Shown: piece after piece, positions 1 through 64,000 of the stretch
Numbering within the stretch: the stretch's first letter is position 1
How the letters are laid out: every line of letters starts with the position of its first letter
Source: Eledone cirrhosa
Taxonomy: Eukaryota
Length of the DNA stretch: 64,000 nt
Assembly (NCBI GenBank): GCA_964016885.1
Contig: OZ024741.1
Coordinates: forward strand, 30,256,001 to 30,320,000
Reading direction: 5' to 3'
The notes under the pieces: model-generated
Database searches by the model: none
The model's input: only the letters and a program-made list of their open reading frames with translations
Told to the model about the DNA's origin: nothing
Made by a program: the position numbers and the translations under genes

Positions 1-214
1 ACACACACACACGCACACACACACATATATATATATATATATAGGGATTGTAACGTCCAGTTACTGTAGGTTCACAGCATTCGATGCGTAGTTTCTAGTA
101 GGTACATTGTCACTGTACTAACTAGAGTGTAATAATAATAATGATAAAAAGAGCGCGATGCTAGATCTTCATTATATTTATTGAGGTGTGATAGATCTTC
201 ATGATATTTATTAA

Positions 215-403
215 GGCGGTGGATTGGCAGTATCGGTAGAGGGTCGGACGCCATGCTTTGACGCAAAGAGTTACGGTATTTTTCATTATGAGTTCAAATC
301 CCGCCGAGGTTAACTTTGCCTTTCATCCTTACGGGGTCGATAAAATAAAGTACCAGTAATACACTGGGTAATTTGCTTGCCTTGTGCCAAAAGTAGAAAC
401 AAT
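215..403 (+). mobile_element. tRNA-derived SINE, family A, full length, with 21-bp target-site duplication
   Basis: A-box-like TGGCAGTATCGG and B-box GAGTTCAAATCCC; body GGGGTCGATAAAATAAAGTACCAGT recurs in several other copies in this window; tail CCTTGTGCC..GAAACAATT; direct repeat ATTATATTTATTGAGGTGTGA at 171-191 and 402-422. Confidence 0.9.
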
Positions 404-1020
404 TATATTTATTGAGGTGTGACGCGCGTTTCGCGATTGATCGGCTCATGGTTCGATTTGTAACTGGAATCAAAAGCTCGTCGGATTTCTGTTATGGTAG
501 TGACAATATTTTACACCAACTATTAGTTAATGAATATCCCGCAACATTCAATCTATTATCATATATATATATGTATGTTTTTACACCGACTCCATATTTA
601 TCAATAACTATTACACAGAAAGTGTTATTTATGTACCAATTCTACTAAGAATAGTACTATATTTGCTTTGCCTTAAATGGAATTTCCGTTCTCAGGAAAA
701 TTCTGTAAATTTATTCTAATTTTGAAGCCACGTGTACATGCAATTTTATAATCTGACGTTGTTGTGCATATTTCATGCGTAACATGAACTGGGAATCAGT
801 GCTGAAACTGAAGCAATTGAATCCCGAAATGCCATTTTAGAAATTAAAATTCCACAAAACATGCACGATTAAAATTATATTCGTCGTTCTATTCAATCTA
901 GAACTGATACATTTCCAAGAGTTTGACGAAGGTTTTGGCACCATTTAATACGTATCAACAGAATATATGCTTTTGACGTCTACAACTAACAACAATTGCA
1001 ATGCACACCATGAAACTAGA

Positions 1021-1270
1021 GAGAAATTGACACACAGGAGACTGAGGTTAGCTGGACATTCTCACCGACATCAAGAGTTGACACTGCACTCAGTGCTCCT
1101 GTGGGAGCCCCTGCATGGACACACTGGAAGAGGAAGACCAAGGTTAACATATGTTGATGGCCTAAGGGCAGACACTGGGGTGTTGGAGACGCAGGACATG
1201 GCAGCAATAATGAGGGACAGAGACCGCTGGAGAGAACTCGTCTATGGATCTCGGGAATTTTACCCGCCCT
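1021..1270 (+). mobile_element. RTE-clade LINE 3' fragment
   Basis: Translation RRLRLAGH...LLWEP..GRGRPRLTYVDGL..MRDRDRWRELV is typical of the RTE ORF C-terminus. Confidence 0.8.
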
Positions 1271-1687
1271 ATATATATATGTATATAATGTGTGTGTGTG
1301 TGGTTCAGGTATATGTTTGAAATCAGCAAGAAGATTAGTAAGAAACATTACATAGCAATGCTTCTATCAACGGAGCAAACAGTTTGATTACAAAAGTGTT
1401 CTGTGAATCTGTACTATAAATTCATCAACGTTGCATAATTTGACATAATACGAAGTCTTAAAGATATGAAGCGACAAGGCAAAGTTCACACGCTCTAATA
1501 CAAATTCAGATACACAGACACATACTAAAGAAATGGGAGTTACGTTTCTATATATTTAATGAGATATATATTTCCGAAAAGTATAAATGTACTTATTCAC
1601 ATAATTTCAGATATCAACATAAATACAGATTACTTATACATACATACACACAACCATATTCACACGCACCCCCCCCCACACACACAC

Positions 1688-1843
1688 ACAATTACACACA
1701 CAAAAACATATATATATATGTATATATATATATATACATATATGTATGTATACATATTTACATAAATATATATATGTATTTAGATATATATACATACACA
1801 CACACAAATATATATTTATATATATATATATATAAACACACAC

Positions 1844-1895
<52 letters not shown>

Positions 1896-1970
1896 GTGTG
1901 TGTGTGTAAGTATATATATCTAAATACATATATATATTTATGTAAATATGTATACATACATATATGTATA

Positions 1971-2001
<31 letters not shown>

Positions 2002-2027
2002 GTTTTTTTGTGTGTGTGTGTAATTGT
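1688..2027. repeat. Inverted duplication (arms ~1688-1810 and ~1890-2027) centred on (TA)n
   Basis: The irregular microsatellite string CAATTACACAC..ATGTATACATATTTACATAAATAT..GTATTTAGATAT is reproduced in reverse complement. Confidence 0.85.
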
Positions 2028-2200
2028 AAGTGTTTTTCATATGTAAGTATGTGTTAACATCTGTGCGCCTTATAGATCAATTCTACGTCTGCATGTGTCT
2101 ACACTATTGGATACATGGAATTATATATATGTAAATAGTGAGCGGGAGAAGTAAAACGTGGTGAGGGCCCCCGGCTCCTGGATTCCATTCTCTTATTATT

Positions 2201-2400
2201 TCGTTCCACATTGTAACAGACATATCCTCAGGTTAAATATTTACCTCCTTTATACCCTCAAACTATGTCGTTCCACGTTGTAACAGACATATCCTCAGGT
2301 TAAATATTTACCTCCTTTATACCCTCAAACTATGTCGTTCCACGTTGTAACAGACATATCCTCAGGTTAAATATTTACCTCCTTTATACCCTCAAACTAT
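2201..2400. repeat. Tandem repeat, 3 x 67 bp
   Basis: TCGTTCCAC..TGTAACAGACATATCCTCAGG..CTCAAACTAT starts at 2201, 2268 and 2335; copies nearly identical. Confidence 0.95.
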
Positions 2401-2702
2401 TGAGATACGAGAACGCCGCGTAGCTGTTTATAGCGGGAATGAGCGGTTATTCGTCTATGTATTTCTATAGGAGAGAATAGAGAGAAATATTGAGAGAGGG
2501 AGAGGGAGATAGATAGGTAGATGGATAGAGAGGGGAGAGAGAGAGGGGAGAGAGAGAGGGAGAGAGAGAGAGAGAGAGAATGTGTGGTTAGATAAAGAGG
2601 GAAAGACAACCTCTGGAAAAGAATCATGTTTCTACGTATCTACGTTCATGTTTTATCTGTGCATATATGTGTATATATGTGTATATATATATATACACAT
2701 AT

Positions 2703-2797
2703 ATTACTACTACTACTACTATAATGAATCCTGACGAATAATAAACCATTGGATGCACCTCTTGGCCTTGTGGATACCGTGATCATTGTTGATATAC

Positions 2798-2886
<89 letters not shown>

Positions 2887-3118
2887 GATTCAGCAAGAAT
2901 CGAATTTCGGCGGGCAGGGAAATCGAAGCGAAAGGCAAAAATCAGAAATGATACTGGCAAAGTGGTCAATAGTTAAAAACCAGAGCTAAACAATGTGTTA
3001 AGAAGCCATACAAAACTGAAAAGGTGGTCAAGAAGGCATTAACCACCCAGCCAAAAACCAAATCAAGCTAAACAGGTCAAAACAGAATAAATCGTAAAAA
3101 ATAAATGATAACCTTATA

Positions 3119-3208
<90 letters not shown>

Positions 3209-3345
3209 CACACACACACCCACTCACACACACATATATATACATATATATATATATATAAATCAACAATGATCACGGTATCCACAAGGCCAAGGGGTGC
3301 ATTCAATGGTTTATTATTCGTCGGGATCCATTATAGTAGTAGTAG
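2703..3345. repeat. ~90-bp inverted repeats (2703-2795 and 3262-3345) enclosing (TA)n tracts and a dispersed repeat
   Basis: GACGAATAATAAACCATTG..GGCCTTGTGGATACCGTGATCATTGTTGAT and its reverse complement. Confidence 0.85.
2888..3100. repeat. Dispersed repeat, same family as 44611-45583, embedded in (TA)n
   Basis: Shared strings AGAGCTAAACAAT, GTGGTCAAGAAGGCATTAA and AAATCAAGCTAAACAGG. Confidence 0.8.
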
Positions 3346-3351
3346 TAGTGT

Positions 3352-3399
<48 letters not shown>

Positions 3400-3617
3400 C
3401 AGTAGTAGCAGTAGTAGTAGTAGCAGTAGTAGTAGCAGCAACAGCAGCAGATATACATGCTCTTGTGATGAATGGAATCGAACGGCAACACCGTATTATT
3501 GAAGTGTTTGAAGATAGAAGCTAAGGCATGAAGGAACATATGAAATAGTGAAGACGTGAATTACATGAAATAACACCACGAAATAATACAGCAAATGATA
3601 AAACATCAGTAGTAGTC

Positions 3618-5180
3618 GTGCAACTGGCAGCAGAACGGGAGTATTCGCAGTTCTGTCAGCCAGGGCGTAGTGACGCTGATCGGGAAAGACGAAAACAAAG
3701 GGACACTTTAGATGACCTCAAGTCCACAACTCTGCTGAACACAGAGTTTAAGATTTTTCCCAAGGTGTTAACGAAGAAGTTGGTGCTTGTCGTCGAGGAT
3801 TTGTTTGGGGAAGCCCAAACCTGCACAATCCCGACCAGGTCCGTAGAAGGCAACCTCCACCTCATGCAATACATCATAGAGAGTGTAGGGTGCAAACCTG
3901 GGTTTGGTGGGGCTCTGATAAATTTAGATCATTAGAAAGGTGTCGATAGGGTTGACCACCGAAACCTCGAAGCTATCCTCAAGGCATCTGGCTTCAGTAC
4001 CATCTTCAGAGTCTGGATCGCTGCAATGCGTAGTTGCATTTGCTGGGTGGTCAAAGTTAATGGCAACTTTCGGAACAGTTTCAGATGTTCAGATCGGTCC
4101 GTTAGGGGTGCCCTCTCTCTTCCCTTCTGTACGTATTGACTCTTTATTGCGGAAGCTGGAGCTGTTGCAGGGTATTCCGCTCGAACTAGGGCGCTGAAAT
4201 CCTGTGTCGGATTATGCAGACGACATCACTGTGTAGGTGTCGGACACCTCGGAAATCGAGGTGGTCGGTCCCTTATTGAAGGAATATGAAAAGTTGACTG
4301 GAGCAAAACGTATCCCGGAAAAGTCTATGGGCTTGCAGCTCGGCATCTGGAGAGGCAAGTCCATGCTCTCCAACGACGTCGTTGGGTGCTGGACGGACGG
4401 CCGGAAAAGTTGCTTGGGGTTTGGTTCGGACCAGACGTCTAGGTAGATCTGAATTGAGACGAGGTGACGGGCAGGGTAGCCAGTCTCACCCAGAAATGGG
4501 CTGCGAGGAAGCTATTACTGAAAGGTCGGATGGAGGTGGCGAACGCGTACATCGCCTCCATCATCCCCTACCACCTGATTGTCGTGCCTTGCACCCGAGC
4601 GCCACTCCAAAAGGGAACGGTTCCTCTTCAACCTCTTGTGGAGGGGACAGGTTCTGTTGTTGAGGCAGTCCGTCTGCTGCCAACTCCCTCTTCGCTGAGG
4701 GCTGGGCATCCCGTGGCTAATGATGCGCAAAGAGGCGTTGATGCTGCGGCATCTGCAGATGTTCTGCCTAAACGGTGAACTGGTGTGGTTGCCGTTTATC
4801 AGACGGGCCTTTCTGCAGTTCGTCCCTTTGACGGAGCTGCAGTCCCGTGTCAAGAAGAGATCGAGCCTGGGCACCTTGCATCTGAAATGTTGCCAGGCAC
4901 TAAATTATCTCTACCAGGCGGCCAATGCTGTCAGTTAAACTTCTACTCTCGAGTTCTATAGAGGATTAGTGGTGGGCAAGTGCGACGACGCACTCGGATA
5001 GGCTTTGGGCGTCGACGAAGTCGAACCAACCAGTCTGTTCCGGAGGACTTTCGAGCCGAGCACGATGGATAATTTCCAGTAATCACTCGCTTGACAGTGG
5101 TATTGGAGGGGGCGGGTACTACCGGTTCGAGATAAATTTCTACAGGCACGGAATTGCTATCAGACTCACCTACCCGAGGG
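3618..5180 (+). mobile_element. Degenerate L1/Tx1-type LINE fragment (RT and C-terminal ORF2)
   Basis: CNWQQNGSI, TLLNTEFKI, GALINLD, YADD-like (4214-4225) and LKGRMEVANAYIAS motifs, homologous to ORF2 at 29592-33003; many frameshifts. Confidence 0.9.
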
Positions 5181-6250
5181 TAATTCGTATCCTGCCTTCG
5201 CTCTTCGCAATACGAGGGACGAAATTATGAGGGTGAGGGCAAACTATGAAGGAGACACACTAACTCCTTGGAAGATACCTCTCTTGATGTTCACTCTTAC
5301 CAAGGATTCTCCCTCTTCTTAATAGTACTCTGATGTCCGCTAACCTGAAGATTTCTATACACTTGGTTATGAGGAACAAAAGTCGGATGCCTTATTGTAA
5401 TCTATCCATCCCATAGCAATAGCGGTTCTCTTCTCTTGCAATTCCTTATTATCGTCTTGTCCATAAGTAACTGGTCCTTTGTACCACGGGAGCTCTTTCT
5501 GTTTCTCGGGAAATAAGTTGTTTATGTCGTGGTGGTGGAGGATCTCCTCAGACATAATGCTTTTTAGTAATTATCACATTTCTCTTGGCTTTCTTTTTCA
5601 TTATTAGAACCGTGGTATCTTTTGTCAAGCACTGCAGTTCTTCACCCGACATCAAGGAGGCATTGAACATGGCTGCCAGCATCGGGTAGAGAGACGTTAT
5701 ATTCTTAGTTTAATATCTTTGCACACTGTCCACAACCTAGTAATTTCCAGCTGGTTAATTCATTGGTTTGCTTTTCAGGGTTTCAAACCGAGATTATCAA
5801 ATCTGGGTGTTGCTGGGATTGTTCATTAATCTCGCTTTTAACTCTCCCAATCCACTCTGCTCGACTATTAAGCTCAATATCCTGCCCCCAAATCCTCTCC
5901 AAAATCTGTTGGGATGTTCAACGTCAGGAACAACATCGTTGTGGCTTTCCTTCCCTTTTAGCTATTCAGGTAATGACATAATAACTGGTAGTTGTCGAAC
6001 ATGTGGTTTTGTCTATATTGGCTAACTCTGTTCACTTTTAGTTATGAGACGTTGTTTTAGTTCCTCTATTAACTTTTGCTATTTTCTCTTGGTGTTTTAT
6101 TTCCTTGCCAAGCTATCCTTGGTATCTACGTTTTGTAATTTCCCGTTTAATAAGGACTCAAGTTTCCCGACGTCCTCTCTTATTTACTTGATTTGACAAT
6201 TCAACCGCTTCAATAACAACCTTCTGTCCTTTCTCGTCTGTTTTCCCTCA
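5181..6250 (-). mobile_element. Degenerate R4/Dong-type LINE fragment (N-terminal RT region)
   Basis: AMGWIDYNKASD (WIDYKKAxD motif) and IEELKQRL-like stretch on the minus strand; similar to 34978-36084. Confidence 0.65.
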
Positions 6251-6251
6251 C

Positions 6252-6398
6252 CTTCATAGCAAGAAATATTTTTCTTTACAATGGCTCTTCCAGCGCGTCC
6301 TCCGGGAAAACGCCTTCTCCATTCTCTCCGCCGGGGCTGTGGGGAGGCCATCAATATGATTGACTGACTTGACATAGAGTAGAAACAGAAGACATTGG
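6252..6398 (-). CDS. Candidate internal exon, 147 nt, symmetric phase 1, unknown product
   Basis: Acceptor GTTCTTTCAG, donor AAG|GTGAGG, one open frame NVFCFYSMSSQ..KKNISCYE; no recognisable homology; abuts a LINE fragment and could be part of it. Confidence 0.2.
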
Positions 6399-7045
6399 CT
6401 GAAAGAACACTAAACAATCTAGTTCTTCCATGAAAATATACATATGTATGTTATTATATTTTAACTTAGTACACACACACACACGCACATATATATATAT
6501 ATGTGTGTAAGTGTGTATGTATGTATATAGTCATGAATGCGTGTGTAAAATTCCCGATATACACGAAAATGAAAAACATGTCATGTTTCATTCGAATCAC
6601 ATCATTAATTTCTTTACATATTGCACTTTACTCATTTTTCAAAGGTCGCTTTCAGAGTGGCTTCTTCCTAAATATACACGTTTAAATTTCTGTAACTGTT
6701 GAAATTTTGGAAGTAATTTGATTCATTATCAATTGGACGAAAGTATACATTGGTATGTGTAACTATGTTACCAGTGTAAGTATTGGTGATCTAGATACTA
6801 AACCTACATCTAGTATCATCTAGTTATGTATTGCTATGATTATTATATACATTGTGAGTATCAGAAATACACATATATTATACTATGAAAAACAATACAC
6901 TAATAAACAGATTTTTAAAAATTATTTTATTGGCCGTTATAATATATATAATAAATAACACTACATCTAAACATACAATAATACACACAACCTACACACA
7001 CAAGACATTTCTTTTTTATAAATCATATTACAACATCACGCTCAA

Positions 7046-7520
7046 CAGACATACAGGCACAAACACATACAGACACAAACACATACAGACACAAACACAT
7101 ACAGACACAAACACATACAGACACAAACATATACAGACACAAACACATATAGACACGCACACATACAGACACAAACATATACAGACACAAACACATACAG
7201 ACACAAACACATACAGACACAAACACATATAGACACAAACACATACAGACACAAACACATACAGACACAAACACATACAGACACAAACAATTACAGACAA
7301 AAACATATACAGACACAAACACATACAGACACAAACACATACAGACACAAACACATACAGACACAAAGACATACAGACACAAACACATACAGACACAAAC
7401 ACATATAGACACAAAGACATACAGACACAAACACATGCAGACACAAACACATACAGACACAAACACATACAGACACAAAGACATACAGACACAAACACAT
7501 ACAGACACAAACACATACAT
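7046..7520. repeat. Minisatellite, 16-bp unit ACAGACACAAACACAT, ~29 copies
   Basis: Direct reading; explains the CVCVCMCLCLYVFVS ORFs. Confidence 0.95.
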
Positions 7521-7832
7521 ACACAACTAAAGTCAGCTACTCAATCAAACACATCAGTGTACCTATACGATATAGATTTGTACATCATGTAAGATAAGTT
7601 GTATTCACACATTTACTGTTATATATATATATATACACATACATACTCACACATACGCAAACACACATACACACACAAACACACACACACATGAAAACAT
7701 ACCTTCACACACTCACCCCACACACAAACACCTCCCACACAAATATATATATATACATGCATATATATATATATATGAATATATGTATATTTATATATAT
7801 ACATACATACATATATATAAACATACATACAT

Positions 7833-7911
<79 letters not shown>

Positions 7912-7950
7912 TATACATATATATGTGTGTGTCTCTATATATATATATAG

Positions 7951-7985
<35 letters not shown>

Positions 7986-8983
7986 AACACATATATATAT
8001 ATATATATATTGGATTTAATGTTGCTGGTGTTCTTTATATCAGTAGCTGAAGAAATGTTTGAGAGGTTGTTTGTTTAATTTCTCTTTCGTCGAGCGGATT
8101 TTTAATATCCGTGGTAATTGATAGCATTTCTAAAGGGTTTTAAGCTTATATGGGAAGAAAGGTAAATATCAGGAACAGAAGTGAGAAAAAATGTTCAGAG
8201 TGGTAAAAAGACCCTTAATATAAGAGAACGTACCAGAGAAGAAAATTAGAAAAAGGGGTATGTTGTTGTGATTGAAAAAATATATATAATGACTCAAAGT
8301 AAAAAAAAAACAACAAAAAAACCCCCACTAAAAATAATAAAAAAATTCGAAAATTTAACAAAAAATATAGGAATAAAAGTGTGCAGGAAGAAACGAAAGA
8401 TCGAAGGGGAAAGTGAATAAGGAATGGATCTTAAAGAAAATCATGGATGTGCGAATGAAGGAAATGTAACGACGTATAAATAAAAGAAAGCAGAAAACAG
8501 TAAGAAAAAACAAACAAACTGTTTTCTATTTCGAGAGTTTGATGAAAAACGCGAATAAAGTATAAGGAATGAAAATGGCGGACAAATTAAGAAATAAGAA
8601 TGGGATGAAAAAAAAAAATATCCGAAAGCCAAGGAGAAGGAATTAATAACTGAATGAAAAGCAATATGCAAATGAAACGAAGGAAAAAAAAACTTGAGTC
8701 AGGAGGGATAAGAAAAAAAGACATAAAATACATCTGGTGTTCATTGATTTTGGACGTGGTCGGCGAACATATTACATGTTTACCATTAGCTTTCTCAATT
8801 CTCCCTCCTATCTTCTCTCCCCGTGGTTCATCTATATAGGAATTAATGTGAATCTCTTTCTGTTCTGTTTATATATGGATACACATGTGTGTGAGCGTAT
8901 AATTAATCTGTGTTCTGTGTGATGATTTTCATAAGAAGCATATCTGTGAAAACATGCATGAATGTATATATACACACACACAC

Positions 8984-9099
<116 letters not shown>

Positions 9100-9178
9100 C
9101 TCTCTTAAGTGTTCCAGCTGACAGGTTGAGGCCATACTGGGGCTCCGCCATTGAGTATATATATATATATATATATAC

Positions 9179-9270
<92 letters not shown>

Positions 9271-10329
9271 GTACTACACTGGAAGGTAATATCCGTAGTG
9301 ATAGAGCCCTCAGTCCATGGGACGAGTTAGGTATATATATAGAGAGAGAGAGAGAGGGAGAGAGAGATAGGTATACGTTCATATATGTATATATATATGC
9401 GTATACACCTATGAAGAGACGATTTAGAAATCACTGTAATGGATAGGAGAATTGAACATAGTCGGAACAATTATGACATCTCTCTGTATTTCTATATAAT
9501 ATTTCTCATTCATGTACATTCTCGTCTGGATGTACATATGTGTGAGATAAAGATTGTGTGCCTGTGTGTGGTGCGTATATATATGTAGTCTGAGCAATTT
9601 ATATATAAATATATATGAATGAACAATAAATATTTTCAAATGTATAATATATATGAATATATATATTACAGCATTATTAACTTCAACCCCAGTTATATTA
9701 TCAATTCTTGGTATATCATATGAATCTGTTGTATTGGTTTGCTGAAAATATGGACAATATAGCCACGGTCACTTGTATTTTAGCAATGTATAGCAGATAT
9801 TACACAATAATTCTAACATCCAACATCTGCTTACTGCAATAGAGGACATTGATAGTAGTCGATCGGGAGCCAGATAACATACTAATAAAACACACTTACG
9901 AATGACTTACATTGATTTATTACACACTATGTTGCTAAAAATAATAACTAAATTTCTCTCCAATTATATTATAGTAAATAACATCGTTCTATGTATAAGG
10001 CTTTACGAGAGAAGGACGAGATGATCATAGCTTGATATTTTTATTTTTCTCATAGATATATTTTATCAGGTTTGATCTAGGATGAAAAAGGTAAGAGAGC
10101 ATTTGTAAATGATATTTATTAACCTTCTAACTTGAAACATCCTTAAAAACAATGGGCTGACTAATTAATGAAGTCTTGATATATAATGCTCGAATGAAGG
10201 ACGAGATTACAATGATTGGAATGCTATATTGCATTTAATTAGGTCAGACCTGAGAAAAATACATTACAGGTTAAAAGAAAACACACACATATATATATAT
10301 ATATGTGTGTGTATATTTTTTGTCTTCGC

Positions 10330-10790
10330 TAACGTACTGCTTATCAGACATGCATTGCAGAGGGTCGTATAGCATACAACCATTTCTACATAATCCGGCT
10401 GAATCGAGAGCTACTACTTCTCCTCCTGTGGGCTTTGTAGGTAAATATGCTCAGCATTTCTTTGACGTGATTACCGCAGTTAACATAACCCGAGTTGTGA
10501 TCTTTGGACGAGGAGAAGTAGTGACTCTAGCTGTTGTAATTATCTGTTGTCCGAGTTACGTGCCCTCTCGGGTAACGTTACTCTACAAACCAATCAGTGG
10601 AACCCTATTTTGGTTGCACGTATTCGCGATCGTAAACTTTCCGCCATGACACAAGACAGCTGACCATAGGTAAGGTAAAGCACGAATTCCGAAGTGAAGA
10701 TTGCGAATTTGGCTTTTACACTTACATCCTTTCTGATGATGACGGAACGCTGACGAGGGCGCATTCCTGTATCAGCTCCATCGATCTTTC
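10330..10790 (+). promoter_or_regulatory. CpG-enriched candidate promoter and short first exon
   Basis: Local CpG excess; CCAAT at 10590-10594, TTCGCGA at 10623, CCGCCATG at 10641, donor AG|GTAAG at 10670. Confidence 0.3.
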
Positions 10791-11168
10791 ATTTAATTTT
10801 GCCTCCAAATTTCCAATACACGTGGAAACTGCCCAAGACACCCAACATTCTCCAACTGATTCAATGTAATTCCACTGATATTCAAATTGTACTGCGCATC
10901 TTACAATTTCTCATTTTTAGGCTTTTAACATCTGGATCGAAATGTCCCCTTCTCTACACATTTGTATTTGAGACTCTTTTTAAAAACAAAAACCATTATT
11001 TACTGTATACCGCCTTATGTTTAAATTACGCCATATGTATATATCAATAATTTGTTTTCTCCCGTAAATAAATATTACACTAAATATGCAATGTTTCTAG
11101 TTCTCTAATAAGCCAAACACCTCTTCCTTTTTACTTTATATTTCAGAGTTGAGCCGCATAAATTTGTG

Positions 11169-11320
11169 AAGACGCATGGCTTAGTGGTTAGAGCATTGGA
11201 CTTGCAATTGAAAGGTTGTGAGTTCAATTCTCGGACAGGGGGATGTGTTGTTTCCTTGTGCAAGTTACTTTATTTCACGTTGCATCAGTTTACTCAGCTG
11301 TAGAAATGCGACACCTCCAA
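11169..11320 (+). mobile_element. tRNA-derived SINE, family B, 3'-truncated
   Basis: A box TGGCTTAGTGG, B box GAGTTCAATTC; body TTTCACGTTGC shared with the copies at 23698 and 52247. Confidence 0.8.
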
Positions 11321-11669
11321 CGATATATACCTTGAAGGAGGCCAGCTAAACCTACATAGGTGTGAGCTGTCACACATACATTTAACATGTAACTAAGTCT
11401 TTTTAATGCATTTCATGACCGTTTATAAATCTGTATAGGGTTCTTTACTTTAATTTATCTAATACTTTATAGTAATTTGTATTTACGACAATACACATTT
11501 ATAGCGTAATTCACTATCATTCTACACATATGACTAAATTTCTAACTGATTACGGTGGTGTCTTTTTAGATTTATTTTCAGAGACAAAGTAATAAATGAT
11601 AACACCGTTGTGTACTTTCATTGGTTGCACAACATACCAGAATTAACGTCATACAAATGACAGATATGC

Positions 11670-11790
11670 ATGGGAAGCCGGCATATATCTCTCTCAAAGG
11701 CAGATGTCGCCAGCTTATGTCCTGAATGCGTCGAAACAGGCGAGTGTAAATGCCATCAAGGTGCTTTTGTTGTTTGGATGAAAGCGTCCA
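11670..11790 (-). mobile_element. RTE-clade LINE fragment
   Basis: WTLSSKQQKHLDGIYTRLFRRIQDISWRH resembles the RTE post-RT motif WTL..LDG.YTRMLR..NISW. Confidence 0.65.
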
Positions 11791-12504
11791 AATATATATA
11801 TATATTGGAAAATGTTTGACAATTGCCACCAACGAATGCGAGAAAGTTCTCCAGGAAGGTTAACTAGGAAACTTTTAAAAAATCTCCCCATCGAAGTTAA
11901 CAAAGAACTTACTAGATCTACAAAATCAAAAACTGTAAAATTATAATGTTTCTTAAATCATTCTTTCTCTAGGACAGAAGAATAGTTTTAAATATAAGTA
12001 TACATTTAATATTCCTAACCAATATAAACTATATTTTAAATCTGATTTTATTTATAACCAATCGTTTGTTGGCGAAAAAAAAAAAAGCCAAGACTTTTAT
12101 ACACAATTAATCAACAACTTTGCATGTGCCACTCTGGAAAAAAATAACATTCTTCTTTTTTAAAAAATCTGTTAAAAAAACTTTTCACTTCTTGTTGCTG
12201 AGAAAATTCAAGCTTATATAGAAGAAATAAGTAACCGCTTTCTTTGTGCCGCCCCTGAGATAAAATAACTTTCTCTGTATTTCTTTAAAAACCATTTAAA
12301 AACACCTCTTCAATTCCTTTACATTATTGACTATGATTCTTGTATTTCTATGATTCTTGTATATCTTTGGGTCTCTCGTCATCCAAATCGTAAATTAATG
12401 CCCTACGACGATTTTGTATTATATGGTAATCTGGAAATGCGTGTAGACATTAATAAAATGATTTGAAATACATCTTTGGTTGACAATTGATTAAATAAAA
12501 CCAT

Positions 12505-12536
12505 TTTATATATATATGTATATATATATATATATG

Positions 12537-12614
<78 letters not shown>

Positions 12615-12641
12615 TATATAAAATATATATATATATATAAT

Positions 12642-12715
<74 letters not shown>

Positions 12716-12761
12716 ATATATATATAATATATATATATATATATAATATATATATACATAT

Positions 12762-12805
<44 letters not shown>

Positions 12806-12832
12806 TATATAAAATATATATATATATATAAT

Positions 12833-12902
<70 letters not shown>

Positions 12903-12948
12903 ATATATATATAATATATATATATATATATAATATATATATACATAT

Positions 12949-12998
<50 letters not shown>
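12505..12998. repeat. Compound (TA)n tract with a ~187-bp internal tandem duplication
   Basis: The same interruption pattern recurs with a 187-bp offset (ORFs ending at 12759 and 12946 start identically). Confidence 0.75.
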
Positions 12999-13001
<3 letters not shown>

Positions 13002-13064
13002 TATGTATACGTACATACATATATGTGTAAAGACGTACAGTAATATATATATATATACATACAT

Positions 13065-13136
<72 letters not shown>

Positions 13137-13655
13137 GTATGGGTTTACCGAACATTTATTATAATGTTCGGTTTGTTTGTAAACAAACAACCCGATTTAC
13201 GCCGTGCAGTGTTCGGCAACCATCGTCGCCCTTTTGTTCCATACTTACACAGGAACGATGTACTAGTTTCAAACTTATTAGCTATCGTTAGCATCGTATA
13301 CCTTTCTGTCAGATGATTGAACGTTTGAAAGTATTTACTTTCCTCATACATATTAACGGCTGAGCAGCCTAATTTGCATATCGAGTGAGTTAGTCGGCCG
13401 GGCGCACCGAAAACGATAAATGCAAAAGAATTAAACGAAATTTCATTTCTCACTCTTAGTACGGCTGATACCTAAATATAAGTATGTATACGTACATACA
13501 TATATATATGTATACATACGTACAGTAGTATGTATATATATACATACATGCACACACATATTTATATATGTACGTATGGGTTTACCGAACATTTATTATA
13601 ATGTTCGGTGTGTTTGTAAACAAACAGCCGGAATTCGCTGTACAGTGCTCGGCAA
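12998..13655. repeat. Direct repeats 12998-13219 and 13479-13655, each with small hairpins
   Basis: GTACGTATGGGTTTACCGAACATTTATTATAATGTTCGG..GTAAACAAACA occurs twice; CCGAACATT/AATGTTCGG hairpin. Confidence 0.85.
13302..13471 (-). CDS. Candidate exon, 170 nt, unknown product
   Basis: Acceptor TATTTAG, donor AAG|GTATAC, open frame VSAVLRVRNEISFNSFAFIVFGAPGRL..FNHLTE; no homology recognised. Confidence 0.25.
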
Positions 13656-13661
13656 TATATA

Positions 13662-13721
<60 letters not shown>

Positions 13722-14115
13722 TGTATGCATGTATCTTATTTTCGCTTCTCATTTTTTTCTATCTCTTATTCTATCTCTGATGCAAGACTAACGTCAGAAA
13801 CGTTTAAATGTATTCCAACTATATCAAGTGTTAAGCTAATATATCTCCTCCTTTTATCTTTCTCCTGTGTTGTTTTCCACACTGACGTTTTCCAAGCACG
13901 CACACAAACGTATGTATATATATATATATATATATATAGTTATAATAATAAATTTGAAGACTAAAATACAAAGAAGGCTCGATAAGGATAAATATATATC
14001 AAATATATAAGAACCGTAGAGCAAATATTTTTATAAATATATATATATATATATACATTTTAAAATATATATATACACATTTTAAAATATATATATATAC
14101 ATATTTTTAAATACA

Positions 14116-14180
<65 letters not shown>

Positions 14181-14240
14181 TTTAAAATGTGTATTTATAT
14201 ATATATATATAAATGCGTGTGTGTGTGTGTGCGTGTGTGT

Positions 14241-14394
14241 GTTCAATCAGGGGTAACCATAGTAAGTAACGTACTCAATGCAAAGCAGAGTATACATTCT
14301 CAATATACAAATGACTTCTAAAGGACAAGAACTGCTTCATTGGAAGAAAATCACCAAGATTTCCTTCGAATGAAATAGTTCTAGTCCTGTAGAA

Positions 14395-14398
<4 letters not shown>
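14241..14398 (-). repeat. Hairpin-plus-tail short repeat family, copy 1
   Basis: AGTTCTAGTCCTGTAGAAGCC and the reverse of GGTTACCCC(C)GATTGAAC, shared with 49453 and 52600. Confidence 0.75.
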
Positions 14399-14436
<38 letters not shown>

Positions 14437-15599
14437 AGAGAGAAGGAGAGAGAGAGAGAGTGAGGCTGTATTTGTGCGAGAGAGAGAGGGAGAATGAGTG
14501 AGTGTGTTTGTGTGTGTGAGAGAGAGAGAGAGATCGTTCGAAATGCAATAATTATGCAACTACCACCAAATATTTAATTGTATACCTTAGAGCTTGTACG
14601 AGCTCAAATTTTGTTGTTTTCTTCTAATAATAGAATATTGCATTATATTTGAGCCGTCGAGAATTATGAACAATAACTGTTATATTTATAATAGGCATCC
14701 TTTATTTATTCTATTCTTTTTACATAGTTCTGCTAATTGCACAATTTTAAACCTGAATAACATTACTTTCAAAACTTGCCCCAAAACACTATATTTTAAA
14801 ACAATACTCTCCACGTTTAATTATTTATCTTCGAAAACAATTTTCCTTCAATTATATTCTGCATATAATACAATTTTTTGCAAATAAAAGATTGGTTAGA
14901 TTTAATTGTATATCACACTATTGCAAACTATTACAGGTAATCCCCTAAGCAACGAGGGAGAATCTACGCAGTAGAAAGGCCTACAAAATATTGCAGGAAA
15001 ATCGACAGAATTCCAGAATACTTTTTTAATGGATGTATAAACTGAATATTTTAATTCGAAATGCCTACAATAAAAGGATCCCCTGGTCAGAGACTGGACG
15101 CCTAGTAAATCAGGTTTGATAAGGATAGGAGGGCTATTATTATTTTATTCATATCAACAGGATAACTTTTGTGAAAACATTAGCGATTTGAATTATAGAA
15201 ACAATATGTTACATTTTATGTAGTATCCTTTTGTTCGTAGACACTGCATTATCATTAATTTTAGTTGCAGACGGGTTATGGATCCAAAATCACCTGCCTA
15301 ATGCATGTATCGACGTATGTATGTATGCATGTATGTCTGTATGTATGTATGGATATATGTATGTAGGTATTATGTGTATGTATGTATTTATTTATGTATG
15401 GATGTATGGATGGATGTGTGTGTTTATGTATGTATGTACGCATCTATATATATATATGTATATATACATGTATGTGTGTATGTATATATGCATGTATACT
15501 CTTTCTTCTCTTAATTTTGAGTTTAATTTTGACCGGCCTCCTACCCGATGGCAAGGTTGTGTAGAAATGAATTTGTTGTCTTTTCTGTATTTTGTCGTT

Positions 15600-16890
15600 G
15601 TCTCTTGTCTCATCCTTTGTATTGCAAGTATATTATATACATTTTCGAGATTCCAGATACCACAGCCATTTTTAGCTTTGAAATTAATGTGAGACGTTCT
15701 TTATTCGCAAATCTATGTTCCGTTATATTGACGGTTATGAAGCTTCAAGTGTATCTTAGATACTGGCTCTGTAAAATCCTCATCAAATGTCCGTAGATAA
15801 GTTCACTCTCTTGTATATTTCTCATCATATTGACATCAAGAAGGTAACTGATTTCTACAACAGAGCATGTTTTTAATGTGTGGTCCCAAACAACATCAGG
15901 CCGGTTGTGCTTTAATTTGGTGGCAGTTTTATTTATAGGTTCCACCAGTATTCCTTTGAAGGATCCAAATTTGATTTGATTTCCGCCCTCCTTAATGCTT
16001 TCCAGATCGTTCTAGTTATCACATCTTGTCTCACAGGGAGGTAGAAACGAGAAGATATTCTTTCAGTGTTGGCAATAATGTGGCTAACATTTTCAATCTT
16101 TGTATTGCAGAGCGTATATCAATTGTCGACTGACGACTTTCCTTTTCCTGGTTTCCATTGAGATATCAATTAAGTAGGATCTTATGAACTTGTCGTAACT
16201 CCATGCTATAGTATTAGTATGGTTTATCGCCTGTATAGTCTGTGTTTCATCTCAAGTAGCAATGTATTTTAAATGTTTGTTTGGGCATTGAGTAGTCTTC
16301 CAATGTTAGAGAGATTGTATCAGGTTTTATTTCATATCTCTCTAATTGATCAATATCTATGTTAAACATATTACTATGTTCATGCTTCTAAACTTGGGCA
16401 ATATCGCTGTAGACATTCTTCTTCTCGTGAATTACTTGCTTCAATTTTATTAACCGGATCCCGTATGATGTTAAAGTGTCTAGTAACACCGAGCAGATTG
16501 CAAGTCCTTATATCCATCTCGATCAGTTCCAGCAATGATTAATACAATAGGTCAGACGTTGGTGTTAGGATGGGCACTGCAAAAGTATTAGTGGGGAATG
16601 TGCTTCTTGTACGATGAGAGATGCGATGGCCATATTCTATATATTCTTCTCAAGTATTCATGCCTGGGCCTCTTCTTATTTATGGGTCCATCATATCTAA
16701 CATTCTCATCCTGTCCAAGGTATCTATAATTGTCGCTTGACTGTAGAATATATAATATGTATAATCAATCTGTTCATTTTTAGTTGTTTACAGGAAGGCC
16801 TAAAGTTTCCACGTTCTATTGTCAATATTTCACATTTGCACTTATCAGATTTCATTCCAATCTCTGTAGAAAATCAAGTAAAGAGGTCCA
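15600..16890 (-). mobile_element. Degenerate R4/Dong-type RLE LINE, 3' part
   Basis: KHNRPDVVWD..CSVVEIS..ELIYGHLMR RLE motif; related to 17600-21170. Confidence 0.8.
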
Positions 16891-16929
16891 GTATGTTTGT
16901 ATGCATGTATATAAGTATGTATGCATGCA

Positions 16930-17330
16930 TGTCAGGTCACCAGAACACCTGCAACACTGATGGTATCCAATTATGTTGACTTGTTCTTCTTTTTGGTAAA
17001 TATCATCTTGGTTAAGAGAGTGGGACTGGCTTTCTGCAGTGCCTTTGCTCACTATAAAAGCTTCACGGCACAGGCATTGCTTTATATCTGGAGATCTCTC
17101 TGCACTTGTCATCACAGGGCACAATGGACCCAGCACTATGTGTCAATAATTGTCACAAGTGTAGTGTTTGTACCAGAGTTTTCAAGTCGCTGGCTGAACT
17201 AAAATGTCACACTTGTTCAGCGCATCGGTAGGGGTTCTCCTACATGGATATAAAGTAGTGGCCGTACTCGAAAACGAGTTGGCAGCCACCATGTGTGTAT
17301 GTATACATTATATAAGTATGTATATATGTA
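16930..17330 (+). mobile_element. RTE-type LINE 3' end with C2H2-like remnant and (TATG)n tail
   Basis: HKCSVCTRVFKSLAELKCH zinc-finger-like stretch; tail GGCCGTACTCGAAAACGAGTTGGCAGCCACC followed by TATG repeats. Confidence 0.55.
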
Positions 17331-17599
17331 TGTTCTTTTGGTCTTATAATTTCACAAATGTTTGCCAATAGAGAGAGAGAGTCGGTTTCTAACATAGACG
17401 CAAGACTCTCTCATTGGAATTTACACAACATCAACTAGGTAGATATGTATGCATGTCTGCATAGATGCATGCGTGTGCGGGTATGGATGTTATTGTATGT
17501 GTGGACGTGTATGTTTTGAGTTATATATGTGCATGTGCATACGCTTTGTATCTGTAGATGTGCATATGCAGTTATTAGATGCACATTTTTGGAATGTTT

Positions 17600-20500
17600 T
17601 ACACATGTTTACTTCCTAACATGTAATTTCCTAATAGTTGGGTTCTTTCTGTTTCTGTGGGCCCAGCTTCTCAATATTTGTACCGCGGCAGTTACTAACC
17701 AGTGCCCTAATAATCACAGGCATAAACCTGAAGGTATTGTCAGGGTGGAGTATCTGTAGATTTCTCATTAGTTCTGCATAAATATTCTTCTTTTCGTTAA
17801 TCTTTGATATTATATTGGCATCATCGGAGCAGCTAACTTCCACTACTGTGCATGCCTTCTTTTCCCTGTCCATATCATAATATTTGGTCTGTTATGCCTG
17901 CATTTTATTGGGGCTTTTACAGGTACATTCCACCAGTACTCTTTCATATTATGTATATGTATGTCTTCCACATTGCCGTAGCTTTTAATGTGTTTATTAT
18001 CGGGGCTATACTTTCTACGGATTACATTGTACAGTGTTTTGGCCACTACATCATGCCTCATAGATAAATAGTACCGCGATGATATCTTTGGACAGCTGCT
18101 TATAACATGGGTGACATCTTCGATGTTAATTCTGCAGAGTCTGCATTTGTTGTCACATCTAGGTGTTTTGCCTCCATCCCTATCTCTTTTGTGAATCAGG
18201 TATTTCGTGTTGATTTCCTTTTCGATTACAAAAGCGTATCCTTGAAAGTGGGAGCAAATATAGCGGCTCTTGGTCGACGATAGACTACTTTGTTTATCTA
18301 TATTAGTTTCACTCTGGGGCTTTCTGGCAAAATATCCATGTATGATTTGTTGTTGATAAGCTTGCAGTTTTTTCATCCAGAGATTCACTGCGGTTCTGCT
18401 GAGCAGCGTCCCATATTTCATATTTTTTTTAATCGGGTGTAATATACCATGGTTACGCGTTCCTTATTACAGATACCATTATAGGATATGTTCTCATCTA
18501 TCCCCAGGTATCTGTAGCAGTCCTCGTCAGCTATCGGTGAAACAGTTAGGCCATTGATGACAATGTTGCTAGATTGGGTTGTTTTTCCCCGCTTTTCAGT
18601 CATATATGAACATTTATCTTGACCAAACTCCATTCCTATATCCTTTGCGAATGTTGTAACCAGGTCAAGATTTTTTTCTTCGTCACATCTATGTTCTTGG
18701 CATAGAGTTTCAGATCATCCACAAAGAAATTATGGGTTAGGTTCGTATTTCTATCCTCCTGTGAACCAATGATGTATCCTTCACATTTCTTGAGCAGAAA
18801 GGATAAGGGGGTTTAATGACATGATAGTATCACAGAGAGACTGTCTCCCTGAAATATACCCATGTGATATTCTATTTTATCAGTGAAAATAGGGTCCTCC
18901 TTCTCTGTTTTTAACTTTAGGATAGTAGCCCAAGAAAAAGATAGCTTCTCTATGGCTCTGATAATAATGTCTGGGACTTTAGCAAGTCGGTGGGCCTCCA
19001 TCATCCGAGAGTGGCGAAGAGAATCGAAAACTTTCCTGTAGTCCAACTAGACTGTAGCCATATTCCTCCTATGTTGTTGCACCTCCGACATCGCAGTTTT
19101 GTTTATCAGTGATGATGTTATTATTTTCACAGTGTTCTTGGAGGAATAGGTTCAGGCAGGCTATATACATCTTATAAATCAGGTTCTGGCATGGAATGGC
19201 TCGATAGTGTTTTGCCAAGTGGGTGTCTTTGTTCTTCGGGAGCAGTATTGTTTGTGCTAATGTCAACCATTCTGGTATAACTGTATCTCCCTTGAGAACT
19301 TGCTGGTAGAGGTCGGTAAGACACCTCCAATAGAATATAAGTTTTATGAACCAGAAGCCGACAATCATGTCTCTTCCTGTTGGTTTCTTATCTTGGAGTT
19401 TTCCCATTACACTCTCAAGGGTATCCTCATTTATTTCGTATGTTTTTGTTGTGTAGGAGCAATAGTTCTTTAGGATTTCTTTTAGCCACACTGCATCTTG
19501 GTTGAAATACTTCTTTTCATCCCATATTTTTCTCCAAAAGGAATCTATGTCTTCCTGGGATGGGGCCTCTGTGACACTTATTATTTTGCCCTTCATATCA
19601 CTATAGACTGGTGTTTAGTTTCGTCTGAATCTTTTATTAAATACTTTTCTTTCATCTACCCCATTCAGGTATCGAAGTTTCTCGCTGACAACTCTCAATT
19701 CTTGTTTGAGGGTGATTACCAAACATCGTTTTCACTCTTTATTGGTGAGGAGTGAAGTTCTTTGTTTTTGTTTGCATGTAAGGAGCATTGTGACATATAT
19801 GGTTTTTCGTAGGTCAGCAATTTTATTTCTATCTTAGTTATATATGATGGTATTTGTGGTGGTGTTTTGTTCTTGTTAATATCTCTGCTATCACCAAGAT
19901 AATGTTTCACTGTCGTTGCTAAGGCATATAAACAGGCGTTGATTTGCCAAAATGTTGGGGTTTTAATCCGTTGTAAATATTCATCCCCTATTTCGTCAAT
20001 AACACTAATATTTCATTATTTGGAGTTTTATTTAGTATTGTTGTTTTAATACGTTCAGCAAGAGAAATGTTTATAGATGAATTAATTTCTCTCTGGAAAA
20101 TTTCGTTGAGGGAAATTTTCAATTGTTTATAGTTTTGATTATTATCATTATCGATAGTATTTTCCACAACATTCGAGGTACACTCGGATGATACACGTGG
20201 TGTCAAATTTCTTAGATTATTATTATTATTTCTTCGGTTATTATTATTATTATCGATAGAATTTTCCCCAGCACTCGGGGTAGACTCAGATGGTATACGT
20301 GGTGTCAAATTTCTTATGGGCATAGTTGTTTCAAGGCTCTGTTCGACCTGGCTGCTAGGAAGTCTAGTAACACGGCGACATGTAGCACGGGATGTTGATT
20401 CCATGTTTGTATTGGGGGACTTACAATTAATATTATTTATCTTATTTTTACGTTCAACAAACGTGGCTTGTTGGCGTAATTGTTTCGCTGTCAAATGATT

Positions 20501-21170
20501 TAGCTGTGGAGGTATTTTGTCCCAATATAGCTTCATTCTGTTCATATAGCCAACGGAGGTATGTTTTGCCATTTTATAACAACTAAATAAATCACTATTA
20601 AGTTCGTAACTCCAAGAGAAGTGTGACTTATAATTTCGGTTTCTTCTGTAGCTACAACTGAATAAGTTTTGTTTACCTTTCTCGTTGTTTTTCTTCAGTA
20701 CTTCCTTAATGTTGTTGATGTTGTGTTGAGCCAAACTGTTTGTAGCAAATCCTTGTAAAATGAAATATGTATTTAGTCGGATATCTCTCTGAATTCGAAT
20801 AAAAGGTGTCTTCAGTGGATCTAGTTCGAAGAATAACCAGTTATTCAACATGACTGGTAGTTCTGGCATTACTGTCGGAGATATTATTCATCTTAAATTT
20901 AATGAATAATCTCCCACGCCAAAATGTGCGACTGATGACGTTGACTGTAAGTATGTATGTATGTTTGCATGTACGGACGTATGTATGCATATATGAATAT
21001 ACGTATGTATTTTTGTATGTAAGTATGTATATATGTATTTTTGTATGTGCGGCACATGGAAATGCTCGGTTTGGTGCCCCAGCGCGCGGTTAGCTCATCG
21101 GGAGTGAGAGATCCCTAGTTCCTGTTAAGATTTCATTCTAGGATATAAGTCCCGGCATTGGTGTTGGAAA
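17600..21170 (-). mobile_element. Near full-length degenerate R4/Dong-type non-LTR retrotransposon (RT + CCHC + RLE)
   Basis: DYRKVFDS, GIFQGDSLS, FVDDL, YRYLGI, CRLC..HVISSC, RHDVVAK, HNRPN and VVEVS motifs in ORFs 17631-20869. Confidence 0.9.
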
Positions 21171-21174
21171 AAAA

Positions 21175-22020
21175 AGAGGTTTGCGACCCACTGCATTTTT
21201 TAGCTGAGAGTAGAAGGCTCGCAGATGTGTCGCTTAGTCTCTGACGAAGCAGTGTGGTGTTCTGGCTCCAGTGGCCACTTGTATCTCGGACACGTCCTCA
21301 AGGTGAATATCGTCAAGGATTTTATTAAAATCGCCCGGACTGATTTGGTGAAGATTCTCAAAATTTATCTCCGATCATTCTAATCCTTGCGACTACACAT
21401 CCCAGGAGCCACCACAAGGTCAGTTCTGGCGGGATCCAGGGAATGTGGAGCCTCAGCGTTCTTTTACCCATGTAGGAAGGGTAGAGGATAATTTCGTTTG
21501 TTTTACAGGGGCCCAATGAGTAGTTTATGGCAAGGGTATCGGTTTTGAAACATACCGAGATGATGGCGAAATGACGGCCCCCGTGCTATGTACTCAATGT
21601 CGTCTCTGATGAATATAAGTGCTGCGTCCATTTGCGATCGGGGCCTAGTTCTGCTTTACATGTTTGCACTGAAATGCATCGCTAAATCAGTGTCCTTCTT
21701 TGAGTTTCTGCCATTACTGGTCCAAACGCTCTTTCTTAACTGAGATAGCAACTTGAAATTAGTGTCTTAATTGTGTAGTTGCGGCTGCGAATGTGCTGTT
21801 GTTGTTGGTTATGTTGGTGTCGTTATTACTTTTGCTGGTCGTGTCGTTCTTCCTCTCATTGCTGGTGTTGTTGTTCTCGTTGTTGATGTGGTCGTTGTTT
21901 CTCTCATTTGTTTTGTTGTTGGTGCTGCTGGTGTTGTTCGTTTTGCGATTGTTGCACTTATTTGTTTTGCTTTTTGTTGTCTGCGTTACTGCTGTTGTTG
22001 TTGGTGGTTATACTGCCCTG
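21175..22020 (-). mobile_element. Degenerate Tx1-type LINE ORF1 fragment
   Basis: Minus-strand translation PSYMGKRTLRLHIPWIPPELTLWWLLG (21401-21480) matches the ORF1 at 38272-38667; decayed CF..THLRAF knuckle; N/T-rich N-terminus. Confidence 0.75.
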
Positions 22021-22035
22021 GCGGTGCTAGTATTA

Positions 22036-22227
22036 ATAATTGTTTCTACTTTTGGCAAAAGGTCTGCAATTATCCCAGTGCATTACTGGTACTTTATTTT
22101 ATCAACCCCGTAAGGATGAAAGGCAAAGTTAACCCCGGCGGGATTAGCACTCAGACCATAAAGGGCCGTAACTCTTTGCTGCAAAGCATGGCGTCCGACC
22201 CTCTACCGATACTGCAAATCCATCGCC
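22036..22227 (-). mobile_element. SINE family A
   Basis: Reverse complement of 215-403. Confidence 0.9.
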
Positions 22228-22723
22228 CCACGTGCTAGCGTTAATAATGCTGGTGCTTTGGGTGGTGTCATCTTTCTCAACGATCGAACCACTGTCACGT
22301 GAGAGCTGGCTTGACGAGAAGGGGTGGGGGCGTATTTCGTTCATATCTTTCAAAGAATGATGTTTGCAAAAACATAAAATAAAATGCAAATATTTGGGCT
22401 CAAGGCTCATATATTATGGGGTCAGCTAAAACACAAGGCAATATGTGGCGCGCTATCAACTGTTTGTAAGAAAAATATAACTGTATAAACACTTAGAAAT
22501 TAAGAAAACTTACGGAGCCATATTCACATACGTCTTGGCAGAATAAACAACAAAGAAAATATGAACTGAATAAGAATTATTTATTACTTTATTCTGTTGT
22601 TCTTGTTTTATATAAATCTGTTTTTTTTTCATAGGTTAGCGGAAGAAAATATCAAACCTTCATTTTGTTTATTTGTTTATAGGTACAATAATTTATTTCT
22701 ACCTCTACTTTCTTTCCCAAACT

Positions 22724-22794
<71 letters not shown>

Positions 22795-23697
22795 ATTCTT
22801 TCTTTTGATTTTACAAGCGTAGACTCTCGATATCTTTATTTTTCGTTTGTTTTCATCTTCTCCCTGTCTAACATGGAGAAATGATATCTTTTGCTATCAA
22901 ATAAGGCAATTTATCATTGAAATTTACTGTAAGCAACCGACACTTTTAAAAGCTTTCATGGAAATAAATTTTAGCTTAATGTCCAAATTCATGGTAGTTT
23001 TACAGATTTGTAGGAAATTCTAGAATGAACTTAATGATCTTTTCATTTTCTCAATGTGTTTCTTTCTTACTTTTCAACTCTCTCTCTCTTTCGTTTTGTT
23101 TTCCTCTATTTTTTCTTTCTCTTTGGGATGTTTTATGTTTTTATTATTCAAAATATTTTTTTTATTTCTATGTTTATTAATTTATATTATTCCTGGGGGT
23201 AAAGGATGGCTACATAGCCAAGACAGCTGACCAACCTATATAATTGATTGGCCCGTTGCTCCATTGATTTAGTTTGAAATAGTATAGCGATCGACTTCGC
23301 TCGAAATTTATAGATTATATAATTAATCTCATTTGCATTGGTTGTTTCGGTTTCTTATGAAATGGAGGAGAATAATATCGTTCTCTAACTTTGGCTAAGC
23401 TTGATGAGTAAAGAATGTAATCGGGCTATCGAATGAAACGTATAGTGTTATCGACTTTGAATGGAGAAGATTCAACGTGAAACTTCATTATTGATGGAAC
23501 AAGGCTCATTTACTCTCAGTGGTGGTTGCCCCATATTATCGTTTAAAAACAAGCAACTGACATGCTACAATGCTATGAAGCATCACAGAATTCACAGAAA
23601 CTATACTTCTGTTGATAAATCTAAATAAAACAATGTTCGGAATCGTTTCTTTTGCAGATAGTTTTATATAATCTGCTCATTTATCCTTGATATACTT

Positions 23698-23970
23698 TGG
23701 AGATGCGTGGCCATGTTGTAAAGCTGTTGAAGCTACAATTGTAATGTCGTGGGTTCGATTCCTGAATTGGATTGTGTGTTGTCCTCTTGAGCAAAACACT
23801 TCATTTCACGTTGCTGAAAATGAATATCAGCTATAGCTGCGAGTTAAAATCTTCAGTGGACTGACGTCCTCTCAAGAGCAGAATTTTGTAATTTCAGTCG
23901 CTTCATGCTACAGAAACCGGAAGAAGCCCCATCTTGATGAGCGTCCAGGCTCGAGATACGCTTTAACTTT
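23698..23970 (+). mobile_element. tRNA-derived SINE, family B-like, diverged
   Basis: B box GGTTCGATTCC; TTGAGCAAAACACTTCATTTCACGTTGC; GCTTCATGCTACAGAAACCGG. Confidence 0.7.
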
Positions 23971-25876
23971 TTCTGATACTATTTTGGGACGTTAAAATAA
24001 TGAAATAATCAAATCCACGGTTTTTATTAAACATGCTCTAAAGTTAGAATATAAAGGGTTAAACAATACATGTAATTTGACATCCACATGAATCTGCTAC
24101 TCTACTAGACTTTTGATTGGTTATATATCCAATAAGCGTATACTGTCTTGAAATTGTGTCATTTATACTAATTTCTACTCGAAATGTCATAGTTTCATCA
24201 ATATATACATGCATGTATATATATATATTTGATAGTCTGTGATACTGGAACAGGAAGACCACAAATCAAAGAAGTACTCGATGCATGATAAGCTGCAGAG
24301 TGGGTATATTAATGAGAATAGAGGATCTATTTCGAGCTCGGCGTTTCGGCTAGTATGAACTGAAAAAGTACTCAGTTATCAAGGACACACGACAGCTGCA
24401 TCCTTCCATCGTCAGTCAGCATTGCACTTGTGATTTCAGTTTGCAAAACAGATTGAATGATTGATCTGTTGATGAGATTCATAGGAGAAAATAATAGAAC
24501 TGACCAAAGATTGAACACAGAAACATACGATAGGCTTTTGACTTCTTATCGAGTCACTACACCACACCCATCCAGTGTTGCACACAGAGGCCTGTCTGGG
24601 GTATTAAGGTTTCAAGTATTAAGGTATTAAGTGTGCATGATGCTTCCAGATTAGTCCAAACTAGAAGGTGCTTCATAGTTTGTAATTGCCTGTATTGGCA
24701 ATTGGAAGCTAGAATTCTTGTGACAAGAAGTACGTACAAAATTATTACTAGAAGTAATTGGACAATAGATGGTGCCTATATGTCTTCGCCACGAGACATT
24801 GAAAATAGAGAAAAATTGACTTTCGTGGGTGAAAACTATATCTATACATACGTATGTGTGTCTGTTTTAGTGGGATCGCACTCCATAAATAACAAGCTTG
24901 AAGGAAGTTCGCATCAATGAGGTGCCGGAGTTGTGATTAGTTGTCGACCTCTGATAAAGAGAATGTGACGAAGTGCATGTTGTATTAAAGTATATATCAT
25001 TACATTAACAGCGAGGATGGGCTTGTGAAAATATGAGACAACATTGTTGATCTCATAAATCATTAAAAATCATCAACGAAAACAAACGTTACTTTGATAT
25101 ATTTCCACGAGGGAAGAATAAGTTTAAAATCTCAATATTATGTTCTGCACCAACACAATACCCTGATCACCCATCGATAGATGGATGACTCTGATCATGG
25201 AATCTGTAGTAACTTTAATCTTACTCTCTAATTAACAGTTGGTTTGATTCAGGAATTGACGTTTAGATCCATTTGTTGGTTTTCTGAAATACGTTGACAT
25301 CTGAATAATCACGAGAGAGATCAAGAGATTGTTTTTTTTTAATATTTACTACTTTGCTTTCACTATCACATGTTAATCATGTACACATCAATTTTCGATT
25401 TAGCATGCTGTAGCCATGCAGAACCTTTGATGACTGGTTGATTTCTGCCATTCAGCGAAATTCTTTCACTTATTTATTAATACACTATGAAGACAAACAC
25501 GTCCCTTCTGATTCTAAAATCATTAAGAGCCATAATAGGCAGTTTTTTTGTTTGTTCTGGTACAATGTTCGCAATATAAACGATGCTCCAATGCTTGTTA
25601 CAGATCCTTTCTATCTCTCTTTCTCTCCCATTCTTTTCTCAAAGCCACTCCCACACACATATACATAATATACCTTATATATGTATATATATATATAAGT
25701 ATATATCAAGCCGTAGGGAAAATATTGGTATTTGCACAGACTAAAAGTTCAAGCAAGCAATTTCTGCAACTGCTGCTATGTTTCTCGGTTCCAGATGATC
25801 TCGCTTTAACGTGAATGCAGAAATTGTTTGCTGAAAATTATAATCCAATGAATTAATAAATAATAATTACTATTAT

Positions 25877-26063
25877 GTGGATTGGCAGTATCGGTAGAGG
25901 GTCGGAAGCGATGCTTTGCAGCAAAGAGTTACGGCCCTTTATTGTCTGAGTTCAAATTTCGCCGAGGTTAACTTTGCCTTTCATCCTTACGGGGTCGATA
26001 AAATAAAGCACCAGTAATACACTGGGATAACTGCTGACCTTGTGCCAAATGTAGAAAAAAATA
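25877..26063 (+). mobile_element. SINE family A; tail interrupted by a LINE fragment
   Basis: Near-identical to 215-403; ends GTAGAAAAAAATA directly into Tx1 sequence. Confidence 0.9.
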
Positions 26064-26551
26064 TTTTATCTGTCTGGTGGCCATGGCGAAAGAGATAGTA
26101 TGGTGGACGCGTCTGAAAGGGCTGAAGACGAGCACTTACCTCTTCGGTGATGCCCTGATTAACTCTTTCCAATTTCATTTGAAAAGGAAAATCAGGGTAG
26201 AGAGGTAGGTGCCCTCTTCCCAGCTTTTTGTTGAAAGATGGGTGAGAGAGGAAAGAATGGCCCGAGTGAATGTATACTCTGAGTATATGCCTGTAAATTG
26301 AAGGTGGAAAAAAGGGTGAGGACATTTGCCCTGGTGGTCAGGCTCACCGTGGCTTTTTTTAATGGGCTTTCTCCACGATGGCCCTCGGAAGTCTCCCCCT
26401 TATTGGGGAATTTGTCATTGTTCTTTTATTACATCCTCTGATTTTTTTGTTTTTGTTTACACGCAGAAATGTCTATTAGTACACTCCTGTATTGTCCTGT
26501 ACTGTCCTTAATGTCTACGTTGTGTAAACCCTTGTGGTTAATAAAGAAAGC
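26064..26551 (+). mobile_element. 5'-truncated Tx1-type LINE (ORF2 end and 3' UTR), followed by (ATT)n at 26552-26620
   Basis: Highly similar to 32769-33247. Confidence 0.92.
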
Positions 26552-26562
26552 ATTATTATTAA

Positions 26563-26620
<58 letters not shown>

Positions 26621-27306
26621 GTTACGCTTTGAGTCTTAGACATTGATGTTATTTAACTGGAAAGTTTGTTGAATTGAATATCAAGCCGCTACCTGCAGCC
26701 TCAGATATTCAGGATGTATCGGAGTGTTCTTGCTGTTCCCAGCAAGCAGGCCCTTTGAAGCGTTCCAAAAAGCGGGGCTGGACTAATCTTCTTTAACCAT
26801 CCTTGGAAACTCTTTGAGATTGTACCTACTGCGCCTATGACAATCAGGATGACCATGATTTCATGGCAGTTGCAAATCCTTTTTACCTACCACTTTAAGT
26901 CCTGGTATCGGTTAATTTTCTCCCTCTCATTTTCTTGCACTCTCGTGTCAAATGTGCAGGCTACATCTACAATCAGGCACGATCTTTTTTCCTTGTTCAA
27001 AACCACCAGGTCAGGTCTATTGTGTTCTAATTTGTTGTCAGTCTGTATATTAAAATCCCAGAGCACCTTCACCTGATCGTTTTCTATCACCGACTCTGGC
27101 TTATGCTTATACCACCTCTCAGAATGTGGCAAATTGTTTCCTTTGCATAGGTGCCAGTGGATCAACCTGCCTATCACATCATGTCTCCAGCCTTTATAGT
27201 AAGTCTGGACTAGGTGTTTACACTCGGATACAATGTGAGCCACATTCTCCTCTCTCTCTCCACAGATCCTACACAGTGGGCTAGCATCCTCCTTGTAAAT
27301 ATAGTG

Positions 27307-27308
<2 letters not shown>
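26621..27308 (-). mobile_element. 5'-truncated R4/Dong-type LINE (RLE domain), flanked by (TAA)n on both sides
   Basis: HIVSEC..WRHD..LWDFNIQTD..HNRPD..IVDVAC..EKINRYQDL; close relative of 42838-43520. Confidence 0.92.
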
Positions 27309-27363
<55 letters not shown>

Positions 27364-27572
27364 GGCGACCTACGTAGTAAATCGTATCACCGTGAGCTCC
27401 GCAAAGGTTTGTTATTTCCGTTTGTTAAAAATTGTCATTTATGGAAAATTTTATTGTTAACTGTTTATAAGCGCACATACATTGTTTTCCGAAAAGGATA
27501 CCCAAAAAGATTGGGGCCTTGTGCCCAAAATTTAAAGTTTTATGATTATCAAAACATTTCTTTGAAAAAAAA

Positions 27573-29557
27573 ATGGCTAATTCACCACTGCACCAAGCAG
27601 CTGAAAGCCTTTCTCACAAATTAACACCTCACACCGACACCACCATTGTAAATGTTACTACGTTTGCCAAGACTACAAAAAATATAAGCAGTAGCAATAT
27701 TTTAAATTTGTCTCAGGCAGACATTCATTTCCCGCCATTACCAATGACTGCAGGTGTTAAAGCCACCACCACCACCGCGACAACCACCACCCCACCACCA
27801 CCGCGACAACAGAAACAAAAGAAGAAAAAAATAAATTAACTCGTGATGTCGAAATGAAATCAAGCAAAATGGACTCTTCCCCACCAAAGACCACTGACGT
27901 CACCACCACCACAACTGAAACTAAAATTAATATTAACACAAATAACGATAGCAACAACAACAACATTGACATTATAAAAACCACCCTCAGTTTTGCCAGA
28001 GTAGCAAAACAGTTCGAAGCATTTACGGTAACTCAGGAGGATTTAGAAAATGCCAAATAAATGGTAATGACAGATGGGTACAGGGTCAGCCTCTCACCCC
28101 CCACCTAATAAAATGGAGCATCGGCGCCTATGCACCGTGTCGTATAGAACAATAAATGTAAAATCGCGCCGAGTGAAACGGGCATCCGAGTCCCAAATCC
28201 AAAAAGCTTTGGGACATGTGTGGGCAAGAAAAACCCACATCAGACGTGGGCAAAAGTATGGAACCGTGGACGTGTTCTTTGATACACCAGAGGAGGCTAG
28301 AGAACACTCCATGGCCCCATTAAGAAGTGACGACTTCACACTCGTCCCAAGCTATTGTGGCCAGAGACTCGTAAAGATCAGGGTGACCCACGTTCCACCG
28401 GCCATCGAAATTCCCTGGCTAATAGCGGCCGTCCTCGCCGGCATCGAAGCCAACACGAAAATAATAGCAATAGCAAAAGAAAAGCAGGAAAACTGGTCCG
28501 AATCTGGGATGGAGCTCCTGATCCAAGCGGACCAAAAAAGCATTGAGGAGATCCCAGAGGTAATAGACCCCACTGACGGCAGCCACCTCACGGTGATTGT
28601 CGAGGGCAGAAGACCTAGGTGTGTCGTTTGTGGTGAAGGAACCCACGTAAGGGCTTTCTGCCCTCAGGCTAAAAGGTTGAGGCCACCTCTCCTACCCACC
28701 CCAGTGACACAACCATCAACACCACCAGTAGCAGAGATAGCAGCAACAACTGTAGCAGCAACAACAGAAGCAACTATAACAGCAACAACCCCAGCAACAG
28801 TAGCAAAACCAACACCACCACCACCACCAGCAAAAGCAACACCACCAACCAACGCTTCAGAACTAGCACCAGCGCCTACACCATCCACCACGCCACAACC
28901 AAAACTAACGCCTGTGGAGGATTTTCCACTCCCCGGCCTATCACAACTGGAGACAGATTGTGACGACGAGGAGTGGGAAACGATATCAGGAAAAAAAAAA
29001 GAAACCAAATAAGAAAAAATTCTCTTCCTTCCCCCTCCAAAAACAAAACACAGAGGGAAACAAATAAATTAAGAAACAAAAAAGTTAGGACAGATATGCC
29101 ACCATCCACACCAGCATCACCAACCCCATCAACCCAAACACCAACACCATCACCATCATTAACCCAACACCACCATTACCTACACCACAAAGTCACCAAA
29201 ATGCGAAACAGAAACAAACCCACAACAAACGCAAACAAAACAAAACAACCAAAACGATACACACTACACAGCATTAAATTTGAACAACAAGCAATTATTA
29301 CACTACATCCAACACAAAACCAGCATCACAGAAAAAGACTACACAACAACCCCAAAATTCACACCACCTCCACACATACAAATCACTTGCATCACACAGA
29401 AAACGTACATGACACTAAAAAAAAAAAATTCCCCAAAGACAACGGAGATCTCCGACAAGCACTCTCCAGGAGGATTTATAAGGACATCCTTCCTGAGGAG
29501 GCCACAAGCAGTGAAAAGGATGGAAAGACCGTCCTTCCCCTACGAGAAGTAAGGTAA
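27573..29557 (+). pseudogene. LINE ORF1 (RRM-like region plus CX2CX4HX4C zinc knuckle), frameshifted
   Basis: CVVCGEGTHVRAFC knuckle; YGTVDVFF RRM-like strand; P/T-rich low-complexity tail; split over ORFs 27573, 27854, 28074, 28973 and 29280. Confidence 0.85.
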
Positions 29558-29591
29558 GTGGTCTTTTCCATCTTTTCCACTCCTTTTCAAC

Positions 29592-32500
29592 ATGACCTCA
29601 CTCAGAATAGGCAGCATAAATGCGCGTGGCTTGGGGCCGTCATGGAAGCAGGGTCACCTGCTCAACGACCTCAGGTCACTAAACATAGATGTAGTGGCCA
29701 TCAGCGAGACCAGAATCTCCGAAGCACAGGCTTTCGCACCGATCTTCGGCGGCTACACTGTGTACGCATCTCCCAGCCGTCCGGGATCGGGGGGAGGAGT
29801 TGCTGTGCTTTTTCGGAGAGGTTTGGATCTTGCCATACGGGCCATCTTCCTGGACCCAGAAGGTTAGTTGGTGGTGCTGGACGTGACCAGCGGAGACGGG
29901 CAAGCTTTCAGGTTAGTGGCCGTCTATGCCCCGACAGGAGCAGGGCGGCCTGATTTATTCCGGCGTCTGGAGACCTTTCTTGGAACCTCCCACTCTTTAG
30001 TGTTAGTGAGCGACTGGAACGGGATCTTAGATGCATGCTGGGATTGTGTGGGATTAGTGGATAGGGAAGGAGGGTGCAAGAGTCTCACCAACCTGCTCAG
30101 ACGTTTTGAACTGTCTGACAGGTACCGAATGGATTTCCCAAATGTACCAATGTGGACTTGGACAAATCGCATAGGGTCATCCAGATCATATCTAGATAGA
30201 GTATTTTGTAGGGAAATAGATAGGTCTAGCATAGGCTGTCCACAATTCAAGATAGTCAGCTACACGGACCACAAATTCGTGATCTGTGTGCTTGACTTAG
30301 ATAGGCTTCATAGACGAGGACCCGGCTACTGGAAGCTAAACGCGTCCTTACCAGCGCGCAAGGCCTACAGAGACCGGATTAGCGAACTAGTTAAGCGGGC
30401 GTTGACGGGGCCATCGTCAACAACAAGTGGTGGTTTGCTCTGAAAAGAGCAATTAGAATAGAGTCCATTAGGTTTAGTAAAACCTTAACAATAGAGAAAA
30501 ATAGAGCAGAGGGAGAATTAGTTAGAAAATTAGATGAGGCGCTTAGCAAAGGCATCGCGACCGACGTACTTGCGGCGAAATTGGCCCTTGACCAATTCTT
30601 CAATGCAAAGCACGAAGGCTGCGTTGTCAGAGCTAGGGTGCGTGCTCTCAGACACGAGGGGACGAAAGCCGTTCAATGGGCCCGAGTGGCGGAGGCGCGT
30701 CCTGGCAACAAAGCCACGATCCGTTCTTTGGTGGACCACGACGGGCGGATGCTACTCGATCCCGGGCAAATGTGTGAAGCTTTTCAGCGACACTTCACTC
30801 AACTGTTCGGGGACAGTGGCGGCCGGATCGACGGATGGACTTTAGTGTCTACCTCGACGGACTGCCGCGGCTTTCGGCCACTGAGGCGGAGTGTTGCGAA
30901 AAGCCGATAACAACCGCTGAAGTACGGGATGCAATGACTAGTTGCACAAGGGGTAAATCGCCTGGTTTGGATGGTCTGCCCTATGAACTTTACGTACAAT
31001 TGCCAGACTTGTTCGGAGGCCTCTTGGCGGACGTCTGCTGCAATTGGCAACGGAACGGGAGAATTCCCAGCTCTGTGAGCCGAGGAGCGGTGGCGCTGCT
31101 GAGAAAGGATCCGAACAAGGGGGATAACATAGATAATTTTAGGCCCATAACTCTGCTAAACACAGAGTTCAAGATTTTGGCCAAGGTGCTAGCAAAGAGG
31201 TTGGCGCTTGTCGTTGGTGGTCTGGTGGGAGAGGCGCATACATGCGCCATTCCTGACAGATCAATCCACGACAACCTCCACCTGATGCGATACATCGTAG
31301 AGAGGGTAGCTAGGGAACCTGGCACGGGTGGGTCTTTGATAAATTTAGATCAGTCGAAAGCCTTCGATAGGGTCGACCATCGTTACCTAGCGGCAGTCCT
31401 GAGGGCGGCTGGCTTTGGGTCCGTCTTCAGAGGCTGGATCGATGCCATGCACAGCGACATCTGCTCTGTAGTGAGAGTGAACGGTCACCTTTCGGAACCG
31501 TTCAACATCATGCGCTCGGTCCGCCAAGGATGTCCCCTCTTGTCGCTATTGTACGTATTGACTCTCGAGCCATTACTGCACAAACTGGAGACGTTGATGG
31601 GGGTCCCGCGCGAACTAGGATGCGGAAGATCCGTGTCAGCATATGCCGACGATGTCACCGTAGTGGTATCGAACGCCAAACACATCGAGGCGATCGGCAC
31701 TACACTAAGAGAATACGAAGTGGTGACAGGAGCAATGATCAACCAGGAAAAGTCAGTGGGCCTGCAGCTCAGAACCTGGAGAGGCAGGTCCATGCCGTCC
31801 CACAGCGTCGTCGGGCGCTGGACGGACCGGTAAATTGCTAGGGCTCTGGTTCTGCCCAGACCTCCAGACGGACAAAAACTGGGACGAGGTGACGAGCAGG
31901 GTGGCTTCTCTCACCCAGAAATGGGCCGAGAGGAAGCTATCCCTGAAAGGTCGAGCGGAGGTGGCTAACGCGTACATCGCGTCCGTCATCTACTACCGCC
32001 TGACCGTCGTACCTTGTCCTAAGCCCCGCCTGACTGCGCTGGAGCGTTGGCTCTTTCGCTTCTCGTGGAAGGGACGCGCTCCGATGGTCAGGCGGTCCAT
32101 CTGCAGTCAACACCCGCTACGTGGAGGGCTGGGCATGCCGTGGCTGATGATGCGCAGACACGCGCTCAGGCTACGACATCTCCACCTCTTCCTCGACGGT
32201 GATCAGGTGTGGTCGCCGTTTGCTAGACGCGTTTTTCCCCAGCTCGTCTCCTTGACGGAGCTGCAGTTCTGGGTCAAGCGAAGACTGAGAGGGAGTGCTT
32301 GGAGACTGGAATATCTTCAGGCGCTCACAGCCCTCGACCAATCGGGCAATGTGGTCATGGAAACTCCACCTTGGCGTTCTATAGGGGATTAGTGGAGGGG
32401 AAGAGCGACGACGTACTTGGGGAAAGTCTAGGTGTCGACGAAAATCAATTAGCCAATCTCTTCGGAAGGACTTTCGAGCCGGGGCCTATGGACAACTTCC

Positions 32501-33003
32501 AGAAATCTCTGGCCTGGCAGTGCTACCGGGGTGCTTTGCCAGTTCGGGATAAACTTTACAGGCATGGAGGTGCCGTCAGCCGGGCATATCCGAGATGCGC
32601 ACAGGGCGACGTAACCGTCCTGCACGCACTCGTCCAGTGTCCGAGCATTGCTGACTTGTGGGTTTATGTCGAACACCTCCTGTCACGTGTAGGACGGATC
32701 CAGCTATCAGCTGAGTCCATCGTGAGGATTTCGCCGCCCTCCTCATTTAGCCGGGAAGGGCAGGCAGTTTTTATCTGTCTGGTGGCCATGGCGAAAGTGA
32801 TAGTATGGTGGACACGTTTGAAAGGGCTGAAGACGAGCACTTACCCCTTCGGTGATGCCCTGATTAACTTTTTCAAATTTCATCTGAAAAGGAAAATCAG
32901 GGTAGAGAGGGAAGTGCTCTCTTCCCAGCATTTTGTTGAAAGATGGGTGAGAGAAGCAAGTATGGCCCGAATGAATGGGCCTTCTCTGAGTATGTGTCTG
33001 TAA
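29592..33003 (+). pseudogene. LINE ORF2: apurinic-like endonuclease, reverse transcriptase and C-terminal zinc motif, disrupted
   Basis: SINARG, ISET, VYAP, DWN, YLDR and TDH (EN); KSPGLDG, FRPITLLN, DQSKAFDRV, QGCPL and YADD (RT); PRC..HALVQC; stop at 29867 and several frameshifts. Confidence 0.93.
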
Positions 33004-33261
33004 ATTAAAGGTGGAAAACTGGGAGAGGGCACTTGCACTGGTGGTCAGGGCCACTGTGGTCTTTTAATGGGCTTTCTCCACAAATGTCCCTCGGAAGTCT
33101 CCCCCCTATTGGGGAATTTTTCTTTGTTATTTTATTTCCTCCTCTGTTTTTTTTACACGCAGAAATGCCCATTTGTACCGTCCTGTATTGTCCTGTACTG
33201 TCCTTAATGTCTACTTTATGTAAACCCTTGTGGTTAATAAAGAAAACATTATTATTATTAA

Positions 33262-33297
<36 letters not shown>

Positions 33298-33298
<1 letters not shown>

Positions 33299-36200
33299 GT
33301 TACATTTATCTTGCTTTATGTTCATATGCGTAATCACCAAGTCACAACCAGTGACCTCAAGAGACAACAAGGTCCGCCATGTTCAAGAAAGAACATACAT
33401 ACACACACATGCATCTTTAGGTGTTTAGACTTGTGATGTACTTATATTGACAGAATCTTCCTTAGTATATGGGCAGTTCTCATTAGTACTATCTTTTGTA
33501 TCTCTCCTATACGCAAGTTTCCTAGAATGTGCGATAAGTAATCATTACACCCCTTAGGTATCATTCCTAGAGAGCCTACAACCACTGGTATTGTTTTAGT
33601 TCTCAATTTCCACATTTTTCCAATTTCTATCTCCAGGTCCTTATACTTACTCAATTTTTCAAATGTTTTTATAGATACATTCTTGTCTATTGGAACGGAC
33701 ATATCAATTAGCAGGCATACTCTCTTTTTAAAGTCCTTCAGTATTATATCAGGTCTATTTGCATCTATTTTTCGGTCTTTTTGGATACTAAAGTTCCACA
33801 AGATTGAGATATGATCTGTTTCAAGTATGGGAGGTGGTTGATGCTCCCACCAATTCTTTTCATTGGGCAGGTCAAAATGCTTACACATTATCCAATGTAT
33901 GTATTGTGCAGCTCTCTCATGCCTGTTTAGGTATTCGGTTGGAGCTATATAGGACTGCACATTGAAATTATATGATCAATGGTCTCTGGTTGTTTATTAC
34001 ATACACGGCATAATGGGTTGCATCCATTTTTTATTATGTTGGCTTGGTAATTTTTTGTTGACAGACACTGATCTTGTGCTGATATAATCAGTCCTTCAGT
34101 CTCCGATTCCCGTCCAGAGGATGCCAACCACTTATGGGTTAAAGTTTTGTCAACATCAGGATTGCTAACTCTTTGCGGGTATTTTCCATACAGAGGCTTT
34201 TCTTGCCATTTCTTAGTCAGTTTCTGTAGCAGTCCTTTCTTTGCAGTTACTTTTTCCTGCTTTGCTTTTTCTGTGTTTTCCATTTCAGCAGTAAATGTGA
34301 CTTCTGAAATGTGTAGTCCATTACTGTATCTTTGTGCATCTTTTGTAATGGAGTATGATCTTTTGATGCTTTCGTGTTTCAAAACGAGTTTGATCATCCA
34401 ATCATGTGATTCTCTTAGATATGTAGATAATGCAACTGTTGCAGTTTTCAATGCAATATCTAACTGGATTAAGCCACGCCTCCTTCTTTCCTAGGGGGGA
34501 TATATTCTATCTGTATCTGCCTTAGGGTGATGGATTCTGTGCATGGTTAAGAATTTTCTAATGTTTGTATCGAGCCTACGGATCTCTGTGCTTGACCAGT
34601 TGATGACATTGTAACTGTAGGTTACTACTGGTATGGCAAGCGTGTTTATGGCATCGATCCTATTCCTTGCATTCAATTCCGTTCTTAAGATTGCTCTTAC
34701 TCTGCGGTAACATTCCTTCCTTATCCTTTCCATCATTGTCGAGTGCTTGATTCCGTCTCCTTCACAAACACCTAAATATTTGTAAGTTTCCTCTTGATCA
34801 AGTTCTCTTATCACATTCCCCCAAACAAAATTAATGTCTGAACTTTTCAGCAGCTTTCCTCTGGTGAACGCTGCTTTGGCGCATATATCTAGACCAAACT
34901 CCATTTTAATGTCATCACTGAAATGCCCCACAGTGGATAATAGCCCTTGCAATTGTTCATTATTTTATTGCAAATAGTTACAGGTCATCCATGTAGTACA
35001 AGTGATTAATGGTTTTATCATAGACATAATATCCATGTTTTGTTTCATTGAGCATTTTACTTAATGGTATAAGTGCGATGCAGAATAAAAGCGGTGATAA
35101 AGAGTCACCCTGAAATATGCCACAATTAATATTAACTTCTCCAGCTTCCAGTGATTTTGTTTCACTATTCAAAGGGAGTGTCGGTTTCCATGTCTTCATA
35201 CTGAATGACAGGAACCTACTGACAACGGGAGATACTTTGAAAATCTCTAAACATTTTTCAATCCAACTGTGTGGCAAACTATCGAATGCATTTTTATAAT
35301 CTATCCAAGCAATTGATAGATTTTTGTGTCTATTATGACAATCTTCCAGTATCATTTTGTTAACCAAAAGCTGATCCTTACAGCCATATGGGCCTCGTTT
35401 ACACCCTTTCTGGTCATTGGGAAATAGATCATTTGTTATCAGGTGGTCATATGTATATTCAGTTAGGACTGATCTTAAAATTTTATACATTGTGTTCAAG
35501 CAAGTTATCGGTCTGTAATTTTTGGTATTGTTTGTCTCATCATTCTTCGGATGCAGGAATGTAATGCCGTTAACTAGCCATGATGGTATCTGTTCTGGCT
35601 CCTTAACTATTTCATTGTAAAGTTGGGCTAACAGCTCATGAGACTCCGTGAAGGCATTTATCCAAAAATTTGGTATTTTGTCTTTTCTTGAAGGTTTCCA
35701 TGTGGTTGGTTTTTCTAAGAGCCAAACGCAGCTGTTCAACTGTTATATTTTCCCATATTTGTTCCTCAAGGTGAGCTGTATCTTTCATTTGTCTGTCTAT
35801 CCATGGGGCATTTATATTATAAACTTTTTCTTCGGCCCAGATCTTTTCCCAGAATTCTTGCACTTCCTCCTTGGGTGGTATTGATTTAGCAGTTATTGTT
35901 GACTTGCCAATTTTCCTGTAGAAGTTTTTCTTTGGTTGTTTTTGAACATATTATTGACCTTATAGAATCTAGATCGTTTTTCAAAGCGCCTTATACGAGC
36001 AGCTTTGGCCGACACTTTTTTCTTGATTATTTCTATCAGCATGTCTATGTCACTTGTTGATTTTATACTGTATTTTCTTTTCAATTTTCTAAGTTTAGTT
36101 TGTTTAACATGTTTACTTTGTAGTTTGTTAAAATTTCTATGTCAGATCGGAGGAGGTTTATTTGGCGATTGATGTTCTCTTACCAAATAGATTTCTTGTT

Positions 36201-37250
36201 GTAATTCCTTTGTTCTTTCATTTTCACTCCACATAAGTGCACTTACTTTAGTCGATGCATAATAGAGATGATTTAAATCAGTAATGTTTAGCTTGTTTGT
36301 GATGATAATGTTTTTGAGAATTATGTTAGTCTTGCGTATTATTTGTTGGTTCTGTTTGGAGTTCTGGATCTTAGGGAGAGTGTCTCGTTCCCCCATGTCA
36401 GATTCTTTTATTTTCATCCATTCGATCATAATTTCATCCTTCAAGTTGGCTAGTTCATTCTCATTTCTTTCTTTATTATTTACGATCTCATTGTTTTAAT
36501 TTTGAGTTTCATCATGGGCATGCCCTCCCTCCACTTTTTCGATCCTTTCTTTAATTTGTTCTGTTGACAGTGATTCCGCCCCAACCCTGGGATTCGAAGA
36601 GTTACAGTTTACCTCGTTTTGACTGACACATGTTTCACTTTCCCTTCGCTGACTTTGTGGTAATAGCTTGATCTGATCAATTTCTATATCAGTTAGTAAC
36701 TTTTTTTAACAATATTTCTTCGTATATTGGCTAGTTTGTTACTGTCAATATAGCCTCTGTTTTCGGGATGTTTCTTTTTCCAGTTGATATATGTCTGTTC
36801 TGTATTCGATCTATCTAATGGGTAGTACATGGCAGTGTAGAAAGCCTCACGTACTTCTTTATTTTCTTCCCTTGACTATTTTTCTCTCTTTTTCTTTGGC
36901 TGTCTTGGTGGTGAGCAAGGAGGGCCAACAGTAGGAGTATTCCGGTTATGGGAGGTCTTCAGCTCCGAAGTGATGTGAAGGTTTGAACCATTAGCTGATT
37001 TTTCGACCCCAGTCAGGTTCCTAACTGAGGGACGCGGCCCTTTTTGACCCGGGAGACGGCCGATCAGGTATGAGATTTTATCATTTGACATTTACTTTAT
37101 TTTGTCGCGTTTTATCCTTAACCGCCAAGGGCTAATCAATTCGTGTTACCACTTCTAGGACAAGTGTCAACCAGGACTAGAGGGGTTGTCCTCCCGCCAT
37201 CCCGGTATTTCTTGGTCACGGGGTTTTCTTTTTTGTTGTTTTTTTTTTAA
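33298..37250 (-). mobile_element. Near full-length R4/Dong-type non-LTR retrotransposon, 3' end on (TAA)n
   Basis: Single disrupted ORF 37091->33442: SREENKEV N-terminus, NYRPITCL, WIDYKNAFDS, GIFQGDSLSP, YMDDL, YKYLG, CRVC..HIIS, NRPD, IDMSVP, EKLSKYKDL. Confidence 0.93.
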
Positions 37251-37498
37251 TTGTTATTATCATGAGTGGTACCTTAATGTGAGCATTGCGTGGCTTAAGA
37301 ATGAAATTATTATTAATAATATAATATACTTTTTGTTGAGGTTGCCTGTTATTGTTGTTGGCTATGTCGGTGGTGGTGCTGGGGCTTTTTCTATTGTTGG
37401 TGAGGAAGCAGTGCCACAGGCGTTGACGTTTGACCGGTCACTAAATCAGTCTATTTATATATTTTGCTAGCCCCTATATTATTATTATTATTATTATT

Positions 37499-39062
37499 GG
37501 TCTAAGCGGACGTATTTTGCTCGCTCACAGTAAGTCGCTTTATTTTCCTGTTTAAATTATTTGTTGTTAAATATTTCTTGTTGTGTAAGGGATATAAGCC
37601 CTTAGACTTTGCCCCGTGAAGGTGAAATTATAATATTTGGGCCTTTTGGCCCAAATATTTGAACTTTATTTTACATGTTAAAAAATTTACGAAGAAAAAA
37701 ATGACATGGCTGAGCCACGCCCCCCAGCGATATGTCGGCTGTCGTGCGACAGCGACGTAGAAGTTGAGAGGAGCGCTACAGTGAAATTAACACACATTGA
37801 TAACACAAACACCACCACAAACAAGGTAAACAAAGACACCAATGATACCAATAAGAACTCTAATTTTGAAAAAAATGACAATAACAGCGACAACAAAAAT
37901 ACAGATAACAAAAAAAAATAACACATACAACAATATCAACACCACTAACTTGAAAACAAATAGCGATGACACCAACAGCAACAATACCAACTGCACCGAG
38001 AACAACGGTGGCAACAAAGACAACAATGATAACAGCGACAGTGCTAACAACAACACCAACAAGAACAACGTCAAAAACACCCCAACGAAAACAAGACCAC
38101 TTTCGCTGCGGCAGCAGCAAAAAAGAGGCCATGCTTCAACATGGACCTCTCAAACAAAGATGAAAAGTTGGCCCAGACATGGGAGCTCATCAAGCAAGAG
38201 CAAACCTGGGCCAACTTAACTGTCCCGGTAGAATCTATTGAGGCAGTGGAGCGCAGAACGGTGCATTATAGATGCATTTCAGCACAGACCAAAAGGGCAG
38301 CTTTAATCCCACAAGAAGATGTCGAAGTCGCACTGAGGTGCATCAGACAAGACACCGAATACATCGAGAGAGAGGCAGACAGTACGGCACAATTTCGGTG
38401 TTGTTCAAGTCAGAATCCCTCGCTATGAAACACGCTATGACTCCTTGCAAAACCAGCAAGGTCATAATTTACCCCTCCCACATGGGAAAAAGAACGGACC
38501 GTCTCTGCATTCCCAGAATTCCACCAGGACTTGACATGTGGTGGCTTCTGGGATGTGTGATTGTGGAGGGGACGGATACCGTCCCTGTAGAAGTGACCAT
38601 AACGGCAAGAGAGGACTGGTCCGGGGTTGACCTGGAGATCCTTCTCCAGATCTGCCCGAGAATGTGAAGACAATCCCGGACTACATCCGCCTTCAGAATG
38701 GGACGGTCATTCACATTATGACCGAAGGCAAAAGGCCGCAGTGTTTTGTTTGTGGGGAAAAAACCCATTTGCGAGCCTTCTGCCCTCAACTGCTGAAAGA
38801 GGCAAGGGGTCGAAAGGCTCCACTGCTGCCGACGCCGGGGCGGGGACCACAATCAACACCAGCACCGGCAAAACCACCAACAACAACACCAATAGAAAGA
38901 CCACCACAAACATTGACCACCCAGGGGGAAACGAGGAGAGCTGTCAAATTCCCCCTCCCCCCAAAAATACACACACCAATAAAACCATAAACATACATGC
39001 AGACACACTTACAGACACAGACGCCTCATCTACCAGTAGTGAAGATGAGGGAAACCCAAACG
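37499..39062 (+). mobile_element. Tx1-type LINE subfamily 2: 5' UTR and ORF1 (C-terminus missing), preceded by (ATT)n
   Basis: YGTISVLF and CFVCGEKTHLRAFC knuckle; starts ATT|GG like the element at 27364. Confidence 0.88.
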
Positions 39063-41270
39063 TCCAGGTGCCGAGTTGCAAGCCCACCGACTTTTCCGAA
39101 TTAAATTTTGCTCCCGTCAATCTTTCATATTCCTCCAATAAGTTGCTGACCAGCTCGATTTCTGAGGTGTCCGACACCATCACGGTGATGTCGTCCGCAT
39201 AAGCCGACACAGCCTTTCCGCGTCCCGGTTCGAGCGGGATGCCCAACAACAGCTCCAGCTTCCGCAGTAAAGTCTCGAGAGTCAATACGTACAGAAGGGA
39301 GGAGAGAGGGCACCCTTGACGGACCGATAGGGAGACCTGAAACAGTCCCGAGAGGTGGCCTTTAATTTTGACCATCGAGTAGGTGCCGCTGGGCATTGCA
39401 GCGATCCAGCTTCTGAAGACGGGGCCGAAGCCAGCCGCCTTGAGGACAGCCTCAAGGTACCGATGGTCGACCCTATCGAATGCTTTCGATTGATCTAAAT
39501 TGATCAGAAACCTACCGAAGCCAGGTTTACACCCTACCCTCTCTATGATGTATTGCAATAGGTGGAGGTTGTCGTGTATGGACCTGGTTGGGATTGCGCA
39601 AGTTTGGGCCTCCCCAACCAAATCCGCGACGACAAGCGCCAACCTCTTCGCTAACACCCTGGCCAAAATCTTAAACTCTGTGTTGAGCAGAGTTATGGGC
39701 CTGAAATTGTCTAATGTGTCCCTCTTGTTCTCGTCTTTCCTTATCAGCGTCACTACGCCCCGGCTCACAGAACTGGGAATACTCCCGTTTTGCTGCCAGT
39801 TGCAGTAGATGGCTTCGAGGAGATTGGAGAACAAGCCTGGAATATTTACGTAAAGCTCGTAGGGCAGATCATCAAAAGCGGGTGACTTGCGCCTCATGGG
39901 CATCCTGAGACGACAAGGGCATCCTGAATCTTGGCTGAAGTAATTGGCCTTTCGCAGCGCCCAGCGTCAGCCGTCGAGAGTTGCGGGAAGCCATCGAGGT
40001 AGGGACTGAAGTCCGCAACCATCTCTGACCCGCCACTTCCCCCGGACAACTGAGCAAAATGTTGGCGAAAGGCCTCACACATCCTCTTGGAATCGCTCAG
40101 CTCGTACCCGTCTCGGTCCGTCAAAGACTGGATCGTGGATTTATTACCACGCTGCGCCTCTTCCACGCGGGCCCATCGAACAGCTTTGGTTCCTTCGTTT
40201 CTCAGAGCACGCGCCTTAGCTCTGACAATGCAACCTTCGTGTTTCGCATTGAAGAAATGGTCTAATGCCATTCTCGCCGCTAGCATGTCAGTTGCAATGC
40301 CACTACCAATAGCTTCGTCTAACATATCTACCAACTCCCACTCCTTTCTATTTTTCTCTAATGCTACTTCTTTGCTAAACTCTATCGACATTACTCTAAT
40401 CTCTCTTTTGAGAGAGCCCCCCATCCCCCATCTATTGTTGACGATTCTCCCTATCAACGTTTTCTTAACCAAATTGTTGACCTGGTCCCTGTAAGCCTTA
40501 CGTGCCAGAAATGACATGTTTAGCTTCCAGTAACCAGGTCCTAACCTACGCGTCTTATCTAGGTCGATCATACATATCACAAACTTGTGATCTGAATAGG
40601 CGACCGTTTCAAAACGTGGACATCTTACACTATTTCTGTCTATTTTCCTAATGAATATCCTGTCTATATACGATCTAGATGACCCTATGCGGTTAGCCCA
40701 GGTCCACACGGGCGCATTAGGGAAATCTAGTCCCGTACCTCTCAGACAGTTGGAACTGGCTGATCAGGTTCTTGAGGCTTTTGCAATCCCCGCTCCTATC
40801 GGATACTCCCCACAGTCCCAGCGTGCGTCTAAGATGCCGTTCCAGTCCACCGCTAACATTAAAGGGCGAGACGTACCCAGAAAGGCTTCCATGGGTCTAA
40901 AGAAGTCCGGCCGTCCTGCCCCAGTAGGAGCATAGACGGTCACCAGTCTAAAGGCACCACCTTCGTTATTGTTCACGTCCAGGACCACCAACTTACCGTC
41001 CGGGTCCCGGAAAATCGACCTTATCTCGAGATCCAAGACTTTCCTAAACAGCACTGACACCCCGCCTCCCATTCCCGGCTGGCTAACAGATGCAAAGATC
41101 TGATAGTCGTCGAAAATGAGGGCTAGTGCGAGCGTGTCGGAAATCCAGGTCTCGCTGACAGCAATTACATTCATTTCTATAAACCTGAGGTCGTTGAGCA
41201 GGTGACCCTGCTTCCAGGACGACCCAGGCTTCGAACATTTAAACATCCTACTCTTAATACGGCCATGTTG
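39063..41270 (-). mobile_element. Inverted ORF2 5' segment (EN + RT) of the Tx1-type LINE
   Basis: The minus strand begins CAACATGGCC (ATG at 41266, MAVLRVGCLNVR) and runs through SETW, VYAP, SDH, FRPITLLN and YADD to EKSVGLQLGTW. Confidence 0.93.
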
Positions 41271-42742
41271 GCTGGACGGACGGACCGGTAAAGTTGCTAG
41301 GGGTTTGGTTCGGGCCAGACCTCCAGGTGGATAAGAATTGGGACGAGGTGACAGGCAGGGTAGCCAGTCTCACCCAGAAATGGGCCTGGATGAAGCTATC
41401 ACTGAAAGGTCGGGCGGAGGTGGCGAACGCGTACATCGCGTCCGTCATCTACTACCGTCTGACTGTCGTCCCTTGCCCCCGTTCGCGCCTCGCCATCTTA
41501 GAGCGGCTCCTCTTCAAATTCTTGTGGAGGGGTCAGGTTCCGCTGGTGAGGCGGTCCATCTGCTGCCAGCACCCTCTACGTGGAGGGCTGAGCATGCCGT
41601 GGTTAATGATGCGCTGCCACGCGCTGAGGCTGCGGCATCTCCAGATATTCTGCCTAAACGGTGAACAGGTGTGGTCGCCGTTTGTCAGACGGGCCTTTCG
41701 CAGCTCGTTTCTTTGACTGAGCTGCAGTCCTGGGTTAAGAAGAGACCGATACTGGGTGACTGGCATCTGGAATTTGCCAGGCACTCAGTGCACTCTACCA
41801 GGCGGGCTATGCGGTCAGTGGAGCTTCCACTCTCGAGTTCTATAGAGGATTAGTGGTGGGCAAGTGCGACGACGCACTCGGAGAGGCTCTGGGAGTAAAC
41901 GAAGTCGAACTAACCAGTCTGTACCGGAGGACTTTCGACCCGGGGACGATGGATAATTTCCCAAAATCCCTCGCTTGGCAGTGCTACCGGGGGGGCACTG
42001 CCGGTTCGAGATAAACTCTACAGGCACGGAAGTGGTGTCAGACGGACTTGCCCGAGATGCGCGCAGAGCGACGAAACCGTTCTGCACGTACTCGTCCAGT
42101 GTCCGTGCATTACTGACTTGTGGAGTTATATTGAACAGCTGTTGTCGCGTGTAGAACGGACCCCGCTATCGGCCGAATCCATAGTGAAGATCGACCCGCC
42201 GCTTTCTTTTGGGCAGGAAGGGCAGGCAATTTTCCTCTGTCTGGTGGCTGTAGCGAAAGAGGCTGTATGGTGGACGAGGTTGAAAGGACTGAAGACAGAC
42301 ACTTTTCTCTTCGGCCAATCCCTCATCAACTTTTTCAAGTTTCACTTGGAAAGGAAGGTGAGGGTGGAGAGAAAAGTACTGCCTCCCAGTTCATTTGCTG
42401 AAGGTGGGTGAATGTGGCGAGAATGGCCCGTGTAAATGGGCCTACTCTGGTCATGCGGCTGTAGGTAAATTTGAGGAGGAGAGGGGTTCCCTTCCAGGGT
42501 GCTCTCAAAGCGTCGGGTCGTTCAGGACTGGTGGGGTACCTGAGCGAACCCTAGGTGGTCATCCCCCGAATTGGGGAATTTTTTCTTGTTGTAATTTTAT
42601 TGTTACTTTATTGTTACTTTGTTGTTGTTACTTTGTTCTGTTATTCATATTGTTTACTCTATTTTTCTGTAAAACCCCACTGTCCCAGTCTTTTGTATTG
42701 TCCCCTATATGTCGGCCCTTGTGGCCAATAAATGAAATCATT
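41271..42742 (+). mobile_element. ORF2 3' segment and 3' UTR of Tx1-type LINE subfamily 2
   Basis: WTDGPVKLLGVWFGPD.., CPRC..HVLVQC; ends GGCCCTTGTGGCCAATAAATGAAATCATT. Confidence 0.93.
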
Positions 42743-42810
42743 GGGGTCGATAAAATAAAGTACCAGTAATACACTGGGTATTTGCTGGCCTTGTGCCTAA
42801 CGTAGAAACA
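42743..42810 (+). mobile_element. 5'-truncated SINE family A with (ATT)n tail at 42811-42837
   Basis: GGGGTCGATAAAATAAAGTACCAGTAATACACTGGG..GGCCTTGTGCC..GTAGAAACA. Confidence 0.9.
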
Positions 42811-42837
42811 ATTATTATTATTATTAATATTATTATT

Positions 42838-44190
42838 GTTCTTTGAGTCTCAGTCATTGATGTTTGTTAACTGGAAAGTTTGTTGAAATGAATATCAAGG
42901 CACTACCTGCAGCCTCAGATATTCAGGACGTATCGGAGGGTTCTTGCTATTCCCAGCAAGCATGCCTTTTGAAGTGTTCCAAAAATCAGGGCGGGGCTAA
43001 TTTTCTTTAACTATCCCTAGAAACTTTTTGAGTACCTAGTGCGGCTATGACAATCGGGACCACTTTGACTTCATGGCAGTTCCAAATCCTTTTTACCTCC
43101 CACTTTAAGTCCTGGTATCGGTTAATGTTCTCCCTCTCCTTCTCTTGCACTCTTGTGTCGAATGGGCAGTCCACATCCACAATCAGGCACGATCTTTTTT
43201 CCTTGTCCAAAACCACCAGGTCAGGTCTATTGTGTTCCAGTTTCTTGTCCGTATGTATCCTAAAATCCCACAGCACCTTCACCTGATCGTTTTCTATCAC
43301 CGAATCTGGCTTATGCTCATACCACTTCTCAGAATGTGGTAAATTGTTTACTTTGCATAGGTGCCAGTGGATCCCCCTGTCCATCACATCATGCCTCCAT
43401 CCCTTATAGTGAGTCTGGATTAGGTGTTTACACTCGGATACAATGTGAGCCACAGTCTCATCTCTCTCTCCACAGATCCTACATAGTGGGCTAGCGTCCT
43501 CCTTGTAAATATGGTGTTTCAACCACTTCGTTTTGAGGGCCTGCTCTTGCGCAGCCATTAACATTCCTTCTGTAGCCTTTTTAAGGTCTCCTCTTTTCAA
43601 CCAGTTCCATGTCTGTGGATCTCTGAATTCAGTTTTCTCAAAGAAGGTACTATGAAGGGATCTTTCATGAAGGCTGCTCTTTCTCCCTGCTGTTATTTAC
43701 TCCTTGGACATCCACTGGTCTATTGTCCTCTCCTTCAGTACAATTCTGAGCATTGGCTCCTTACTATCAGTCACGTATTTGTGTAGGTTGTTTTTCTCCA
43801 TCTGAACACAGTCCTCTATGTTGATAAGACCTCTTCCACCTTCAGATCTCCTTAAGTAGAGTCTATCGACATCACTCCTTTTGTGGAACATGTTGTAGAT
43901 AGTCAATAGCTTCCTAGTCTTCCTAACCATTTCTTTTTGTTCAGCAATATTCCATCACAGAATTCCCGCACTGTACCTAATAATAGACATAGCTCGGGAA
44001 TTTACTGCACTTATGGCATTCCTACTGTTCAGATGTGACTTTAAAACGCTCCTTACTCTCCGAATGTATTCAGATCTTATCAATTCCTTCATTTTTTTGT
44101 TCTTGATGTCATTGGCCTCCAGAACACACAAATACTTGTATCATTCTTCAATGTCAATTTCCTTTATCATCTCACTTGTTGGTACCTGGC
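42838..44190 (-). mobile_element. 5'-truncated R4/Dong-type LINE (RT C-terminus and RLE)
   Basis: YKYL, DVDRLYL..GGRGL, TEGMLMAAQEQAL, CRIC..HIVSEC, RHD, HNRPD. Confidence 0.92.
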
Positions 44191-44217
44191 TTCTGTTGCT
44201 TCTGCTCTAATTACTAA

Positions 44218-44459
44218 TAAGTTTATGTTTCCGAGGCAATCCAAATTGAATCGACAGAGGAACGGACAAAGCGTGTGTTCTTGAATCCTTCGCCCGCTCT
44301 TTTGTGAGTCCCAATTCACCCCCACCGGTGTGCGTAGGCGCAAGCATGAAGGGTGTTGACCATCAACTACCCCAAAGTTCTAAGAAACCCGCCTAGGTAG
44401 GTCCCCCTCTCAATCAAACCTGTCGATTCAATTTTGATTGCCTCGCAAACATAACCTTA
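44218..44459. mobile_element. MITE-like element with 40-bp terminal inverted repeats
   Basis: TAAGTTTATGTTTCCGAGGCAATCCAAATTGAATCGACAG versus the reverse complement of 44420-44459 (3 mismatches); TA/TWA flanks. Confidence 0.8.
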
Positions 44460-44610
44460 CTATGTAAAAAGCTGTCCGATGATGTCACGGCACTGGGTAC
44501 ATCGAAGCGTGTGGCCACTGTCGTCATTGAAATATGTATAACATCATTATGATTAAAGACTTTAACATCTGAAACTACTTCGCTTCTTCTTATTCTACAT
44601 ATATATATAT

Positions 44611-45583
44611 AAATTCAGCGAGAATCGTATTTCGGCTGGTAGAAAAAGCGAAAGGAAACGCAAAATTGTAGACATGCTGGCAAGTTCTCCAGTAGTTAAG
44701 AAAACTAGAGCTAAACAATATCTTAAACCGCGATACAAACTGAAAAAGTGGCCAAGAAGGCATTAAGCACCTAAGCCAAAAAACAAATCAAGCTAAACAG
44801 GCCAAACAAAATAAATGATAAAAACAGACCTGGACCCAAATGGAATTGATGGTAAAATCCAAATGCAGGGTTTCTATGACATCTAAATCAATAATATTGT
44901 CTGCTTAAAACTATAAGCTTTTCGCATAATGATCGAACAAGGAATATCACGTTATCAACATGTATTTTGATCTGCACCAATTTTGTGAATGACGTAGAGC
45001 TTTGTAAAAGTGTGACTTACAAGGGGAAAAAACCGCAGATTTTGGCAAATGAATTCAGTATGTGTATATCATACAAAAAATAGCATAGGTAGCACAAATC
45101 GAATAAGCACTCAACTGGGTATTTGTTAAAATGAACTTATGCAATTAATCTGTCAATAGAATTATTAACAGGTTAATTGTAAGACTCGGGAGATTAATAC
45201 AAATATAAATTCAGCGAGAAACGTATTTCGGCGGGTAGAAAAAACGAAACGAAACGCAAAATCGTAGTTATGCTGGCAAGCGCTCCAATAGTTAAGAAAG
45301 CTAGAGCTAAACAATATGTTGAAACTCCATACAAACTGAAAAAGTGGTCAAGAAGGCATTAAGCACCTAAGCCAAAAAACAAATCAAGCTAAACAGGTCA
45401 AACAAAATAAATGATAAAAACAGACTGGACCCTTTGGAATTGATGGTAAAATCCAAATACAGGGTTTCTATGACACCTAAATCAATAATACTGTCTGCTT
45501 AAAACTATAAGCTTTTAGCATAATGATCGAACAAGGAATATCACGTTATCAACAGGTAATTTTGCTCTGCACCAACTTTGTGA
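44611..45583. repeat. Tandem 1.6 copies of a 596-bp repeat, bounded by (TA)n
   Basis: AAATTCAGCGAGAA at 44611 and 45207; the second copy stops at (TA)n; a third copy lies at 2888. Confidence 0.9.
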
Positions 45584-45655
45584 TATATATATATATAAGT
45601 ATATATCAACACATAGGGGAAAATATTGCTATTTGCACACACACACATACACACA

Positions 45656-46262
<607 letters not shown>

Positions 46263-46273
46263 ATGATAGAATT

Positions 46274-46753
46274 AGAATTTTGCTTCGAACATAATTGTAT
46301 ATAAATATGTATTTGAATTTCGTATTTCTTTAGAAATACGAAATGTTTATAATTAAAGATTTAGAAAGCCATAGCTAACCTCACCCAACAATGTCCGACA
46401 GAAACAAGGGGGACAATCGTCTATGCATTTCCAACTCATCTGGGTCTCGTCAGGACGATCTCTCCCGCTCTTGGAGCTGCTGGACTTTGAAAGCAGGCGA
46501 AAATATCTAATTGTTTCGTCTGTGTAAATGAGGTGATTAATCTCATTTGCATATGAAGCTGTATAAGTTGGCTCAACGTATAATTAGTATTTAGCTTCGA
46601 ACATAGCTGTATACAAATATGTATTTGAAATTCGTATTTCTAAAGAAATACGGTATGTTTATAAATAAACATGTAGAAAACCGTACCTATGAAAAACACT
46701 GGTAGCTAACGCCACCCAGCGGTGTCCACCAGAAGCAAGGGGGACAACGGTCT
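46274..46753 (-). repeat. 1.5-mer direct repeat (331-nt period) carrying a hammerhead motif; retrozyme- or Penelope-pLTR-like
   Basis: 46274-46422 resembles 46585-46753 (GCTTCGAACATA..TATGTATTTGAA.TTCGTATTTC..CAAGGGGGACAA). Confidence 0.7.
46415..46460 (-). ncRNA. Degenerate minimal type-I hammerhead ribozyme
   Basis: GAUCGUC-CUGACGA-GACCCAGAUGAGUUG-GAAA-UGCA-UA-GACGAUU: 6-7 bp stem I, intact core boxes, palindromic stem III, imperfect stem II. Confidence 0.6.
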
Positions 46754-47039
46754 CATAATATCGCTAGAAATAACAGCCTAAAGACTGTCTTGTACGACTC
46801 GACAAATTTCGGGACAGTTTAATATTAATTAAAGGTTAATTAGTCACTAATACACAAACATCTCAAAGAAAGAAATCTCTCAGCGAAGCAATATTATATA
46901 TTAGAATTAAATGAGAAAAAACCTAAACCTGGGAGTATATAGAAGATAGACAATATTTGTTCTATCTAACTTTGATTGTATATAGATCTCCCTAACACGG
47001 TTTCACCTGGGGAAGATTTATTATTGCAACTACCAATAC

Positions 47040-48075
47040 CAGGTAGCCTGCACGGGGGACGTTACATATAAATGGAGTTCTACTGGAGTATGTGAAGAAT
47101 TTTAAGTATCTAGGGACCCCGTCCACGTTTGATGAAAAGCAGGCGTCTTATATTCAGGAGCTGGCAGCGTTTTCTCCAGCTTCAGCGTTCGGTCCTGAGA
47201 AGAAGTGGGTAGGTGTAAAAATGCCAAACTCACTATCTTCAATTCACCTATGGTTATGAATCTTGGGTAATGACCGGGAGAATTTGATCGCGAATACAAG
47301 CTGTCGAAATAACGTTACTCGATAGAATGGTTAGCTCGGAGATCAGAGATTCGCTCCAGATAGAGACGCTATTTCTCTGAATTGAGATATCACAGCTCCA
47401 ATATAACGGAGATGTGGTTTGAATGTGTTATGATGGTGTGACACACCTATTTTGTATAGCTGTACGAAACGAGGACAAAACCCAAGGTATTCACAAGGTG
47501 TAATTCCGAACTAACAACGAGAGACTACAACGAGATTTCGTGCACACAGTTCCACTGACAGTCCACTTCAGTTCTTATGTATATTATAGAGTTTCGCTTA
47601 GTTCACTTATTGTTACGTGGGGTTAATCAGGTTCTTATTTATAACATTTCGCCTAGTCCACTTTTAGTAACGTGGAGGTACTCAGGGTTTTTTCCCCACC
47701 ACAGAATGTCTCAGCATAGAAACGCTTGACTGATTTTACGAGAAAAACTTACCGGCAAGAGACCAATAAATAGACCTGGAGCATGATGGTTGGATAACAT
47801 CCACGAGCCTGGCTGGTCTCACTTCGGGATTCAGTTGGATGTGTTGCATCTGTTTACACCTGCTGAAAGAAGGTGGGATTGAGGTATCGGCGCCCACTAT
47901 CGTCTGCGGGATAACATCCATGATCTCGCTTGGGTATCCGGCTGAATCAGTTGGAGACGGTTGCTTCTGACAGGAACCGCTGGAAGGAGGGTTTAGCGAA
48001 TCTGGCCCCACTGCTCTCTCAGAAATAAGTGGGCGAAGAAAAAGAAAAGGAAGAAGAAAATAAGAAAGCGGAAAA
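47040..48075 (+). mobile_element. Degenerate RTE-clade LINE 3' half, interrupted by a solo LTR
   Basis: LEYVKNFKYLG, YGYESWVMT, IQAVE, GKRP..RP..WLDNI and DRNRW motifs; GAA-rich tail. Confidence 0.8.
47426..47703. mobile_element. Solo LTR (278 bp) with 5-bp TSD GAATG
   Basis: TGTTAT...CCACCACA termini (TG..CA); GAATG at 47421-47425 and 47704-47708; the RTE frame continues across it. Confidence 0.8.
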
Positions 48076-48077
48076 GA

Positions 48078-48129
<52 letters not shown>

Positions 48130-48437
48130 AAAGAAGAAATGTCACTGTAAGATCCTATTTTGTTTGTGGTGCTGGTTGGTGTGTGTGTGAGGGGGTGGAG
48201 GGGTGAGGTGGGTATGGATACACAGGTGTGTACCTGTTGGTTAGCAGACTAGAGGAAATAAGTACTGGAGTCGATATAGTCAACTAAGCATGATGGCATT
48301 CTAATGGCTGACAACAGTAATAGAATATACATTCTTCAGAAAAGGTTTAAACAATCATAGTTCCATTGATTAGACATCAATTCATACAGAAATATTTATG
48401 GGTATGTATATATATATATATATGTAGAGATAGATAA

Positions 48438-48485
<48 letters not shown>

Positions 48486-49154
48486 ATTTACATATATATA
48501 TATAAAGTCATAGATATATATGTATTTTGCAACCGGTCACGTTGTGGCTCAATGAGAAATTAATAAATTAAATTAAATAATCAGAGCTATATATCATAAA
48601 ATATGTCTTTAGAATCACTAGATATAATATATACCATTTCCTCTCCCAATTAGTATAATTAACCATATAAAAAATAAATTAGACCAAGCTATAAGAATAA
48701 AGGCTCCTATGAAGAAATCTTCGACAAATAACTGAAAGCAGCTCCTTCGCGGTGGCTACAATAGATTATTTATCTAACATTTGGACAGCATGTAAAAATC
48801 GACCAGATATACAGTCAACTAAACACAATTAGGTATAAAATTGAACTGTGAAGTATTGCGTATATACCAAATTACCTCTACCATGGTTTCATCCGTATTT
48901 TAAGACATCCGATAACAAGGTATGTCCAGAGCTTTGGAATCATCAGGAGCGAGCTCAAAATAAGACATTTAATTTTCCAAAGTGATCGCGCCAGAAATAC
49001 ATTAAAAAATGGCTAAGAATCGTGATGTGGCAGCGGTCAAGTTAGAAAGGATGTGATTAGTTGCTTACGGCGGGTAGGCTTATTGCTAGAAATTATACTA
49101 ATTGGGGGAGGAAATGGTATATATTATATCTAGTGATTCTAAAAACATATTTTA

Positions 49155-49299
<145 letters not shown>

Positions 49300-49372
49300 C
49301 ATATGTATATATATATATATATATATACATATGTATATATATATATATATATCTATATCTATACATACATAC

Positions 49373-49452
<80 letters not shown>

Positions 49453-49457
<5 letters not shown>

Positions 49458-49640
49458 ATATAGAAAAGGCTTCTACAGGAATTTAACTGTTTTATTCGGG
49501 AGAAATAATCAGGGATTCCTGATGATTTCTCCCGAATGAAGCAGTTCTAGTCCTGTAGAAGCCTTTTCTATATTAAATATTTCTACTCTGCTTTGTATTG
49601 AGTACCTTACTTATTGTGGTTACCCCCGATTGAACCCGGG
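49453..49640 (+). repeat. Hairpin-plus-tail short repeat family, copy 2 (~128-bp palindrome plus 60-bp tail)
   Basis: ATTTAATATAGAAAAGGCTTCTACAGGA..TCCTGTAGAAGCCTTTTCTATATTAAAT, then GGTTACCCCCGATTGAACCCGGGA; flanked by (TA)n. Confidence 0.85.
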
Positions 49641-50094
49641 ATATATATAGGTGTGTGTATACATATACATATATGTATATATACAGAGAGAGAGAGAGGG
49701 AGAGAGAGAGTACTATATGGAGATTGGAAGAAAAACTAGAGAAATTAAGGTTGAAAAATTTAGCGAGATATAGATAAAGTTCTTTGAGTTGAATAATGTA
49801 GATATCAACTCTACCATAAGATCGTTAGTGTCATATAATCGTGCGTAGTACTTGATATAAAAGATTGCGGCTCTATGAAAGCACCTATTTTATCGTTATT
49901 CTATACAATATTCAGCCTGCAATGCATATATATTTTTTGCATTATTGTCTTTCAACAGATAAAATATAACTAATTCCCTCCCTGATATCAACAGAAGAAA
50001 CTAAAGCAAAATATAAGATAAAATATATGTTCACACCTATTCACATATACACACCCTCAGAGCTGCACACACAGGTACGTACACATACATACAA

Positions 50095-50154
<60 letters not shown>

Positions 50155-50283
50155 AGAGAGGGAGGTGGAGAGATATTTACATATATATATAAATATATAT
50201 CCAGAGAGAGAGAGAGAGAGAAAGTGAGAGGGAGAGAGAGAGAAAGAAAGGGAGAGAGAGAGATTTACATATATATATGTGTG

Positions 50284-50322
<39 letters not shown>

Positions 50323-50924
50323 TTGTGTGTGTAGCTATGTGTGAATATGTGTGTGTGTATATATGTATATTTATATATGTATGTATAAAAAGCGAGTGAT
50401 TGAGACACAATCAAAAGAAAAATAAGATTTAAGAAAATGTCTCGTGTAAAAAAAAGTATATGAAATAAATACAATGAAAATTTCGAACAAAAACATTAGC
50501 ATGATAAATAGTAGGAGTAGAAAATACCACAGCAAAATATATACATTGAAATCCAACCTGAATTGCTATTAAATCTACATATTACCCTTCTTAATATTAA
50601 ATATGTAAATTTATTCTGCTAGGGGGTCCTAAATTGTCATTAAGTTCGAACGGCGTCACCAACAACAAAACCAACAGCAACCACAGTAAAAAGAATGTGA
50701 ATATGTATATATATATGTGTGTGTATATGTGTGTGTGTGTGTGTATGTGTTTGTGTGTATGTGTTTGTGTGTGTGTTTGTGAATATTAGAATGGATGACA
50801 TAAATTAGTTAAAAACAATTCAAAAGAAACTCACAAATGTCTAAACTTGTACATAAACATACCAAAACAGTCGCAACATCAACAACAACATCAAGATCGA
50901 CTGTAAATACAATAAGAATAATAT

Positions 50925-51102
50925 AATTCTTTCTGGCACAAGGCCAGCAATTATCCCAATGCATTACTGGTACTTTATTTTATCGACCTCGTAAGGATGA
51001 AAGGCAAAGTTAAACTCGGTGGGATTTGAAATCAGATCATAAAGGTAAGTAACTCTATGCTGGAAAGCATGGTGTCTGACACACTATCGATACTGCCAAT
51101 CC
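50925..51102 (-). mobile_element. SINE family A
   Basis: Reverse complement of 215-403. Confidence 0.88.
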
Positions 51103-51167
51103 TTATATATATATATAAGAAAATTAATAAAAAGAGGACAAGATAATAAGAATAATATAATAAGAAT

Positions 51168-51403
51168 GCGATGGATAGGCTGAATAGGTAGAGCATCGGG
51201 CAATAAGCTTTGTGGCATATGGCTACGATCATGAATGATCTGAGTTCAAACCTCGCTGAAGTTAGGCTTGCCGTTTATCCTTACAGTGTCGATAACATAA
51301 AGTACCAGTAACACACTGAGGTCGATCTAATCCATTCTCCATTCCCCCCCCCCCCCAAAAAAAAACAAATGTTAGCCTTGTGTCTATATCAGAACCCAAT
51401 AAT
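51168..51403 (+). mobile_element. SINE family A, diverged long variant
   Basis: GAGTTCAAACC B box, AAAGTACCAGTAACACACTG, GCCTTGTG tail. Confidence 0.8.
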
Positions 51404-51442
51404 GACGATAAAATCGATAATAAAAATAGCGACGATGCTTAT

Positions 51443-51619
51443 ATTGTTTCTACAATTGGCACAAGGCCATCAGTTAAGCAGTACATTACTGGTACTTTAT
51501 TTTATCGATCCCATAAGGATGAAAGGCAAAGTTAACCTCGGCGGGATTTGAAATCAGAATGGCAATGGACATAACTTTATGCGTCAAAGCATGGTGTCCG
51601 ATACTACCAATCCAACGCC
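51443..51619 (-). mobile_element. SINE family A
   Basis: Reverse complement of 215-403. Confidence 0.88.
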
Positions 51620-51871
51620 TCTAATGATGCTTATATTGATGATGATAACACATCTGCAAGAACGTTGCTTAGAAAATATACAAAACATGCTTTTTTTCTC
51701 AATAGTAAATCCATTAAATAAAATAATAGAAATACTTCATCGGTATATCTAAGCCAATATCTGCATTTGATGAAATGGAGCAGGGTCGACCTCGCTGAGA
51801 GAACAGTCATATGTATATATATATATATATGGAAGAAGTTATAGTTCACTTGAAGCATTGTGTAATGAGGT

Positions 51872-52205
51872 ATAAACGTTTGTATTTGTAAAGCCTAAAC
51901 AATACAGGTATGGACATAGAATATAAATGCAAATGCAAAATATATTGGTGACAATTAGTCTTTTACCTTAAATTTATTTAAATGTCCTTAATTTTCAAGA
52001 TAATATCTCTTCTGCATGACTTGGCAAGCTATTTAGAACGCTGGTTTAACCGCTTTACTTCCCTCCGAAGAAGAGATATTATCTCGAAAATTAAGGATAT
52101 TTAAATAAATTTAAGGTAAAAGACTAATTGTCAACAATATCTTTTGCATTTGCATTTATATTCTATGTCCATACGTGCATTGTTTTGGCTTTACAAATAC
52201 AAACG

Positions 52206-52210
<5 letters not shown>
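51872..52210. mobile_element. Foldback element: 142-bp inverted arms, 55-bp spacer
   Basis: 51872-52013 is the reverse complement of 52069-52210 with scattered mismatches. Confidence 0.85.
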
Positions 52211-52246
<36 letters not shown>

Positions 52247-52250
<4 letters not shown>

Positions 52251-52590
52251 GTAAATGATAAACATCTCCTTCGGTCACGAATCACCTTGGTTTTACATCC
52301 AGAAAGTTCCCATCCGAGGCACAAGTCCGAGTAGGTTGTTTCTGGCAGACCATCAGTCTCCCATATATACTAGTCTCCCCTCCCCAACGCCACCGATGTT
52401 GTCCAAAGGAAAAGGCAATGGCCGATACAGCTTGGCACAAGTGATGTCACAACTCATTTCTCCAGCTGGGTATACTGGAGCAACGTGAAAAATAAAGTGT
52501 CTTCTTCAAAGACATAGCGCGTCACCCGGTCCAAGAATCGAACTCACAACTACCCTATTGCAAGCCCAATGTTTTACCCACTAAGTCATA
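52247..52590 (-). mobile_element. tRNA-derived SINE, family B, near full length
   Basis: Minus strand TGACTTAGTGG A box, GAGTTCGATTC B box, TTTCACGTTGCTCCAG body. Confidence 0.85.
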
Positions 52591-52599
52591 TATATCACA

Positions 52600-52747
52600 A
52601 ATTTAATAGAGAAAGGGCTTCTACAGGATTTTCTTCGAATAACACAGTTCTAGTCCTGTAGAAGCCATTTATATATTAAATTTGTTGTTTATATTCTACT
52701 AATATAATGAGTACTTTACTGTGGTTACCCCCGATTGGACCCGGGAC
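52600..52747 (+). repeat. Hairpin-plus-tail short repeat family, copy 3
   Basis: GGCTTCTACAGGA..TCCTGTAGAAGCC; GTGGTTACCCCCGATTGGACCCGGGA. Confidence 0.8.
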
Positions 52748-52818
52748 CCACACACACGAACACACACACACACATATATGTATATATATATAACTATAAC
52801 TATATATATAACTATATA

Positions 52819-52886
<68 letters not shown>

Positions 52887-52917
52887 AGTATATACGTACA
52901 CACACATACATATACAT

Positions 52918-52970
<53 letters not shown>

Positions 52971-53693
52971 TATGTGTGTATAAGTATATACGTATATATA
53001 CACTCATACATATGCACCTTCATATATATCAAAGTATCATGAAAACACTGCCGGGGTTAAACTGATTTCATATATCTGACATGTGTTGGGGCATTGCCCG
53101 ACGGTGCCTAGTCTATATAGTAGAAAGCCATGAGAAGACATGCGCAGAAATTCATATGTATGATTATTGACATGAAAGCTTAAGACCGTGGACACACACG
53201 CATGTATATTCACGTACACTTACTCAACCAGTCACACTCACACATAACTGAAACACGCATAGACACCTCTTTCCACATATGTAAATGTGTGCCTGACATA
53301 TCTTCATAAATAGAACACATTTTCCTTTTCGATTTATTCGAAATATAGTGCTTACGGGGAATCACGTAAACCCTACATCTATCTCTTTACATACCTACCA
53401 ATTTCCCTATCTCTCTAAATGCAGCTCCATCTCTCACTCAACAATATTCTCTATCAGATTCTATCACCGCAGTTACTTTTTATATTCCTACTAATTATAT
53501 GTACACAGCTTCCAATCCCTGCTTCTCACCAAGTAATGAAATATATATTGGATCACACCTCAATGTGTTTAACTTACTTTATATTTCAACATGGTTAACA
53601 CACTTTCCTCATTCCGTCTGATTCCACTCCTCGCGGTAGAGTCCCGCCCCGCGTATATATATATATGTATTTAAGGGTGTTATTATGTATATA

Positions 53694-53760
<67 letters not shown>

Positions 53761-54192
53761 TTGTGTGTGTGTGTGTGTATGTGTGTGTACGCGCATACAC
53801 AGGCATTCATACACGCACACGAACACAACTCCAATAAAGGAAGGTTAAAAACATAACTATTTGCATTTAGAGTGTTATTATATGGGTGAGTATATGATTG
53901 CCAAATAGTTTTATACAAAGGTGAAAGGATTTATGGAGTTATAGGTGAAAGATATGAGAAATATCTTTAAGGGAAAAGATAGAGAATGTTCGATGTAAAC
54001 ACAGATCATAGTAAATGATAAAATAACATTCTTAACTGATTTAATACCTTACAACTCTTTCGACATTGCCATAGGCCATTACATAGTTAGTCAAAATTGA
54101 AGAAGATGGAATACAATTATGTACATGTGCAAAGAAAGAAGCAATACCTACTCAGATGCAAAATCATTAGGAAAAGATGCCGCTGGAAAATA

Positions 54193-55036
54193 CAGGGTGT
54201 CCATAACGTCTCTTTACAAGTTGAAAATATATTACAAAGGCAATTGATAAGACATCTTAATCAGATTTGTTCTATATTCTCAGTAGTTATCACAGTTTTT
54301 AATCGAACTGCATTTGTGTATTTCTGGCATCCTGTTGATGAATGAGGTACTGTTATATGAACCCCTAAAAGATGGCTACTCCTCAAGAAAAGGTGTGTCA
54401 TAATTTATTGAAACAAAATCGGATACGTAGACTCAGCGAAACTACAGAACTACGTATGGAAGGGATCCACCGTGTGGTGTGGCATTATGTGTAATCGAAT
54501 CATTGGTGCATGTTTCTTCAACAAGACATCAATTACTGCAAATGTTTACCTTAACATTTTGAATGAATATGTGGCACCAGAACTAGATGGCTTTCAACCA
54601 ACAATCATTTTCCAGCAAGGTGCAGCACCACCACTTTGGGAACTGCATGTTCCTAAATCAAAAATTTCCAGACTGGTGGATTGGAAGGGATGGTCCAATT
54701 CCCTGGCCACCTCATTCACCAGATATCACTTCCTTGGAGATCTTTATATTAAAGATATCATGTATCGAACAAAGTTAAGACACATCACTGATCTAAAGCA
54801 AAATATCACTGATGCCATTGCCCCCATTGATGAGGCTATGCTTCAGCAAACATACCAAGAAATCTAATACCGTCTTGATGTGCTTCCTCCAATAGTGCTC
54901 ATATAGAGGTATATTAAATCAATTAAGAAAACTTCAATATTTACCCCTCATTTTGTAACACTTTTCACATTTTTGTCTTTTCATTTGCTTTTAGAATAAT
55001 CTTTTTAAATTGTAAAGAAACTTTATGAACACCCTG
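54193..55036 (+). mobile_element. Internally deleted Tc1/mariner-superfamily DNA transposon
   Basis: TA|CAGGGTGTCCATAA..TTATGAACACCCTG|TA TIRs; remnants MATPQEK..YGRDPP, VWCG, FQQGAAPP and WPPHSPDIT. Confidence 0.92.
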
Positions 55037-55139
55037 TATATTATCTTTGCTTCTGAAGAGATATTGCTTCTGTGTGTATCCACTTATATGTATATAACAT
55101 CATTATGTAATCTTTATATGTAATCTTTATATATTTATA

Positions 55140-55725
55140 AAAAAACAAGCTTAAAGATCTACAGTTTGAAGTTCAGAACTGGGAAGTGTTTGCTTTAAAG
55201 AGGGGTAAATAGAGAGGACATGTGAAAAAGACTGCAAAATGTTTGAAGAGAGAAGACTGGACAATGAAAAAGTAAACATCAGCTTCGAAAAAGCCACAGT
55301 ATGAACCTCAATAAGAACATAGCAAGCTGGTGTTGTGAACTGTGGTCGCTTACTGCTCTCTAAATTTGGTTTAGGGTTAGGGTTAGGGTTAGGGTTAAAT
55401 CAGATGAAAAGCCAACTTTATGCAGCTCTATCCCCCCAATACTAGATGAGAAAACATGCGTCACGTGCAAAAAAATCTGCAAACCAATTTATGGTGTTAA
55501 TAGGCATATGAGGGTACATTCGGATGATATCCCACATACTAACCCAATAAATCCAACACAGGGTAACTCTTTCATCTGTCACATTTGCTACACACCGTGT
55601 AAATCTAATGCTGGAATTGAAAGCCACCTTAGAGACCATGAACGAACGTTTGGAGTTGGTGACGTTTGATAGAATTGTATTGGGAGACGGAAGTAATCTG
55701 GAAAGATGAAGCAATTACCACCATA
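55140..55725 (+). mobile_element. RTE-type LINE 3' end with three C2H2-like fingers
   Basis: WE..A..R, FEERRL, CE.CGRLLLSKFGL..MKS, CVTCKKICKPIYGVNRHMRVH and CHICYTPCKSNAGIESHLRDH. Confidence 0.6.
55371..55397 (+). repeat. Interstitial telomeric repeat (TTAGGG)4.5
   Basis: TTAGGGTTAGGGTTAGGGTTAGGGTTA. Confidence 0.9.
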
Positions 55726-56159
55726 TAAAATCTACAGAGAAGGAGAGAAAAAAATTGGTATATATATATTTTTCTTTTGGTATATAAAATCTATATTTTA
55801 TATCAACAGGTAAAATAAAATTAGTAAAAACACATATTTCAATTTAAAAAGAATCCCTGCAAAAAATTGATATAACCTGATCCATATATAACATTATATG
55901 ATATGCTATATTATCTGATATATACACGCATATCAACCTACCCTATCATAATATATATCGAGTATTACTTTGATTTGTTGTCTTCTCGGTTTTTCAGACT
56001 AGATCTATCTATTTTAACTAATAGGCAATGCTACTCATTCCGACATTCTTGTCTGACCATGATTCAATATGCAAAAGCACTCGTCGTTATGCGTATCATC
56101 CATCATCTATGTAGTATCTGTTGGTTAGAGAAGTGATATCCCCTGCCACACCCTACTGT

Positions 56160-56486
56160 ACCTTTGTGGAAAGGTGTGTGAATATAGCGAGAGTGGCCCG
56201 TGTGAATGGGCCTGATCCAATCATGCGCATGTGACTGGCGAGTTTGTAGAGGAGAAGGGCACCCTCGTTGGGTGCTCTTGGAAATTAAGATGATTTAGGT
56301 TCTGCTAAATCCCTAGGTGGCTCCTGGTTGATGCTCCTCCCTACTGGGGAATTGTTATAATTGTATTGTTTATTGTTATTCCTCTTCTTTCTACAGGTTC
56401 TTTCATTCCCTACTGTCCATGTTTTTTTTTGTATTGTCACGTGTTTCGGCCCTTGTTCCGCCCCGCCCAAACGATTATTATTATTT
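56160..56486 (+). mobile_element. Diverged Tx1-type LINE 3' end with short (ATT)n tail
   Basis: GGCCCGTGTGAATGGGCCT, CCTAGGTGG, GGGGAATT and CGGCCCTTGT match 42400-42742. Confidence 0.75.
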
Positions 56487-56510
56487 TTAGTAGAAATAGT
56501 AGTAGTAGTG

Positions 56511-56576
<66 letters not shown>

Positions 56577-56666
56577 ATTGTGGTGGTGGGAATAGCAACA
56601 TTACCTACAACAGCAATAGTGGTTGTAGTATTGGTGGTAGCAGCAGCAACAGCGGCAGTAGTAGTG

Positions 56667-56720
<54 letters not shown>

Positions 56721-57697
56721 CCACCCCTAGTATCATCACCATCACCATTATTAGAAATCGTATTATTAGAGTACTTGTTATTGTTACACTCGACATCAAT
56801 TCTACTTTTCTTAATTCATTTTGTTCGATATTATTAACATTAGTGAAAAACTTAATTACTTGAAAACTCAATTAATCGAAAATTAATTAAATAATTAATA
56901 TAAATTGTGTTAGTCGGAGATAAAGAAATGTGGAGCTTAAAGTGACAAAAATAGAATCATGGCGTATTGTTGAATGTAAGAATACAGAGACGGATGTAAG
57001 ATATTTGGGAAATAATGCAACTTGTGTTTAATATTGGTTCATAATTCCGACCTTGGAGGCCCATATGTGATGTCATTTATAATATCAATATTGCATAATG
57101 GCGGAATATTTTAACAATGAATCTCACCCTGATGGCTGAAAAGTATACTGAATTACTGAGAGATTATCCTTTCGGTAAATGTTTAATAGATCAATGGAGA
57201 TAATTAAGAACATCATAACTATGGTTGACTGCATCATATATAACCTAATCCACAAAACCTATAGTATTGGAAAAATTATTACAAAGTTCCTTATATACAA
57301 ATACCGGAGGTGTTTTCCGCTTCTTCTTTACACCGGCCGGCGTCGAGACCTTAGGCATCCACTGACCCCGGACAGCTGACCTCCTCCTTAAAATCGGATC
57401 GATAGCAGTCAGTTTGAGGAAGGAGCACCGCGAGGTGGGGTGGCTGATGCTGTGTGTGTCGCTGGCCAATGCCCGCGGATATGCCTTTGCCAGTTTGTTC
57501 GCGGCGCGCTGCTGAAACACCGCTCTGACTTAGATGTAGAGTCTGTCACCCTTTCCCCTTCCCCCTTTCTTTTTTCATTTGTTTAATAGTCCTTACCCTT
57601 TCTCTCAGTTATGGCGTTTATAGTCCTTTCCAATACTGTTTTGTTTTTCTGCCTACTTGGATATAAAAACTCACAATTTTACATGGAAACTTTAGAG

Positions 57698-57989
57698 CAT
57701 TCATGGCGAAGCTGTGGCTCGCGAATCTTTCTGAATGGCTCGCCTAAGTCACCTGAGTGAAATCTTTCTGATTTTTTTACCCCAACTTTTCAGTCGTAAT
57801 TTATCATTCTATCATTTTTGAGATCGAGGAAAACAAAGTGTACGAATTCTGAGGAAACAAATCAAAACAACCTGAGTTACCGCCCTTTTATTTAATGTGG
57901 TCACGAATGTAAACGAGTGCTTGCGGCCCGCCTGATGATGAGCCATATCAATGCGGCCCGCTTCTCGAAAATGATTGTCCATGCCTAAA
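57698..57989. mobile_element. Non-autonomous hAT (Charlie-like) element with 8-bp TSD CTTTAGAG
   Basis: TSD at 57690-57697 and 57990-57997; subterminal TGCGGCCCG x2 and TGTGGCTCGCG; degenerate CA..CATGG TIRs. Confidence 0.8.
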
Positions 57990-58086
57990 CTTTAGAGTGA
58001 ACCATATATTTTGAATTAAGTGTAACCAAATATATAACACGTTCTGGATTATCATATCATATTGTCATGGAAAACTTTGCTACGTA

Positions 58087-58302
58087 CGAGGTTTGGTTGA
58101 AAATTTCATACGCTGGATATGAAGGAATGATGCTAGAGCTGTGAAATCATGCTTGTATTAATTTCAACGCTTCTTATTAATAACTGCATTGTTTCTTTCC
58201 AGGGAAAAATAAACCTCATGTGTTCATTATTTGTTCATTGCAAGAGAGTAACTTGGTCAGCCGATGAGCTTTTCAGCCTATTAACTTGACAGCCGACCTT
58301 CG
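58087..58302. mobile_element. Mariner-type MITE
   Basis: TA|CGAGGTTTGGTTGAAAATTTCAT ... ATGAGCTTTTCAGCC..CGACCTTCG|TA. Confidence 0.65.
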
Positions 58303-58462
58303 TATTTTGAATTAAGATAGTGTAACTCGAAGAAATATAAGGTGTGCTGGTTTTTCATATCATATTGTTTTCACATCATATTGTTTTCACATCATATCGT
58401 TATGGAAAATTATACGATGTGTAAACTAGCATATACGTTATCATTCGTTGGAAATACTGATT

Positions 58463-58781
58463 CGCGGCATAAAGTTACAGCCCTTTACATTCTGAGTTCA
58501 AATCACGCCGAGGTTAGCTTTGATAAAATAAAGTACCAGTAACGTACTGGGGTCGATTTAATCGACTTTCCTGTTCCTCCAAAATTGTTGGCCTTGTGCC
58601 TAAATCAGAAACCAGCGGTGGATTGGCAGAATCGGTAGGACGTCGGATATCACGCTTAGCGGCATAGAGTTAAGGCCCTTTACGTTCTCAGTTCAAATTA
58701 CGCAGTAATGCACTGGGTTCGATTTAATCGACTTACCCCCCCCCCAATTGCTGGCCTTTTGCCTTTATCAGAACTTATTAT
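58463..58781 (+). mobile_element. Two tandem SINE family A copies (58463-58614 and 58615-58781), each with deletions
   Basis: GAGTTCAAATC, GTACCAGT, GGCCTTGTGCC; the second starts GCGGTGGATTGGCAG right at the tail of the first. Confidence 0.85.
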
Positions 58782-59011
58782 CAAATCATTATTTCTTTTC
58801 TTGATTTTATTTCTGCTAAACGTTTTACTGTCCAATTCAGAATATTATAACTGTATATTAAAACTGTTCTTATTACAGGGATTGCTAAAGTATTGCTGCC
58901 TATTACCTTATTCTTTGTATTTAGTACTGTTCTTATTAGAAATGGTAGTAGTAATAGTGGTAGCATCAGTAGCAGTAGTGGTAGTAGTAGTAGTGGTGGT
59001 GGTGGTGGTGG

Positions 59012-59064
<53 letters not shown>

Positions 59065-60394
59065 CTCTCAGTGATGCTTTAACTTTATATTTTTGTAACA
59101 TGTGCGTATGTTAGAAAGTGTGTGAATGAGTGTTTGAGTGCGTGTGTGTAGATAATGTGAAAATATGTGATTGAAAATGTATGTGTGACAATGAACGCGT
59201 GTATATGTGTGTTGTAATAGTATAGGTATGTATGCCTGTAACTTTCTCTCACACATTATATGACAAAAATAATGGGTAGATTCTGTAAATATTTTGACCG
59301 CATCAAATAATGGCATTATATACCAGAACCTCTGATGTGGCATAAACATATTCATTGGACAGCTTTAAGCATGGGATTTCGTTAATGACATACAATAACA
59401 GGCAGTTTTTGTAATTTATTTGACAAGATGAAAGGACTAGCAAAGCTTATATGCCCAAATACCTATGCATTAAATATTCCCTCAAATATAGTAATGTTCA
59501 TCTGAAACCTGCGATTATCTTAGGGGAAAAAAGATGAATGAGAGGCTCTGTTTGAACAATCCGCGCACGAATTAAAAGAATATGGTGGATTATGGTAAAA
59601 TATTTGGAGCTTCAGGGGATGAATCGTGTCGTTAAAACGTAGATCAAAATACATTACAGTGTTTTTTCCGGCTTTTTCTGTGCTCTGATTTCAAATCTCG
59701 CTAGCGGTAACTTCGCCTTTCATCTTTTTAGGACCGGCAATATAAAGAACTATATCATGGCGGTTGATTGATAGAATTATTAAAACAGTTAGGTGTAATT
59801 TGAGGGGCATTTGGATGATACTTTTATCATGTCACCTCACAGCATAACAATTCAATCGTTGTATTTGTGCTGTTTATCTCGTAGATTTTATTGTTATACA
59901 TGCTTCGATATATGCTAAACATGATTGATCAGACATATGAACAAAGATGATCCGCCTGTGACCATTTAGACTAAATTTTAAAAGCCATTTCAAAAACAAT
60001 ACTTTCACTTCTCTTTATTAAAGACATCCTATCATATGTCGGACATACTCGGTTGCTATTTATATTAGGTTACTACTCAACAGCTTACAATTCCAATTGA
60101 TAGATTCTTGTTATTCTTTTTCTGTTGCATGTTCCCATATAGACAACAATGTTTCAGCAGTGTTTATCATAATCGTTTTCTTTAAAAAGAAAGTAAACAC
60201 TCTCAAGGACCTCATTATACTGAATCGAATGTGTTTATGTTAAGACAGTAAGTCATAGTTTGAGGTGATAATATTTCTAGCAAGCCCGAGTTACCACATA
60301 AAATACATTTCATTAGATTGCTGGTTGTTTTTTACGCGTTATTTGCAGACCCTTATCTGGTGAAGTTCTATTTATAAGTTGTGATGTTTTCCAG

Positions 60395-60508
60395 AATATC
60401 AGGAATATTCCAGAAGGTTTCTCTTGCCCCACCACCACATCCAGTGTCATCTCCTCCAACACAAGCAATTCTCTAAGTGATTCTAACTTTGATGATGAGG
60501 ATTCAATG
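60395..60508 (+). CDS. Candidate internal exon, 114 nt, phase 0-0, Ser-rich/acidic peptide of an unknown host gene
   Basis: Acceptor GTTTTCCAG, donor ATG|GTTTGT, only frame 0 open: NIRNIPEGFSCPTTTSSVISSNTSNSLSDSNFDDEDSM. Confidence 0.35.
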
Positions 60509-62719
60509 GTTTGTTAAATATTTCTTTAGATATTGTTAAATCATGCTTTATGAGATTGTGAACAGTAAATAGAATATGGAGTAGGGGGAGGAAGAGAGAT
60601 AGAGAAGTGTGAGAGAGGGGGGGGGGGCATAGAAGAGTGGGAACAAGAAGGACTAAGATATAGAAAAAGAGAGAGAGGGATGAAGAGAGATAAAGAAAGA
60701 TGAGGACAGGAAGGTCTAGGGAATAGAGAGAAAGGTGCGGAAAGGAAGGACTATGAGATAGAGAGAAAGAAAGAGAAAGGAAGAGTGAGTGATAAAAGAA
60801 AGATGGAATAATAGAAAATAGAAGAAAAAAAAGGAAATAAAAGTGAAAAAAATTAGAAGAGAAATAATTTAACTGTAATGATTTTGTAGGAAATGAAGTG
60901 TGTAATGATGACGATGGTGATGATGATGGTGGTGGTGGTGGTGGTGGTGGTGAGGGTGATGATGGTGATGATGGTGTCGTTGATGTCGGATAGTGGCGGT
61001 GAAATTGATGACGATGGCGATGATAATGATAATGACTATTATGATGATGGTAGTGTTGGTAGTAGTGTTTTCTTTTTGTTGATGGCGGTGTGGGTAGCGG
61101 TGATGGTGAAGTGCTAGAAGGGATGATGATGATGATGATGTTCATGATGACGACGATGATGGAGATGATGGTGATAATGTTGATAATTTTTATGATGACA
61201 ACGATGATGATGATTTAAATCACGATAAACATAACTTACGGAGATAAATGAAAAGCTGGAATAATTGATCAGTGGAAAGTATCTGTAGCAGAGAAACCAG
61301 CAGGAGATTCACATTAACAACAATTAGACTCTGTATTTTAGTTGAAGTATCGAAATATCATGATAACTATACCACAATGAAGACCATCAAGTTATAATGA
61401 TTAATGAAGCTGTGAAGTAATTTACTTTCTCTAATCCGGATTTAAATTTACTTTAATAGTAAACATGATATGTACAAGACCAAACACATATCTAAACTAT
61501 AATAAAGTAAGGAGTGCGGGACTGCGGACGGTTTATAATTTTTTATCCCATTAGTAAAATAAGTTGGATTACTTTGAATAAATAATGAATGAATATTACA
61601 TAATTTATGTACTAAATTTCGTGGTTGTTGATTACATTATATTTTATTGTTTATTTAAAGATTCACTTCTTTAACATTTTGAAATGTCAACACTTACGGT
61701 TAGCGATCGCTTAAATAAACATTCATATATTTCCGTCACTAATTTTCTCCTATTGCAGTTTATATATAATATCGTCTTTTTTTAATGTATCATGGATTAC
61801 GTTACTGATTACATAAGACAGTGTAACACAGACTTCGTTCAATTTCTGTGTATATTGTCAATTACGATTTTATTTGATGTATCATATCCACATGCATATA
61901 TACTTGCGTATAATATCAATATACACACTACACATACTAGCGGAAAACCACTCGAAGGGTGGTTTTTCTGCTAGTGTATATAATGTTAGGCCAAATGCAC
62001 ATTCAAACAGTACTATGACATGGATAACATTGAACAAGGCCATTGCATGCATATTGCTAAACAATGTATAAATGAAAAATTAAAGAGCGTTATGCCGTGT
62101 ACAATACTAAACAGTTTTATGGCAGTCATATAGCTAAACATTATAACTTCAAATCTCTGTTTCATGATGCGTAAAAAAACTAATGATTGTTATACCATGC
62201 AAATGGCTAAACATTGCTATGTCAAGTGTTATAATGCGTTATAATACGCTTAAAACTAAAACGGATTAAAACATGCGCATAAAAAAAATTCTTATGTAAA
62301 ATTAAAATTTCCAAGGGTCGTGATATAAAACTAAACATTCTTACGACATGTTTATCATAAGTGAAAATAAAACTAAACAACGCAATGTCATACATGTGAC
62401 TAAACAGCGATACAAAATGTGCGAAAGATGACGAGAATTTTAATTTCGAATCATTAAACAATATTCTGGATTCAAACATATTTAATCGTAAAACTGAAAA
62501 ATAAATAAAATTATGATATTTTATAAAATATAAACACTGTTATGAGATACTTAGTATTATGACATGCATATATAAACACCGTAGAATATGTGCAGAACGA
62601 AATAATGTTAGGATATTTACAAAACTGAAGACGTGACATGCACAAAAACAAACAGCCTTATAGTATCTATGAAGAATTCAATATATAATATTGCGAAAAG
62701 TGTATGTTTCCTGTCTAGA

Positions 62720-63360
62720 TTGATTTACCAAGCGGTGATACATTGGTTTAACTCCCCCTAATCATATAGATTGAGCCAGATTCAGCCAAGTCGGACTTTT
62801 ATTCGTCTATATCCAGCGAGTTACTCGATAAGGCGCTGGAGGTCACCGGTAGAATTAGCGATATATATGACTTGGACCGACTGGTAATGTCTGATTGGCG
62901 TAAAACCCTCTTCTTCAACAAGATTGAAACAAAATTGGATACTCCTGTGTGAGGAATATGACATCACGCCTCCTCCATAAACAACAGGACCCAAAGTATA
63001 TAGATATTCTTGTAAAACACATGCGTTATTCCCCCTGTATAAACGAAGCTGAGTTCTATCCCTTGAATGAGCACTTCCAAAAGGAATCCTGGAAATATGT
63101 AGGTATGTCAGACAGCCAATTTAAAATTCGCTTCCTTCATCACAAAACGATCTTCAGGTACCCAAATAAAATAAATACAACAGATTTGGCAAATAAAATA
63201 TGGCAATTCAAAGACAAGAACATAGATTTCTCCATCAAGTGGAAGATACTAGAAAATTCTCCACGGCCAGCAGATTATGCAATGACGAGAAATATTGGAT
63301 ATTTCATAACCTCCACAACAATAAATAAAAACTTAAGAAACGCACATAGTTGTTCTCCCG
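62720..63360 (+). mobile_element. Penelope-like element remnant (RT scraps and GIY-YIG endonuclease)
   Basis: DFYSSISSELLDKAL, RKTLFFN and HWFNSP; YVGMSDSQFKIRFLHHK..TTDLANKIWQFKD..IKWKIL. Confidence 0.8.
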
Positions 63361-63853
63361 ATAGTCTCATGTGTATCAGTACCTTTTAATGAATTGGCCT
63401 CCTTAATATGGATTTGTATCTTTCTTAATCTATCAATTTTTTTTCTGGTCCCCTCGTAAATTTTCGCTAATTTTGCGTTTGTTTACGTTTTTCTCTGTTA
63501 AATTATCTCACCAAGACGAATCAGATTATCTGCCCTTGATTTGTGGCGCTTCTCTCTTGTATTTTCCATTTTGAATAAATGATCCTCAGTTGATTTTCAT
63601 GAGCACATGTTGAACAAGTTGGTCCCCAGGGTGAAGGAAACATACGTACCTGGTATGTCGCAGTTGTAGTAACTGGCCTTAGTAAGTATATATTAAAACT
63701 CGTCCTACAGACTTGAGTTGCTCTATGGCTTGGATATTTTTACCTACCTATTACTGCTATCTCTATCTCTGTATATATATATATATGTATAAAGATAGAT
63801 AGATAGAGAGAGAGAGAGATATGATATAGATATAGATATAGATATATGTATAA

Positions 63854-63900
<47 letters not shown>

Positions 63901-64000
63901 AAAGAGAGACGGAGGCGTATAAATTCGTCCATTAATATACTAGTGGTATGATGAACTACCTTGGCTCTTCATTGTCTTGTGAGTAAATATGAGTGTTCCA

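What the first reader, a model, noticed from the sequence alone, without database searches (positions are those of the whole stretch)
25877..44190. 18-kb self-seeding retrotransposon train on an (ATT)n/(TAA)n landing pad with strict strand polarity
Seen order: SINE-A(+), Tx1 fragment(+), (ATT)n, Dong fragment(-), (ATT)n, full Tx1(+), (ATT)n, full Dong(-), ~230-bp spacer, (ATT)n, Tx1(+), SINE-A fragment(+), (ATT)n, Dong fragment(-). That gives three tail-to-tail Tx1/Dong pairs. Known: Dong (R4 clade) elements target TAA repeats, and some Tx1-clade families target microsatellites. Inference: an APE-type LINE with its SINE and an unrelated RLE-type LINE use opposite strands of one microsatellite, and each insertion regenerates the target, so the array grows in alternating orientation. 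Convergent 3' ends could make it a dsRNA or piRNA source or a TE sink.
Basis: partly seen in the sequence, partly recalled or inferred. Interest (0 to 1): 0.8.

Follow-up and report, generated by a model that had tools for sequence, protein, structure and literature searches.

The report
Two LINE clades share one microsatellite
In this 3-Gb genome (likely an octopod), Tx1-like jumping genes sit on the ATT strand and unrelated Dong/R4-like ones on the AAT strand of the same simple repeat, and they likely pile into self-renewing trains; this 18-kb array is one mid-sized example of a genome-wide pattern, with no rule of alternation.

Summary
The array is real, and the strand rule holds genome-wide. 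All of the first 100 of 2,651 Tx1A 5' ends directly follow an in-register ATT tract. Only 2 of 1,359 Dong 5' ends follow ATT instead of AAT. 113 of 114 neighbour pairs obey family polarity; background is 0.23%. Several details need correcting. There are two Tx1 and two Dong families. The 'full Dong' is 5'-truncated and the 'spacer' is Dong sequence. The third Tx1 has a 2.2-kb internal inversion. Order is random, not alternating (p=0.83). The SINE is not tract-specific: it inserts at unique sites with target duplications, and its short ATT tail serves as a pad for Dong. Longer trains (28 and 46 kb) occur elsewhere, and 2 of 40 evenly spaced 10-kb windows hold one. Dong targeting of TAA and Tx1 targeting of other microsatellites are published. 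ATT-targeting Tx1 sharing Dong's tract on the opposite strand was not found in eight literature searches (Repbase not searchable). The dsRNA/piRNA role is untested. Verdict: new variant of a known kind.

The parts
25877..26063 (+). tRNA-type SINE, near full length; tail ends in a single ATT
   Evidence: A/B-box-like motifs read from the sequence (consensus recalled)
26064..26551 (+). Tx1A-family 3' fragment (family positions 5406-5882), older copy
26552..26620 (.). (ATT)n/(AAT)n tract, shared tails
26621..27309 (-). DongA 3' fragment (CCHC, RHD, RLE region)
27310..27363 (.). (ATT)18 tract between DongA truncation point and Tx1A head
27364..33247 (+). Tx1A full length, 5884 nt; ORF1 with CCHC knuckle, ORF2 APE-RT-CCHC, frameshifted; AATAAA before the tail; youngest member
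33248..33295 (.). (ATT)n tract
33296..37476 (-). DongB, 5'-truncated by ~690 nt, frameshifted; includes the supposed spacer
37478..37498 (.). (ATT)7 tract
37499..39062 (+). Tx1B 5' UTR and most of ORF1
39063..41270 (-). Inverted internal segment of Tx1B (ORF2 start, APE, RT), copy-specific
41271..42742 (+). Tx1B 3' part
42743..42810 (+). 5'-truncated SINE (3' 70 nt)
42811..42837 (.). (ATT)n tract
42838..44207 (-). DongA 3' fragment, truncated at a different point from the first; no AAT tract at its 5' joint

Best explanation
The array is a pile of independent non-LTR insertions in which Tx1-like elements lie on the ATT strand and Dong/R4-like elements on the AAT strand of one microsatellite, likely because each family's endonuclease and repeat tail prime reverse transcription on one fixed strand. 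Shown: fixed polarity by family, tracts on both sides of insertions, random order, mixed ages, and trains elsewhere in the genome. Inferred from the standard target-primed reverse transcription model: the Tx1 APE nicks the AAT-reading strand and its (AUU)n tail pairs there; the Dong RLE nicks the ATT-reading strand with an (AAU)n tail. Each insertion splits one tract into two, so targets multiply where elements already sit. The SINE, which inserts at ATT-starting unique sites, likely seeds new short pads that Dong then uses. In this array the oldest members (SINE, Tx1A fragment, first DongA) are at the left. The young full Tx1A likely dropped into a tract between two co-oriented Dongs, so the tail-to-tail pairs are by-products, not units.
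For: Tx1A heads: 100 of the first 100 of 2,651 end in ATT in register, 96 with three perfect units (counted by eye). Tx1B heads 29 of 29. Dong heads: AAT upstream in 26 of 30; ATT upstream in 2 of 1,359 genome-wide. 5'-truncated copies have own-strand tracts at arbitrary break points: DongA 35 of 54, DongB 29 of 34, Tx1A 6 of 17, Tx1B 0 of 3; none of the 108 has an opposite-strand tract in its place. 113 of 114 neighbour pairs obey polarity. Background 0.23%. 35 of 82 adjacent Tx1 tail pairs lie within 15 kb against 2.8 expected, 31 of 35 on one strand. 13 of 17 tracts of >=6 units in 400 kb of evenly spaced sample abut one of these elements. DongA 3' ends abut a SINE tail in 10 of 27. Nearest-copy substitutions span 1-2% (Tx1A full), about 4% (DongB, Tx1B, second DongA) and 5-6% (SINE, Tx1A fragment, first DongA).
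Against: Truncated Tx1 copies show the tract less often (6 of 17 and 0 of 3); several of the misses are inversions or deletions, but I did not resolve all. The array's right end and the SINE-Tx1A joint lack a tract. Nicking strand and endonuclease specificity were not assayed. Most flank samples were the best hits to the window's copies; only searches are independent of identity, and their listed rows come from the start of one chromosome. Some neighbour pairs may be counted from both anchors.
Confidence: 0.85

Rival explanations
1. The upstream ATT is part of the Tx1 RNA (transcription starts in the upstream tract), so full-length copies bring their own tract and need not target one.
For: Perfect ATT|GG register in 100 of 100 heads; truncated Tx1 copies lack the tract in 14 of 20.
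Against: Six truncated Tx1A copies have ATT at unrelated break points. Heads abut Dong ends, Tx1 tails or SINE tails across the tract in 24 of 28 (Tx1A) and 20 of 29 (Tx1B), which requires landing at existing tracts.
Confidence: 0.08
2. Random insertion with selective retention, or segmental duplication, built the array.
For: Repeated segments within the array.
Against: Repeated parts are 88-89% identical with different truncation points and different neighbours. Ages differ. Retention cannot plausibly turn a 0.23% background into 96-100%.
Confidence: 0.02
3. The array, or its inversion, is a misassembly.
For: Repeat-rich region; the inversion was seen in no other Tx1B locus.
Against: Each member is a distinct diverged copy; the same architecture recurs on many chromosomes. 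One inversion joint has 2-nt microhomology, as natural rearrangements do.
Confidence: 0.04
4. The trains are kept by the host as traps whose convergent elements make antisense RNA or piRNA against both LINE clades.
For: Geometry only: 46 opposed Tx1-Dong neighbour pairs; the two Dong reference copies lack AATAAA in their last 250 nt, so read-through into Tx1 is possible.
Against: Random order and ubiquity are what a neutral pile-up predicts; Tx1 tails carry AATAAA. This is a possible consequence, not an alternative cause.
Confidence: 0.12

Closest known systems
Dong (R4 clade): Dong of Bombyx mori, DongAg, DongBg; Dong of Darwinula
   Same: Single ORF with RT, CCHC and restriction-like endonuclease; N-terminal Myb/SANT-like domain without zinc fingers; inserts in (TAA)n, reported for insects, molluscs and cnidarians (PMC7998251 and PMC3812793, passages). 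Dong-R4 is recently active in Octopus vulgaris (PMC13282606, parts 1-2 of 3).
   Different: Two families here share a 5' leader (75% over the first ~360 nt) despite 39% protein identity, and they share their tracts with APE elements. No ribozyme family matched their 5' ends in Rfam, whereas B. mori Dong self-cleaves (PMC3774820, passages).
Microsatellite-specific Tx1-clade LINEs: Kibi, Koshi, crocodilian Tx1
   Same: Two ORFs, APE-RT-CCHC, insertion into a microsatellite (PMC4494074, passages and section 15).
   Different: Published targets that I saw are TC, TTC, TTCC and TTTC (the two papers swap which of Kibi and Koshi takes TC or TTC). Here at least six families take (ATT)n and sister families sit in (TATC)n and (AGT)n.
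Telomeric-repeat LINE pairs such as TRAS and SART of Bombyx (recalled, not tested or read here)
   Same: Two families in opposite orientation in one simple repeat.
   Different: Those are both APE elements of one clade and telomeric; here an APE and an RLE element share dispersed interstitial tracts that their own tails create.
Octopus tRNA-derived SINEs (OR1, OR2, OK) and Ceph-SINEs
   Same: tRNA-type head, high copy number (25,239 exact heads).
   Different: No sequence comparison was possible; partner LINE unresolved. Ceph-SINE bodies are RTE-related (PMC5786205, passages).

Membership tests
Dong/R4 clade | Single ORF with RT, CCHC knuckle, RHD and PD..D..K restriction-like endonuclease | tested here: met
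   P0001 1141 aa, P0002 878 aa; best solved relatives are R2 proteins, with the RLE stretch aligned weakly (i-E 0.062)
Dong/R4 clade | No N-terminal zinc fingers | tested here: met
   No CxxC or HxxxH in residues 1-300 of P0001; DongB N-terminus not checked
Dong/R4 clade | N-terminal Myb/SANT-like domain | tested here: inconclusive
   Confident helical model (pLDDT 81); top VIA rows are rich in Myb/SANT domains but Z is at most 6.1 (rmsd 2.3, 62 aligned), below the tool's trust level; Foldseek and Pfam blank
Dong/R4 clade | Insertion in (TAA)n on the element's sense strand | tested here: met
Dong/R4 clade | RT phylogeny with named Dong/R4 references | tested here: inconclusive
   Tree groups DongA/B with two insect proteins at 100/100, but no row is a named Dong, R4, HERO or NeSL
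Dong/R4 clade | HDV-like 5' ribozyme | tested here: inconclusive
   No Rfam ribozyme match at E<=1 in six loci; no custom motif search
L1 group | ORF1 plus ORF2 with APE, RT and C-terminal CCHC; closest solved relative L1 ORF2p | tested here: met
Tx1 clade | RT phylogeny with named Tx1/Kibi/Koshi/Keno references | tested here: inconclusive
   Groups with Argonauta, zebrafish BAC82621 and Xenopus proteins, but no L1-clade row and no confirmed Tx1 name
Tx1 clade | ORF1 with CCHC zinc knuckle (feature recalled) | tested here: met
   C-x2-C-x4-H-x4-C read directly in ORF1; no Pfam family at cut-off
Tx1 clade | Target-sequence preference in more than 20% of flanks (criterion in PMC4494074) | tested here: met
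SINE partnered with these Tx1 elements | Shared 3' tail | tested here: inconclusive
   CCTTGT..CCAA..GAAA likeness, 16/500 and 11/500 shuffles for Tx1B and Tx1C, 93/500 for Tx1A
SINE partnered with these Tx1 elements | Shared target signature | tested here: not met
   SINE heads follow (ATT)>=3 in 2 of 29 and about 10 of 100 (by eye), with 10-21-nt unique-sequence duplications in 14 of 29 against 3.4% control; Tx1A 96-100 of 100
piRNA cluster or dsRNA source | Small RNAs or bidirectional transcripts | not testable with these tools
   No RNA holder listed

The most novel reading that the evidence does not exclude
The trains are a three-party, self-feeding niche in octopod genomes in which unrelated LINE clades also trade parts. 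The SINE seeds ATT pads, Dong and a radiation of Tx1 families fill opposite strands, and Dong has captured a Tx1-type 5' promoter/leader from a train neighbour and swapped it between two distant Dong families. Opposed neighbours would then supply cross-clade antisense RNA.
Probability: 0.25. Interest if true: 0.72.

Novelty: new variant of a known kind. Interest (0 to 1): 0.47.

Why it matters
It gives a mechanism for LINE hotspots in octopod genomes: the close matches to these LINE families cover about 3.9% of a 400-kb sample, and most long ATT tracts abut them. It adds (ATT)n, (TATC)n and (AGT)n to the Tx1 target repertoire within one genome. That is a natural series for asking how APE endonucleases change sequence specificity, and how an APE and an RLE enzyme read opposite strands of the same DNA. 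It also warns that ATT/TAA microsatellite markers in such genomes often sit at TE joints. The specific array is not special.

Tried and rejected
Strict alternation: rejected. Segmental duplication: rejected. A spacer at 37300-37476: it is Dong sequence. Splicing at the GTAAGT near the element heads: no spliced copy among 45 DongA-motif, 29 Tx1B and 27 Tx1A sites, and internal deletions are all unique with little microhomology. Read support for assembly joints: short-read contigs were too fragmented; none bridged the inversion joint, but nearby unique stretches were uncovered too, so no conclusion. Expression: no RNA holder listed. Ribozyme at 5' ends: no Rfam match. Partner LINE for the SINE tail: none among 134 tail-like sites in the fetched loci, and no RTE-like RT surfaced. 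Dong leader as Tx1-derived: pairwise alignments were positive but profile searches were weak (best E 0.02; reverse E 8.5), and all 30 sampled leaders run into Dong, so no donor was found. A TAATTACTA repeat at both array ends could be the founding SINE's duplication, but the right copy overlaps the inverted repeat at 44211-44467; not claimed. No earlier scan notes were found.
Full report
Setting. The window lies at G000:C2:30256001-30320000 in a 3.0-Gb genome. The closest named relative of the Tx1 protein is from Argonauta hians (70%), so the host is likely an octopod; I did not try to name it further.

Anatomy. Self-comparison, ORFs and Pfam and full-length natural reference copies give, left to right: SINE(+) 25877-26063; Tx1A 3' fragment(+) to 26551; tract; DongA fragment(-) 26621-27309; (ATT)18; full Tx1A(+) 27364-33247; tract; DongB(-) 33296-37476; (ATT)7; Tx1B 37499-42742; SINE 3' half(+); tract; DongA fragment(-) 42838-44207. 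Tx1A and Tx1B are 72-77% identical. DongA and DongB proteins are 39% identical. DongB lacks its first ~690 nt, and the 'spacer' is shared with other DongB copies. Tx1B carries 39063-41270 inverted, with ~620 and ~37 nt missing at the joints; none of the 19 other Tx1B loci showed this. The geometry fits either twin priming into an older copy or a later inversion; I cannot separate them. All LINE copies here are broken.

Identity. Tx1A has ORF1 with a CCHC knuckle and ORF2 with APE, RT and CCHC; L1 ORF2p is the best solved relative. DongA is one 1141-aa ORF with RT, CCHC, RHD and an RLE stretch; R2 proteins are the best solved relatives. Its N-terminus has no zinc-finger motif and models as a small helical domain whose best matches are mostly Myb/SANT domains at modest Z (at most 6.1); Foldseek found nothing. 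This agrees with R4/Dong as described in PMC7998251 (passages). The RT tree lacks named clade anchors, so 'Tx1' and 'Dong' rest on architecture and target, not on phylogeny.

Target and polarity. In 400 kb taken at even steps, 0.23% of positions follow (ATT)>=3. Of 2,651 exact Tx1A heads, the first 100 by position all end their upstream flank in ATT in register; 91 have four perfect units and 96 have three (counted by eye; the pattern excludes a G at position -12). Tx1B heads: 29 of 29. Dong heads: 26 of 30 have AAT upstream, and 2 of 1,359 have ATT. Among 5'-truncated copies with intact tails, own-strand tracts precede 35 of 54 DongA, 29 of 34 DongB, 6 of 17 Tx1A and 0 of 3 Tx1B; none has the opposite tract instead. 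The Tx1 figures are the weakest point. Across 230 anchors, 114 had a neighbour in a Tx1-Tx1, Tx1-Dong, Dong-Dong or SINE-LINE pair (10 SINE-SINE pairs left out): Tx1-Tx1 same strand 25, opposite 1; Tx1-Dong opposite 46; Dong-Dong same 21; SINE-Tx1 same 7; SINE-Dong opposite 14. Some joints may be counted twice.

No alternation. Beside Tx1 anchors lie 31 Dong and 26 Tx1; beside Dong anchors 21 Dong and 15 Tx1 (p=0.83). Two trains chosen because hits clustered there span about 46 kb (order DDDTTTDTTTD) and 28 kb (DTDDTT), all polarity-true. Two of the 40 evenly spaced windows hold a tract-joined train, which extrapolates loosely to thousands. One search counts 13,119 Tx1 tails. Of its first 100 rows I dropped 17 not followed by ATT (12 followed by TATC-type repeats); among the other 83, 35 adjacent pairs lie within 15 kb against 2.8 expected under uniform spacing, 31 on one strand. 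A few of these may be local duplicates.

The SINE. It is abundant (25,239 exact heads) but not tract-specific: 2 of 29 heads follow (ATT)>=3 and 3 of 29 tails reach three units. Fourteen of 29 have a 10-21-nt duplication, usually starting ATT, against 3.4% of mismatched pairs. Ten of 27 DongA tails abut a SINE tail head-on, so SINE tails are a common pad. Its partner LINE is unresolved.

Ages. Substitutions to the nearest fetched copy are 0.8-1.9% for full Tx1A, about 4% for Tx1B, DongB and the second DongA, and 5-6% for the first SINE, the Tx1A fragment and the first DongA. With the O. bimaculoides rate quoted in PMC13282606 (0.0036 per Myr) this spans roughly 1-3 to 7-9 Myr; the rate is from another species and the sample is limited. 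The youngest element sits between two co-oriented Dongs, so the central 'pair' is likely incidental. Different truncation points and 88-89% identity between like members exclude a segmental duplication.

Mechanism. By target-primed reverse transcription (established for L1 and R2; not tested here), the nicked strand is the complement of the element's sense strand. Tx1 would nick the AAT strand and Dong the ATT strand, each tail pairing with its primer, and each insertion leaves a tract on both sides. Thirteen of 17 tracts of six or more units in the even sample abut one of these elements. Whether specificity comes from the endonuclease, from tail pairing or both is open.

RNA role. No RNA run was listed. 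Tx1 tails carry AATAAA; the two Dong reference copies have none in the last 250 nt. The piRNA idea is untested.

Side lead. DongA and DongB share their first ~360 nt at 75% and further blocks to ~630 nt, and some copies join a DongA-like leader to a DongB body (L312, L314). The leader aligns with Tx1A/B 5' UTRs above dinucleotide shuffles (z 4.6-5.9), above local shuffles (z 2.8-4.2) and at or above 1,999 of 2,000 background windows for three of four pairs, the outlier likely being a Dong leader. Profile searches were weak and no donor was found. Suggestive only.

Literature. Dong in TAA repeats, including molluscs, is known (PMC7998251, PMC3812793; passages). Tx1 microsatellite targets TC, TTC, TTCC and TTTC are known (PMC4494074; passages and one section). 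Dong-R4 and L1-Tx1 are active in O. vulgaris (PMC13282606; parts 1-2 of 3, no target analysis seen there). I also read passages of PMC4640811, PMC4758252, PMC5786205, PMC9115989 and PMC3774820. Kojima and Fujiwara 2004 and Xiong and Eickbush 1993 were seen only as citations. Eight searches showed no ATT-specific Tx1 and no shared APE/RLE use of one dispersed tract. Repbase Reports and subscription journals were not searchable and I opened no supplements; Tx1 target lists there could bear on novelty.

Verdict. Alternation, the SINE partnership and the RNA function are not supported or not tested. New variant of a known kind; interest 0.47.

Noticed in passing
L299:327-1035, L305:1577-2200, L312, L314: DongA and DongB share a 5' leader despite 39% protein identity; some copies join a DongA-like leader to a DongB body; the leader weakly resembles Tx1 5' UTRs (A-run ATGG at ~220 nt, GTAAGT near +45).
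   Followed up: partly
L206 (G000:C3:320.00-320.01 Mb); rows: A sister Tx1 family sits in tandem within (TATC)n; 12 of the first 100 Tx1 tails are followed by TATC-type repeats.
   Followed up: partly
window 3619-5178 (+); L198: Tx1B-like copies flanked by (AGT)n, suggesting a third microsatellite target.
   Followed up: no
G000:C1:81357406-81363444 (in L344): A Tx1 with a different 5' UTR/ORF1 start (Tx1F head) runs into sequence 94% identical to Tx1A ORF2, suggesting 5' module exchange among Tx1 families.
   Followed up: no
window 37300-37320; G000:C1:35298130-35298157: DongB carries an internal ATTATT-AATAAT site ~870 nt from its 5' end; a Tx1A head sits at this site in another train. It may be the fossil 5' target of an ancestral DongB.
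   Followed up: no
window about 17600-20900 (-) and 5187-6400 (-): Two further degraded RT/RLE-type LINE pieces, 25-33% aa to DongA/B, not in ATT tracts.
   Followed up: no
window 44211-44467: Element with 47-bp terminal inverted repeats (MITE-like) directly abutting the array's right end.
   Followed up: no
window 44601-44988, 45197-45583 and 2869-3100: A ~390-bp repeat in two nearby copies (92%) with a third partial copy near 2.9 kb.
   Followed up: no
window 21395-21622 (-): Old Tx1B-like ORF1 fragment (68%) next to a SINE at 22035-22222.
   Followed up: no
Tx1A/Tx1B/Dong loci: 38 distinct internal deletions (16, 8, 9, 5), each unique, mostly with 0-3 nt microhomology and no GT-AG pattern.
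   Followed up: yes
G000:C1:10317138-10417349 (rows): About ten SINE heads with near-identical upstream flanks within 100 kb, pointing to local tandem or segmental amplification.
   Followed up: no
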